This document shows, piece by piece, positions 1-45,186 of a stretch of DNA of 45,186 bases. Source of the stretch: Oculatellaceae cyanobacterium bins.114 (GTDB lineage Bacteria; Cyanobacteriota; Cyanobacteriia; Elainellales; Elainellaceae). The stretch covers positions 1 to 45,186 of the forward strand of contig JANRJA010000105.1 of NCBI GenBank assembly GCA_033764315.1, read 5' to 3'. The position numbers and the translations under genes are program-made. The notes under the pieces are model-generated. The model searched no databases. It worked only from the letters and a program-made list of their open reading frames with translations, and was not told the DNA's origin. Every line of letters begins with the position of its first letter. Within the stretch, counting starts at the first letter, position 1.

Positions 1-1571
1 CCATCGGTCATCATCGCTGGCTGAAATCGGGCTAATTGCTCTGTTTCTCGCAGAGCTTGCAAGTCTTGTTGAGCCGCTCTAGCAACATCTAAATCGGCTT
101 GAGAGGGATTGGGATAAAGGTTGCCGCTTTCACCGTCTAAAATGCAACGAGTGCCATCACTGAGATTGAGAATCGCTGGCCCTGCCCCTACGATCGCCGG
201 AATATCGAGCGATCGCGCAATGATGGCACTGTGTGAAGTCGGTCCTCCATAGGCCGTGCAAAAGCCCAGTGTCAACGCCGGATTCAGTCCCGCTGTGTCA
301 GAGGGGGTTAAATCTTCGGCAATCAAAATTACGGGAGCGTCAGGTGGAGTGGATTCATCCTCAACACGGTCTGCCAACAGTCGCAACACCCGCCGCCCGA
401 CATCGCGCAAATCAGTGGCTCGACCCGCCAACACTGGATCGGGGAGTTGCTCTAACGCATGGGCACGGTGTTCATAAGCTTGTTGCCATGCCCACGCCGC
501 ACTGTGTTTATCTTGCAAATGAGCGAGCGCCCCTTCTAGCAATTCTGGGTCACTTAAAAACTCCTGATGAGCTAAAAAGATCGCAGCTTTGCCTTTCCCC
601 GATCGCGATTGGACATCTTCATACAAGTCTTGCAATTGCACCTTGGCGGTCTCCACGGCTTGCCGCAGTCGCGTTTCTTCTGCAGTTGGATCAAGAGCCG
701 TGTGCTCAAACACAATCTTGCCGCGTTTGAACTGAAAAATAGGAGCGATCGCCAACCCTGGTGATGCTGCAATGCCTGGAATCGCAAAGGATTCAAAGGT
801 GATTGTTCGTCCCAAAGCGATGGGGGTTGTGTCTTCTCCTTCCTCGCCTAACCCCGCTTCGATTTCCCGTTTTAGGGTTGCCAGTGCCGCATCTTCATCA
901 CTCCCTTGTGCCATCAGACGCACAGTTTTACCCCCTGCGACGCCCAATTTTAACAATGACACCAGGCTTTTGGCACTGGCGGTTTGGGCGCCATACCGGA
1001 TCTGAATTTCCGACTCAAACGCTTTGGCAGCATTAACTAACACCGTAGCTGGACGGGCATGCAGCCCCACTGTACCCGGAATCACCACATCAATGACCTT
1101 GGTAAAATCAGAGGTCATTCCTGCGGCTGCACTTGCTTGAGGAGGTTGGTTAGTCAGACAAGCAATAATATCATCAGGGTTAAGGGTTTGCGCCAACCGC
1201 TTTAGAGTCGGTTCATCGTCTAATACGTGGGTCAGGTTTGAGAGAATTTCTAAATGTTCATCTGATTTAGCAGCAATCCCCACAACGAGGTAAACTTGCT
1301 CTCCAGGGTTCCACTCCACCCCACCCGGAATCTGTACTACAGAAATACCCGTTTTTAGAATTAAATCTCGATCCTTCGGTAGCCCATGCGGAATAGCAAT
1401 GCCATTTCCTAGATAGGTATGAGCTACTTTTTCTCGTTCCATCATGCTGGCAATGTAATCCGGCTGCATATTGCCGTTCTCAACCAACAATTTACCCGCC
1501 TGTGAAATAGCGTCTGCTTTGTTGACTGCTTCTGCTTTTATCTTGATGTTATGTCTGGTCAGGTTGATCAT
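1..1571 (-). CDS. fruB: PTS multiphosphoryl transfer protein, EIIA(Fru/Mtl)-HPr-Enzyme I fusion (FruB/MTP type); 3' end lies beyond the window edge
   Basis: Manual translation from ATG at 1571, open to position 1. MINLTRHNIKIKAEAVNKADAISQAGKLLV...MMEREKVAHTYLGNGIAIPHG (EIIA phospho-His motif); GLHARPA...ANAKSLVSLLKLG (HPr His and Ser motifs); GIAASPGLAIA...LIAEDLTPSDTAGL...GGPTSHSAIIARSLDIPAIVG (EI N-terminal and phospho-His domain). Confidence 0.95.
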   Translation of the reverse strand, partial: MINLTRHNIKIKAEAVNKADAISQAGKLLVENGNMQPDYIASMMEREKVAHTYLGNGIAIPHGLPKDRDLILKTGISVVQIPGGVEWNPGEQVYLVVGIAAKSDEHLEILSNLTHVLDDEPTLKRLAQTLNPDDIIACLTNQPPQASAAAGMTSDFTKVIDVVIPGTVGLHARPATVLVNAAKAFESEIQIRYGAQTASAKSLVSLLKLGVAGGKTVRLMAQGSDEDAALATLKREIEAGLGEEGEDTTPIALGRTITFESFAIPGIAASPGLAIAPIFQFKRGKIVFEHTALDPTAEETRLRQAVETAKVQLQDLYEDVQSRSGKGKAAIFLAHQEFLSDPELLEGALAHLQDKHSAAWAWQQAYEHRAHALEQLPDPVLAGRATDLRDVGRRVLRLLADRVEDESTPPDAPVILIAEDLTPSDTAGLNPALTLGFCTAYGGPTSHSAIIARSLDIPAIVGAGPAILNLSDGTRCILDGESGNLYPNPSQADLDVARAAQQDLQALRETEQLARFQPAMMTD

Positions 1572-1995
1572 CTTCAAAATGCCATTTCAAAAGTTCTTCA
1601 CAGTAAAAGTGCTGCTCATTTTAGCAACATAAATTTATTAAAAATGCGAGTCATTTTCTCATTTATCTATCTATAGGGAGATACCCATACGACGCAATTG
1701 ATCGTACTAAAAAGCCGATATATCCTCAGTTGCATTGATTACTGAGGGCATATTTATTATTTAGACATACTCTTAAATTAATGTATAGATGAACCGCTCT
1801 CAAAATCCTAAATTTAAAGTTTATTTAATTAGAGAAATATCCTTTATATATCACAATAAAACTTTAAATTGCTCAACACCCATCTTATCAATTAGCACGT
1901 TAGAATTTTTAATCTTAGGGGCTTTTCAACACAGTTATTTCTACAATTTTTTCTCTACATTCACTGAATTCAGCTCACCTCAAATAACCCAAAAA

Positions 1996-2030
1996 AAAGA
2001 TTGAAATGATTGAAATATAATTCAATCTTT
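1996..2030. promoter_or_regulatory. Inverted repeat AAAGATTGAA-N15-TTCAATCTTT with an internal GATTGAAAT direct repeat; candidate regulator site between fruB and ppsA
   Basis: Perfect 10-bp inverted repeat about 50 bp upstream of ppsA, in an AT-rich divergent intergenic region. Confidence 0.35.
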
Positions 2031-2081
2031 AATTTGGTTATTTGTTATATTTTTCACCCTCAATACTCCTAGAAAAGCATC

Positions 2082-4634
2082 ATGATTACAACTAAAAGGC
2101 CAGATATTTTCCCTTTGAATCCAGATCTAAAGGAAACAGAATTTGTTCTTTGGTTTGAACAAGTCGGAATTGTTGATGTCCCACTGGTGGGCGGAAAAAA
2201 TGCGTCGCTGGGAGAAATGATTCAACAACTGACTCCCAAGGGAGTTCGGGTTCCGACAGGCTTTGCCACTACGGCCTATGCTTTTCGTTACTTCATGGAA
2301 AAAGCAGGACTGAAAACCCGATTACAGCGGCTGCTGGTTGATCTGGATGTAGAGAATATCCAGAATTTGCAAGAACGTGGCAGACAAGCCCGCACATTGA
2401 TTCTCAATACACCGTTTCCATCAGAGTTAGAGCAAGCCATTATTCGCGCCTATGTGCAGTTGTCAGAGCAGTATGGAGTCTCGGTAGAAACCTGTGAGAG
2501 GCTAGACGGAGAGGACTTAGAAACGTGCCTCAGCCGTTATGGAGGCGTTGATGTAGCCGTGCGATCGAGTGCTACCGCCGAAGACTTGCCCGATGCGAGC
2601 TTTGCCGGACAACAAGACACTTACCTCAACATCAACGGCATTAATGATGTTTTAGAAGCCTGTCGCCGTTGCTTTGCCTCTCTGTTTACCGATCGCGCTA
2701 TTTCCTATCGCACCCTCAAAAACTTCGATCATTTTGAAGTTGCGCTATCGGTCGGAGTTCAAAAAATGGTGCGATCGGATCTGGCATCAGCTGGGGTAAT
2801 GTTTTCCATTGATACCGAGAGTGGTTTCAAAAATGCTGCCTTAATCACCGCAGCCTATGGTTTGGGTGAAAACGTCGTGCAAGGGGTTGTCAATCCTGAT
2901 GAATATATTGTGTTTAAACCCACGCTTCAGCAAGGGTTTCGCCCGATTCTGGAAAAGCGACTGGGCAGCAAAGACATCAAAATGGTATACGACTCAGGGA
3001 GTGGTCGTTCTACGACCAATATGCCTGTCTCCAAGGCAGACCAAGGAAAATTTGCTCTCAACGATGCCGAAATTTTGCAGCTAGCAGAATGGGCATGCAT
3101 TATTGAAACCCACTATTCCCGTGTTCAGGGCACCTATAGTCCGATGGATATTGAGTGGGCCAAGGATGGCACGACAGGTGATTTATTTGTAGTGCAGGCA
3201 CGTCCTGAAACAGTGCATTCTCAAAAAACGAGCAACGTTTTGCGAACCTATCAATTGAGCGATCGCCCCAAAGATCGAGGTGATGACTTCGCTAGTGTAT
3301 CTCTCACCCCAATTCTGACAGGTCGAGCCGTTGGTGAAATGATTGGTCAAGGCAAGGTTCGCATCATTACCGATATTCGTCGGTTAGATGAGTTTCAAGA
3401 AGGCGAGGTGTTGGTGACGACACGCACCGACCCCGATTGGGAACCGATTATGAAACGGGCGAGTGCAGTGATCACTAATCAAGGAGGACGCACCTGTCAC
3501 GCTGCAATTATTGCTAGAGAATTAGGCATTCCAGCGATCGTTGGGTGTGACCACGCAACGGAGATTCTAAAGGATGATCAGGAAGTTACGGTGTCCTGCG
3601 CCGAAGGAGAAGAGGGGCGCGTTTATAACGGCTTATTACCCTTTGAGATTCAAGAATTGCAGTTGGATGACCTACCACGCACTCGCACTCAGGTGTTGAT
3701 GAATGTGGGCAACCCACACGAAGCCTTTCGCCTAGCCTCTATTCCCAATGATGGCGTGGGGTTAGCCCGCACTGAGTTTATTATTGCCAACCACATCAAA
3801 GTTCACCCGTTAGCACTGCTCAATTTCAAACAACTTAAAGACAAAGCGGCGAAGTGGGAGATCTGTCAATTAGCGGCTCAGTATGAAGACTTACCAGAGT
3901 ACTTTGTCGATAAGTTGGCATCTGGGATTGGCATGTTAGCGGCGGCATTTTATCCGAAACCTGTGGTGGTGCGGATGTCGGATTTAAAGAGTAATGAATA
4001 TGCCAATTTGATTGGCGGACGTGAGTTTGAGCCAGAGGAAGAAAACCCAATGATGGGCTGGCGAGGGGCATCGCGGTATTATGACCCCAAATATCAGGCA
4101 GCCTTTGGGTTGGAGTGCCGAGCCTTTAAGCGGGTGCGTGAAGAAATGGGGCTAATAAACGTGATTCCTATGATTCCGTTTTGCAGAACTCCAGCGGAAG
4201 GGCGCAAAGTGCTAGAGGAAATGGCAAAACATGGACTGGTTCAAGGTGAGAATGGGTTACAAGTCTATGTCATGTGCGAACTGCCCAGCAACGTTGAACT
4301 TGCCGATCGCTTCAGTGAGATTTTTGATGGATTTTCGATCGGCTCCAATGACTTAACGCAACTCACGTTGGGACTCGATCGCGACTCTGCATTAGTGTCT
4401 CATTTGTTTGATGAACGCGATGAAGCCGTGAAACGCAAACTCGCGCGGGTGATTGCTACCGCTAAGCAGTTTAATCGCAAGATCGGCATCTGTGGTCAAG
4501 CTCCTAGCGACTATCCTGAGTTTGCTGAATTTTTGGTAGAACAAGGAATTGACTCGATTAGCTTGAACCCCGACTCGGTGTTGAAGACCTTGTTGGCGAT
4601 CGCCCAAACTGAAGCGACCCTAAAACAAACCTAA
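2082..4634 (+). CDS. ppsA: Phosphoenolpyruvate synthase (pyruvate, water dikinase)
   Basis: VGGKNASLGEM, VAVRSSATAEDLPDASFAGQQ, GGRTCHAAIIARELG, EENPMMGWRGASRY and FSIGSNDLTQL motifs. Confidence 0.97.
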   Translation: MITTKRPDIFPLNPDLKETEFVLWFEQVGIVDVPLVGGKNASLGEMIQQLTPKGVRVPTGFATTAYAFRYFMEKAGLKTRLQRLLVDLDVENIQNLQERGRQARTLILNTPFPSELEQAIIRAYVQLSEQYGVSVETCERLDGEDLETCLSRYGGVDVAVRSSATAEDLPDASFAGQQDTYLNINGINDVLEACRRCFASLFTDRAISYRTLKNFDHFEVALSVGVQKMVRSDLASAGVMFSIDTESGFKNAALITAAYGLGENVVQGVVNPDEYIVFKPTLQQGFRPILEKRLGSKDIKMVYDSGSGRSTTNMPVSKADQGKFALNDAEILQLAEWACIIETHYSRVQGTYSPMDIEWAKDGTTGDLFVVQARPETVHSQKTSNVLRTYQLSDRPKDRGDDFASVSLTPILTGRAVGEMIGQGKVRIITDIRRLDEFQEGEVLVTTRTDPDWEPIMKRASAVITNQGGRTCHAAIIARELGIPAIVGCDHATEILKDDQEVTVSCAEGEEGRVYNGLLPFEIQELQLDDLPRTRTQVLMNVGNPHEAFRLASIPNDGVGLARTEFIIANHIKVHPLALLNFKQLKDKAAKWEICQLAAQYEDLPEYFVDKLASGIGMLAAAFYPKPVVVRMSDLKSNEYANLIGGREFEPEEENPMMGWRGASRYYDPKYQAAFGLECRAFKRVREEMGLINVIPMIPFCRTPAEGRKVLEEMAKHGLVQGENGLQVYVMCELPSNVELADRFSEIFDGFSIGSNDLTQLTLGLDRDSALVSHLFDERDEAVKRKLARVIATAKQFNRKIGICGQAPSDYPEFAEFLVEQGIDSISLNPDSVLKTLLAIAQTEATLKQT

Positions 4635-4647
4635 ATCCCCGACCATT

Positions 4648-4983
4648 TTAGGAGCGGGGTGCATACATCATCACTAAAACACCCACTAAAACAATGGCTG
4701 TCCCCAACCAGTCCAATCGGTCGGGGGCAGTCTGATCAATTTGCCATCCCCACAGCAACGATAGGATGATAAAAATGCCCCCATAGGCTGCGTAAACTCG
4801 TCCAAAATTGGCGGGTTGAAACGTGGCGACAAATCCATAAACGATCAATAACACTGCTCCTACAGCAGTCAACCAGACACTTTTATCCTCACGTACCCAC
4901 AACCAAATTAAATATCCTCCACCAATCTCACAGAGTCCTGCCAAAACAAAAATCAAAAGAGATTGGAGTGGATTCATACTCAT
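4648..4983 (-). CDS. ynfA: YnfA/UPF0060 small membrane protein (SMR-like)
   Basis: [15 protein letters not shown] and [10 protein letters not shown] motifs; four TM segments. Confidence 0.9.
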
Positions 4984-5069
4984 TACTGCTGAGAAGTAAA
5001 GGTAATTAATAGTATCACTCTAGTATTGCTCTAAAAGCTCTCACAAGGTCTAGAAAGATGGGATACACC

Positions 5070-5873
5070 CTACTGAGAATCCTCTAATCTCAAACGATAT
5101 ACCTCTGGTAACTTCCACCAAGGAAGATGAGGGTATTCGTGGTGTTCGTGGTGATACCCAAAGTGATAACAAGTAATGAATGACCAAAAAGTTGAAAAAG
5201 TAGTACTCCTGGCTCGGTGCTTTGTTGTATAGCCATCGTCTGGTTCGCGATGGGTTAAAAATGTTCCAAAATAGAATAACTGCATTGAACTGAATATAGA
5301 AGGAAAAACCCAAAAAAGGCTGAGGTTCAGTTCAGAAATATGTAGAAAATAGTGAATGCTATGGAATAGCACTATTAACCCTAGTATTCTGCTCCAACTC
5401 CAATATCGTTGCATGAAGTAGAAGTACCAGCTAAAGAAATTAGTATGCCTGCCATCATGAAAATCTGGATCTAACTCAGTGCTGGGGTGTTTGTGATGCA
5501 ACCAGTGTTTTTGAAATAGCTCTCGATACGAAAACAGACCATATACAAATACAGCAAATGAACCGATCGCATTATTAACTCTAGCGTTCATCGGAAAAAC
5601 AGCACCATGCATAGCGTCATGAGCGGTGATAAACAGCCCACTGTACAAAAATGTTTGCCAGAGTAGAGCAAGTCCCATGAGCCAAGGGGAGCTTTTGGAT
5701 AGATCTGCTGAGAGCAGCATTACTAAACTAATCATCCACACACTCAAGATAATTGCGGCGATCGCCACTCCCTGAAATGGTTGAATATTTGCTTCTACCA
5801 ATGATGTGCGTGTTTTCTCTTTCAAGACAGAAAGTCCTAAATCTTTTGTTTTTAATGCTGGAAACCAAATCAC
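5070..5873 (-). CDS. crtW: Beta-carotene ketolase (membrane di-iron desaturase family)
   Basis: His boxes ITAHDAMHG, KHWLHHKHP...DPDF and CYHFGYHHEHHEYPHLPWWKLP; GTG start. Confidence 0.9.
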   Translation of the reverse strand: MIWFPALKTKDLGLSVLKEKTRTSLVEANIQPFQGVAIAAIILSVWMISLVMLLSADLSKSSPWLMGLALLWQTFLYSGLFITAHDAMHGAVFPMNARVNNAIGSFAVFVYGLFSYRELFQKHWLHHKHPSTELDPDFHDGRHTNFFSWYFYFMQRYWSWSRILGLIVLFHSIHYFLHISELNLSLFWVFPSIFSSMQLFYFGTFLTHREPDDGYTTKHRARSTTFSTFWSFITCYHFGYHHEHHEYPHLPWWKLPEVYRLRLEDSQ

Positions 5874-6092
5874 AATCCAAATCTCACTGGCATAAGTTAA
5901 AACCGAATGAACTCAAGAACTCAACTTGTTGAGCTTCTTAACATTTCTTCATCTTAACCATTTATTGGAATAATTTTGTCTGCCTTTTGTGCAATTTCTT
6001 CTTTAATACTCAAGTTTTAGGCTCCAATGCCCCTTTTGATAACCCAATGTGTTACTAAATACAATTTCTACTTCTTTATAATTTTGCCGATA

Positions 6093-6160
6093 TATAACAG
6101 TCCTAAATCAGTTGTGAGATGAGCAGGTTGTACTCTCACAAGCCATTTGGGATTGCCATA
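6093..6160. repeat. Short inverted-repeat (MITE-like) element
   Basis: TATAACAGTCCTAAATCAGTTGTGAGA ... TCTCACAAGCCATTTGGGATTGCCATA imperfect terminal inverted repeats. Confidence 0.55.
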
Positions 6161-6183
6161 GCTATCCTATTTGATTTATAAAA

Positions 6184-6225
6184 AAGGCTGTTTGTGAAGG
6201 TATCTGCCCTTCTGCAAACAGCCTT
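6184..6225. terminator. Stem-loop (terminator-like or repeat-derived)
   Basis: AAGGCTGTTTG..GAAGG / CCTTC..CAAACAGCCTT stem with A/T-rich flanks. Confidence 0.4.
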
Positions 6226-6248
6226 ATTAAACTCACTTCAAAATTACT

Positions 6249-6357
6249 CTCGTTCCTAGCCTCCTGGCTGGGAATATCAGGTAGCGGCTTTGCCGCTTCA
6301 TCTTATAGGAGGCAGAACCTCCAAATTTACGTTCCCAGGCAGAGCCTAAGGAACGAG
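6249..6357. repeat. REP-like composite palindrome (CTCGTTCC...GGAACGAG type)
   Basis: Terminal CTCGTTCCTAGCCTCCTGGCTGGGAA and GTTCCCAGGCAGAGCCTAAGGAACGAG hairpins enclose internal hairpins AGCGGC-TTT-GCCGCT and GGAGG-CAGAA-CCTCC. Confidence 0.7.
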
Positions 6358-6439
6358 GTTGTTGGTTTTAAGGGATTTGTGTTACACCGTAGCCTTCTGA
6401 GAGAGGACTAGGGGAGGGTGGAAAAGTTCTAAAACCCTT

Positions 6440-6617
6440 AATATTCCGTGTTGTGGCTGGCGAATCGAGTTTGCGCCTATTCGATCGAAGTCCGCAGCTT
6501 GACAGCGCGACTAAGCTTCGCTGAATGTCCTGTGCAAACTAGATGGATCGCAGACTAGATGGCTCAAGGTTTTGCTCTTATAGCGTTCGGCTGAGGCTCG
6601 CACCAAAATCTGCGATC
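6440..6617. repeat. Degenerate copy of the GCGAAT(G/C)AATTCGCGGCTA...TATAGC palindromic repeat family
   Basis: GCGAATCGAGTTTGCGCCTA, GAAGTCCGC and GGTTTTGCTCTTATAGCGTTCGGCTGAGGCTCG align by eye with the copies at 8801-8992 and 17805-17920. Confidence 0.5.
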
Positions 6618-6619
6618 GC

Positions 6620-7051
6620 TTACACCTCAACCTCCCAATCTTCAACTTGCAACCCATCCACCCGTCCAAACTCTCGTGTGTTGTGAGTGACCAAGGTTAG
6701 ATTGTTTGCTAGAGCAACCCTTGCGGTATCTGCGAAGCAGCACGCAGCTATTTGTAAGTCATAAGCTCCAATGGGTGTTCCGTTAGTTTCTAACTGCGAT
6801 CGAATCACCCCAAAGGTCGTAGCCGCAAGATCGTCAAACGGCAGCGAGACAAATTGTGCCAAGAATTTTTGCTGTAAGGCAAAGTTGCGTTCCGGATCGG
6901 CACTTTTCATCGCCCCAAAGCAAAGTTCTGCTTTGACGATCGAACATACCGCAATCTCTTGAACCGGAATCGCCTCAAGCCTTTGCTTTAAGTTCAAGTT
7001 TCTGCCTTTTAGATAAATGATGCAGACATTGGTATCAAGCAAATAGTTCAT
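6620..7051 (-). CDS. vapC: VapC-family PIN-domain toxin carrying an apparent 8-aa in-frame insertion
   Basis: YLLDTNVCI, VKAELCFGA, PIGAYDLQIAA and LTLVTHNTREFGRVDGL.EDW motifs. Confidence 0.92.
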   Translation of the reverse strand: MNYLLDTNVCIIYLKGRNLNLKQRLEAIPVQEIAVCSIVKAELCFGAMKSADPERNFALQQKFLAQFVSLPFDDLAATTFGVIRSQLETNGTPIGAYDLQIAACCFADTARVALANNLTLVTHNTREFGRVDGLQVEDWEVEV

Positions 7052-7272
7052 TCCAGAGGTTCGCGTTCAGGTTGTTCGGGTTGAGGATGTCTAAAGAATG
7101 AGTCATCCTGGATGCAGCCGTAAAACTGCGAAAGATCGACCACTTTAACCTCTTTGGGCAAGCTAGTTTGATAGACAATGACAACCTCAATATCCGTATC
7201 CCTCATATCAGGCAAATGAACCTTCAAAAAACCATCACTACCGATGTGAGATTTGAGTGTGATGCTGTGCAT
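7048..7272 (-). CDS. Putative antitoxin of the VapC toxin
   Basis: 74-aa ORF (MHSITLKSHIGSDG...FYGCIQDDSFFRHPQ) overlaps the vapC start by 4 nt (ATGA); GGAGGG RBS upstream of the ATG at 7272. Confidence 0.7.
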   Translation of the reverse strand: MHSITLKSHIGSDGFLKVHLPDMRDTDIEVVIVYQTSLPKEVKVVDLSQFYGCIQDDSFFRHPQPEQPEREPLE

Positions 7273-7288
7273 AATTTTCCCTCCATCC

Positions 7289-7576
7289 CTACAGACTAAG
7301 ATCCTCACCCAATTCTTGCAAAGTTCCCTGCAATTCGGCTATGACTGCTTCCAACTCCCCGATCGCCTCCTGAGCAAGAATTATAGATGCAGGTAATTCG
7401 CTGTTCTTCTCCCCGCTTTCATCCTTGAGCCAGGAGATATCTAAATCGTCATCCCGTTTCACAATCCAGTCACGAGAAAACCATCTCAAGTGTCCTGACT
7501 CCCCTGTGTCCGTGCGCTGTGCCAGACTCGCGATACTACCAAACGGATTATCACCAAAAGCAGCTTTAAATTCTTC
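7289..7576 (-). pseudogene. hsdM: C-terminal remnant of a type I restriction-modification methyltransferase subunit
   Basis: EEFKAAFGDNPFG...RWFSRDWI...DLDISWLKDES...LAQEAIGELEAVIAELQ resembles the HsdM C-terminus. The upstream catalytic part is replaced by the 21-bp array. Confidence 0.75.
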
Positions 7577-8070
7577 AATGTTATTTGAAGCGATCGCGAT
7601 CTTACAAAAGGAGATTTGCGGGCTACTTAAGAATGTCTGTCTATTATAAAGTGCGATCGTGATCGCACAAGGAAACATCGGCGTGTTACTCAATGCAATC
7701 GGCGTGTTACTAAATAACATCGGCGTGTTACTCGATGCGATCAGCGTGTTACTAATTAACATCGTCGCGTTACTCGATGCGATCGTAATGTTATTGAGTA
7801 ACATCATCGCATGCATAATAAAATATTATGTTGATCTAAGTAAAGTATTGGTTTTTCTTAGGAAAATGGCGATCGCACAAAGCAACAGCGGATTGTAACT
7901 CAATACGATTGGTTTATAAGTGATACCGATTTAATGTTTGATTGTGACACATAACTGGGTAGGGGCGTTTCGCGAAACGCCCTTACAGAATCATATGCAG
8001 CGAAGCCAATTCAAATTGGTATGAGTGCGATCGCGATCGTATAAAGAAATATCGCACTGTTTCTAAATAA
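7577..8070. repeat. Degenerate 21-bp tandem repeat array (about 18-20 units) interrupted by a ~100-bp element
   Basis: Core units from 7676: CATCGGCGTGTTACTCAATGC, AATCGGCGTGTTACTAAATAA, CATCGGCGTGTTACTCGATGC, GATCAGCGTGTTACTAATTAA, CATCGTCGCGTTACTCGATGC, GATCGTAATGTTATTGAGTAA. The register continues degenerately on both sides. Confidence 0.9.
7921..8024. mobile_element. Non-autonomous element with TACCGATTT/AAATTGGTA termini, TGA at both ends and an internal GTAGGGGCG REP-like hairpin
   Basis: Removing it restores a 21-mer in register (GATTGGTTTATAAGTGAGTGC). Internal palindrome GTAGGGGCGTTTCGCGAAACGCCCTTAC. Confidence 0.8.
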
Positions 8071-8298
8071 CGCTCATTGTTCTCATCCAAAATCCCCAAT
8101 AGCGCACCAAAAATCCACACCGCAGAGTTGAGCAAAAGGGGTTTACCCCTCCATAAGGGCAATCAGGAAGGGAATATTTACGCAAATGGAATTCCTCTTT
8201 TCCATGATGCTCCACCCAAATTCCCCAAATTCTCGCAGGTGGATGGGCTAACGCAATGAATATAGTGCAGAGGTAGTTTTAACCCAGGAGTATCTACC

Positions 8299-8745
8299 GT
8301 GCCACGTCCAAAACGATCCTCTCCAACCTTGCAAAAAGCTGAAAAGCGTGAAGCTGCTCTGGAATCGCTGAGTCCCACCTTGGATCTCGGCAATGGATTA
8401 ACTGTAGAAACCTATTCCACTCTGATTCAAGCCCTCCGCACTCAGATTACCACCTACAACACGGCTCTTTCTAACCTGGATGACCTCTCCCGCCAAATCA
8501 AGGGCACCGAACAGCAACTGCGAGATCTGTCGGAACAGATGTTGTTAGGGGTTGCTGCCAAATATGGCAAAAACAGTAGCGAATACGGCAAAGCAGGTGG
8601 TGTTCCCAAAAGTGAGCGTCGTCGCTCGACCCGTAAGCCACTCGCTGCAATTAGCAGTGTCTCAGAACCAACCGTGATGGCAACATCTACCAATGAGGCG
8701 ATCGCTGCATCGGTCAATGGCAATGGAAAAACGCTGGTTTCTTAA
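8299..8745 (+). CDS. Conserved hypothetical alpha-helical protein (basic termini, central coiled coil)
   Basis: AGGAG RBS with GTG start. MPRPKRSS..L.KAE.R...LDLGNGLT...YNTAL...MLLGVAAKYGKNSSEY.KAGGV.KSERRR resembles an uncharacterised family I recall from cyanobacteria. Confidence 0.85.
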   Translation: MPRPKRSSPTLQKAEKREAALESLSPTLDLGNGLTVETYSTLIQALRTQITTYNTALSNLDDLSRQIKGTEQQLRDLSEQMLLGVAAKYGKNSSEYGKAGGVPKSERRRSTRKPLAAISSVSEPTVMATSTNEAIAASVNGNGKTLVS

Positions 8746-8800
8746 CTAAATCGGTGTAGGTCGTCGTGCCATCGGTTTGGCATAAGGAACGCGAATTAAA

Positions 8801-8992
8801 TAACATCAGGTCAGTCTAACAGCCTAGCGAATGAATTCGCGGCTATCCCAGCCAAGTCCGCCGACACGGACTACGAAAGATGAATGGTTTAACGAACCGA
8901 CGCAGGTCGGTTTTTTTCGTATAGCGTTCGACTGAGCTCACGCCGAAGTCTGCGGTTTTAACCCCCAGAATCCTTATTCCGAATTCCTGTTA
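8801..8992. repeat. Palindromic dispersed repeat element with a nested ~24-nt small dispersed repeat at 8926-8949
   Basis: Ends TAACATCAGGTCAG / CCGAATTCCTGTTA. Hairpins GCGAATGAATTCGC, AGTCCG..CGGACT and AACCGACGCAGGTCGGTT. Homologous to 17805-17920. Confidence 0.7.
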
Positions 8993-9136
8993 TAGCCATA
9001 GTCATCCAGGTTAGGACAAGGGGCTTGAAAACAGTGTAAATGGTGCAAATGCAACCCCTCCCGACCTCCCCTTACCAAGGGGAGGTGCCGTAGGCGGTGG
9101 GGTCAAGTGCAAGGTTCACTGCTTAAATGGGTATAA
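8990..9136. repeat. Chimeric repeat element; 9041-9136 is a near copy of 16171-16266
   Basis: GGTGCAAATGCAACCCCTCCC.ACCTCCCCTT..CAAGGGGAGGT...GGGGTCAAGTGCAAGGTTCACTG.TTAAAT.GGTA is shared; the left end differs (TATAGCCATAGTCATCCAGGTTAGGACA). Confidence 0.8.
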
Positions 9137-9249
9137 CATGAGCAACTTCCTTGCTGCACAGATTTGGCAGTGCCAAACCCCTTCACAGAAGAAGATACAT
9201 CTGCTTGCGGTCATTGCCCATAGCAATTGTCGAAACAGTTGATATATTA

Positions 9250-9876
9250 TTAATCGCGACGATTTTGATAATCTTCAGAAGATTTGGGATCTAACTCCCA
9301 GCGGCGATCGTCTCGTTCTTCTAACATGTCATTGGTTCTCAAGAAACTGCGATCGTCCATTTCTAGACCTACCGCTGCACCTATCTCATCCACAACATCC
9401 TGATCTGGAGTACTAGCGGTTCCACCCACTGCCTCTTCCCCGACAGCGTCTGCGTCGTCGTAATTGGCATCTACATCACCCCCGGTGATGACGTAATCGG
9501 GTTCACCTATGGTATGTTCGCCCCGTCGCGAATAGGTGCCAGCGCGATCGCTCGGTTGTCCTTGTAGCCCTGTGCCATAGGATTCTGTAAATTCCTGGGG
9601 CAGGTCGCTGACTGATGCTTGATCATCTGTATCATCAACAATGCCATCATCATCAGCGTCTAAATCATCTGTGTCATCCGATGCGACTGTGTCGAACGCT
9701 GCCTGATCGAGAGCCACTTCTCTTAAACCCACTTCAGATTCTAAGTCTTCTAACACGTCTAAATCTGGGTCTATCCGATTATCTGACCCATACTCTGCTT
9801 CAAACTCACGTTCAACTTCTCGTCTGATTGCCTCAGAGTCTGCTCCGTAATCAGGGGTGTTAGATAGGTCAGCCAT
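9250..9876 (-). CDS. DUF6335-like acidic protein
   Basis: ITGGDVDANY...VGEEAVGGTASTPDQDVVDEIGAAVG...LEERDDRRWELDPKSSED; very Asp/Glu rich. Confidence 0.75.
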   Translation of the reverse strand: MADLSNTPDYGADSEAIRREVEREFEAEYGSDNRIDPDLDVLEDLESEVGLREVALDQAAFDTVASDDTDDLDADDDGIVDDTDDQASVSDLPQEFTESYGTGLQGQPSDRAGTYSRRGEHTIGEPDYVITGGDVDANYDDADAVGEEAVGGTASTPDQDVVDEIGAAVGLEMDDRSFLRTNDMLEERDDRRWELDPKSSEDYQNRRD

Positions 9877-9997
9877 AACTGTTTGTCCTGTCAGTCGTTA
9901 TTCTGCTATCTGCACAATAACTGAACTGAAGTGCTATCAAACTCTTCACGAAGATAGACAACAGTGATGCTGAACGGAGTAACTTGAGACGGGTTAT

Positions 9998-11221
9998 TCA
10001 ACTATCGAGCGATTGACGCAACAAAAACTGACGAATGGCTGGATCTTCTACCAGCCCGATCGCACGAGTATAGGCTGCATGAGCCTCAGTGGTTTGCCCC
10101 AAGCGTTTCAGTAAATGGGCTTTAAGTGCCCAATAGGGTTGGTAGTTAGCCACCGTTTCAATGGGCAACCGTTGCAACAACGCCCACCCTTGCTGTACCC
10201 CATTGGCTTCCGCGATCGCTGCTGCACGACCCACCAGTGCACCGAGGGTTGGGGCAATCTGAATCAGCCCTTCATAGAGTAGAGCCAGTGCATTCCAATC
10301 CATTTGCCCGATGATGGCTCGTTGAGCGTGAATAGATTGAATCGCGGCTTCCAGTTGGAACCGTCCCAGTTTCTCCAAGGTTGCCGCTTGAGTCAGTTGA
10401 GATTCTGCCTCCTCAATCAGCGGCATTGACCAAAGTGCTACATCCTGTTCCAACAGCGGCACATAGGCTCCATCAGGGGCACGACGCGCTTCCCGACGCG
10501 CTTCACAGTGCAACATCAAAGCCAGTAGTCCTCGCGCTTCCGGTTCATTTGGGATCAACTGCACACAGAGACGCGCTAGCCAAATGGCCTCTTCGGTCAG
10601 TCCTTTTTGCCGCGGATCTGCGCCTGTAATATTGTCCCAACCGTTGCTATAAGCCGCGTAAATTGCCTCCAACACGGCCTCTAAGCGAGGCGGTAGATCG
10701 CTGGCTTCTGGCAACTCAAAGCCAATGCTCGCGTCTCGAATTTTGCTCTTGGCCCGCACCAAGCGTTGCCCCATTGTGGTGGGTGCCACTAGAAACGCTG
10801 AAGCAATTTGTGCAGCGTTTAATCCCAAAACGGTTTGTAACATTAGAGGCGTGCGAACCTCAGGGGCGATCGCCGGATGAGCACAAATAAACAGCAACTT
10901 CAACCGTTCATCAGGAAAGATCACATCCATATCAGGGTCTTCTCTCCCTTCCACTGAGAATAGTTTGAGAGTGTTGACGACAGTCGCGCCAGCCTGGGTA
11001 TGGCGACACTGATCAATCAAGCGACGACGGGCGGCTACCAGTAGCCATGCTTCTGGGTTATCAGGCACCCCCCGTTCTGACCAAGTTTTTAAGGCAGATA
11101 AAAACGCATCGCCGAGCGCATCTTCTGCGATCGCCAGATCTCGGGTTTGCACCGCCAAATAAGCAATCAATCGCCCATAGGAGTTACGGGCTGCCAGTTC
11201 AGCGACTCGACGTGCGTCCAT
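9998..11221 (-). CDS. ECF RNA polymerase sigma factor with DUF6596/TPR C-terminal extension
   Basis: YGRLIAYL...AEDALGDAF...W...GVPDNPEAWL; DERLKLLFICAHPA; EPEARGLLALM; LLEQD..LW; GRFQLEAAIQ. Likely start MDARR at 11221. Confidence 0.9.
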   Translation of the reverse strand: MDARRVAELAARNSYGRLIAYLAVQTRDLAIAEDALGDAFLSALKTWSERGVPDNPEAWLLVAARRRLIDQCRHTQAGATVVNTLKLFSVEGREDPDMDVIFPDERLKLLFICAHPAIAPEVRTPLMLQTVLGLNAAQIASAFLVAPTTMGQRLVRAKSKIRDASIGFELPEASDLPPRLEAVLEAIYAAYSNGWDNITGADPRQKGLTEEAIWLARLCVQLIPNEPEARGLLALMLHCEARREARRAPDGAYVPLLEQDVALWSMPLIEEAESQLTQAATLEKLGRFQLEAAIQSIHAQRAIIGQMDWNALALLYEGLIQIAPTLGALVGRAAAIAEANGVQQGWALLQRLPIETVANYQPYWALKAHLLKRLGQTTEAHAAYTRAIGLVEDPAIRQFLLRQSLDS

Positions 11222-11229
11222 GTGCGCTT

Positions 11230-11847
11230 CTAGCCTCTCGGTGCTGTTTGTTGCCATGCGGGCAACAGGTCGATCCGAGCATACCAGGCACGGATATGGG
11301 GATAGTCTTCTAAGGGAAACTGTCCTGGCACGGCATAGGTCAAATCAGCCGCAACCGAAAAATCGGCTAAGGTGAGCGTGTCATTCACCAAAAACTTGCG
11401 TTCCGAGAGATGGTTATCCAAGGCGATCGCATTTTGATGAAAGATCTCGGTTGCCCGTTGCACCACATGTGGATCGGGTTCACCCAATTGCAACAGGGGT
11501 TTGATAAAATTTTCAAATTGCAAAGGCTGACACCCTTGATGCCAGTGGGCGAGCTGCCAACTCTGCCAACGCAGAATATCGGCACGGCTTTTAGGATCGG
11601 TTGGGAACAGCGAATTGGGAACTTGATCGACCAGATATTGCATGATGGCAGTAGACTCCCAGAGAACGAAGTCACCATCTTGCAACACCGGAGTTCGACC
11701 TGTAGGATTCAACTTCAAAAAGTCGGGGGTGCGGGTTTCGCCTTTTTGTAAATCAACCAATTGGAGTTCCAGCGGAAGCTCCAGGTGAATGGCAACGGCA
11801 TGAGCCTTGCGGGTATTGGGCGAGGGAGGAAAGTAATAGAGTTTCAT
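11230..11847 (-). CDS. Glutathione S-transferase
   Basis: MKLYYFPPSPN, LNPTGRTPVLQDG, LWESTAIMQYL and TLADF motifs; likely start 11847. Confidence 0.92.
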   Translation of the reverse strand: MKLYYFPPSPNTRKAHAVAIHLELPLELQLVDLQKGETRTPDFLKLNPTGRTPVLQDGDFVLWESTAIMQYLVDQVPNSLFPTDPKSRADILRWQSWQLAHWHQGCQPLQFENFIKPLLQLGEPDPHVVQRATEIFHQNAIALDNHLSERKFLVNDTLTLADFSVAADLTYAVPGQFPLEDYPHIRAWYARIDLLPAWQQTAPRG

Positions 11848-11858
11848 GGGTCTTGCTC

Positions 11859-12212
11859 CTATCCTTGCATAGGCAGAATAGGACGCACTTCGACACCGCA
11901 ATTACTGGCGGCAGGGCAACGGGCTGCCCAATCTAGTGCGGCATCCAAATCAGGAACCTCAATTAAAAAGAAGCCTCCCAATTGTTCTTTGGTGTCAGCA
12001 AAAGGCCCATCTTGAACTTTGCGCTGTCCGTCATGCAATCGCACGGTGGTTCCTGTTGAGGCATCATGCAGGGCGGCTCCTCCGGTGATCACTCCAGCTT
12101 CGGCTAGTGCTTGTGAATAAGCTTTGTAGGCTCCCCAGTAAGCTTCTTGCTGATCGTTGGTGCGATTGCTGACGATCGTCTCGGTTTCATAAACCAAAAT
12201 GGCATATTGCAT
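11859..12212 (-). CDS. YciI/DGPF-domain protein
   Basis: VQDGPFADTKEQLGGFFLIEVPDLDAALDWAARCP...VEVRP; usual partner of DUF6596 ECF sigma factors. Confidence 0.92.
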   Translation of the reverse strand: MQYAILVYETETIVSNRTNDQQEAYWGAYKAYSQALAEAGVITGGAALHDASTGTTVRLHDGQRKVQDGPFADTKEQLGGFFLIEVPDLDAALDWAARCPAASNCGVEVRPILPMQG

Positions 12213-12343
12213 TGTTTGTCCTCATTGAGAATGGGTTAAGAGCCTCGTTTGTTGTGGGCTTATTAAGATGACGTGCGATCGCCTCCCATTTCGACATCTC
12301 CAACAAAATTTTTTTAGCCCTCAACCATGATCCACATGAGAGG

Positions 12344-12997
12344 CTAATTTAGATGTCCTGTTTTGACATAAATTAGACATCCTTCCCGGCTAAAAGGGGT
12401 GTGCATACTACCAGATGGATTGCGAATCCAGGTGCCCTTAGGATAGCTGCCAAACTCATCCTCAAAGACTCCTTCTAGCACAAAAATTTCTTCCCCTCCC
12501 CAGTGGCGGTGCGATTGAAAGTGTGTTCCCGGTGCCCACTTCACCAGAGCCACATTTTCAGTACCAAAACTATGCAGCGGCATCACTTGCAACCCATCCA
12601 CTAAACCTGGAAACCAGGGCGATCGCTGCGTATTCACGACCACCCGTTGCTGATCATCAGGGTGCATCTGCCACAGCTTCACCAAAATTGTGCAACCGTC
12701 TCGGCTGGAGGGGGTGTGAGTAGACCCCACCGGATTGCGAATGTAGGTGCCCACCGGATAGTCGCCGTGTTCATCTGAAAACACACCGTCAAGTACCAAG
12801 AACTCTTCACCGCCCCCGTGGGTGTGAGGTGAAAAGTGACTGCCAGGAGCATACCGCACGATCGATGTAGCACGGGCAACTTCTGCTCCGTCACGCTCTA
12901 ACATGCGGCGTTGTACTCCCGGCATGGGCGAGTCAACCCAGGGAATATCGTCACTCAAGGCGATCGCCCGTTCAGTTAAATCAGCATGAAGTTTCAT
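12344..12997 (-). CDS. Double cupin (ChrR-like Cupin_7) protein
   Basis: Two H.H.GGEE..VL.GVF.DE.G.YP.GT.IRNP.GS.HTP repeats; likely start MKLHAD at 12997. Confidence 0.9.
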   Translation of the reverse strand: MKLHADLTERAIALSDDIPWVDSPMPGVQRRMLERDGAEVARATSIVRYAPGSHFSPHTHGGGEEFLVLDGVFSDEHGDYPVGTYIRNPVGSTHTPSSRDGCTILVKLWQMHPDDQQRVVVNTQRSPWFPGLVDGLQVMPLHSFGTENVALVKWAPGTHFQSHRHWGGEEIFVLEGVFEDEFGSYPKGTWIRNPSGSMHTPFSREGCLIYVKTGHLN

Positions 12998-13023
12998 CCA
13001 AGTTCTCCTGATCTCTAATCCTG

Positions 13024-13803
13024 CTAATACTGATTGCGACCTGCCATTACACCCCCATCGACATCCCAAATTGCCCCCGTGACCCAAGTCGCCTTGTCGG
13101 AGAGCAAAAAAGCAACGGTTTCCGCCACATCTTCTGAGCGACCGACACGACCGATGGGATGGAACGTGTTAAACCCTTGCAGAGTAGCGTGAACTTGATC
13201 TTTAGGAATGAACCCCTCATAGATGGGTGTTTCCACCACGGCAGGAGACACTGCATTGACCCGAATACGGTGACTCGCTAGCTCCATTGCCAGATGTTGC
13301 GTCAGCGAGTGCAGTCCTGCTTTTGCCATAGAGTAAGCCGACGAGGGCGTTGCCTGCACGGCCTGTTTTGCCCACATTGAGCCAATATTGACGATCGCCC
13401 CACCCTGCCCCTGCTCTACCATATTTTTTGCAACCGCTTGGGTCATAAAAAAAGTTGCTTTATTAATCTCCAAATATAAGTCGTAGTCGGCTTCGGTGTG
13501 CTCTAAAAACGATTTTGGCAGAAACACACCCGCCGCATTGACCAGCAATTTTGCAGTCGTGTATTGGGTAGTCAGGCGATCGATCAAGGCGTCTCGTTCC
13601 GTGGGGTTAGTGATGTCCGCTTGTTCGTCCCATACCGTTCCAAAGGGACTGAGTTCAGCGATCGCCCCTTGCAATTTATCCTGCCGTTTGCCAATCAACA
13701 CGGCGGATCCGCCGTGTTGCACAATCAACCGAGCAACACTTTTGCCAATGCCACTGGTGCCACCAACAACAATGAGAGTTTGTCCAGAAAATACAGAAGT
13801 CAT
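13024..13803 (-). CDS. SDR family oxidoreductase
   Basis: GGTSGIG, LVNAAG, YSMAK and IRVNAVSP motifs. Confidence 0.93.
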
Positions 13804-13836
13804 AGGGTTTTCTTTTGAACAATAAACGACATTAAA

Positions 13837-13854
13837 CTATCTACTAGTAGGTAG
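13837..13854. promoter_or_regulatory. Putative TetR operator (CTA(C/T)CTACTAGTAGGTAG)
   Basis: 18-bp near-perfect palindrome upstream of the SDR gene; a second copy lies at 14775-14792. Confidence 0.7.
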
Positions 13855-13873
13855 ATAATAGGGCAAAAAAAAT

Positions 13874-14446
13874 TTACCCTGGCATCAACACCGCTAACAG
13901 CGAGTTGATAATCCAATCGAATGTGGCTTCGCTATCGTTTGATGTGCGAGCCATTAACTGAGCACCTTGCAGCGTCGCCAACACGATTGCAGCTTCCCCC
14001 GCAGGAGTGGTGCGTAGATTGAAACTGCCCGCCGCATGGCCCCGCTTGAGCACAGCGGCCAACCAAACCTCTGTCTCTACAAAAAATGCGCTCAATTCCT
14101 GTTGCACAGGCTTGGGCAAGACGGCAACCTCGGCTGAGAGAATGCCGCACAGACACATCTGATCCTGGCTCAAGCCGTTACGATAAAGACGACAAAACTG
14201 GATCAGTTGCTCTTGTGGGTCAGAGGTCGTTTGTTCAAGCTGTTTGAGGTTTTGCCGAACCCGCTCACGATAGCGATCGACTAGTGCTTTGGCTAGCTCT
14301 TCTTTTGAGCAAAAGTGATAGTGGATGCTGGCTTTGCGAATTCCCACTTGTTCTGAAATATCGGCATAGCTAAAGGCACTATAACCCCGGGATCGCACTA
14401 AGTCTTGAGCGACATCGAGAATCTGTTGAGCGGTTTCGGCTTTCAT
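13874..14446 (-). CDS. TetR/AcrR regulator (NemR-like)
   Basis: ILDVAQDLVRSRGYSAFSYADISEQVGIRKASIHYHF HTH; MCLCG in the ligand domain. Confidence 0.93.
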   Translation of the reverse strand: MKAETAQQILDVAQDLVRSRGYSAFSYADISEQVGIRKASIHYHFCSKEELAKALVDRYRERVRQNLKQLEQTTSDPQEQLIQFCRLYRNGLSQDQMCLCGILSAEVAVLPKPVQQELSAFFVETEVWLAAVLKRGHAAGSFNLRTTPAGEAAIVLATLQGAQLMARTSNDSEATFDWIINSLLAVLMPG

Positions 14447-14514
14447 ACGTTAATTTTGATTCGATCCGGTGTGGGGTCGATAACCGTTTGACAAACAGCG
14501 AAGCGATCGCACCC

Positions 14515-14730
14515 TCAAGTACAGGCAACACAAGATGCTTTGAGAAGCTGCTCTGCACAAGCCACTTGCTGTTCTGCTTGAGCAATTTTGGTAAGCAATG
14601 TGGTGCGCGTTTGTTGCAATGTTTCCAGTTGCTCTTCAATCTCCTCTAACTCGATCAAAAGCACAGGCAGGATAGTGCCTTTTTCTAAGTTTGAAGATAA
14701 TTGATGGTTGGGCGATCGCTGGAGATTCAT
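14515..14730 (-). CDS. Small coiled-coil hypothetical protein
   Basis: GAGG RBS; heptad pattern LEEIEEQLETLQQTR; lies between the operator and tetR. Confidence 0.55.
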   Translation of the reverse strand: MNLQRSPNHQLSSNLEKGTILPVLLIELEEIEEQLETLQQTRTTLLTKIAQAEQQVACAEQLLKASCVACT

Positions 14731-14774
14731 AGTTATTGCCTCTCAATCAATGCGAAACACAATAGCTTGATTCT

Positions 14775-14792
14775 CTACCTACCAGTTGGTAG
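14775..14792. promoter_or_regulatory. Putative TetR operator, second copy (CTACCTACCAGTTGGTAG)
   Basis: Matches 13837-13854 at 15 of 18 positions; adjoins a TTGACA -35 on the minus strand (TGTCAA at 14794-14799). Confidence 0.7.
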
Positions 14793-14883
14793 GTGTCAAG
14801 CTTTTGATGGTTAAATTCCATTCACACGTAGGTAGTGGTCTAAAAGTAATGATTTTGGAGTGAGGATGTGCCCCGCGCAGCAA

Positions 14884-15129
14884 CTACCCACACGTAAACT
14901 GAATCGGCTTACCATTCACTTCAACGAGGTAATCGAGCCGAATTTCAGTCCCATCCTCTAGCTTGAGAAAATCTGCTTTATTCGCCGCGTAGACATCCAC
15001 AATGCGGCTGTCTACTTCTACCACATCATTGGTTGCTGTGCGATAAATAATTTTGCACCGTTGCCGTAGCGTTGCCAGGGATTCTAATTCGTCATGAAAA
15101 CTACAAGCAACTAACTCATACGGGTTCAT
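14884..15129 (-). CDS. Rof/YaeO-like (Rho-binding antiterminator-like) small protein
   Basis: MNPYELVACSFHDELE...DFLKLEDGTEIRLDYL resembles the Rof pattern Y....C...D.LE...E.RLD; GGAG RBS; start 15129. Confidence 0.6.
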   Translation of the reverse strand: MNPYELVACSFHDELESLATLRQRCKIIYRTATNDVVEVDSRIVDVYAANKADFLKLEDGTEIRLDYLVEVNGKPIQFTCG

Positions 15130-15154
15130 AGAATGAAGCTCCTTTCTGTCCTGT

Positions 15155-15583
15155 TTAGCTTTGACGCTCCCAATGAAACTTGCGATCGGATGCTTGAATG
15201 GGCACATCATTGATGCTGGCAAATCGCCGCATCATTAACCCATTTTCAGCAAATTCCCAGTTTTCGTTGCCATAGGAGCGATACCAAAAACCAGCATCAT
15301 CATGCCACTCATATTCAAACCGTACGGCAATCCGATTATCCATAAAACACCAGAGTTCTTTCTTCAAACGGTAGTCGAGTTCTTTTGCCCATTTGCGTTT
15401 GAGGAACTCAACGATCGCCGCTCGTCCTGTCAAAAACTCAGCTCGATTTCGCCACTCTGAATCTTCGGTATACGCCAGGGCCACTCGTTCTGGGTTGCGC
15501 GTATTCCAGGCATCTTCTGCAGCTTGCACTTTGGTCTTAGCCGTTTCGAGGGTAAAAGGGGGTAAAGGGGGTTTGGTTTCCAT
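15155..15583 (-). CDS. DUF1348 / NTF2-like protein
   Basis: [35 protein letters not shown]...[10 protein letters not shown]...MRRFASIND; likely start 15583. Confidence 0.92.
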
Positions 15584-15667
15584 GATGGGGTTAATGCTTG
15601 GTGTGAATGCTTGGTGTGAATTGAGGTTGAGATGCTGAAACAACGAGGTAATGAAATGCACCCTCAA

Positions 15668-16117
15668 TCACCACTTTTTGTAGGGCAAAAACTTACCATT
15701 CATGATCACTTTGACGCGATCGCCCTTGGGGTCTTCGACTTTCTCAATGTCTAACGTGAAGTCAATGGCACTCATAATGCCATCTCCAAATTTTTCTTGA
15801 ATCACATCCTTCATGGGCATGCCATAAACCTGCATGATTTCATAAAAGCGATAGACCAGAGGATCTGTCGGAACAATCGGCCCCAACCCTTTGTCAGCAT
15901 TAGCTGTCAATTCTGGAATCAATTCGTCGCCTAGCCCCACCGCCTTAAGTAGCTTGCTGGCTTCTTCTTCAGAAGCCGTAGCCTGTCGATAAATCACAGC
16001 GGCGATCCACACCTCATCCCTGCCAATTAACTGTTCGAGATCGGTGAAGGAGATTCCCTTCTCGCGTTTAGCTGTCAGAATGGTCTGGGTAATGGGGGAA
16101 AGTTGGATATCAGACAC
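15668..16117 (-). CDS. cynS: Cyanase (cyanate hydratase)
   Basis: [17 protein letters not shown]...[15 protein letters not shown]...GDRV...NGKFLPY. Confidence 0.97.
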
Positions 16118-16148
16118 AATGAACTCCTCTCAAGTAAGTGATGTCAAG

Positions 16149-16266
16149 TCATACCAATTTGATGTGAAAACGGTGCAAATGCAACCCCTCCCAACCTCCC
16201 CTTGGCAAGGGGAGGTACCGCAGGTGGTGGGGTCAAGTGCAAGGTTCACTGTTTAAATTGGTATCA
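16149..16266. mobile_element. Non-autonomous element with TACCAATTT/AAATTGGTA termini and TCA at both ends
   Basis: Removing it restores the tandem GTGATGTCAAGTCA-GTAATGTCAAGTCA-GTGATG. Internal CCTCCCCTTG.CAAGGGGAGG hairpin. Confidence 0.85.
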
Positions 16267-16345
16267 GTAATGTCAAGTCAGTGATGGCGTTAGGATATCA
16301 TCGGTTGGCGATGAAGAAGTTATTGAGTTACACCGAGCGATCGCC

Positions 16346-16954
16346 TCATGGTTGCCCTGACGACCGTTTTAATTGGTGTTCTAATTGAGCAATTCGAGCC
16401 TGCAAGGGTGCAATCATCGCCTCGACTTCGGTTTCTGAATAGCGAATTGGAATGTGTTGAGGGCAGTTTTCACTAACCGCTTCTACATGAAACAGAATGG
16501 CACGTTCAATTTCAGCCGAATAACCAGGCATTCGCAAACGTTCAAGCCACTCTGACTCGCCTTCTACAAATTCGGCCCGCCCCCAAATTTTGACCCGTCT
16601 GCGGTGGCGATAATCCATCAAAAACAAAAACGCTTTGTTATTTCCAGACAAGTTGCCAACCGTGATATATTGCACATTTCCCGAAAAGTCAGCAAAGCCC
16701 AACGTCTTCTCATCCAACACTTTAAGGAATCCCGCTGGCCCTCCCCGAAACTGAATGTAGGGATAGCCATTGGAACCGACTGTGCCTAAATAAAACCCAT
16801 CCAGGTGAGCAATGAAGTCCTCAAGTTTAGGGGCGATCGCATCACCCGCAGGCCCATTCGCAATGTATTTTTCGTAGGTTTGTCGCGATCCACGTTCTGT
16901 TTGTGCGGCTTGCACTTCAAGCGTAAAGGCAATCTCTCCAAATTTACGTGGCAT
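16346..16954 (-). CDS. Pyridoxamine 5'-phosphate oxidase-like FMN-binding protein
   Basis: GYPYIQFRGGPAGFLKVLD...FADFSGN.QYITVGNL...FLMDY...NCPQHIP. Confidence 0.9.
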   Translation of the reverse strand: MPRKFGEIAFTLEVQAAQTERGSRQTYEKYIANGPAGDAIAPKLEDFIAHLDGFYLGTVGSNGYPYIQFRGGPAGFLKVLDEKTLGFADFSGNVQYITVGNLSGNNKAFLFLMDYRHRRRVKIWGRAEFVEGESEWLERLRMPGYSAEIERAILFHVEAVSENCPQHIPIRYSETEVEAMIAPLQARIAQLEHQLKRSSGQP

Positions 16955-16963
16955 AGTGCTCTC

Positions 16964-17578
16964 CTAAACGGGTACAGGTGCATCAATACCAATCATGCCA
17001 ACAAAACCAGGCAGCTGTTTGACGCGATCGATCCAGGCCAACACATGAGGATAGGCGGTTAGATCAATTTTGCCGTCACCCGCTAGCGCAACATAGGGAA
17101 ACACCGCTACATCAGCGATCGTGGGATGGCCTAGTTCCAACCATTCCCGGTTCGTCAGGTGATCATTGAGTTGAGTCAAAATGAACTCTGATGTTTGAAG
17201 TGTTCGCTCTAAATTAATGCTGGTGGCTTTAAAGAAGTGATACAGACGGGCTGATTCTGGCCCCTGGCGCACTTCTCCTGCTGTGATCGAGAGCCAGCGT
17301 ATCACTTGGCTCAGGGATACTGCATCCAGTGGCAACCAGGATTCATTGCCATATTTCCGTGCCAGATAGACCAGAATCGCTTGAGCATCAGCTAACACGG
17401 TTTCTCCATCGACTAACACAGGAACTTGCCCAAATGAATTGAGCGATAGAAATTCAGGTTGTTTGTGTGCCCCGGTCAGCAAATCGACTTTAATCCACTC
17501 GTAGTCCACACCCAACAGTGACAACAGCAATTTGGCTTTGTAGCTGTTACCTGACAATTCGTGACCATATAACTGCAT
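16964..17578 (-). CDS. Glutathione S-transferase
   Basis: LSGNSYK, LNSFGQVPVLVDG, LADAQAILVYLAR and PTIADVAVFPY motifs. Confidence 0.93.
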   Translation of the reverse strand: MQLYGHELSGNSYKAKLLLSLLGVDYEWIKVDLLTGAHKQPEFLSLNSFGQVPVLVDGETVLADAQAILVYLARKYGNESWLPLDAVSLSQVIRWLSITAGEVRQGPESARLYHFFKATSINLERTLQTSEFILTQLNDHLTNREWLELGHPTIADVAVFPYVALAGDGKIDLTAYPHVLAWIDRVKQLPGFVGMIGIDAPVPV

Positions 17579-17597
17579 AATGAATCCTCCAAAGAAT

Positions 17598-17644
17598 TAG
17601 ACCGTTCGTTCGGTATAAATAGAATGTACCGAACGTTCGATTTA
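17598..17644. promoter_or_regulatory. Inverted pair of TetR-like boxes upstream of the GST-cynS operon
   Basis: TAGACCGTTCGTTCGGTA (17598-17615) and TACCGAACGTTCGATTTA (17627-17644), next to a minus-strand TTGACA. Confidence 0.5.
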
Positions 17645-17680
17645 ATGTCAACCTATGATTTCGATTACCCTTAAAAAACG

Positions 17681-17804
17681 TCATACCAATTTGAGTTATG
17701 AATACGACACGTTAGAACCCCCTGCCTCCGACATCCCCTGATCAAGGAGGACTGAGTCAGTTAGGGGCGACGGTCTGTCGTAAAGACTGTTTCAATGGGT
17801 ATCA
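17681..17804. mobile_element. Non-autonomous element with TACCAATT/AATGGGTA termini and TCA at both ends, nested in the end of another repeat
   Basis: Same termini as 7921-8024 and 16149-16266, with a different interior. Confidence 0.7.
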
Positions 17805-17920
17805 GTTCGGTTTAAGCAGCCCAGCGAATCAATTCGCGGCTACCAGAGCGAAGTCCGCGAAGGCGAACTACCAAAATCAAAGGTTTATTGAGCCGATGCA
17901 GGTCGTTTTGCTCGTATAGC
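17805..17920. repeat. GCGAATCAATTCGCGGCTA palindromic repeat family copy
   Basis: Aligns with 8810-8925 (GCGAAT.AATTCGCGGCTA, AAGTCCGC, CCGA.GCAGGTCG, CGTATAGC). Confidence 0.7.
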
Positions 17921-18000
17921 AAATGATCACACCCCAACGCGATGGTTGAGGTGCGGCATTCGACAGATCAGGTCTATCTAAACAATCTTTCTCTGACGCC

Positions 18001-19143
18001 TTATACTACAGGCGCAGCTTTGTAGAATGGGCGTTTGACCACAACGGTGGGATAGGTTTTGCCCCGAATCTCAACCTCTAAGGTCTGACCCAATTTGGAT
18101 AAGTCAGCTGAGACATACCCCAAGGCGATCGGTTGCCCAACCGTGGGGGCTAGAGTGCCACTGGTAACAACCCCAACAACTGACCCTGCATGCAATACAG
18201 GGTATTCGTGACGGGCAATATTGCGTCCTTGCATTTGCAACCCGACCAGTCGTCGTGACACTCCTTCTTGCTTTTGCTGCTCTAGAACCGATCGCCCAAT
18301 GAAGTTTCCTTTTTCATCCAGGTGCACGAGCCACCCCAAGCCTGCTTCTAGAGGAGTGGTGGTTTCGTCGATATCTTGACCATACAACGCCATCGCTGCC
18401 TCTAATCGCAGTGTATCGCGTGCCCCCAAACCACAAGGAGCGACCCCTGCATCTAAAAGCGATCGCCACAAATCTCGCCCCACCTCAGGGTCAACCATCA
18501 CCTCAAACCCATCTTCTCCGGTATAACCCGTGCGGGCTAAGAAACCAGGTTTTCCCAAGACAGTTCCATCTAGATGGCAATAGCGTTTGATAGCCGCCAG
18601 ATCTTCTTCGACAAAGGCTTGCAACGTTTGAACGGCGATCGGACCTTGTATGGCGATCAAAACTTTTGTTGGAGACAGATCTTCAAAGGCGATCGCGGCG
18701 GTATCCATATGGCTCAATAACCACGTTTTGTCTTTCTCAGTGGTCGCTGCATTGACAATTAAGAAAACTCGCTGTTCACCCGTTTCACTCGTGCCCTGAT
18801 AATAAACGATCAAATCGTCCACAATGCCCGCTTGAGGATTGAGCAACACGGTATATTGGGCTTGCCCCGGCTCTAACCGATCGAGATTAGAAGGCACCAG
18901 GCGTTGTAACTGCTGAATTACATCAACCCCTTGCAGTTGAAACTTGCCCATGTGAGAAATGTCAAACATGCCTGCTCGCTGCCGCACAGCCTGATGTTCT
19001 TGCCCGATGCCCGCAAATTGCACAGGCATCTCCCAGCCTGAAAAGCCGACCATACGGGCTTTGAGATCAACACAAAGATCAAACAATGGGGTTTGTTTGA
19101 GGGGTTGCAGAGAGGTTGTATCAGTTGAAGTTGAGCTTGCCAC
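18001..19143 (-). CDS. gcvT: Glycine cleavage system aminomethyltransferase T
   Basis: FSGWEMPVQF, MFDISHMG, ARTGYTGEDGFE and GLGARDTLRLEA motifs. Confidence 0.97.
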   Translation of the reverse strand: MASSTSTDTTSLQPLKQTPLFDLCVDLKARMVGFSGWEMPVQFAGIGQEHQAVRQRAGMFDISHMGKFQLQGVDVIQQLQRLVPSNLDRLEPGQAQYTVLLNPQAGIVDDLIVYYQGTSETGEQRVFLIVNAATTEKDKTWLLSHMDTAAIAFEDLSPTKVLIAIQGPIAVQTLQAFVEEDLAAIKRYCHLDGTVLGKPGFLARTGYTGEDGFEVMVDPEVGRDLWRSLLDAGVAPCGLGARDTLRLEAAMALYGQDIDETTTPLEAGLGWLVHLDEKGNFIGRSVLEQQKQEGVSRRLVGLQMQGRNIARHEYPVLHAGSVVGVVTSGTLAPTVGQPIALGYVSADLSKLGQTLEVEIRGKTYPTVVVKRPFYKAAPVV

Positions 19144-19183
19144 GAAACGTTATTACCAGAATTAAGCTTTTATCATCCTAAAT

Positions 19184-20620
19184 CTAATCAGCAACAGACT
19201 CGCGAATTCGTTTGAGTAAGGCATAAAACGGTTCCCAATCATCCTCTACTGTGATGGGTTCCCACACGGCCTCAATTTCAGGTCGAATCAAAATAGTACT
19301 GGGATTGTGGCGATCGAGCCGTTGCTTTACAGCAGTCATTTCAGAGTCAGCCAGGGTGCTGAGAGTTTGCTGATAGGCTTGTCGCCATTGTTTAAAGCTA
19401 CTCGCTAAAGCATCTGCATTGGGAGACACAGAGGCTGCAAAAATCAGGTTGGCATCTTCACGCCACTGAGGAGAAAACTGTTGTCTAAGTGACAAAAAGA
19501 AGTCGTGATAGCCGATCTGAGTCGTTTGTAGAAATTGAATAGTGAGTTTTAAGAGGTTTTCAGCAAGGGAAGCGGGCAATTGCTCAAAACCTAGCTTGTG
19601 TAACATGCGACGTTGATAGGCCGCATAGTAGTGATCTTCAAATTGAGCCAGTCCTGCTTCTAGATCGCTTGTCTCAATAACAGCCGCAAGAGGCACTTGC
19701 AACAGTTCTAAATTGAGCTTGCAAATCAAGGGTTGATTGGCATAGCAATAGCGTCCAAAGTAATCAAAGTAAGCTGCTGTAAATTTGGGATCATATCGCT
19801 CGATAAAGGCATAGGGACCATAATCAAAGCTTTCGCCCGTGATAGACATGTTGTCGGTGTTAAGCACTGCATGGCAAAACCCAACAGACATCCACTGTGC
19901 CGCTAGCGTAGCGACTCGTTGCACTAGCTCAGCATAAAACTGGGCATAGCGATCGCCCTCTTGTTGCAGATGCGGATAGTAATAGGTGATGACATGATCG
20001 AGCAGTTGTTGAGTCAGATCAGGACGTTGTAAGGTGTGCGATCGCTCAAACGTGCCAAACCGAATGTGCGATCGGTTAAACCGCACCATCACCGATGATC
20101 GCGTAGGCGAGGGTTCATCTCCCCGCCATAAACCTTCCCCCGTCTCAACCAAGCTCAAACACCGAGAGGTTCGCACTCCCAAGCGATGCAACATTTCTGC
20201 TGCCAGCACTTCCCGCACTCCTCCCTTGAGCGTCAGTCTGCCATCTCCTCCGCGTGAATAGGGGGTCGATCCCGATCCTTTGGTGCCAAAATCATATAGC
20301 TCCCCATCAACACCTCGTACCTGACCATATAAAAAGCCCCTGCCATCTCCTAAATAGGGGTTATATTCCCCAAACTGATAGCCGTGATAGCGCATAGCTA
20401 ACAGTGGCACCCGTCCGATAAACTTGCCAAACGCCTCAATGAAATGCTCGTCTGTTACCTCAGAGGGGTCGAGTCCAATTTTGGGCAGCAGGTCATCATT
20501 GCGAAACCGCAGGGTGTGCTGAGGAAACTCCGCCGCAGAAACACGGTCGTAATAGTCTTCACCCAGTGATTCAAATGCAGGTTCATACGGTAGAGACAGA
20601 AACGGATTAGCAGCAGACAT
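19184..20620 (-). CDS. selO: Protein adenylyltransferase SelO / YdiU family
   Basis: YHGYQFG...[29 protein letters not shown] and [20 protein letters not shown] motifs. Confidence 0.95.
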
Positions 20621-20659
20621 GGAATCCTTCAGGTGAAATCAAAGGACTATTGTACTCTG

Positions 20660-20746
20660 CCTCAACGACCAAGCTCACCAGATGCAGATCACCTTTGCAA
20701 CTCAACCAACTCTCTTGTGGTCTTCTGATGCAGTGACTGGTTATCC
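20660..20746 (-). other. attC-like site 1 (degenerate)
   Basis: 87-bp imperfect palindrome; the minus strand reads GGATAAC...GTTGAGG; shares CAGAT(A/C)ACCT with sites 2 and 3. Confidence 0.55.
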
Positions 20747-20936
20747 CTCAGCAAGCCCCTCATCGCTCAATACGCTCAAGTTCTTCACGAACAACTCTGC
20801 GTAAAGTTTAACTCTGATTGTATTCGTTTGCTATGTCGATTACTGCAACCTGCTGTCACACCAAACAGCTTTGAGGGTAAATCAGCTTTGCTACTGACAG
20901 ATAAGCCTCATGCTCAGCTCTAACCGAGGACTTGAG

Positions 20937-21023
20937 GGCTAACAATTGAGATGAGCCGCCGCAGATAACCTCGAACGCTCTACAAACAACATCTCAACAG
21001 TCGGCTCCATCGATTTGTTATGC
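20937..21023 (-). other. attC-like site 2
   Basis: 87 bp; minus strand GCATAACAAATCGATGGAGCCGAC...GGCGGCTCATCTCAATTGTTAGCC, i.e. R''(..TAAC) and R'(GTTA..) boxes with paired arms, 17 bp after the DUF5615 stop. Confidence 0.7.
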
Positions 21024-21040
21024 CGCGATCGCTACTCAGT

Positions 21041-21391
21041 TTACAAGGGCAAGTACAGGACAATACCTTTCCACTCGTCTTGTTCGCTACAATCATTCAG
21101 TAGTAACAATTCATCGATGATTTGCCTGACTGTCATCTGATCATTGATCACAAACAAACCCGACATTTGCTGTCCTTGAGATAATCGCTCATAAGCAAAA
21201 TCTGGCATTGTTGCACGATCGTGAGTTAAGAGAATGCGCCCATTACTTGCCGCCCAATCTAGAATTGCTGGGTCATCCACTTTTCGCAACCCAACATCCT
21301 GAACACGTAATAAGTCAAGAGTCGGTTGGCGAAGAAACAATCCTCGCACAATGTCGCCATTAAAATTTTCATCACTCAGTAGCCTCAGCAT
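21041..21391 (-). CDS. DUF5615 PIN-like putative toxin
   Basis: MLRLLSDENF...DDPAILDWAASNGRILLTHD. Confidence 0.88.
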   Translation of the reverse strand: MLRLLSDENFNGDIVRGLFLRQPTLDLLRVQDVGLRKVDDPAILDWAASNGRILLTHDRATMPDFAYERLSQGQQMSGLFVINDQMTVRQIIDELLLLNDCSEQDEWKGIVLYLPL

Positions 21392-21399
21392 AATAAGGC

Positions 21400-21729
21400 T
21401 CAGAGAGTTTGTTGTGCTAAAAGTCTGGATCGAATCAAGCTCAGGTCAGGCTGAATTTCTGAAAAACGTTGACGAACGGATTCTGCTAGCTGTTCGCGCT
21501 CGTTCAAATAGGATTCTACTTCTTGCTGATGCCGAAGATAATAACCAATCGTGATGTAAACGTCAGATAGAGAAAGCGTTGAATATCTTTGCACAATGGT
21601 TTCTGGAGAAGCACCATCTTGAAATGCTCGGATCACCAGTTCTAGCAAAACCCTTGAATCACCAATCCGAATTGCTCCTGTTTCATCTTCCCTAAGGGGT
21701 GGGGATTCGCACTCCAAAACAAGACTCAC
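21400..21729 (-). CDS. DUF433 putative antitoxin
   Basis: GAIRIGDSRVLLELVIRAFQDGASPETIVQRYSTLSLSDVY..I.YYL. Confidence 0.9.
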   Translation of the reverse strand: MSLVLECESPPLREDETGAIRIGDSRVLLELVIRAFQDGASPETIVQRYSTLSLSDVYITIGYYLRHQQEVESYLNEREQLAESVRQRFSEIQPDLSLIRSRLLAQQTL

Positions 21730-21928
21730 AATTCAATCTCCGTATAGCGACTATTAGAGCAGGCTTCAAGCTGAAAGCATTGGTCTAATTATACCTACTG
21801 ATCCTGTGTCGTTCCCAGAATGATCTTTGAAGAGTCAAGTTTTGTAACAGTTGTAAGTAATTGATCGCTACTCTGCAATAGCTGATCCCATCCAGTTGCG
21901 TTAATGTGCTCCAAATGAGGATTAAGCG

Positions 21929-22015
21929 GCATAACGTTGCCCATCACCCGCCACAGATAACCTCTGCATCCTAACCGATCAACTTTCAACGGTCGGTGTG
22001 CATGGGCGTTTATGG
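21929..22015 (-). other. attC-like site 3
   Basis: Minus strand CCATAAACGCCCATGCACACCGACC...GGCGGGTGATGGGCAACGTTATGC; about 87 bp, paired arms, R' GTTATGC. Confidence 0.65.
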
Positions 22016-22060
22016 GGAGACGAACGCTAGAAGAGGAAAAAGAGATGAGGGATATGGGAT

Positions 22061-22332
22061 ATGGGTAAGCTGGAAAGTTACCGTGACTTGGAGGTCTGGA
22101 AAATATCGATGCAACTGGCGCGCGAGGTATATCAAATAGAGGTATATCAAATAACAGAAGGTATGCCAAAGCATGAAATCTATGGATTGACATCTCAGAT
22201 TCGCAGAGCCAGCATCTCTGTGCCTTGAATTACCTTAATGACATCACCAAACTGATGAGTTTGTGTGAAAGTGCAGGACGCTTACTTACTCGGCTCCGCC
22301 AAAGCCTTCAAAGGGTTACGGATAGTAATTAA
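22061..22332 (+). pseudogene. Four-helix-bundle protein (23S rRNA IVP/bAvd-like family) remnant
   Basis: MGKLESYRDLEVWKISMQLAREVYQI(EVYQI)TEGMPKHEIYGLTSQIRRASISVP* then, in a shifted frame, LNYLND...GRLLTRLRQSL. Central part deleted; 15-bp tandem duplication at 22124-22153. Confidence 0.85.
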
Positions 22333-22350
22333 ACCTCTACACCCCACACC

Positions 22351-24207
22351 CTACACCCCAACCACTACTACAATCTCCGTTCCCTCCCCAGGTTGACTCC
22401 GAATCGCAAGTTGTGCGCCGATGCGCTCTGCTCGCTCGCTCATGCCGAGTAAGCCAAATCCCTCAGAGGCTGGAATACTTCCAACTCCAAAGCCCTGTCC
22501 ATTGTCTTTCACACGCAAGCAGAATTGATCGCGATCGTAGACTAACTCTACTCGGATTTCGTCAGCATGGGCGTGTCTAATCGCATTGGTTAACGCTTCC
22601 TGCCCAATCCGCAGGAGATTACTCTCGACTTCACTCGGTAGAACATACACTGCACCCTCGATCTCATAGTGCAAAGTGGTATCTAGTGCGGCAGTTCTGA
22701 GTTGAGCGACGAGACGATGCAGAGCGGTCTGTAAACTGCCTTCCTCCAAAAGCTGAGGACGGAGCGCGACGACCGATCGCCGTGCTTCATTCAGTCCAGT
22801 TCGCGCCAATTCTTTGATCAAGTCCAGGTGCGCCTGAGTTGCTTCTACATCATCTGTTACCACCTGGTTTGCCGCTCCGACCTGAGCCAGAATGCCTGTA
22901 AACGACTGAGCGAGGGTGTCGTGAATTTCACGCGCCATGCGGTTGCGTTCTTCCAAAATCGACGCGGCTTCTGCTTGCTTTTGCGGCGTAATATCTCGCG
23001 CTAACCAAATCACCTGCTCATGCCGAATTGGGGCAATGCGAGCCGAAAACCAAATTTCTCGTCCAGCGATCCACTGACTGTATTCAACGGTGAGGACTTG
23101 TTGAGTTCTCAACACCTGCTGAATGTAACTCAGGAATTCATCGGCTTGTTCCCTTGCATAGAGTTGATGCAGTGTTTTGCCAATATACTCCTCCCGATAT
23201 AACTCTCCATAGGACGGATTTCCCTGAATTGCACAGATCAATTGTCCTTCACCATTGAAAATACACATTGGATCGGGAATGGCTGAAAAGAGTGCCCGCA
23301 GTTCTGCTTCAGAGGCTTGCAACGCGACTTCTGCCTGTTTGCGATCGCTAATATCCGCAATCACTCCTTCGATGTAGTCATCACCTGCATTCAGATAAGA
23401 AGAGAAAAGACCCCAAAACACTGTCCCATCTCGTTTTCGCATCTGTGCTTCAAAGCTTCGCACTTCCCCGTCTCGCTTCATTACCTCAATGCCTTGTTGG
23501 CGATCGCTGGGATTCACCCAATAGCCTATGGTGTGTTCAATCCCAATCATCTCTTGGGGTGAATCAAAGCCAAACAGATCGGCAAAGCGTTGATTGGCAT
23601 CGAGAATTAATCCATCACCGATACGGGTACGGTAGATACCAACCTGCGAGTTTGCAAAGATGTTGCGGAACTTAGCTTCACTACGTTGTAATGCCTCTTC
23701 TGCTTGCCTGCGCTGAGTGGTGTCATTGCCCACCGATAAGATTTCAACGACCTCTCCCTGATCGTTGAAGATGGCTTGATTCGACCAAGTCATCCAGACG
23801 CGCCGACCGTCTCGACACAGATTTTCACCCTCACCTTGTGGGTACGCTTGAGGGTTGCGAAGTAAATCGTGAACCATAGGTTTGACATCGCGTCCAGAGA
23901 GTTCGACGTCTGGAATGATGGTTTCAAATAAGGTTCGCCCTAAGATCTGATGTTCTTCGTAGCCAAGAAGTTTTACCCCATAATCGTTGATGTAGTGAAT
24001 CCGTCCTTGCGGATCATAGCGAATGATGGCTGAATTCGCGGTTTGTAGCAGATTGCGATAATTCGCTTCACTTTGTCGTAATGCGGCTTCGGTTTGTTGA
24101 CGTTCAGTGATCTCCTGCTGTAAGGCTTGAGTTTGCGCTTCTACCTTCCGTTCCAGTGTTTCGGCATAATCTGCCAACTGTTTATACCTCGGCTGATATT
24201 TCTTCAT
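22351..24207 (-). CDS. Multi-PAS sensor histidine kinase (HisKA_3/NarX type), probably 5'-truncated
   Basis: Three PAS domains, EERNRMAREIHDTLAQ, QEALTNAIRHA, VKDNGQGF and GFGLLGMSERA motifs. Confidence 0.9.
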   Translation of the reverse strand: MKKYQPRYKQLADYAETLERKVEAQTQALQQEITERQQTEAALRQSEANYRNLLQTANSAIIRYDPQGRIHYINDYGVKLLGYEEHQILGRTLFETIIPDVELSGRDVKPMVHDLLRNPQAYPQGEGENLCRDGRRVWMTWSNQAIFNDQGEVVEILSVGNDTTQRRQAEEALQRSEAKFRNIFANSQVGIYRTRIGDGLILDANQRFADLFGFDSPQEMIGIEHTIGYWVNPSDRQQGIEVMKRDGEVRSFEAQMRKRDGTVFWGLFSSYLNAGDDYIEGVIADISDRKQAEVALQASEAELRALFSAIPDPMCIFNGEGQLICAIQGNPSYGELYREEYIGKTLHQLYAREQADEFLSYIQQVLRTQQVLTVEYSQWIAGREIWFSARIAPIRHEQVIWLARDITPQKQAEAASILEERNRMAREIHDTLAQSFTGILAQVGAANQVVTDDVEATQAHLDLIKELARTGLNEARRSVVALRPQLLEEGSLQTALHRLVAQLRTAALDTTLHYEIEGAVYVLPSEVESNLLRIGQEALTNAIRHAHADEIRVELVYDRDQFCLRVKDNGQGFGVGSIPASEGFGLLGMSERAERIGAQLAIRSQPGEGTEIVVVVGV

Positions 24208-24425
24208 TCAATAATTTGTATCGTTAAACTATCAGCGATTAAGGGGTCTGACAGTGATCCTGACAGTAAATAGCATGTCGTCAGCACCGTTGCCAAACCC
24301 CAATAAGCCTATGCTAAAACGTGATGCTGCGATCGATGCTTCTCCCATTGGAGGGATTTCGCCAACCCGGCAGATCCTTCATCAATAACAATTAATTGAC
24401 AACCTCAAATGTAGAAGGATCGGTT

Positions 24426-24584
24426 ATGAGAAATTCACAACGTAGTATGGGTGCAAGTATTGCTCTGGGTCTATCCATTGGAGTTGCCATTGGATTGATC
24501 ATAGAAAATCTTGTTTTTGGGATCGGCATTGGTTTAGCCGTTACGATCGCGCTTAACCTCGTACTTGAACAACGTAGAAGATAA
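24426..24584 (+). CDS. Small glycine-zipper membrane protein
   Basis: GASIALGLSIGVAIGLII...GIGIGLA, two TM segments; AAGGA RBS before the ATG at 24426. Confidence 0.6.
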   Translation: MRNSQRSMGASIALGLSIGVAIGLIIENLVFGIGIGLAVTIALNLVLEQRRR

Positions 24585-24604
24585 ATCTCAACGGAAACTA
24601 CATC

Positions 24605-25558
24605 ATGTTTCTTGCCATCGGACTGCTCCTCATTACCCACCTAGTTTTTCCTGTTGCTGGTTTAGTGTGGTTATGGCGAGGAAATGAATGCAGCAAGCTT
24701 GAATGGCTCCTCAAACTCAGCATTGTTTTACTTTATGGCATTCAAATCTTTCTGATCGGACGCTGGGATTTTGTGAGTTATTTTCTGCGATTTGGGGTAA
24801 TTGCATTGTTAGTTTTGGCAACATTCATATGTTTCATTCAAGCAAAATCTTTACCCTTTTATCCGACTCGAAAGCTTGGTAATTATGTCTCTGTAGGAAC
24901 TAGGAGTCTAGTGATTCTGGTTCTTCTGTCCGCGTTAAGTAGCCATATCCCACGAGGATATTCCTTCAATGGGGAGTCTGTTCAATTAAACTTTCCATTG
25001 CAGCAGGGGACTTACTATGTCGCTCATGGCGGCAATAGCCCTACAATCAATTATCACAATGTCAACCCGACTCAGCAATATGCGTTAGATATCGTCAAAC
25101 TGAATGCTGTAGGAACCAGAGCAAATGGACTTTATCCGCGATCGCTAACAAACTATGCCATTTGGGGAGAACCGCTCTACAGCCCTTGCAATGGCACGAT
25201 CCGCGAGACAACGAATGATTTGCCTGATCTGATTCCGCCGCAAACCGATTCTCAAAATCCTGCGGGCAATCATATTTTGATTCAATGTCAGGGAGCAGAT
25301 GTTTTGATGGCGCACCTCCAACAGGGCAGCCTCATGGTTCAAACCGGAGAGACGGTTAAGGTTGGACAAGCGATCGCCAAAGTTGGCAACTCTGGCAACA
25401 CGAGCGAACCTCATCTACACATCCATGCTCGTAGAGAAAATATAGATTTGTCACTTTTAGAGGGTGAAGGAATACCGATCACATTTAATGGCAGATTTTT
25501 GGTGAGAAATAGGTTATTTACAGTAGGAACCTCACGCTCCGTCAGAGTCAAGGGGTGA
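24605..25558 (+). CDS. Membrane-anchored M23 family metallopeptidase
   Basis: YALDIV, GNHILI, AHLQQGS and GNSGNTSEPHLHIH motifs. Confidence 0.9.
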   Translation: MFLAIGLLLITHLVFPVAGLVWLWRGNECSKLEWLLKLSIVLLYGIQIFLIGRWDFVSYFLRFGVIALLVLATFICFIQAKSLPFYPTRKLGNYVSVGTRSLVILVLLSALSSHIPRGYSFNGESVQLNFPLQQGTYYVAHGGNSPTINYHNVNPTQQYALDIVKLNAVGTRANGLYPRSLTNYAIWGEPLYSPCNGTIRETTNDLPDLIPPQTDSQNPAGNHILIQCQGADVLMAHLQQGSLMVQTGETVKVGQAIAKVGNSGNTSEPHLHIHARRENIDLSLLEGEGIPITFNGRFLVRNRLFTVGTSRSVRVKG

Positions 25559-26092
25559 AGCCAAAAAGTGTTTGAATTGTTCATGTAAGTGTTGTGTTGC
25601 AGTTTCACCCAATGATTCTCTGGCGATCGCAAAACTCGAAAAATCTTTAGATCGCCACTCGCTTTGTGGAACTTCTTCGATGTAGTAAAAATAATCCCAG
25701 AGAATCGCTTCCCAACTGGTGCAGCGAAGTAATTTACCGCCAAGACTCCCTGCGGGTTCAGGTGGGCAGGTTCCCGGAGGTAAGCCTTCTAGCTCATAGC
25801 CCTCTCCAACGCGAATACAGGGTTCACAGTCCAGGAGAATGCCCTGCATTTCTGCTAGAAAACCGTAGGAGGTTTGTTCTGTAATGACACCGCCAAGGGA
25901 TTGCAGTAACGCTAGAAACTCAGTCGCGCGATCGCCCGGATAGGCAATATCAATATCCTCATGCTCACGGGTGATGCGATGTAATTTGGCATCAATTGCC
26001 CAACCACCCTGTAACCACAACGGCAAATTGATCTGGTCTGCTGCTGAAAATAACTGATGGATCAACTCAATGTGGCGATCGTTCATACTCAC
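25532..26092 (-). CDS. Aminoglycoside 2''-O-nucleotidyltransferase-like protein (ANT(2'')-I/AadB homologue)
   Basis: LIH...AAD..NLPLW..GGWAIDA.L.R.TR.H.DID, YGFLAE...LLDCEP and RC.SWEAI.WDYFYY..EVP are colinear with ANT(2'')-Ia as I recall it. Confidence 0.85.
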   Translation of the reverse strand: MSMNDRHIELIHQLFSAADQINLPLWLQGGWAIDAKLHRITREHEDIDIAYPGDRATEFLALLQSLGGVITEQTSYGFLAEMQGILLDCEPCIRVGEGYELEGLPPGTCPPEPAGSLGGKLLRCTSWEAILWDYFYYIEEVPQSEWRSKDFSSFAIARESLGETATQHLHEQFKHFLASPLDSDGA

Positions 26093-26120
26093 AGTTTTGA
26101 TGATGCTGTGTGCTGCTGGA

Positions 26121-26681
26121 TTACTTCAATATTCGATAACGGAGGAAAACCACACCACTGCCAAAGCGTCGTTCCTCTAAAAGATCGAGATCCAATCGAA
26201 TATTGTCTGGGAGGCATGGTTTGCCGCCTCCTACAATGACTGGCAGGAGAAACAGATGACACTCATCGATCAATCCTGAACGAAAGGCGTGGGCAGCAAG
26301 CTCAGCACCACCGATGAGGATATCCTGTTCAACAGCCTCTTTTAATTGTCGAATTGCTTCTGGATCGAAGCTTCGCTCAAGCTGTGTTTTGTGAGTGGAT
26401 ACCGTCTCCAATGTCTTGGAGTACACGATTTTATCGACTGCTTGCCAGATCTCTGCGAAGTCGCGCCTGAGTGGAGACTCAGCAGCTAAGTTGGGGTCGG
26501 TTTCCCAAACCATCATAGTCTCATACATTCGCCGTCCGTAGAGATAAGTGCCAGCTTCCCGTACAAGGTTGCTGATAAACCTGAAATATTCCTCGTCTGG
26601 CGGTGTCCAGTCAAATTTGCCATCCATATCCTCAATGTAGCCGTCGAGTGACGAGTTCGCCGTGTAGATCAAGTGAGCCAT
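26121..26681 (-). CDS. Dihydrofolate reductase-like / RibD C-terminal domain protein
   Basis: SLDGYI, LYGRRMYE, KIVYSKTL, IGGAELA...LIDE...PVIVGGG; likely start MAHLIY at 26681. Confidence 0.9.
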   Translation of the reverse strand: MAHLIYTANSSLDGYIEDMDGKFDWTPPDEEYFRFISNLVREAGTYLYGRRMYETMMVWETDPNLAAESPLRRDFAEIWQAVDKIVYSKTLETVSTHKTQLERSFDPEAIRQLKEAVEQDILIGGAELAAHAFRSGLIDECHLFLLPVIVGGGKPCLPDNIRLDLDLLEERRFGSGVVFLRYRILK

Positions 26682-26759
26682 ACTGAGCTCCATTTGTGAA
26701 GAGTAATTGTAATTCAAGTACCCATAACTTCGCGTCTTCAAACACACCCCATTTCCGAT

Positions 26760-27053
26760 GTATTTATTAGATTAGGAGCAATGGGACAAGACAGTTTTGA
26801 TTTAGGCGATGATCCAGCCGCAGGGCATATTGTCAAAATTGCTGCCAATATATTGGTTATTAACACCGTCGAAATTTTGATGGAGGTATTCACGTTCACC
26901 GGAAAAAATGGACTTGATCCAAAAACATTTGCTGATGCAATTACAAAATCACTGTTTGCGACTCCAGTCTACAAGATCTAAAGCAATTTGCTAACCAGCG
27001 ATCAACTCTCTAATCCCAATTTTAAACTGTCACTCGCACTCAAAGACAAATAA
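26760..27053 (+). pseudogene. C-terminal fragment of a 3-hydroxyisobutyrate/6-phosphogluconate dehydrogenase-like oxidoreductase
   Basis: AMGQDSFDLGDDPAAGHIVKIAAN...KNGLDP...SLFATPVYKI*SNLL...FKLSLALKD; internal stop and no Rossmann domain. Confidence 0.7.
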
Positions 27054-27056
27054 ATC

Positions 27057-27416
27057 ATGATACCAACACAACAAGATTTACTGACGCAAGCTTATGCTGC
27101 TTTTAACGATCGTGATATCGATGCGGTGCTTGCAGTAATGCACCCCAAAGTCGAGTGGGCAAACGGCATGGAAGGCGGTCATGTTTACGGACATGAAGCT
27201 GTCCGAGAGTATTGGACTCGTCAATGGCAATTAATTAATCCACGGGTTGAACCACAGGCATTTCATCTGGATGAGAACCAGCGAATGGTAATTGATGTTC
27301 ATCAAGTGGTACACGATTTAGACGGGAATCTGATTGTTGATCAGATCGTTCAACATCTCTACACCTTCGAAGATGGATTAATCCGTCGCATGGATATTCA
27401 ACAGCCAACCCTCTAA
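27057..27416 (+). CDS. SnoaL-like / NTF2 family protein
   Basis: AYAAFNDRDIDAVLA...WANGMEGGHVYGHEAVREYWTRQW...IRRMDI. Confidence 0.88.
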   Translation: MIPTQQDLLTQAYAAFNDRDIDAVLAVMHPKVEWANGMEGGHVYGHEAVREYWTRQWQLINPRVEPQAFHLDENQRMVIDVHQVVHDLDGNLIVDQIVQHLYTFEDGLIRRMDIQQPTL

Positions 27417-27482
27417 AAGTGTTCTTGACTTTGAGCAATCCTCATTCACGATTCACCTTCACCACCCTGAATCAATAGCATC

Positions 27483-27713
27483 TGTACAGTGACTTTTTAT
27501 CTGTCATGAAGACACATTAGTGTTGTAAAGAGACATTAGTGTCGTTCAAGACGCAAAGCTAAGCTGGCTTATTTTTCTGCCTTAAGCCAGCTTGGCAACT
27601 CTAATGACCTAATGTTATGTTGCTGAACAAACTCTCTTTGCGAGCCTTTGATAGAGAGGACTTTGCTCAGCGACATGAATTTGTTCCAATGTTATTTAAT
27701 TTGGCACTGTACA
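27483..27713. mobile_element. 231-bp gene-less mini-transposon with Tn7-like (TnsB-type; V-K CAST-like) ends
   Basis: TGTACAGTGAC at 27483 and GGCACTGTACA ending at 27713. Internal GAC(A)-N-TGTC/TGTT repeats resemble TnsB sites (GACACATTAGTGTTG, GAGACATTAGTGTCG, GCGACATGAATTTGTT). Confidence 0.75.
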
Positions 27714-27891
27714 GATCTCCCACAAAACTTGACATATTTTCTGGTACCGCCTGGTAGGAGACGATGAAGCAGGGCAGATGTCTGCCTTAGGATAGGGCTA
27801 AAGCGAGTAGTTGTTAGAGAAAATCAGTAGCTGGTGTGAGTCATGAGCGCGATCGCCCATGCTAGATTGCTGACATTGAGTACAGACGAAT

Positions 27892-29106
27892 ATGAATATG
27901 CGTTTGATTCCTCATTCTGCGTGGGTGGTGATTGTCCTTACCTGCGGTTATTTAGCGAGTTGTACAGGTTCACCGAACAATTCAGCTTCTACAACTTCTG
28001 ATCCATCCTCAACCAGTGAGGTGGTTTCGCCGACCCCAGAGACTTCTCCATCAGTTGTATCAGGAGAAGTATTTTATCAACAACTGTTAGGTCAGTATGG
28101 CGAGGATTGTACTGAATGTCTTCAACCGATTAAAGTTCAGCTCCAGGATAGCAGTTTCTCTGACACGGGCAATCCGCCTGTCGCTCAACCGGTCAACGTC
28201 CTGATCGCACTGGATTCTTCCGGTTCAATGGCTGAACGTGTCACTGGTGGGGAGAAAATGATGGTTGCTAAGGCAGCAGTCACTCAGTTCGTCCAAAAGC
28301 TGCCCAACACTGCCAATGTGGGGCTACTGGTTTATGGTCACAAAGGCTCGAATCAGAAGGCAGACCGAGCCATATCCTGTGCGGGGATTGATACGATTTA
28401 TCCAATTTCGCCCCTCAATCAAGCAGAGTTTACGGCGGCTGTCAACTCTGTGCAGCCGACAGGTTACACGCCAATTGCGGCAGCATTGCAAAAGTCCGAG
28501 GAAACAATCAAGGCAAGTACCAGAGAAGCTGCCCAGAATGTTATTTTTGTGGTTTCTGACGGGATTGAGACTTGTAATGGTGATCCGGTTGCGATCGCCC
28601 GACGATTACACAGTTCGCCCACCCAAGTCATCATTAATGTCATTGGTTTTGATGTCAATAACGAAGCCCAACAGCAGTTACAAGCGGTTGCCAATGCGGG
28701 GGGTGGCAAGTACTTCTCAGCTCGTAGTGCAGCCGAGTTAAACCAGATTTTTGACCGCAGCAAAACCTTAGCTGAACTGAATCGCTATCGGGCGACGAAT
28801 TTGCGAAATCGTAATCATGTAGCAGCCGTGTTGACGCAAGCCTCAAACCAATTAAATGCTTGTATCTTACAAAAGCAGAATCGGGAGCGAGCCAATATCC
28901 TGATGGTACTTAACCGTATGCCTCTCAACGACCCGAATGCTCAATATCGCGGCTATGTGCAGGAACGATTAAGCGATCGCCACCAAAAAATTACAGCATG
29001 GCGCGAACAGCTCAGTCAAGATATTATTAACAACCGAGATATCAAGATTGAGCAATTGGAACAGGATTTGCAGCACGTAACGAGTACAGTGGAGGGCGAT
29101 CTGTGA
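27892..29106 (+). CDS. vWA-domain lipoprotein
   Basis: Signal peptide with LASC lipobox, Ser/Thr/Pro linker, MIDAS DSSGS, GYTPIA and VSDGIETC motifs. Confidence 0.88.
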   Translation: MNMRLIPHSAWVVIVLTCGYLASCTGSPNNSASTTSDPSSTSEVVSPTPETSPSVVSGEVFYQQLLGQYGEDCTECLQPIKVQLQDSSFSDTGNPPVAQPVNVLIALDSSGSMAERVTGGEKMMVAKAAVTQFVQKLPNTANVGLLVYGHKGSNQKADRAISCAGIDTIYPISPLNQAEFTAAVNSVQPTGYTPIAAALQKSEETIKASTREAAQNVIFVVSDGIETCNGDPVAIARRLHSSPTQVIINVIGFDVNNEAQQQLQAVANAGGGKYFSARSAAELNQIFDRSKTLAELNRYRATNLRNRNHVAAVLTQASNQLNACILQKQNRERANILMVLNRMPLNDPNAQYRGYVQERLSDRHQKITAWREQLSQDIINNRDIKIEQLEQDLQHVTSTVEGDL

Positions 29107-29517
29107 AGTAAAGAATTAACCGTAACAATCAAAGTTTAACTCCTCTAGAATAATTGAAGTAACGTAGCTATTGCTAAAAAAATGTCATGTAACTGTCAAA
29201 GTTTCATGATTAAAAGTAGATCATAAAAACCTTAAATATATTGTTCTGCTGTAATTAATATGGAAAAGATAACATATCTCTAACTTTTGGGTGAGTTAGT
29301 GATTTGAGAAATCGCCAACAATAACCAAGTGTACATCCTGGTTCTAAGCTCGCTCCAATCACCTAAGCAAAACATAGATAACGCTTCAGCCCCATGCACA
29401 TTTACTCCATCACAGTGATGCAGCATTGATTCCTTAAGCATAGTTAGAATTCCTATAAACTCAGACGGTGGTCAGCCTTTGGAGTCTAGGAAAAGCGATT
29501 CATGGAAGGATTAGGCA

Positions 29518-31128
29518 ATGGAGTGGATTGTTGCACAACAAAATCTATTAGATAGCAGTTCTATTGACAGCACTCAAGCAGCAGGTATACCTGAACTGGT
29601 CATTATTCTGATTATTCTGCTCCTGATCGCGACGGTAGTTGCCCTTGTGACTCAGCGATTGCGAATTCCCTATGTCGCAGGGTTGGTGTTGGCAGGGTTG
29701 CCCGTTACAGAGATTTTCTCACGGCGGGTTGGGTTAGATCCTTCGCTCGTCCTTAATCTTTTCCTGCCGATTCTGATTTTTGAAGCGGCAATCAACACCG
29801 ACATTAGCCGTCTCCGCAGCACCTTCAAACCGATCACCCTGTTAGCAGGTCCAGGGTCAATCTTCTCATCCGCCATTATTGCAGCGATCGTGAAGTATGG
29901 TTTGGGGCTGGAGTGGATTCCTGCCCTGCTGATTGGCGTCATTTTGGCAAACACTGATACCGTTTCAATGATTGCCGTTTTCAAGGAAATCCGTGTCCCT
30001 TCCAGGTTATCTACCATCGTTGAGGGAGAAACTCTGTTTAATGATGCGGCTGCCCTGGTTTCCTTCAACTTGATTTTGGTGATTTATACAACTGGTTCAC
30101 TGACGGCTGTAGAAGGCATCCAGGAACTGCTCGTTGTTGCTGGGGGTGGGGCGCTTGTGGGAGCAATCCTCGGCTATTTGAGCTTGCCCATCTTTACTCG
30201 CTTGAATGACTCTTTGAGTAGCTTGCTGCTAACTGGAGCCTTAGCTTTAGGAACATTCCAAATTGGACAATTTCTAGGTGTGTCGGGGGCAGTCGCTGTC
30301 GTCATTGCTGGATTGATCTTTGGCAATTTGGGATTGCCCCACAGTTCTTCTGCCTCCGATCGCATGTCTTTACTAAGTTTCTGGGAATATGCGGGCTTTG
30401 GAGTTAATACATTTATCTTTTTGCTGATCGGCATTGAGATTAACCCCATTACGCTCTGGAGAATTTTGCCTGCCATCCTGCTGGTGATCCTGGCGTACCA
30501 ACTGGGTCGAATTCTCTCGGTTTATTTGTTACTGGCAGGGTTGCGCTGGTTTGATCGCCCAATTCCTTTGCGCTGGCAGCATGTTCTATTCCTGGGTAAT
30601 ATCAAAGGCTCTCTGTCGATGGCACTGGCACTGAGCATTCCCCTGACGTTGCCGGGGCGAGAAAGCGTGATTGAACTCGTGTTTGGTGCAGTCCTATTTT
30701 CTCTCGTTGGACAGGGGTTAAGCTTACCGTGGTTGGTCAAACGGCTGAACATTAGCCCTGTTTCAGACGCGATGGAGCAAGTGGGAAAGCTCCAGATTCA
30801 GTTGATCGCCGCAAAAGCAGCCCAGGATGAGCTAGATAGTTTGCTGAAATCAGGGGTGCTGTCCAAAGCCGTCTACGAAGAACTTTGGGCCTCCTATCAG
30901 GCTCGGGTTGCCCAGTCTGAGCGAGTGCTGCGGGATCTTTATAACAAATATCGGGCGGGTCAGTTGAACAGCGATCGCAGCGGACTTGATACCATTCGAC
31001 GACAACTACTGTTGGCAGAGAAGGGAGCCATCCGGGATGCTCTCCGTAAACGAATTGTTCCAGAGGATTTAGTGCAACCCTACATCAAAGATTTGGATGA
31101 GAAACTTCTCTCGTTGGAAGATGACTAG
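29518..31128 (+). CDS. Na+/H+ antiporter, CPA1/NhaP type
   Basis: FLPILIFEAA, ANTDTVS, IVEGETLFNDAAA and FWEYAGF motifs; many TM segments. Confidence 0.92.
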   Translation: MEWIVAQQNLLDSSSIDSTQAAGIPELVIILIILLLIATVVALVTQRLRIPYVAGLVLAGLPVTEIFSRRVGLDPSLVLNLFLPILIFEAAINTDISRLRSTFKPITLLAGPGSIFSSAIIAAIVKYGLGLEWIPALLIGVILANTDTVSMIAVFKEIRVPSRLSTIVEGETLFNDAAALVSFNLILVIYTTGSLTAVEGIQELLVVAGGGALVGAILGYLSLPIFTRLNDSLSSLLLTGALALGTFQIGQFLGVSGAVAVVIAGLIFGNLGLPHSSSASDRMSLLSFWEYAGFGVNTFIFLLIGIEINPITLWRILPAILLVILAYQLGRILSVYLLLAGLRWFDRPIPLRWQHVLFLGNIKGSLSMALALSIPLTLPGRESVIELVFGAVLFSLVGQGLSLPWLVKRLNISPVSDAMEQVGKLQIQLIAAKAAQDELDSLLKSGVLSKAVYEELWASYQARVAQSERVLRDLYNKYRAGQLNSDRSGLDTIRRQLLLAEKGAIRDALRKRIVPEDLVQPYIKDLDEKLLSLEDD

Positions 31129-31801
31129 CCTGAATCCCCAGAAAATCAATCATGGGATGAACGGACTCAGGACGAGTCACGACCAGAATCGTTGAACCTG
31201 TTTCCAATACCGTATTGCCATTGGGGATTTCCAAATTGGCACAGGCGTGGCATTGATAGCCAATGATCAATGAACCTGTGGGGAAACGAGGATCTTGAGC
31301 GATTTGGGCAACACTTCGTCCCGCCACATAACACCCACTGGGAATAGGTAGTTTTAATACCTCTACCTGGCCTTGCTCAAAGTGCATCATTGATTCTACT
31401 TCAGGGTATTCGATCGCATTTGCCATCGTTGCCACCGCCAAATCTACGGTGCTGATGATGTGGCTGGCTTGAGCCAGACGATAGGCTTCCAAAAACTCGC
31501 GATCGCGCATCCGCACCACGATATGAGAGATCCCGTAGCTTCTTGATAATGTAATCAACGCTAAATTAAGCGCATCATCCCTCAAAGCTGCCACTACTGC
31601 ATTTGCCTGTCGAATCCCGGCTTCTAAGAGAACGGTCGTACTCACAGCACTTCCTTCAAATGCCATCACGCCAATTTTCTCCCGCGCAAAGCGACAGGCA
31701 AGGGGATCGATATCAATAATTGCAACCGTATGTCCCTGATTAAGTAGTTGCTGGGCTAGACCCAACCCCATCATCCCGGCACCGCCAATAATCACGTACA
31801 T
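31085..31801 (-). CDS. TrkA/KtrA-family RCK protein
   Basis: IIGGAGMMG Rossmann motif, LLEAGI..A, C-terminal TrkA-C domain. Confidence 0.9.
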   Translation of the reverse strand: MYVIIGGAGMMGLGLAQQLLNQGHTVAIIDIDPLACRFAREKIGVMAFEGSAVSTTVLLEAGIRQANAVVAALRDDALNLALITLSRSYGISHIVVRMRDREFLEAYRLAQASHIISTVDLAVATMANAIEYPEVESMMHFEQGQVEVLKLPIPSGCYVAGRSVAQIAQDPRFPTGSLIIGYQCHACANLEIPNGNTVLETGSTILVVTRPESVHPMIDFLGIQASHLPTREVSHPNL

Positions 31802-31872
31802 CGCTAATTGTCACTCTCAAAAATGAACCTATACAGGTTTAGATTTAACATGAGTAATCTGCCAAAAATTGC

Positions 31873-33153
31873 TTACGGGGGAGGTTTCAGGGGAAGTTCA
31901 ACTTGAAATGTTGACCCTTGCCCGACAACGCTCGTGGCATAAAGATGCCCGCTGTGAGCCTGAACAATTTGCTGTGCGATCGCTAATCCCAGTCCAAAGC
32001 CACCGCTATCGAGCGATCGCGCCGTATCCACCCGGTAAAAGCGATCGAAGATATAGGGTAAGTCCGCTTCTGGAATACCGATGCCGGTATCGATGACCTG
32101 GATCGCTGCCCATCCCGCATGGGGAAGGAGTCGCAAGCGGACTGTTCCACCTTTCAAGGTGTATTTACAGGCATTACTGAGCAAGTTTTCTACCACCTGT
32201 CGCAGCAAATCGGGATCAGCCCAAACGTTCATGTCCTGCTCTGGCTGCTCGTAGATGAAGTGAATCGCTTGCGCGTCTGCGAGTGCTAGGAACGGCGGCA
32301 TTAACCCTTCTAAAAACTGATTGAGATTGAGTAATTTGAGAGATTCAGAGGCAAGCCTTCCCTGCTGACGCGCCAGCAACAACAGATTATTCACGAGCGA
32401 TCCCATTGATTTGGCACTGTCTACGATATTTTCTAACGATTGCTTGAGAGGGGCACTGTCCGTTGCCAGCATCAATCCCACCTGAGCATTGGTCAAGATG
32501 GCAGAGAGGGGCGATCGCAACTCGTGAGAAGCATCGGCGGTAAAGCGTTGCAGTTGTTGATAAGACTGTCGAATGGGCTGCATGGCAATGCCACTGAGCA
32601 GCCAACCCGTCAAGCCGATGAGTCCGAGGGCGATCGGCACTGCCAGGGTTAACGCAAGCTGAAGCTGTTGCAAACTACTGTGGGTTTCTGTCAGGGGGGT
32701 TGCGACCTGAAGGTAACCCAGCGTTCCGGTTCGCCCCTCAACGGGTAGCGTAATCTGACGCAACCAGTGATGGTGCTGCAATAAGGGATCAGTCGGTTGA
32801 ATGGTTTGATAACCCGGAGGCGTATTGAGTTGATTGGCAGGAGCAACTCCAAAAAAACGTACCAGGCGACCTTGAGCGTTGTACCAGCGGACATAGATTA
32901 AATCTTCAGCCAGTGGGTGAGAACCAGTTCCTAACAGGGGAACATTCGTGAGATCTACCTCAGTTTGATTCTGACGCATATCGTAATGAACGCTCGCCGC
33001 CATAATTCGGGTTTTGTCGAGCAGCAAGCGATCGAGCGATTCTCGTTTGTCTTGCACCTCAATCTGGTAAATGACTCCTGCAAACAGCACAAGAATGCTA
33101 CCCATTGAGAGGGTAAACCAGCGGGCTAGATTGCGACGACTCTGATTAAACAC
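31873..33153 (-). CDS. Membrane sensor histidine kinase (RppB-like)
   Basis: Two TM segments, FTADASHELRSP, NLLSNACKYT, DTGIGI and GFGLGLAI motifs. Confidence 0.93.
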   Translation of the reverse strand: MFNQSRRNLARWFTLSMGSILVLFAGVIYQIEVQDKRESLDRLLLDKTRIMAASVHYDMRQNQTEVDLTNVPLLGTGSHPLAEDLIYVRWYNAQGRLVRFFGVAPANQLNTPPGYQTIQPTDPLLQHHHWLRQITLPVEGRTGTLGYLQVATPLTETHSSLQQLQLALTLAVPIALGLIGLTGWLLSGIAMQPIRQSYQQLQRFTADASHELRSPLSAILTNAQVGLMLATDSAPLKQSLENIVDSAKSMGSLVNNLLLLARQQGRLASESLKLLNLNQFLEGLMPPFLALADAQAIHFIYEQPEQDMNVWADPDLLRQVVENLLSNACKYTLKGGTVRLRLLPHAGWAAIQVIDTGIGIPEADLPYIFDRFYRVDTARSLDSGGFGLGLAIAQQIVQAHSGHLYATSVVGQGSTFQVELPLKPPP

Positions 33154-33262
33154 ATTCTGCGGTGAATAGGGCGATCGTAAGGACAGGTTTAGCCAACAAC
33201 CGATGTCAATAAATCAAAGAATCTCGACAAACCCTGCCCCTACAGGTATCTTGTGATTCCGG

Positions 33263-33946
33263 TCAGGATGAATGCTCAGGCGGAGACAGCCGGTACCCCA
33301 TGCCATAAATACTCTCAACCCAATCACTGGCTTCTACAGCCTGCAAGCGTTGACGGAGTTTACGCACTAAAACGGTCATGGCATTACTGTCTGGCTCTGT
33401 GCCCCATTCCCAGACGGCTTGCTCAATTTGGTCACGAGTCAACACCTGTCGAGGATGACGCATAAAGTGTTCTAGCAACTGAAACTCACGACTGGAAAGG
33501 GTAACAGATTTACCCTGTCTTTCTACAGTTAGTGAATCAAGATGAAGGTGCAGATCTTCTAAATTCAGCGTATCGCCAACCCAGAGGGGCGATCGCCGCC
33601 TCAACGCCCGCACACGCGCCATAAACTCAATTAGGTCAATGGGTTTCACCAAGTAATCATCGGCTCCCGCATCTAATCCCGTCACTTTTTCAGGCGTGGT
33701 ATCTCTTGCAGTAATCATTAAAATGGGAGCCGTTTTGCCGAGCGCGCGATACTGTTGGCAAAGATTCACGCCACTGACATGGGGCAACATCCAGTCTAGA
33801 ATCAAAAGATCGTAGTCTTTCTCAGCTACAAGCCACTGAGCTGTTTTGCCGTCTTTAACCCCATCGACGCTGTGTCCGGCTTGAGACAACGCGATTTGGA
33901 GTGGCAGTAGTTGTTTCGGGTCGTCTTCGACTAGCAATACCTTCAT
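33263..33946 (-). CDS. OmpR-family response regulator (RppA-like)
   Basis: MKVLLVEDD, LDWMLP, GLDAGADDYLVKP, winged helix ending YGMGY; likely start 33946. Confidence 0.93.
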   Translation of the reverse strand: MKVLLVEDDPKQLLPLQIALSQAGHSVDGVKDGKTAQWLVAEKDYDLLILDWMLPHVSGVNLCQQYRALGKTAPILMITARDTTPEKVTGLDAGADDYLVKPIDLIEFMARVRALRRRSPLWVGDTLNLEDLHLHLDSLTVERQGKSVTLSSREFQLLEHFMRHPRQVLTRDQIEQAVWEWGTEPDSNAMTVLVRKLRQRLQAVEASDWVESIYGMGYRLSPPEHSS

Positions 33947-34067
33947 TTTCCCGCTGAGCCTTGCAATGGCTTGCAGTTCTAGCATTGAATTTGATAGGAG
34001 ATTATACATCTCCTAAAAGCTAGATTTTCAGTCGTAAGCGGTTGTATTACAGTCAAAGAGAAGGTTA

Positions 34068-34469
34068 TTGAATCAGGAACAGCGATCGCAGATGATTAAA
34101 CGCTGGTTACAGGCATCCGGGGCAGAGTTTTGGTTGCCACTACCATTGGTGGCGATCGTGTTTTGGCTTGGTACTAGCCTGTTAACGGCTCAAGAATTGC
34201 AGCAACCTCAGCCAACGGCAACGAAGCTTCAGGCAGACACTCAGCTTCAGGCGGTTGTATCGGTGAATATCTTGCTGATCAATGCTGTGATTGACCGCAA
34301 TCAGAACACAACGCAGGTGAAGGTCGAAACCGCTGAGTCGATTGTGAAACGGATGGAATTAGAACTGGATACAACCGATCCAGGACAGATTGAAACGGCG
34401 ATCGCCAAAGAACTGCAATTATCGCGGCAGGAAGTACGGCAACTCGTTCGCTATGAAATTATTGAATAA
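34068..34469 (+). CDS. Hypothetical membrane-anchored protein
   Basis: EFWLPLPLVAIVFW TM segment followed by a soluble domain; divergent from the response regulator. Confidence 0.7.
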   Translation: MNQEQRSQMIKRWLQASGAEFWLPLPLVAIVFWLGTSLLTAQELQQPQPTATKLQADTQLQAVVSVNILLINAVIDRNQNTTQVKVETAESIVKRMELELDTTDPGQIETAIAKELQLSRQEVRQLVRYEIIE

Positions 34470-34612
34470 TCCGGTTACGCCACTGTGTCTTTCAGTGCGG
34501 GCGAGGCTGGAAGTCATCTGTGGGGTAGTTAGAGTTAAATGCTGTAACGTTGATTTCCTCAGCCTCAAAACACATCGCCTACAATACCTCTACTGCGAAG
34601 TGAGGGAGTTGA

Positions 34613-35401
34613 ATGCGAAATTTTTGGGCATTTAGCTGGGGTGCTTTGGTTGGGGTGCTTGGTGGGCTGATAGGCTTGGGTGGTGCGGAGTTCCGTCTAC
34701 CTGTTCTAGTCAGTATCTTTAACTACCGAACCCTGCAAGCTATTACTATCAATCTCATCGTTAGCCTGGTGACAGTGACGTTTTCATTCATGTTCCGAAG
34801 CGGTATTGTCGGACTTGAGAATATTGCTGCAAACTGGGTCGTGGTCATGAATATTTTGGCAGGTTCTCTCATCGGTTCTTACGTAGGAGTCCACTGTGCA
34901 ACCCAAATTAATGAGCGAACCCTCAATCGAGTCGTGATCGTTTTTCTAATGTGCCTGAGTGTTGTGTTAATAGGACACAACTTTATCTTTAGTATTGCAA
35001 GCGTTCAACTACCCGGTCTTTTAAAGATTGGCTTAGGATTTCTGGCAGGAATCGTGATTGGTATATTCAGCAGTATGTTAGGGGTGGCAGGTGGAGAGCT
35101 AATTATTCCGACAATCATCTTATTGTTCTCAGTTGATATTAAATTGGCAGGAAGTTTGAGCCTTGCGATCAGTATTCCGACGATCATTATGGGTTTATAC
35201 AAGTACAGCCGTCAGAAAAAACTTAAGGAAGTTAAATCAGAGAAACGATTGATACTTTCAATGGCACTGGGTTCAATTCTGGGGGCATTTGGTGGAAGCT
35301 GCCTTTTAAGGTACGTATCAAGTTCTCTGCTGTATTTGATCTTGGGTACAATCTTATTTTTGTCAGCATTAAAGTTAGCTAAGCACAAGCCAACCGGATA
35401 A
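34613..35401 (+). CDS. Sulfite exporter TauE/SafE family protein
   Basis: GGLIGLGGAEFRLPVL and SSMLGVAGGELIIP repeats. Confidence 0.88.
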   Translation: MRNFWAFSWGALVGVLGGLIGLGGAEFRLPVLVSIFNYRTLQAITINLIVSLVTVTFSFMFRSGIVGLENIAANWVVVMNILAGSLIGSYVGVHCATQINERTLNRVVIVFLMCLSVVLIGHNFIFSIASVQLPGLLKIGLGFLAGIVIGIFSSMLGVAGGELIIPTIILLFSVDIKLAGSLSLAISIPTIIMGLYKYSRQKKLKEVKSEKRLILSMALGSILGAFGGSCLLRYVSSSLLYLILGTILFLSALKLAKHKPTG

Positions 35402-35610
35402 AAAAGTGCTTTGATCGCGATAACCTAGCTCCCGTGAAATATTGCTGGCATCTTACTTTGAAAAACACATGCTTTGAGAAACAAATGTGATCGAAAAGTG
35501 AGTCGCTAAAATCCGGTGATCATATTCTGTTCACTTTTCTCATCGACGCTAGAGGTAATGGGAAGCAGTCTTGGGGCTGTGTGATTACCGAGTTCGAGTG
35601 AGAAAGCGCA

Positions 35611-38352
35611 ATGATTGAAACACTGACGAGACAGCCAATCCAGGATCAATGGCATCACCTATCCGCGAAAGAGGTTGTTCAAGCGTGGGAAACTGATCCT
35701 GAAACGGGTCTTTCCACACAAGACGTAATGGAACGGCGCGATCGCTTTGGTGCCAACGAACTGACTGCCCAGAAACGTCAGAGTGACTGGGTGCGTTTTC
35801 TCCAGCAATTTAACCAACCGCTGCTCTACATCCTGCTGGCAGCAGGCACTGTCACCGCTTTTTTGCACGAATGGATTGATGCGGGCGTGATCTTTGGAGT
35901 CACGATTCTCAATGCCGTGATTGGCTTTATTCAAGAAGCAAAAGCAGAAAATGCGATCGCCGCTCTCGCAGACTCGGTCACTACGGAAGCAACTCTCCTG
36001 AGGGATGGACAAAAACAGGTTATGTCCTCTAGTGAACTGGTGCCGGGAGATTTGGTGTTGTTGTCGTCGGGGGATAAAGTCCCGGCAGATTTGCGGCTGA
36101 TTGAAGTCTTTGATCTCCAGATCGATGAGTCAGGCTTGACCGGGGAATCGGTTCCGGTTGAAAAGAGCCTGAATCCACTGCCACCCGACACGCCTCTGGC
36201 AGAGCGGGCAAACATGGCTTACACCGGCAGCTTAGTTACCATTGGGCGAGGACTGGGATTGGTGGTCGCCACGGGTGAGCAGACTGAAACGGGGCATTTG
36301 TCCCAGATGATGCAGCAGAGCCACAGCCTGGAAACTCCCTTAACCCGAAAAATCGATCGCTTTGGCAAAACCCTGCTGTATGTCGTTCTGGCGCTGGCAT
36401 CCTTCACCTTTGCCGTGGGAGTGGCTCAGGGATTCTCCGGGGTTGAGGTGTTCAAAGCGGCGGTGGCGCTGGCGGTGAGTGCCATTCCTGAAGGCTTACC
36501 CGCCATCCTCACCGTGACCCTGGCGATCGGGGTTTCTCGGATGGCAAAGCATCATGCCATCATTCGTAAGTTGCCCGCCGTTGAAACCCTGGGCAGCACC
36601 ACCGTGATTTGTTCCGACAAAACCGGAACGCTCACCGAAAACCAGATGACGGTGCAGGAAGTTTATGCGGGACGGAAACTTTATCTGGTCAGTGGCGGCG
36701 GTTACGCGCCGGAGGGAGCTATTACGCTCAACGGACTGTCCGTTGATTTAGCCAAAACACCTGCCCTCTCTGAATGCTTGCAAGCGGGGCTATTATGCAA
36801 CGACTCCCAGCTTGAGGAACAAGACGGCAACTGGACCGTGGTAGGGAGTCCCACCGAGGGGGCGTTGGTGACGGCGGCTCGTAAGGCAGGGCTAACCCCA
36901 GAATCCTTGACAAAAGCCTTGCCGCGCAGGGCAACCCTGGCGTTTGAATCGCAGTTTCAGTACATGGCAACCTTGCACGATCGCGGTTCTGAGCGGTTGA
37001 TTTACGTTAAAGGTTCTATTGAGGCGATCCTTAAGCGGTGTCACCAGATGCTGGATGCTACGGGAAACACAACCACTCTTGATATCACTGCAATCGAACA
37101 AAGGGTCGATCGCATGGCAAACCAGGGGTTGAGAGTGCTGGCTTTAGCGAAAAAAACTGCTGCCCGCTCCAAAGCCTCTCTGGATCACTCTGACATTAAG
37201 CAAGATCTGGTTTTTCTGGGATTGCAAGGCATGATTGATCCACCTCGTCCGGAGGCAATTCAAGCAATTCGCTCCTGCCAGTCGGCTGGAATCCAGGTGA
37301 AGATGATCACAGGTGATCATGCCAAAACCGCCGCTGCGATTGCTTCGCAGCTGGGCATAGCCCAGAACGCTCACCGGATGGGACTGAATCAAAACGCCGC
37401 TGCCCCCATCTTTACCGGACGAGAACTGGCGGCGATGAGCGACCTGGAACTGACCAACGCCGCTGCCCAAAGCAATGTATTTGCCAGAGTTGCGCCAGAC
37501 CAAAAACTCCGCCTGGTCCAAGCCCTCCAGTCAAAAGGCGAAATTGTTGCCATGACCGGGGATGGTGTGAATGATGCGCCTGCTCTGAAACAGGCAGACA
37601 TCGGCACCGCGATGGGCATTACCGGCACCGAAGTCTCGAAAGAAGCGGCAGATATGATTCTGACGGATGACAACTTCGCCTCCATTGAACGAGCCGTCGA
37701 AGAGGGGCGCACCGTTTATAAGAATTTGTTGCGGGCGATCGCCTTCATCCTGCCCGTGAATGGCGGCGAATCCATGACCATTCTGATCGCAGTTCTGTTA
37801 GCCAGCCCCCTGCCTATTCTGCCGGTGCAAATCCTCTGGCTCAACATGGTGGGTTCGATCGCGCTATCAGTGCCCCTGGCATTCGAGCCACCCTCCCCCA
37901 ACGTGATGCAAAACCCGCCTCGTCCAACCAACGAGCCGCTCCTCTCCCGTCGTCTGATCGCCCGCATTCTGGCAGTGTCCCTCTTTAACTGGATTGTCAT
38001 TTTTGGCACCTTTGAGTGGGTTGTTCAAGCCACGGGTAACGAAGCTCTGGCGCGGACAATGGCAATTCAGGCATTGGTGGCAGCCGAAGCCTTTTACCTG
38101 CTCAGCATCAGCCGCTTTGTTCCAGCCATCCTCGCCAAACTGCGCGGTCAAACTGAACCTGTTGGCTACACCGTATTGTTTGGCATCAGTGCAGCATTCC
38201 TATTCCAAATGCTGTTTAGCCAATGGAACGTGATGAATCAACTCTTTGACACAGCCGCACTGAATTTAGGTCAGGCTCTCCTATGCATGGCGATCGGCTT
38301 ACCCATGATTGGGTTAGCCACACTGCTCAGGCGATTTGCTCCACTTAAGTAG
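35611..38352 (+). CDS. Cation-transporting P-type ATPase (type IIA, PacL/Pma1-like)
   Basis: TGES, IPEGLP, DKTGTLT, MITGD and TGDGVNDAPAL motifs. Confidence 0.96.
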   Translation: MIETLTRQPIQDQWHHLSAKEVVQAWETDPETGLSTQDVMERRDRFGANELTAQKRQSDWVRFLQQFNQPLLYILLAAGTVTAFLHEWIDAGVIFGVTILNAVIGFIQEAKAENAIAALADSVTTEATLLRDGQKQVMSSSELVPGDLVLLSSGDKVPADLRLIEVFDLQIDESGLTGESVPVEKSLNPLPPDTPLAERANMAYTGSLVTIGRGLGLVVATGEQTETGHLSQMMQQSHSLETPLTRKIDRFGKTLLYVVLALASFTFAVGVAQGFSGVEVFKAAVALAVSAIPEGLPAILTVTLAIGVSRMAKHHAIIRKLPAVETLGSTTVICSDKTGTLTENQMTVQEVYAGRKLYLVSGGGYAPEGAITLNGLSVDLAKTPALSECLQAGLLCNDSQLEEQDGNWTVVGSPTEGALVTAARKAGLTPESLTKALPRRATLAFESQFQYMATLHDRGSERLIYVKGSIEAILKRCHQMLDATGNTTTLDITAIEQRVDRMANQGLRVLALAKKTAARSKASLDHSDIKQDLVFLGLQGMIDPPRPEAIQAIRSCQSAGIQVKMITGDHAKTAAAIASQLGIAQNAHRMGLNQNAAAPIFTGRELAAMSDLELTNAAAQSNVFARVAPDQKLRLVQALQSKGEIVAMTGDGVNDAPALKQADIGTAMGITGTEVSKEAADMILTDDNFASIERAVEEGRTVYKNLLRAIAFILPVNGGESMTILIAVLLASPLPILPVQILWLNMVGSIALSVPLAFEPPSPNVMQNPPRPTNEPLLSRRLIARILAVSLFNWIVIFGTFEWVVQATGNEALARTMAIQALVAAEAFYLLSISRFVPAILAKLRGQTEPVGYTVLFGISAAFLFQMLFSQWNVMNQLFDTAALNLGQALLCMAIGLPMIGLATLLRRFAPLK

Positions 38353-38424
38353 TTAATCCTAAAGAACCAGCAATGAATTCCCGGCATCTCCTGACATGAG
38401 AAGCATTACGACTGAACCTTACCG

Positions 38425-38973
38425 ATGGAATCAATCATGAATACTAAAAACCTCAAACAAGCCATTGGCGTTTTTCCAAATCGGGAAAAAGTAGAACAAG
38501 CAGTGCTTGGGCTACAGAGCATCAATTTTCCAATGCATCAAATCTCCGTGGTGCCCTCAACAACAAATGCGACTACATGCAGTAACCACAGCAAAGCAGC
38601 TACCATCACTCGTGTAGAGGGAGCACAAGCAGGCGCAGTACTTGGAAGTGTGGGAGTTGGTTTAACGACACTCACCATTGGATTAGGAGTTTTATGCGTG
38701 CCTGGAGTGGGTCCAGCACTCGCACTCGATAGCATCCTGACCGTCTTTCTAGGCGGTGGTATGGCGTCTGCTGCAGGCGGGTTATACGGCGCATTTTTGG
38801 GATATTTGGCCCCTGAGAAACAAGTCAAACGCTACAAAGAACAATTGAAGCCGGGAGATTGCTTAGTCATCATCGAGGCAACAGAACCCCAAATTCTTTC
38901 TGCTGAACCAATTCTCCGGCGTTGTAGTGTTCATTCGTGGCAGGTCTATGATCTTCCCCAAAGGTTGAAGTGA
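38425..38973 (+). CDS. General stress protein-like glycine-zipper membrane protein
   Basis: AIGVF...A...L....F...ISV; GA..G...PGVGP; Y...L..G..LV pattern. Confidence 0.75.
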   Translation: MESIMNTKNLKQAIGVFPNREKVEQAVLGLQSINFPMHQISVVPSTTNATTCSNHSKAATITRVEGAQAGAVLGSVGVGLTTLTIGLGVLCVPGVGPALALDSILTVFLGGGMASAAGGLYGAFLGYLAPEKQVKRYKEQLKPGDCLVIIEATEPQILSAEPILRRCSVHSWQVYDLPQRLK

Positions 38974-39000
38974 TGAGAGTTATTTTCACTAGACTTTAAC

Positions 39001-39042
39001 GGAAATTGTTTTGTAACTTTGCCGCACTATAAAACAATTTCC
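39001..39042. terminator. Long AT-rich hairpin downstream of the stress-protein gene
   Basis: GGAAATTGTTTTGTA-N12-TATAAAACAATTTCC (14 of 15 positions complementary). Confidence 0.45.
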
Positions 39043-39393
39043 AACTCCAAAAATCTTATTCCCATGCTAATTTCGATACCCACATAGAGGAGTTTGTAGA
39101 GCAGTTTTTCACCGGGCAAAATTGCTGCCATCACACTTAGGATCGCCAGGACATATTAATACTGCTCATCCCTGCTATACAGCATCTCACTTTCGTTGTG
39201 AATCACTCACCTGAGCTATAACGAAAGATGTAAAGATATGCACTCACACTTCAACGAAGGTCTGAGCAACGTTTCTCAATTCACTGAGACGTGATTCAAA
39301 GCCATTCTAATAACGTATAAATATTTGAGTACAGGGCAGTTGCCCGTGACTCAGTCATTCACGACCCAGAAAATCCCCAGCACCCACCCATAG

Positions 39394-40137
39394 CTAAACT
39401 CCCAGAGCCTCAATAACCAACCGGGCTGCTGCTGCTCCAGAGTATTGCTGTTGTCCAGTAATCAGGCGATCGTCTCGTACTGCAAAGGGTTGAAACCGCC
39501 CTCCAGTAATGAAATTTGTTTTGGGAATCTGCTTGGCTTCATCCTCAATCCAAAAAGGTTGAATTCGCTTACCTACAAAACTATCGGCATACTCCTCTTC
39601 AGAGTTGGCGAAGCCTGTCCAGGTTTTCCCTTCAACCAGTAGTTGCCCATTCGAGAGTTTTGTTTTCAGCAGGATGCAAGTGCCATGACAAATGGCTGCT
39701 GTTACCTTACCTGCCTCATAAAACCTGGCAAACAGGGTGTGCAACGCCTCGTTATCAATAAAGGTGTACATCGGCCCCTGTCCACCGCAGACAAAGATCG
39801 CGTCGTAATCTGTCACCTTTATACTGTCAATGCTTTTCGTTTCCATTAAGGCAGCATGTTTGGGACTGCTCAAAAAGCCTAAACTGATTAAATCATCGGC
39901 AGAGTAACCACTTTGATCGCGAGGATCGCTGAAGGAATCAATTTCTAACTTTCCACCATCGGGGCTGACAATCTCAACTTGATAGCCGTGTTCTGTGAAC
40001 TCGTAATAGGGATGGGTCAATTCCGATGCCCACACGCCAATTTGCCAACCCGTTTGTGAAGAGACGGTGGGATTTGAGGCAACCAGAACCACTTTCTTGG
40101 GTTGGTCTGGATTGAGAACGTTAATCTTTGCACTCAT
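39394..40137 (-). CDS. DJ-1/PfpI (Hsp31-like) type 1 glutamine amidotransferase domain protein
   Basis: GVWASELTHPY, YDAIFVCGGQG, AAICHG and LITGQQ motifs. Confidence 0.92.
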   Translation of the reverse strand: MSAKINVLNPDQPKKVVLVASNPTVSSQTGWQIGVWASELTHPYYEFTEHGYQVEIVSPDGGKLEIDSFSDPRDQSGYSADDLISLGFLSSPKHAALMETKSIDSIKVTDYDAIFVCGGQGPMYTFIDNEALHTLFARFYEAGKVTAAICHGTCILLKTKLSNGQLLVEGKTWTGFANSEEEYADSFVGKRIQPFWIEDEAKQIPKTNFITGGRFQPFAVRDDRLITGQQQYSGAAAARLVIEALGV

Positions 40138-40288
40138 AACAACTCCTAACGCACGGATAATTCAGTCCGCTGCAAGCCATGCTGTCTTTCCCTCATCATG
40201 GACAGACCTGCGTTATTTGTCCAATTGATTGTTGATATGAGCGGTATCCATCACATGAATATGACAGGAGTAGAAAGATTTGCTGTCA

Positions 40289-40885
40289 CTACGCAGTTAT
40301 CAATTTCGCCAGAATCTCCTCATACATAATCTGTTGAATTTGATGTCCCGCACCATTTGCCCAATCATAGGCAAGCTCTGCCATCAGTTGATTGGTCGTC
40401 GTGAGCGTCACGCCATGATCTTTCATTCTCTGGGCTGAGGTTTCGTCCGCCACTTGTGTTGGTGAGCCGCCCGCATCAATGACAACCTGCACTTCATAGC
40501 CGTCTTCGGTCGCACTGATTGCTGGAAAGACAACACAGACATCGTTGGTCAGACCTGCCATCACTAGCTTCTTCCTACCTGTTGCCTCTACTGCTTTCCT
40601 AAACGGTTCATATTCCCAGCAGTCAACAATACCGGGACGCTTCACTCGGTTTTCGTAGGCTTCAGGTGCGAGTTTCTGCAAATCCTCAAGCAGTAACCCT
40701 TGAAAGTTTTCTTCCTCGCTGCTGGTTAAAACGAGTGGCATTCCGGTTTCTTTTGCTGTTCTTGCCAAAGCTCTAGTGTTTTGTACAATCTGCTCATAAG
40801 CAATGTTTTTAGCGAGTTTAATGGTGCCTTGCTGATGGTCAATCAACAACATGGCTGCATTATCAATAGTGAATTTGTTCTTCAC
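40289..40885 (-). CDS. Isochorismatase/YcaC-like cysteine hydrolase
   Basis: LLIDHQ, ATGRKKLVMAGLTNDVCVVFPA and VVIDAGGS motifs. Confidence 0.92.
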   Translation of the reverse strand: MKNKFTIDNAAMLLIDHQQGTIKLAKNIAYEQIVQNTRALARTAKETGMPLVLTSSEEENFQGLLLEDLQKLAPEAYENRVKRPGIVDCWEYEPFRKAVEATGRKKLVMAGLTNDVCVVFPAISATEDGYEVQVVIDAGGSPTQVADETSAQRMKDHGVTLTTTNQLMAELAYDWANGAGHQIQQIMYEEILAKLITA

Positions 40886-41160
40886 AGGATTCTCCTAAGG
40901 TTAAACGTTAAAACGCTGCTAAATCCGCTGGTAAGGAACTTGTGGTCGTCTTGAGGTATTGGTAATCGTTAAATGAATTCAATAGACTCTACACTCCAGG
41001 CAGAAATTGGCATTGCATCTCTGTGAAGCTAAGAATCTTAAACGTTGGGTCTTCTTTGAAAAGCATTGTCCACTTGTCCACTACTTGCAGATGAATCCCA
41101 ATGCCAAATAAGATTACACAGGACATTGGTGCTTGTCCAATACTGTTTTTGACTTAATTG

Positions 41161-41175
41161 ATACCTTTAAGGTAT
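41161..41175. promoter_or_regulatory. LysR recognition box ATAC-N7-GTAT
   Basis: ATACCTTTAAGGTAT palindrome immediately upstream of the lysR ATG; CatR/BenM-type site. Confidence 0.7.
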
Positions 41176-41184
41176 GAGATAAAA

Positions 41185-42096
41185 ATGGAATTACGTCAGC
41201 TACGCTATTTTCTAGCCGTGGTCGAGGAAATGAATTTTAGTCGGGCAGCCGATCGGCTTCAAATTGCCCAACCACCCTTGAGCCGACAAATTCACCAACT
41301 TGAAACGGAATTAGGGGTAGAACTCTTCCACCGCACTAAACGCCAGATTCAGTTAACCGAGATTGGCAAGATTTTTTTAGCAGAAGCCCGCCAGATCCTA
41401 GAGCGTGTTGATCAGGGCATGAAGACTGTAGCACGGGCAAATCGTGGCGAAATGGGTCAGCTTGTGGTTGGGTTTGAAGGATCGTCAACCTATGATGTCA
41501 TTCCAGTTTCACTCAAGGTTTACCGTGAACGATTCCCGGATGTTGATCTGGCAGTGTATGCCATGACGACTGAAGAGCAGTTTCAGGCGTTGCTGGATGG
41601 TCGGATTCAGGTTGGCTTTATGGTGTCGCCCCTCAAAAATAAATACCTGACCCTTGAACCCATCCTACGGGAATCTTTGGTTTTAGCTCTCCCTGAAAAC
41701 CATCCATTAGCCGTCAAAAGCCAGGTGAAAGTGCAAGACTTAGAGAGTGAAGCATTTATTATGTTTCACCGTCATCGGGGGTGCGGTTTGTATGACAATG
41801 CGATCGCCGTCTGTCGAAGAGCGGGTTTCAGTCCCAGGGTGATTCAAGAAGCCGATGAGATGCAGGTAATTCTAGGATTTGTTGCAGCGGGACTGGGCAT
41901 CGCGTTACTGTCTGCCTCCGTCCAACAGTTTCAACGACCTGGGGTGACTTACCGTTCATTGCTACCCGCGACACCAAAAGTTGTCCTGGCTTTAGCCTGG
42001 CAACACACCAATCAATCCCCTGTTTTGCAAGCTTTTGTGCAGGTAGTGAGAGAGTCACTGAATACTTTGGCAAGCAATGATCAACGTGAAGAGTGA
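41185..42096 (+). CDS. LysR-family regulator (BenM/CatM-like)
   Basis: MELRQLRYFLAVVEEMNFSRAADRLQIAQPPLSRQI; likely start 41185. Confidence 0.95.
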   Translation: MELRQLRYFLAVVEEMNFSRAADRLQIAQPPLSRQIHQLETELGVELFHRTKRQIQLTEIGKIFLAEARQILERVDQGMKTVARANRGEMGQLVVGFEGSSTYDVIPVSLKVYRERFPDVDLAVYAMTTEEQFQALLDGRIQVGFMVSPLKNKYLTLEPILRESLVLALPENHPLAVKSQVKVQDLESEAFIMFHRHRGCGLYDNAIAVCRRAGFSPRVIQEADEMQVILGFVAAGLGIALLSASVQQFQRPGVTYRSLLPATPKVVLALAWQHTNQSPVLQAFVQVVRESLNTLASNDQREE

Positions 42097-42116
42097 GCAT
42101 CCTAAACGGATGCTCA
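42094..42116. terminator. Stem-loop between convergent genes
   Basis: TGAGCATCC-TAAAC-GGATGCTCA perfect 9-bp stem. Confidence 0.5.
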
Positions 42117-42203
42117 TCATTCCGCATAGCGTATTTGAACAAGTCACCACCCGGCAATGGCGGCAGGTGTTATCTCAACCGGGAGAACTGTTGTAGCTAA
42201 GCA

Positions 42204-42623
42204 TTAATGAATCGCATTAATCGCTTTGGCTTCTCCCTGAATATTGCCAGGATCGTAGAAGAACCGTTCGTGAATAATTTTTCCATCTTTCCAGGTTTGT
42301 ATGGCTAACTCTTCAATTCGGATGCGATAGCCATCTTGAGTTGAGAGGTCAATGTGTGCCTCAATCACAGACTGACCATCCAGGGGATGAGCTTCTGTGA
42401 AACCATCCACCAACACTGCGCCAATCTTAAACTCATGCACCTCTTTGAGATTGGCATTCATTCGTTGTTGTCGTTCAATGCTGAGCGATCGCCCAATGCG
42501 GGGTGGCTGTAAATTTTCCTGCACCACCACATCCTCTGCATAAAACGTTTCGTACACCTGCTCTGGTGGCGGATTGGTCGCGAGAAACTCCAATAATTCT
42601 TGAACTCGTTGACGCAAATTCAT
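42204..42623 (-). CDS. SnoaL-like protein with an apparent 9-aa in-frame insertion
   Basis: FYAEDVVVQEN...EELAIQTWKDGKIIHERFFY. Confidence 0.85.
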   Translation of the reverse strand: MNLRQRVQELLEFLATNPPPEQVYETFYAEDVVVQENLQPPRIGRSLSIERQQRMNANLKEVHEFKIGAVLVDGFTEAHPLDGQSVIEAHIDLSTQDGYRIRIEELAIQTWKDGKIIHERFFYDPGNIQGEAKAINAIH

Positions 42624-42632
42624 CCTCGACTC

Positions 42633-42923
42633 CTACTGTGCAAATAGCGTTTCTAAGCCGACATAGGGCTTCAGGGGAATAATCTCAAGAGTTAAAACAC
42701 CTGCCTTTACCATTGGCAATTCAGCCGCTGCTGCTTCCACTTCTGCCAAACTGGTTGCGTCGTACATCAGCACCGCCCCACCCATATTGGCAAAGTAGTA
42801 AACCGACTTTACGCGATCGGCAGCGTAGTATTCCCAAACTTTAGCAGCTTCCGGTTTGACGAGCGATCGCAGTTGTTCCATCGGGGTTCCATCAACCACC
42901 CGCGCAATCATCAGAAATAGCAT
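42633..42923 (-). CDS. Muconolactone-isomerase-like dimeric alpha/beta barrel protein
   Basis: EAAKVWEYY...GAVL...LPMVKAG...EIIPLKPY. Confidence 0.65.
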   Translation of the reverse strand: MLFLMIARVVDGTPMEQLRSLVKPEAAKVWEYYAADRVKSVYYFANMGGAVLMYDATSLAEVEAAAAELPMVKAGVLTLEIIPLKPYVGLETLFAQ

Positions 42924-42932
42924 CCTACACCT

Positions 42933-43913
42933 CTAAGGAATCAAAATAATTTTGCCAAAAGCACCCGACTGACCAATCAGTTCAAGGGCTTTTGGCGCAT
43001 CACTTAACGGCATTTCCTGTCCAATAATGGGGCGCAATGTGCCATTCTCCAGCCCTGCAAAAATGGCCGCTTTCATCGCCAAAATTTCTATGGGAGATGC
43101 TGCGTTAATGAAAAGTCCCAGAATATCGGCATTTTTGAATAAGGTTGCGAATGGATTAAATTCCGTTCGTCCCGCTGCGCCTTCCCCAACATCCTTGCCA
43201 CCGATCATCACAATGCGACCGTTAAAGGCAATCATTTGGGTCGATTTCGGTAAATTCACATCTGCTTTCATATCCAGGATTAAATCAACTCCTCGCCCCT
43301 GGGTCAGGTCTAGAATCTCCTGGATGTAGCCTGGTGCAGAGTGATCAAACACATGATGCGCTCCTTCCTGTTTGACCAACTCCCGCCCTTTCTCAGAACT
43401 GGCGGTTCCAATCACATAAAATCCGGCGGCTCTTGCCATTTGTACGGCGGCGATGCCGACTCCACCGCTTGCGCCATGCACTAATACGGTTTCACCCGGT
43501 GTTCCTCGTCCTTTGCCATATAGTACGTAGTGGGCTGTATAGTAGGGACCGCGAAGGCTGGCTCCTTGAGCGAAGGATGTGTTGTCAGGAAGCGGATAGA
43601 CTTCAGCCGCATCATACAAAACCTGCTCAGCATAGGTGCCCGTAAGCGATCGCCCACCATAGACGCGATCGCCCACGTTTACCGTCGTTACCCCTTCACC
43701 CACAGCAGCGACGACTCCAGCCGCATCATCGCCGGGGGTAAAGGGTAGAGGCGGACGAGCAACCAGTCCAGCACAAATCAGCCGATGTAGGGGATTGACC
43801 CCGATCGCCTTGACCTGCATCACAACCTGCCCCGGTGCAGGCTGAAAATCTGGAACCTCTTCAATCTGTAAAACCTCTGGTGTACCAAACTGGTGCACTC
43901 GAATCGCTTTCAT
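42933..43913 (-). CDS. NADPH:quinone reductase (zeta-crystallin/MDR family)
   Basis: MKAIRVHQFG.PEVL, VLVHGASGGVG and GKIIL motifs. Confidence 0.92.
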   Translation of the reverse strand: MKAIRVHQFGTPEVLQIEEVPDFQPAPGQVVMQVKAIGVNPLHRLICAGLVARPPLPFTPGDDAAGVVAAVGEGVTTVNVGDRVYGGRSLTGTYAEQVLYDAAEVYPLPDNTSFAQGASLRGPYYTAHYVLYGKGRGTPGETVLVHGASGGVGIAAVQMARAAGFYVIGTASSEKGRELVKQEGAHHVFDHSAPGYIQEILDLTQGRGVDLILDMKADVNLPKSTQMIAFNGRIVMIGGKDVGEGAAGRTEFNPFATLFKNADILGLFINAASPIEILAMKAAIFAGLENGTLRPIIGQEMPLSDAPKALELIGQSGAFGKIILIP

Positions 43914-43970
43914 CTCATGCTCGCTCTGCTACAACTGCAATAGAGTCAGCATAGAGAAAGTAAAAAGACC

Positions 43971-44008
43971 TGTATAACGAATTCCTGCTTTGTATATCAA
44001 ATTCCTGC
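43971..44008. promoter_or_regulatory. Tandem direct repeat, putative AraC-family binding sites
   Basis: TGTATAACGAATTCCTGC and TGTATATCAAATTCCTGC with 20-bp period, between the araC stop and the reductase start. Confidence 0.65.
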
Positions 44009-44010
44009 GA

Positions 44011-44904
44011 CTAATCGCGCAACGTCTGGGGTGTGGTTTGGTAATGCCGTTTGAACTGCTGCGTCAGGTGGCTTTGGTTGGAAAATCCAGTCGTGTAGGC
44101 AATCTGAGCGATCGTCAAATCACTGTGTTGGAGTAACTCTTTCGCTCTTTCTAAGCGACATTGAATGACGTACTGATAAGGACTCAACCCAGTTGACTGT
44201 TTAAATAAACGGGAAAAGTGATAAGCACTCATGCCAATGACGGTTGCCATCTGACTCAAACTCAAGTCACCGTGCAGAGAGTTGTGAATGTAATCAATGA
44301 TTTGATGTAGTTTGTGTTTGGGTAATCCATCTGATGTCGAAATCTTATTGGGTAGTGTGCGAACGGAGTAATTTCGTAGCAGATGAATTGCTAGCGTTTG
44401 GGCGATCGCCTCTGCATACAGCCGTCCACCCGGTTGGGCAGCTTCCAGTTCAGCCTTCAGTGCCAGTGCCATACTGTGAATCAGCGAATCTTGCGTTGCT
44501 AACAACAGCTTCAGTTCTACGGTCTCTGTTTCTGAGAGGGCGATCGCGTTTTGCGCTAATAAACCTGGATCAATCCCAATCAAGATAAACTCCGATTCCT
44601 GCTCCCATCGCAGCGTGTAATCGATACCCGCTGGATAAATTGCCACATCTCCGGTTAAAAAACGCTCTCGCTGCAATTGCCCATCAATCCGTCGTTCGAC
44701 CTTTCGAGTAGCCCCAATGTTAATGCTTAAAACATGCTGGGAAAGTTGGTTCTCTGGCATTTCCCAGGCAGGTTGACGGTGGTGTGCTAGAAAGATTCCC
44801 TGCCAAAGCGTTGGATCACTGACCTGGAGGGGCGATCGGGGAAATATCTTTAGAAAAGGCTCATTTTCTTTCAGATCAACGGTTAAGGGTGCTGGCTCTG
44901 GCAT
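44011..44904 (-). CDS. AraC-family transcriptional regulator
   Basis: LSLSQMA...MSAYHFSRLFKQSTGLSPYQY...IA...GFSNQSHLT..FKR. Confidence 0.94.
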   Translation of the reverse strand: MPEPAPLTVDLKENEPFLKIFPRSPLQVSDPTLWQGIFLAHHRQPAWEMPENQLSQHVLSINIGATRKVERRIDGQLQRERFLTGDVAIYPAGIDYTLRWEQESEFILIGIDPGLLAQNAIALSETETVELKLLLATQDSLIHSMALALKAELEAAQPGGRLYAEAIAQTLAIHLLRNYSVRTLPNKISTSDGLPKHKLHQIIDYIHNSLHGDLSLSQMATVIGMSAYHFSRLFKQSTGLSPYQYVIQCRLERAKELLQHSDLTIAQIAYTTGFSNQSHLTQQFKRHYQTTPQTLRD

Positions 44905-45186
44905 AACGTCTACGCAAAAAAGCTGTTTTTAGAAGATAGCAGAGATGATGCAACATCGCTGTTTACGGCGAGACGAATCGAGAACCCTGTGCCCAATGAA
45001 TGATCATAGGGTAGCTGGGATAGCTGCATTCATTGTTGTGGCGATCGCCAGCAATTCTCATTATGGCGAAGAGCTGTTCAATCTTCTGAAATGTCGGTAT
45101 TGTAAGGACATCTAAATCACCCAAGAGAGCCAGAACCGTTGAAAAAACGGGGATTATTTGACACGATAGTGGGTTCTTTTCGCCAA

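Follow-up and report, generated by a model that had tools for sequence, protein, structure and literature searches.

A 21-bp Tandem Array Coupled to the Gene of a Small Basic Helical Protein in Cyanobacteria

What does a tandem array of 21-bp units do when it lies directly upstream of a gene for a small basic protein that belongs to no named family? The question is raised by a contig of 45,186 nucleotides (JANRJA010000105.1, assembly GCA_033764315.1) from Oculatellaceae cyanobacterium bins.114, the whole of which is called the window here. An initial annotation, made from the letters of this DNA, joined the array and the gene into one candidate system and offered three mechanisms: a phased scaffold for a polymerizing DNA-binding protein, a structured RNA array, and a variable locus coding for heptads. 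Of these, the scaffold is the best survivor, with binding and polymerization both hypothetical.

The array and its surroundings

The main block of the array occupies positions 7590-7923, where 16 units stand in register and a weak 17th can be placed at 7569. The annotated 21-bp periodicity is borne out by a lag-21 identity of 0.48 over 7569-7923, compared with 0.26 ± 0.02 in 2000 shuffles, the highest of which reached 0.35. A homogeneous center with a 42-bp higher order had also been described, and it corresponds to a core of six units with a 42-bp higher-order repeat at 7674-7799 (TRF reports periods of 21 and 42 for 7674-7785). A profile built from these six units scores at phase-0 positions only, from 7590 to 7925; some of the divergent flank units are weak when taken alone, with identities to the core of 0.38-0.48 (null 95th percentile, 0.48). 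The AT-rich units at 7800-7883, which look degenerate, form a conserved sub-block, two to three units long, rather than random decay, and this sub-block is common to several genomes (loci L003, L006, L007, and L097). The units run head-to-tail without spacers, none of the array features has a strand, and the array has no Rfam match at E ≤ 1, all in keeping with the earlier remark that it is not CRISPR-like.

The register is broken once, by a 98-bp MITE (7924-8021, no strand) with inverted ends TACCGATTT/AAATTGGTA and with TGA duplicated at 7921-7923 and 8022-8024. This element is a later insertion that stands outside the module, and it is dispersed in the genome, with 15 copies of at least 90 bp among 38 BLAST hits and a 3-bp TNA target duplication. 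Beyond the MITE only phase 17 scores, at units 8027 and 8048, which are the final two of the array (8027-8068) and fall into register once the insertion is allowed for. The 98 bp of the MITE and the 3 bp of the duplication make 101 bp, or 17 mod 21, which explains the shift exactly; the ancestral array thus comprised some 18 units free of indels, and the present DNA is interrupted. The array as a whole comprises about 18 units of 21 bp over 7590-8068 (16 before the MITE and 2 after it, plus the weak one at 7569). The annotated figure of about 18-20 units without indels thus holds for the unit count and for the ancestral array, whereas the present array is split; likewise, the divergent flanks are in phase at the cited examples 7592, 7655, and 7865, whereas the unit cited at 8029 is off by 17 mod 21 because of the 101 inserted bases.

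To the left, the array meets the 3′ remnant of an N-6 DNA methylase (HsdM-like) gene on the minus strand (7289-7573), a bystander that stops at the array's edge and whose similarity to genome G007 ends at 7573. A vapBC pair (VapC NF047863 above cut-off) sits behind the remnant, within 6620-7573 on the minus strand, and the same arrangement of vapBC and methylase remnant is found in G007 and G014. To the right, two more dispersed MITE-like repeats with many genome copies follow directly after the gene (8795-9135), and simple repeats and MITEs abound in the genome as a whole. HIP1 octamers in the window, and homologues that bear the names of filamentous genera, mark the DNA as cyanobacterial. 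In G001, a genome of the same genus, the same interval carries other genes and the array-gene block is absent; the closest G001 homologue of the window gene sits elsewhere, with an array of its own. Empty-site alleles, which the annotation had envisaged, were sought, and no clean one was found, the G001 interval holding different cargo.

A protein family and the arrays upstream of its genes

The gene behind the array (8299-8745, plus strand) encodes, as annotated, a 148-aa protein with basic ends and a long helix. Its core spans residues 1-112, with helices at 9-24, 36-89, and 94-98, and a confident AlphaFold monomer computed from 142 sequences (pLDDT 89.7, pTM 0.61) is all-helical, with three helices, a disordered tail, and no beta core. 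The long helix measures 54 residues in 141 of the 142 sequences, the median pI of the core is 9.7, each end has a net charge of about +4.5, and Tyr53, Asn54, Glu71, and Tyr96 are conserved. The gene is under purifying selection: compared with five relatives, the window gene gives a dN/dS of 0.11-0.16, and the value does not exceed 0.39 in 11 pairs. Searches of Pfam, NCBIfam, PHROGs, and PADLOC gave no informative family match, the PDB searched by sequence gave one DARPin hit without a passing stretch, and the ESM Atlas gave only unnamed cyanobacterial clusters. Foldseek (PDB and viral) and VIA-align likewise found no informative fold among generic helical hairpins (best Z 7.2, with an rmsd of 2.7 and 64 aligned, and 6.7). 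Missing matches of this kind do not establish a new fold.

At 50% identity the family falls into 1002 clusters (E ≤ 0.001). Its distribution is patchy, with members in 28 of 151 genomes of the class (1-13 matches per genome) and 2-17 matches in each of five named Nostocales genomes, and it appears to extend to bacteria without hormogonia. It is found on 1 of 72,556 plasmids and on none of the phage or IMG/VR contigs searched. A quick tree (97 rows, 105 columns, many open forks) is made up of old subfamilies that span orders, and the paralogues within a single genome are such subfamilies.

All five family genes of the source genome have a 21/42-bp array upstream, and the unit sequences of the five arrays are unrelated. 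The annotation held that similar genes often lie beside such arrays and suggested autocorrelation upstream of homologues as a check, and this view proved sound: an array with a period of about 21 bp is present upstream in 129 of 134 related loci (lags 21 and 42 plus 41, 62, 63, 83, and 84), downstream in 3 of 137, and in 1.7% of 1500 random windows. The count of 134 excludes nine duplicates that had been taken out beforehand; the counts still overstate independence because many of the loci are close kin and at least four duplicates remain. A first set of 82 loci, scored by whether lag 21 or 42 reached 0.5, gave 58 arrays upstream; downstream the figure was 2 of 80, and at greater distance 5 of 73. 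Distant metagenome loci (GC content 37-60%; 14 of 16 analyzed, 11 with at least 250 bp upstream) showed a clear array in 8 of those 11, a borderline one in 1, and none within 300-400 bp in 2. The near-identical relative L001 has merely a weak periodic signal (0.54), far upstream. Taken together, a general coupling of array and gene is strongly supported.

Upstream placement is narrow, with the array ending at a median of −164. Array 8-mers are common only to proteins that are more than 60% identical, and arrays are retained across proteins that are just 30-50% identical, with unrelated unit sequences. No third gene recurs among 600 neighboring ORFs of 85 loci, where the largest clusters (11 loci) are syntenic housekeeping genes. 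For two family proteins, P0234 and P0187, gene callers stretch the N-terminus upstream into the array, which places false heptad-repeat N-termini in databases.

The arrays are direct tandems of 6-26 units with partial internal dyads only. When lags from 10 to 109 were compared in 112 loci, the best was 21, 42, 63, 84, or 105 in 82, was 62, 83, or 103 in 26, and was some other value in 4. The period is therefore near 21 in 108 of 112 loci while unit sequences are unrelated between subfamilies, which strongly supports the annotated idea that length is kept despite sequence drift. Near-perfect higher-order repeats of 41, 62, and 83 bp occur in family arrays, many of the 62-bp repeats being 92-99% perfect. 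That a unit one base short is allowed and other lengths are rare would fit a physical spacing of about two helix turns. The arrays were also examined for direct periodicity of 10-11 bp, and none was found. Imperfect dyad symmetry reaches p ≤ 0.05 in 27 of 72 arrays versus 5 of 72 in a mirror control, a tendency as expected for a dimer site; in the window's own array it is not significant (p = 0.36). The rule of the family, a period kept and a sequence changed, is more like that of eukaryotic satellite DNA than that of bacterial operators.

What the array may do

Between the array and the gene lies a predicted promoter (8234-8266, plus strand), in which CGCAGG at 8234-8239 is followed after 21 nt by a −10-like TATAGT at 8261-8266, and downstream of it AGGAG at 8286-8290 (plus strand) reads as a ribosome-binding-like site. 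The promoter architecture is family-wide. CTCAGG-N21-TAnnnT occupies the array-gene interval in 37 of 75 non-redundant loci, and a broader form does so in 57 of 98 (null about 1 in each case), with the reservation that the patterns were derived from the same sequences in which they were counted and are flattered by these nulls. The motif shifts as a unit when its distance to the start codon changes, and a generic sigma-70 scan missed it. In 85 loci the array never overlaps the predicted −10, the median gap being 72 bp and 13 gaps exceeding 200 bp.

Promoter sequences also connect the family to expression data. Data Set S2A of Gonzalez et al. 2019 (PMC6495340) provides 80-nt promoter sequences from Nostoc punctiforme, and by eye three of these match the DNA upstream of a family gene: Npun_F5542 that of locus L179 (74 of 80 bases), F2654 that of L182 (75 of 80), and F1224 that of L175 (73 of 80). 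Looser matches were seen for F0036 (L169) and R4620 (L178/L182 type). These genes, assigned by promoter sequence alone, come only from upregulated promoters that fit the family motifs and are not a census. From 0 h to 12 h of hormogonium induction, the values in that source rise from 43 to 18681 for F5542 (434-fold), 27 to 5042 for F2654 (187-fold), 7 to 2063 for F1224 (295-fold), 76 to 5599 for F0036 (74-fold), and 10 to 2002 for R4620 (200-fold), and the induction of all five is nearly lost in sigC and sigJ mutants (PMC6495340). Their listed start sites, which the authors call inexact, fall about 17-56 nt before the start codon and downstream of the arrays, and the genes are listed there only as hypothetical. 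Npun_F5542 has no mention in the main texts of the literature searched. None of the five belongs to the window gene's own subfamily in the tree, and a sister-subfamily candidate, Npun_R6447, which is assigned by synteny only, rises merely from 50 to 123. R6447 occupies the site beside acsF at which other Nostoc carry a family gene. Around Npun_R1256 and R2526, mapping by synteny gave no candidate gene. Npun_R1246 (4 to 506) carries the family promoter motif and may be another member. Judged from the promoter-matched Nostoc genes, the protein of the module is probably switched on when filaments turn motile. An unexplained second motif, GTAWTTTTRCKG, in clusters 10, 11, and 18 of Data Set S2A (PMC6495340) is loosely like the upstream half of the family promoter; a strict form of it is found in only 4 of 92 loci.

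The source genome also contains arrays that stand apart from family genes. It has 129 periodic regions, from which 27 further candidate arrays were chosen by eye; 6 lie beside genes of a second family, about 16 lack such a gene, and 5 were dropped. C97, C102, C144, C232, and C155:33606 were struck from the gene-less list as coding sequence or weak. The second family, also helical and without annotation, has proteins of about 155 aa and 7 copies in the genome (C24:4938, C206:39571, C187:29124, C50:1564, C196:5329, C79:5075-5563, and C213:126-476; L131-L136), with the array upstream in three and downstream in three. A SigJ box, GGGnAnnnT, is present upstream of 4 of the 7 genes (null mean 0.46, P = 0.001), namely the copy at a contig end and all three whose array is downstream; the three with upstream arrays lack it. 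Homology between the two array-linked families was not detected (hhalign probability 0.2%), and one second-family homologue is on a Thiodictyon plasmid.

Several gene-less arrays are 67-86% identical to gene-linked ones, and window-type arrays occur in G012 and G008 with no family gene within the 4-5 kb examined. Among three gene-less sites, one is common to the same-genus G001 and none is found in four same-family genomes; at the common site the ends are conserved and the inner units are rewritten. Many arrays (gene-less C12, C41, C47, C160, C189, and others, as well as L015) adjoin restriction-modification, toxin-antitoxin, TIR, or STAND-type genes recognized by eye. The gene-less array C241:12150-12700 (L183) is joined to a gene's 3′ end, and in G001 C9 (L207) that gene is about 5 kb downstream of the homologous array; the C241 joint carries HIP1-like sequence, and the array edge is a deletion breakpoint there, as in the window. 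An all-against-all BLAST of the 27 arrays, each taken with 500 bp of flank, paired up units and unrelated MITEs and no shared array ends.

We tentatively favor, as quite possible, a DNA-binding protein, induced during development, that plays an architectural part by occupying cognate 21-bp arrays, both the one beside its own gene and others scattered through the genome. The small basic protein would likely dock on the array upstream of its gene and sit on it repeatedly, probably as a dimer, once per two helix turns. If the long helix formed an antiparallel dimer, its two DNA-contacting ends would be placed about 21 bp apart. The 54 residues at 1.5 Å each come to about 80 Å, close to the 71 Å of 21 bp; pending a dimer, the agreement is no more than a coincidence of geometry, and coiled coils in general tolerate indels poorly. 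Each subfamily would read its own array type, the gene would be strongly induced in hormogonia in dependence on SigC/SigJ, as in the relatives, and the protein would coat gene-linked and gene-less arrays as a bridging, anchoring, or compacting factor during development, a role other than that of a classical operator-bound repressor. In favor of this model stand the linkage of array and gene, the kept period with free sequence, the dyad symmetry of many arrays, the promoter motif between array and gene, and the basic ends of the protein. The fast turnover of gene-less sites speaks against it, being a poor fit to a fixed chromosomal role, as do the patchy distribution of the family, the weak signal at L001, the lack of significant dyad symmetry in the window's array, and the absence of the window gene's subfamily from the induced Nostoc genes.

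It is unlikely, yet worth weighing, that the array is instead a cis-regulatory element. Its many sites would then serve as an upstream operator or activator, recognized either by the protein, which would thus regulate its own gene, or by some other factor. Its constant upstream position within a narrow interval (end at a median of −164, 72 bp before the −10) and the very large induction ratios of the matched Nostoc genes (PMC6495340) are what such an element would predict, as is the frequent location of gene-less arrays ahead of variable genes such as TIR, STAND, and RM genes. However, the array does not overlap the predicted −10, and insertions of more than 200 bp are tolerated in 13 of 85 loci; the second family has its array downstream in 3 of 6 cases, and the promoter motif is near just 2 of 16 gene-less arrays, which is about chance.

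A selfish or domesticated mobile element of the RAYT-REPIN kind, in which the protein would mobilize or amplify arrays and the gene-less arrays would be non-autonomous copies, strikes us as rather improbable. The family is indeed patchy and multicopy and has no conserved neighbors, G001 lacks the block at the syntenic position, gene-less copies are gained and lost, and the conserved Tyr53, Asn54, Glu71, and Tyr96 could be catalytic. Nevertheless, no transposase, recombinase, or HUH match was obtained in Pfam, NCBIfam, PHROGs, PADLOC, or the PDB, and neither shared terminal repeats nor target duplications were seen around the arrays inspected by eye. The antiquity of the subfamilies that serve as paralogues in one genome, the single plasmid record, and the lack of phage and IMG/VR hits also oppose mobility.

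The second mechanism of the annotation, an RNA array, is disfavored and seems to us very unlikely. In this reading the array would give rise to a repetitive transcript bound by the protein and serving as antitoxin, guide, or scaffold, comparable to those of type III toxin-antitoxin systems or TIGR arrays. Some arrays do fold well, with z below −2 for 6 sense and 11 antisense strands of 40 arrays scored (44 chosen), yet the mean z is just −1.0 and −1.4, neither strand is preferred (the sense strand is the more stable in 18 of 40), and no Rfam match was found. A predicted antisense RNA across Npun_R6449-R6447, which rises from 63 to 1190 (19-fold) in hormogonia and depends on SigJ and SigC (PMC6495340, Data Set S1), would cross an array if R6447, placed by synteny only, were a family member. 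At the Chlorogloeopsis locus L015, RNA contigs from three of four runs thin out between array and gene with differing end points, and those of one run bridge the two. The TSS table of Koch et al. 2017 (PMC5580265), searched with five motifs, yielded no family locus. Against an RNA role, the promoter motif and the published start sites are downstream of the array, the left flanks are variable as far as the first unit and show no conserved leader, and the protein has no ToxN, Nop, or Cas match. Because a conserved promoter-like motif lies between array and gene, the array probably acts as DNA rather than RNA.

We find it hard to credit that the arrays are functionless minisatellites, a by-product (for example, of slippage where the protein or another factor sits) that hitchhikes with the gene. 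Fast rewriting of inner units with persistent ends and a genome abundant in simple repeats and MITEs are compatible with such an origin, but retention in 129 of 134 loci, across proteins 30-50% identical with unrelated units, and the clustering of periods on 21 in 108 of 112 loci speak against it. The third annotated mechanism, a heptad-coding frame or its decayed remnant, draws on 21 being seven codons and on open frames across the window array on both strands (7659-7898, plus; 7289-7816, minus), and it is refuted for the family and retains a negligible chance here: the minus-strand frame is read-through into the HsdM remnant, near-perfect 41-, 62-, and 83-bp repeats break any frame (best periods of 62, 83, or 103 bp in 26 of 112 loci), there is no 3-nt codon periodicity in the family arrays, and all six frames are stopped in 53 of 98, so coding is excluded.

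Returning to the architectural DNA-binding protein, the bolder form of that proposal is a new class of bacterial centromere-like or chromatin system, which we put forward as an unlikely but consequential possibility. Ruler proteins with a fixed 54-residue helix would impose a 21-bp period on fast-evolving satellite arrays, and each genome would hold several orthogonal protein-array pairs. By coating dozens of places on the chromosomes, the proteins would compact, anchor, or partition them in the reductive divisions from which hormogonia arise and in equivalent developmental states of other phyla. The matched Nostoc genes, induced up to 434-fold (PMC6495340), bring named genes, sigma-factor dependence, and predicted binding sites together, making the system directly testable in a genetically tractable strain. 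A large family without annotation or structural relative is of interest in itself, and orthogonal protein-array pairs would serve as DNA-scaffolding parts.

Comparison with known systems

In plasmid centromeres with their binding proteins (parC-ParR, tubC-TubR) and in iteron arrays, tandem helically phased DNA adjoins a gene for an NTPase (ParA, ParM, TubZ) or a Rep protein, the known centromere-binding folds are RHH, HTH, and wHTH, and the protein binds its neighboring array cooperatively. The module resembles these systems in having a tandem, helically phased array right upstream of the gene for a small basic protein and in having cognate pairs that differ between modules. Unlike them, it is chromosomal and multicopy, with 1 of 72,556 plasmid records and no NTPase or Rep partner among its neighbors, and its array lies upstream of the promoter rather than over it, with relatives under developmental control. 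Fold searches with its protein yielded generic helical hairpins only and no RHH, HTH, or wHTH. Type III toxin-antitoxin systems (ToxIN, CptIN, TenpIN), in which one transcript, started ahead of the array, covers both array and toxin gene and the toxin is a ToxN/CptN/TenpN endoribonuclease, share with the module, as do CRISPR, TIGR-Tas, and VIPR, a repeat array beside a small or uncharacterized protein gene. They differ in that the promoter of the module is predicted between array and gene, the published start sites of matched genes (inexact, and none for the window locus) lying downstream of the array, and in that its protein has no ToxN/CptN/TenpN match in Pfam, NCBIfam, or PADLOC and an all-helical model without a beta core. 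The periods given for CRISPR, TIGR, and VIPR arrays are 60-79, 18, or 5 nt (10.64898/2026.10.21.760802), in contrast to the period of 21 without variable spacers found here.

The distribution of the module is like that of RAYT-REPIN as outlined by Bertels and Rainey 2011 (PMC3116915), with several distinct genes per genome, each beside its own flavor of repeat, and dispersed gene-less copies. Its repeats, however, form head-to-tail 21-bp arrays and not inverted REP doublets, its protein is all-helical, has 148 aa, and gives no IS200-like tyrosine transposase profile match, and its gene-less arrays number about 16, not hundreds. BrickBuilt, a minisatellite-MITE of Porphyromonas gingivalis (PMC4596501), is likewise an intergenic, spacer-less tandem repeat of about two helix turns with many genome copies. 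Its 23-nt unit has one sequence and lies inside a MITE with leader, tail, and inverted ends, and its abstract names no partner protein (PMC4596501), whereas the module has a period of 21, unit sequences that are unrelated between subfamilies, and a partner gene that is almost always adjacent. We found no description of the module in the literature searched, which left out subscription papers and bioRxiv supplements. By analogy, then, the module would function as a centromere array does together with the protein that binds it, and its distribution is that of RAYT-REPIN, yet it lacks defining features of both, as it does of CRISPR and type III toxin-antitoxin systems, and it appears to differ from BrickBuilt as well.

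Follow-up and report, generated by a model that had tools for sequence, protein, structure and literature searches.

Type V-K CRISPR-associated Tn7-like transposons (CASTs), carried by cyanobacterial hosts, have no TnsA and form cointegrates, according to a survey of cyanobacterial Tn7-like elements (PMC9881144). For ShCAST, the number of TnsB sites is three at the left end and five at the right, and the primers printed in the ShCAST TnsB structure paper begin at the same terminus as the element described here (PMC9527255). Bacterial MITEs, including cyanobacterial Nezha (PMC10969869), are short, gene-less, multi-copy elements with terminal inverted repeats and a transposase acting in trans. 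They form subfamilies with common ends and differing interiors; classic MITEs originate from insertion sequences, and every copy has its direct duplication. Tn3-derived TIMEs are also miniature derivatives of a replicative transposon, for which cointegrates are expected on mobilisation; they belong to another transposase superfamily and have another end architecture. Engineered mini-Tn7 and mini-CAST donors (mini-McCAST, PMC9881144) consist of two ends around a passive insert, with the proteins supplied in trans. No description of CAST- or Tn7-derived miniature elements was found in the main texts of the open-access literature. The words "miniature" and "MITE" are absent from the accessible part of the above survey (PMC9881144); in the accessible part of a 2024 review of prokaryotic MITEs (PMC10969869), Tn7 is present in a sentence on attTn7 targeting and in a reference-list entry, and not among miniature elements.

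The window, i.e. the whole stretch of DNA analysed (45,186 nt), belongs to a draft genome of 6.64 Mb (251 contigs, 90.7% complete). It contains one short element, the features and neighbours of which are as follows (TnsB-type sites are predicted).

27057..27416, + strand: gene of a SnoaL-like protein, upstream neighbour, outside the element (Pfam PF12680, E 8.3e-12).
27483..27713, + strand: whole miniature element, 231 bp, written with the left end first, as is the convention for the family.
27483..27507, + strand: left terminal TnsB-type site (TGTACAGTGAC...TGTCAT); the first 47 nt are identical at 34/47 positions, ungapped, to the left end of the natural CAST L176.
27508..27545, + strand: two inner left-end sites (GACACATTAGTGT(T/C)GT), found by repeat detection, one of them present via a 19-nt tandem duplication.
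27558..27596, no strand assigned: interior hairpin 1, with 14-nt arms (27558-27571 and 27583-27596, 93% complementary) and an 11-nt loop.
27623..27670, no strand assigned: interior hairpin 2, with outer arms 27623-27632 and 27661-27670; 81% of cells are paired across the family.
About 27669..27688, - strand: inner right-end TnsB-type site, placed by family alignment and end comparison.
27689..27713, - strand: right terminal site, TGTACAGTGCCAAATTAAATAACAT on the - strand, with 1 mismatch to the family right-end pattern.
27892..29106, + strand: gene of a VWA-domain protein, downstream neighbour, outside the element (Pfam PF00092, E 8.3e-17).

The element is intergenic, located between the SnoaL-like and VWA-domain genes. 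It begins with TGTACAGTGAC at 27483 and closes with GGCACTGTACA at 27713, and the 231-bp distance between termini given in the initial annotation of this DNA is correct, as are its internal hairpin and its lack of coding content: no ORF of 60 aa or longer is contained in the 231 bp, and the only frame noted (46 aa, 27617-27757) extends out of the element. The same annotation counted three or four repeats in the left end. A terminal and two inner sites are indeed present, but the third site is due to a tandem repeat of 19 nt (27502-27520 and 27521-27539, 79% identical) that is private to this copy, being missing in 21/21 other aligned copies (alignment columns 32-50); the family has two. On the right, where two or three repeats had been proposed, two were found and no third. 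Its remaining statements on the locus, that no tRNA adjoins the element and that the flanks form no clean duplication, also stand: a tRNA search over the whole window found none, and the 5-bp flanks (GCATC and GATCT) are identical at 1/5 positions. One copy is present in the genome. Of only four occurrences of the 11-mer pattern TGTACAGTGNC in the 6.64 Mb, two are the ends of this copy, and the remaining two have unrelated, non-end-like sequence behind them. TGTACA itself is rare in this genome (only 505 occurrences in 6.64 Mb, several-fold below a hand estimate from base composition), a scarcity that might be due to a restriction system. No empty site for the locus was found in relatives, which have in common with it only the upstream SnoaL gene and not the neighbourhood.

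The element shares with V-K CASTs such as ShCAST and L176 the TGTACAGTGAC termini, the adjacent TnsB-type sites (about 20 bp, core GACA-ATTA-TGTCGT) and the cyanobacterial hosts; a 5-bp target duplication was seen once for the miniature family, in G114, where it is split over two copies. Unlike V-K CASTs, it carries no tnsB, tnsC, tniQ, cas12k, tracrRNA or CRISPR array, has 2 + 2 sites instead of the 3 left and 5 right reported for ShCAST (PMC9527255), has left-end spacing at both ends and is not located by a tRNA. Like bacterial MITEs it is short and non-coding, with terminal inverted repeats, and its relatives form subfamilies of common ends and differing interiors; the transposase would, as in MITEs and mini-CAST donors, act in trans. 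Classic MITEs differ in their origin and in their duplications, the miniature family having a Tn7-like, CRISPR-guided origin and single copies without duplication. Unlike mini-CAST donors, the family is natural, markerless and spread in wild genomes, and its ends are much shorter (about 47 bp each).

The family is dispersed over several cyanobacterial families. Matches to the whole element or parts of it were found in 11/60 genomes of relatives (66-77% identity, several full-length, up to 10 matches per genome). The left-end 25-mer is present with up to 3 mismatches in 15/57 genomes from the cyanobacterial family of the window genome; for the right-end 25-mer, often with 0 mismatches, the count is 32/401 sampled genomes of the class (by family: f1 13/39, f15 10/39, f23 2/5, f20 2/10, f9 1/39). 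No exact occurrence of the right-end 25-mer was found in viral contigs. The size range is about 170-235 bp (individual copies 168-235 bp), typically 212-215 bp among 22 aligned copies. Strong conservation covers about 45 positions at the start of this alignment and about 50 at its end, and the interior is far more variable. Private deletions (copies of 168, 170 and 195 bp) and private duplications (231 and 235 bp) are present in single copies. Members have 2 + 2 TnsB-type sites. Subfamily B has ends of identical type around another interior. Between near-identical copies, homology breaks off exactly at TGTACA on both sides. Each end is described as a TGTACA terminus with two adjacent, predicted TnsB-type sites of about 20 bp, and the interior as probable filler differing by subfamily. 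Empty sites for the copies in G014, G005 and G020 were not recovered, the flanks being repetitive or rearranged in congeners.

Hairpin 1 is weaker in other family members (73% of cells paired), and conservation is all that supports it. RNAalifold pairs only the terminal repeats and one small stem, and a three-hairpin (four-helix) model, no better than shuffles, was rejected. Adoption of the element by the host as a structured RNA or as a regulatory or terminator module would agree with the two interior hairpins common to the family, with the promoter-like match on each strand and with the intergenic location. Such a role is nevertheless very unlikely: paired cells make up 78.3% against 77.4% in shuffles (41/500 shuffles reach the observed value), evidence of covariation is weak, the promoter-like matches are about as many as in shuffled sequence (2, with 1.5 expected), no terminator-like site was found, no Rfam match was obtained over the window at gathering score or over 27400-27800 at E<=1, and subfamily B has a different interior.

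Partial and composite forms were also recorded. Plasmids pNsp_i of Nostoc sp. ATCC 53789 (L378) and plasmid2 of Nostoc sp. HK-01 (L379) carry only the right-end half of a subfamily-B element; both halves are intergenic and unannotated, both plasmids are mobilizable, and plasmids could serve as a spreading vehicle for the family. Units of 51-85 bp, in which left and right terminal sites stand face to face without flanking duplication, are present at L172, L197, L217 (adjoining tRNA-Val) and L358; they may be further-collapsed derivatives or foldback products. Half-elements joined to halves of an IS630-type (DDE_3) transposase gene are present in G014 (L294, L295, L047 and L050; C17:18853-18993, C17:21386-21523, C84:24034-24177 and C84:45311-45440), 100% identical at two loci, with an overlap of about 58 bp of element sequence. 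One family copy (L303, G062:C59:14700-16300) harbours an unrelated miniature element of 131 bp, which has the terminal repeat CAGTAGATCGCAAA, an internal palindrome and its own AGCTT duplication, still intact.

When one genome of each species was scanned for the degenerate left-end pattern TGTACAGTGACNNNTTATNTGTCNT, at least 121 stretches matched, almost all cyanobacterial; in 15/82 oriented segments the start of a TnsB homologue lies about 335 bp inward of the end. L176, annotated in this analysis, is a natural V-K CAST of 8014 bp with the same termini. Its genes encode TnsB (PF09299, rve), TnsC (TniB/AAA_22), TniQ, MerR and Cas12k (NF038191, 924 bits). Only 7 bp separate its right end from tRNA-Val. 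Natural CAST ends from L176, G114 and G032 were used for comparison. The two ends of the small element are identical to the L176 left end at 31-35 of 47 nt, ungapped (random 47-mers of the window, mean 11.8). Both ends of the small element also have the spacing of the L176 left end, with the second site beginning at nt 27; in three CAST right ends it begins at nt 28. As in the natural CASTs, TGT...ACA termini are followed by several TnsB-type repeats in the window copy. Judged by sequence comparison, the ends of the miniature family are the ends of real V-K CASTs.

Two readings had been offered at the outset, a natural miniature CAST derivative and a collapsed scar. The former, with mobilisation in trans, agrees with the L176-like ends, the dispersed family and an insertion in G114, described below, that is matched by three empty sites. 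The latter, an in-place scar of a full-length CAST after deletion of the interior, draws on the existence of end-only units of 51-72 bp, one of which (L217) adjoins tRNA-Val, where CASTs home; loci 7-21 bp from a tRNA are L176, L239, L217, L107 and L108. The window copy has no such neighbour, the 22 aligned copies, which come from unrelated loci and from many genera, have the same interior of about 120 bp, and the G114 insertion lies inside a gene that is intact in three relatives. A scar is contradicted by these observations and is highly improbable.

Flanking sequences were compared for 40 distinct intact small elements from all stored loci, a few of which may be chance pairs of termini. Identical 5-bp flanks (5/5 positions) were found in 0/40 copies; 0, 1, 2, 3 and 4 of 5 positions are identical in 10, 11, 12, 5 and 2 copies, respectively, and the mean of 1.45 is at chance level. 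Other offsets or repeat lengths gave no better result. Flank preference is mild and roughly symmetric (on either side A/T three bases outward, C at -4, G at +4). Copies without duplication include near-identical recent ones, copies in single-copy genomes and copies on megabase contigs (e.g. G373:C1). Because none of the 40 copies has a duplication, its absence is a property of the whole family and not decay of the window copy. The nested 131-bp element serves as a control: its preserved AGCTT duplication indicates that duplications do survive in these genomes.

One insertion event was reconstructed in G114 (family f15), a draft assembly of 130 contigs. Its contigs C37 and C66 carry copies of 213 bp that are 100% identical to each other. 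Among 142 within-genome comparisons of left flanks with right flanks one was identical, the pentamer ACCAC, situated before the C66 copy and after the C37 copy; at the between-genome identity rate of 7/2084, about 0.5 would be expected in 142. The left flank of the C66 copy is open throughout 396 bp and contains the end of GMC_oxred_N (PF00732 113-216; NF002550 185-299). For the C37 copy, the right flank is open throughout 626 bp and contains the remainder, including the complete C domain (PF05199 1-139; NF002550 339-530). Both flanks, joined minus one ACCAC, form a single open frame of 339 aa. In G397 (same genus as G114), G451 and G457 the GMC oxidoreductase gene is intact: the two flanks have matches of 86-93% identity that run into each other and share exactly 5 bp, ACCAC being present once. 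These three empty sites read ...caagACCACgttg... and lack TGTACA. The remaining flank of each G114 copy is unrelated. The ancestral donor locus was not recovered in the genus of G114: the donor-side left flank has no match there, and for the right flank the match to G397 begins only 27 bp outside the element.

The family has therefore moved recently, one copy having entered a gene of G114 with 5 bp duplicated. The three empty sites and the split ACCAC also establish that TGTACA is borne by the element and is not the target, and that the duplication is of 5 bp, as in Tn7-like elements. This bears on movement by another transposase, for example of IS630/Tc1 type, which would duplicate the TA within a TGTACA target. 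Such an origin would be suggested by the palindromic TGTACA with its central TA, by the element halves fused to halves of an IS630-type transposase gene in G014, and by the start of the inner repeat (CAGTG), which is like that of Tc1-like ends. Against it stand the absence of TGTACA from the three empty sites, the 5-bp duplication ACCAC and the fact that complete V-K CASTs are bounded by the same termini. It is scarcely credible, and is ruled out by the empty sites unless the G114 event is atypical of the family.

Considered jointly, the observations make it probable that the window copy belongs to a family of non-autonomous, gene-less, MITE-like elements built from V-K CAST ends, mobilised by TnsB in trans and spread replicatively. 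Under the proposed mechanism, a resident CAST would supply V-K TnsB and TnsC in trans, with or without TniQ and Cas12k. TnsB would bind the four sites and join the 3' ends to the target with a 5-bp stagger. As V-K systems have no TnsA, the reaction would be replicative and would result in two copies with one new junction each (intermolecular cointegrate or intramolecular inversion). Repeated replicative events would leave single copies, the flanks of which never match. The window copy may be a stranded relic of such an event or of horizontal arrival, immobile once the helper was lost, or without a helper from the beginning. No resolution site or resolvase is evident in the element.

The duplication split over the two G114 copies fits unresolved, replicative, TnsA-less transposition. 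The replicative reading is favoured by the lack of duplications in near-identical recent copies, in copies on megabase contigs and in single-copy genomes. It is weakened by an inverted pair in G373, which lacks the predicted shared 5-mer, and as G114 is the only split duplication found, the model rests on one event. The same element and the same TnsB chemistry could instead give simple insertions with a 5-bp duplication, the flanks being swapped later by recombination or by assembly cross-joins. Recombination between two inverted copies reproduces the G114 arrangement (derived here), a misjoin through the 213-bp repeat in the 130-contig draft would yield the same picture, and the genomes are repeat-rich and rearranged around copies. 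Simple insertion is rather unlikely, since all 40 copies lack a duplication, recent ones and those on megabase contigs included, single-copy genomes such as the present one offer no recombination partner and yet have no duplication, and the nested element keeps its AGCTT. For this one event, replicative transposition is not separable from simple insertion followed by recombination or misassembly.

Genes of a helper CAST were not found in the window genome, which is 90.7% complete. No matches were obtained to the TnsB C-terminal domain (PF09299), TniQ (PF06527) or Cas12k (NF038191), nor by tblastn with the four L176 CAST proteins at E<=1e-3. As neither the element nor the genome as assembled has these genes, the window copy is an orphan, at present unable to move by itself. 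Because of the incompleteness of the genome the CAST genes are "not found" rather than "absent", and a helper may be located on unassembled DNA. Relatives often have V-K CASTs: Cas12k is present in 20/57 genomes of the cyanobacterial family and in 72/401 of the class. Among the matches listed, and with right ends classed by eye, it is present in 13/23 genomes with a GTGCC-type right end and in 59/378 others, these counts coming from related and hence not independent genomes. The same trend is present, among the matches listed, within f1 (6/12 against 7/28) and f15 (6/8 against 14/31). Again among the matches listed, 10/23 genomes with GTGCC-type ends, the window genome included, have no Cas12k.

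G114 encodes homologues of both TnsB and Cas12k and has a five-site CAST right end. Over about 9 kb upstream of its best TnsB, no CAST left end of TGTACA type was found, so that no cognate helper is pinned down. At TnsB loci of the window's own cyanobacterial family (L141-L159) the ends mostly start with TGTCG and not with TGTACA. Guide-directed insertion found no support in a small test: 25 spacer candidates from four Cas12k arrays (G032, G010, G062 and G006) have no credible match near any copy, the best (22/26 nt) being located about 770 bp off a copy and in a different genome.

At least five types of Tn7-like end repeats coexist at L141-L159. The locus L335 (G032:C20:1-18800) contains Cas12k (60% identical to that of L176), a CRISPR array of 10 repeats and a right end of the five-site type, and adjoins a tRNA. 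It has no TnsB, TnsC or TniQ in 15 kb upstream, no TnsB C-terminal domain is present anywhere in G032, and the locus may be a guide module without transposase. For many of the Cas12k-model matches the open frame measures 770-870 aa and so exceeds the typical 620-690 aa by about 150-200 aa (e.g. G001:C32:18027-20453, G021:C454:40522-42912 and G036:C1:1551583-1553973).

V-K CASTs are in development as programmable DNA-insertion tools, for which minimal donor ends and cointegrates are practical questions. The family is a natural experiment on minimal ends: 170-235 bp in size, two predicted TnsB-type sites per end, both ends with left-end spacing. Orphan ends of this kind are no proof of a resident CAST and call for caution in annotation. 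It is tentatively proposed, as a possibility somewhat short of even, that the family is a widespread, natural hitch-hiker on CRISPR-guided transposons, that mobilisation takes no more than four TnsB sites within about 95 bp of end sequence, and that each jump, for lack of TnsA, is an unresolved replicative event that splits the 5-bp duplication between two copies and rearranges the chromosome. If true, the family would provide a natural definition of minimal V-K donor ends and would be a driver of inversions and replicon fusions in cyanobacteria. The absent duplications and the one G114 event suggest that wild genomes, too, are shaped by the replicative behaviour observed in laboratory work.
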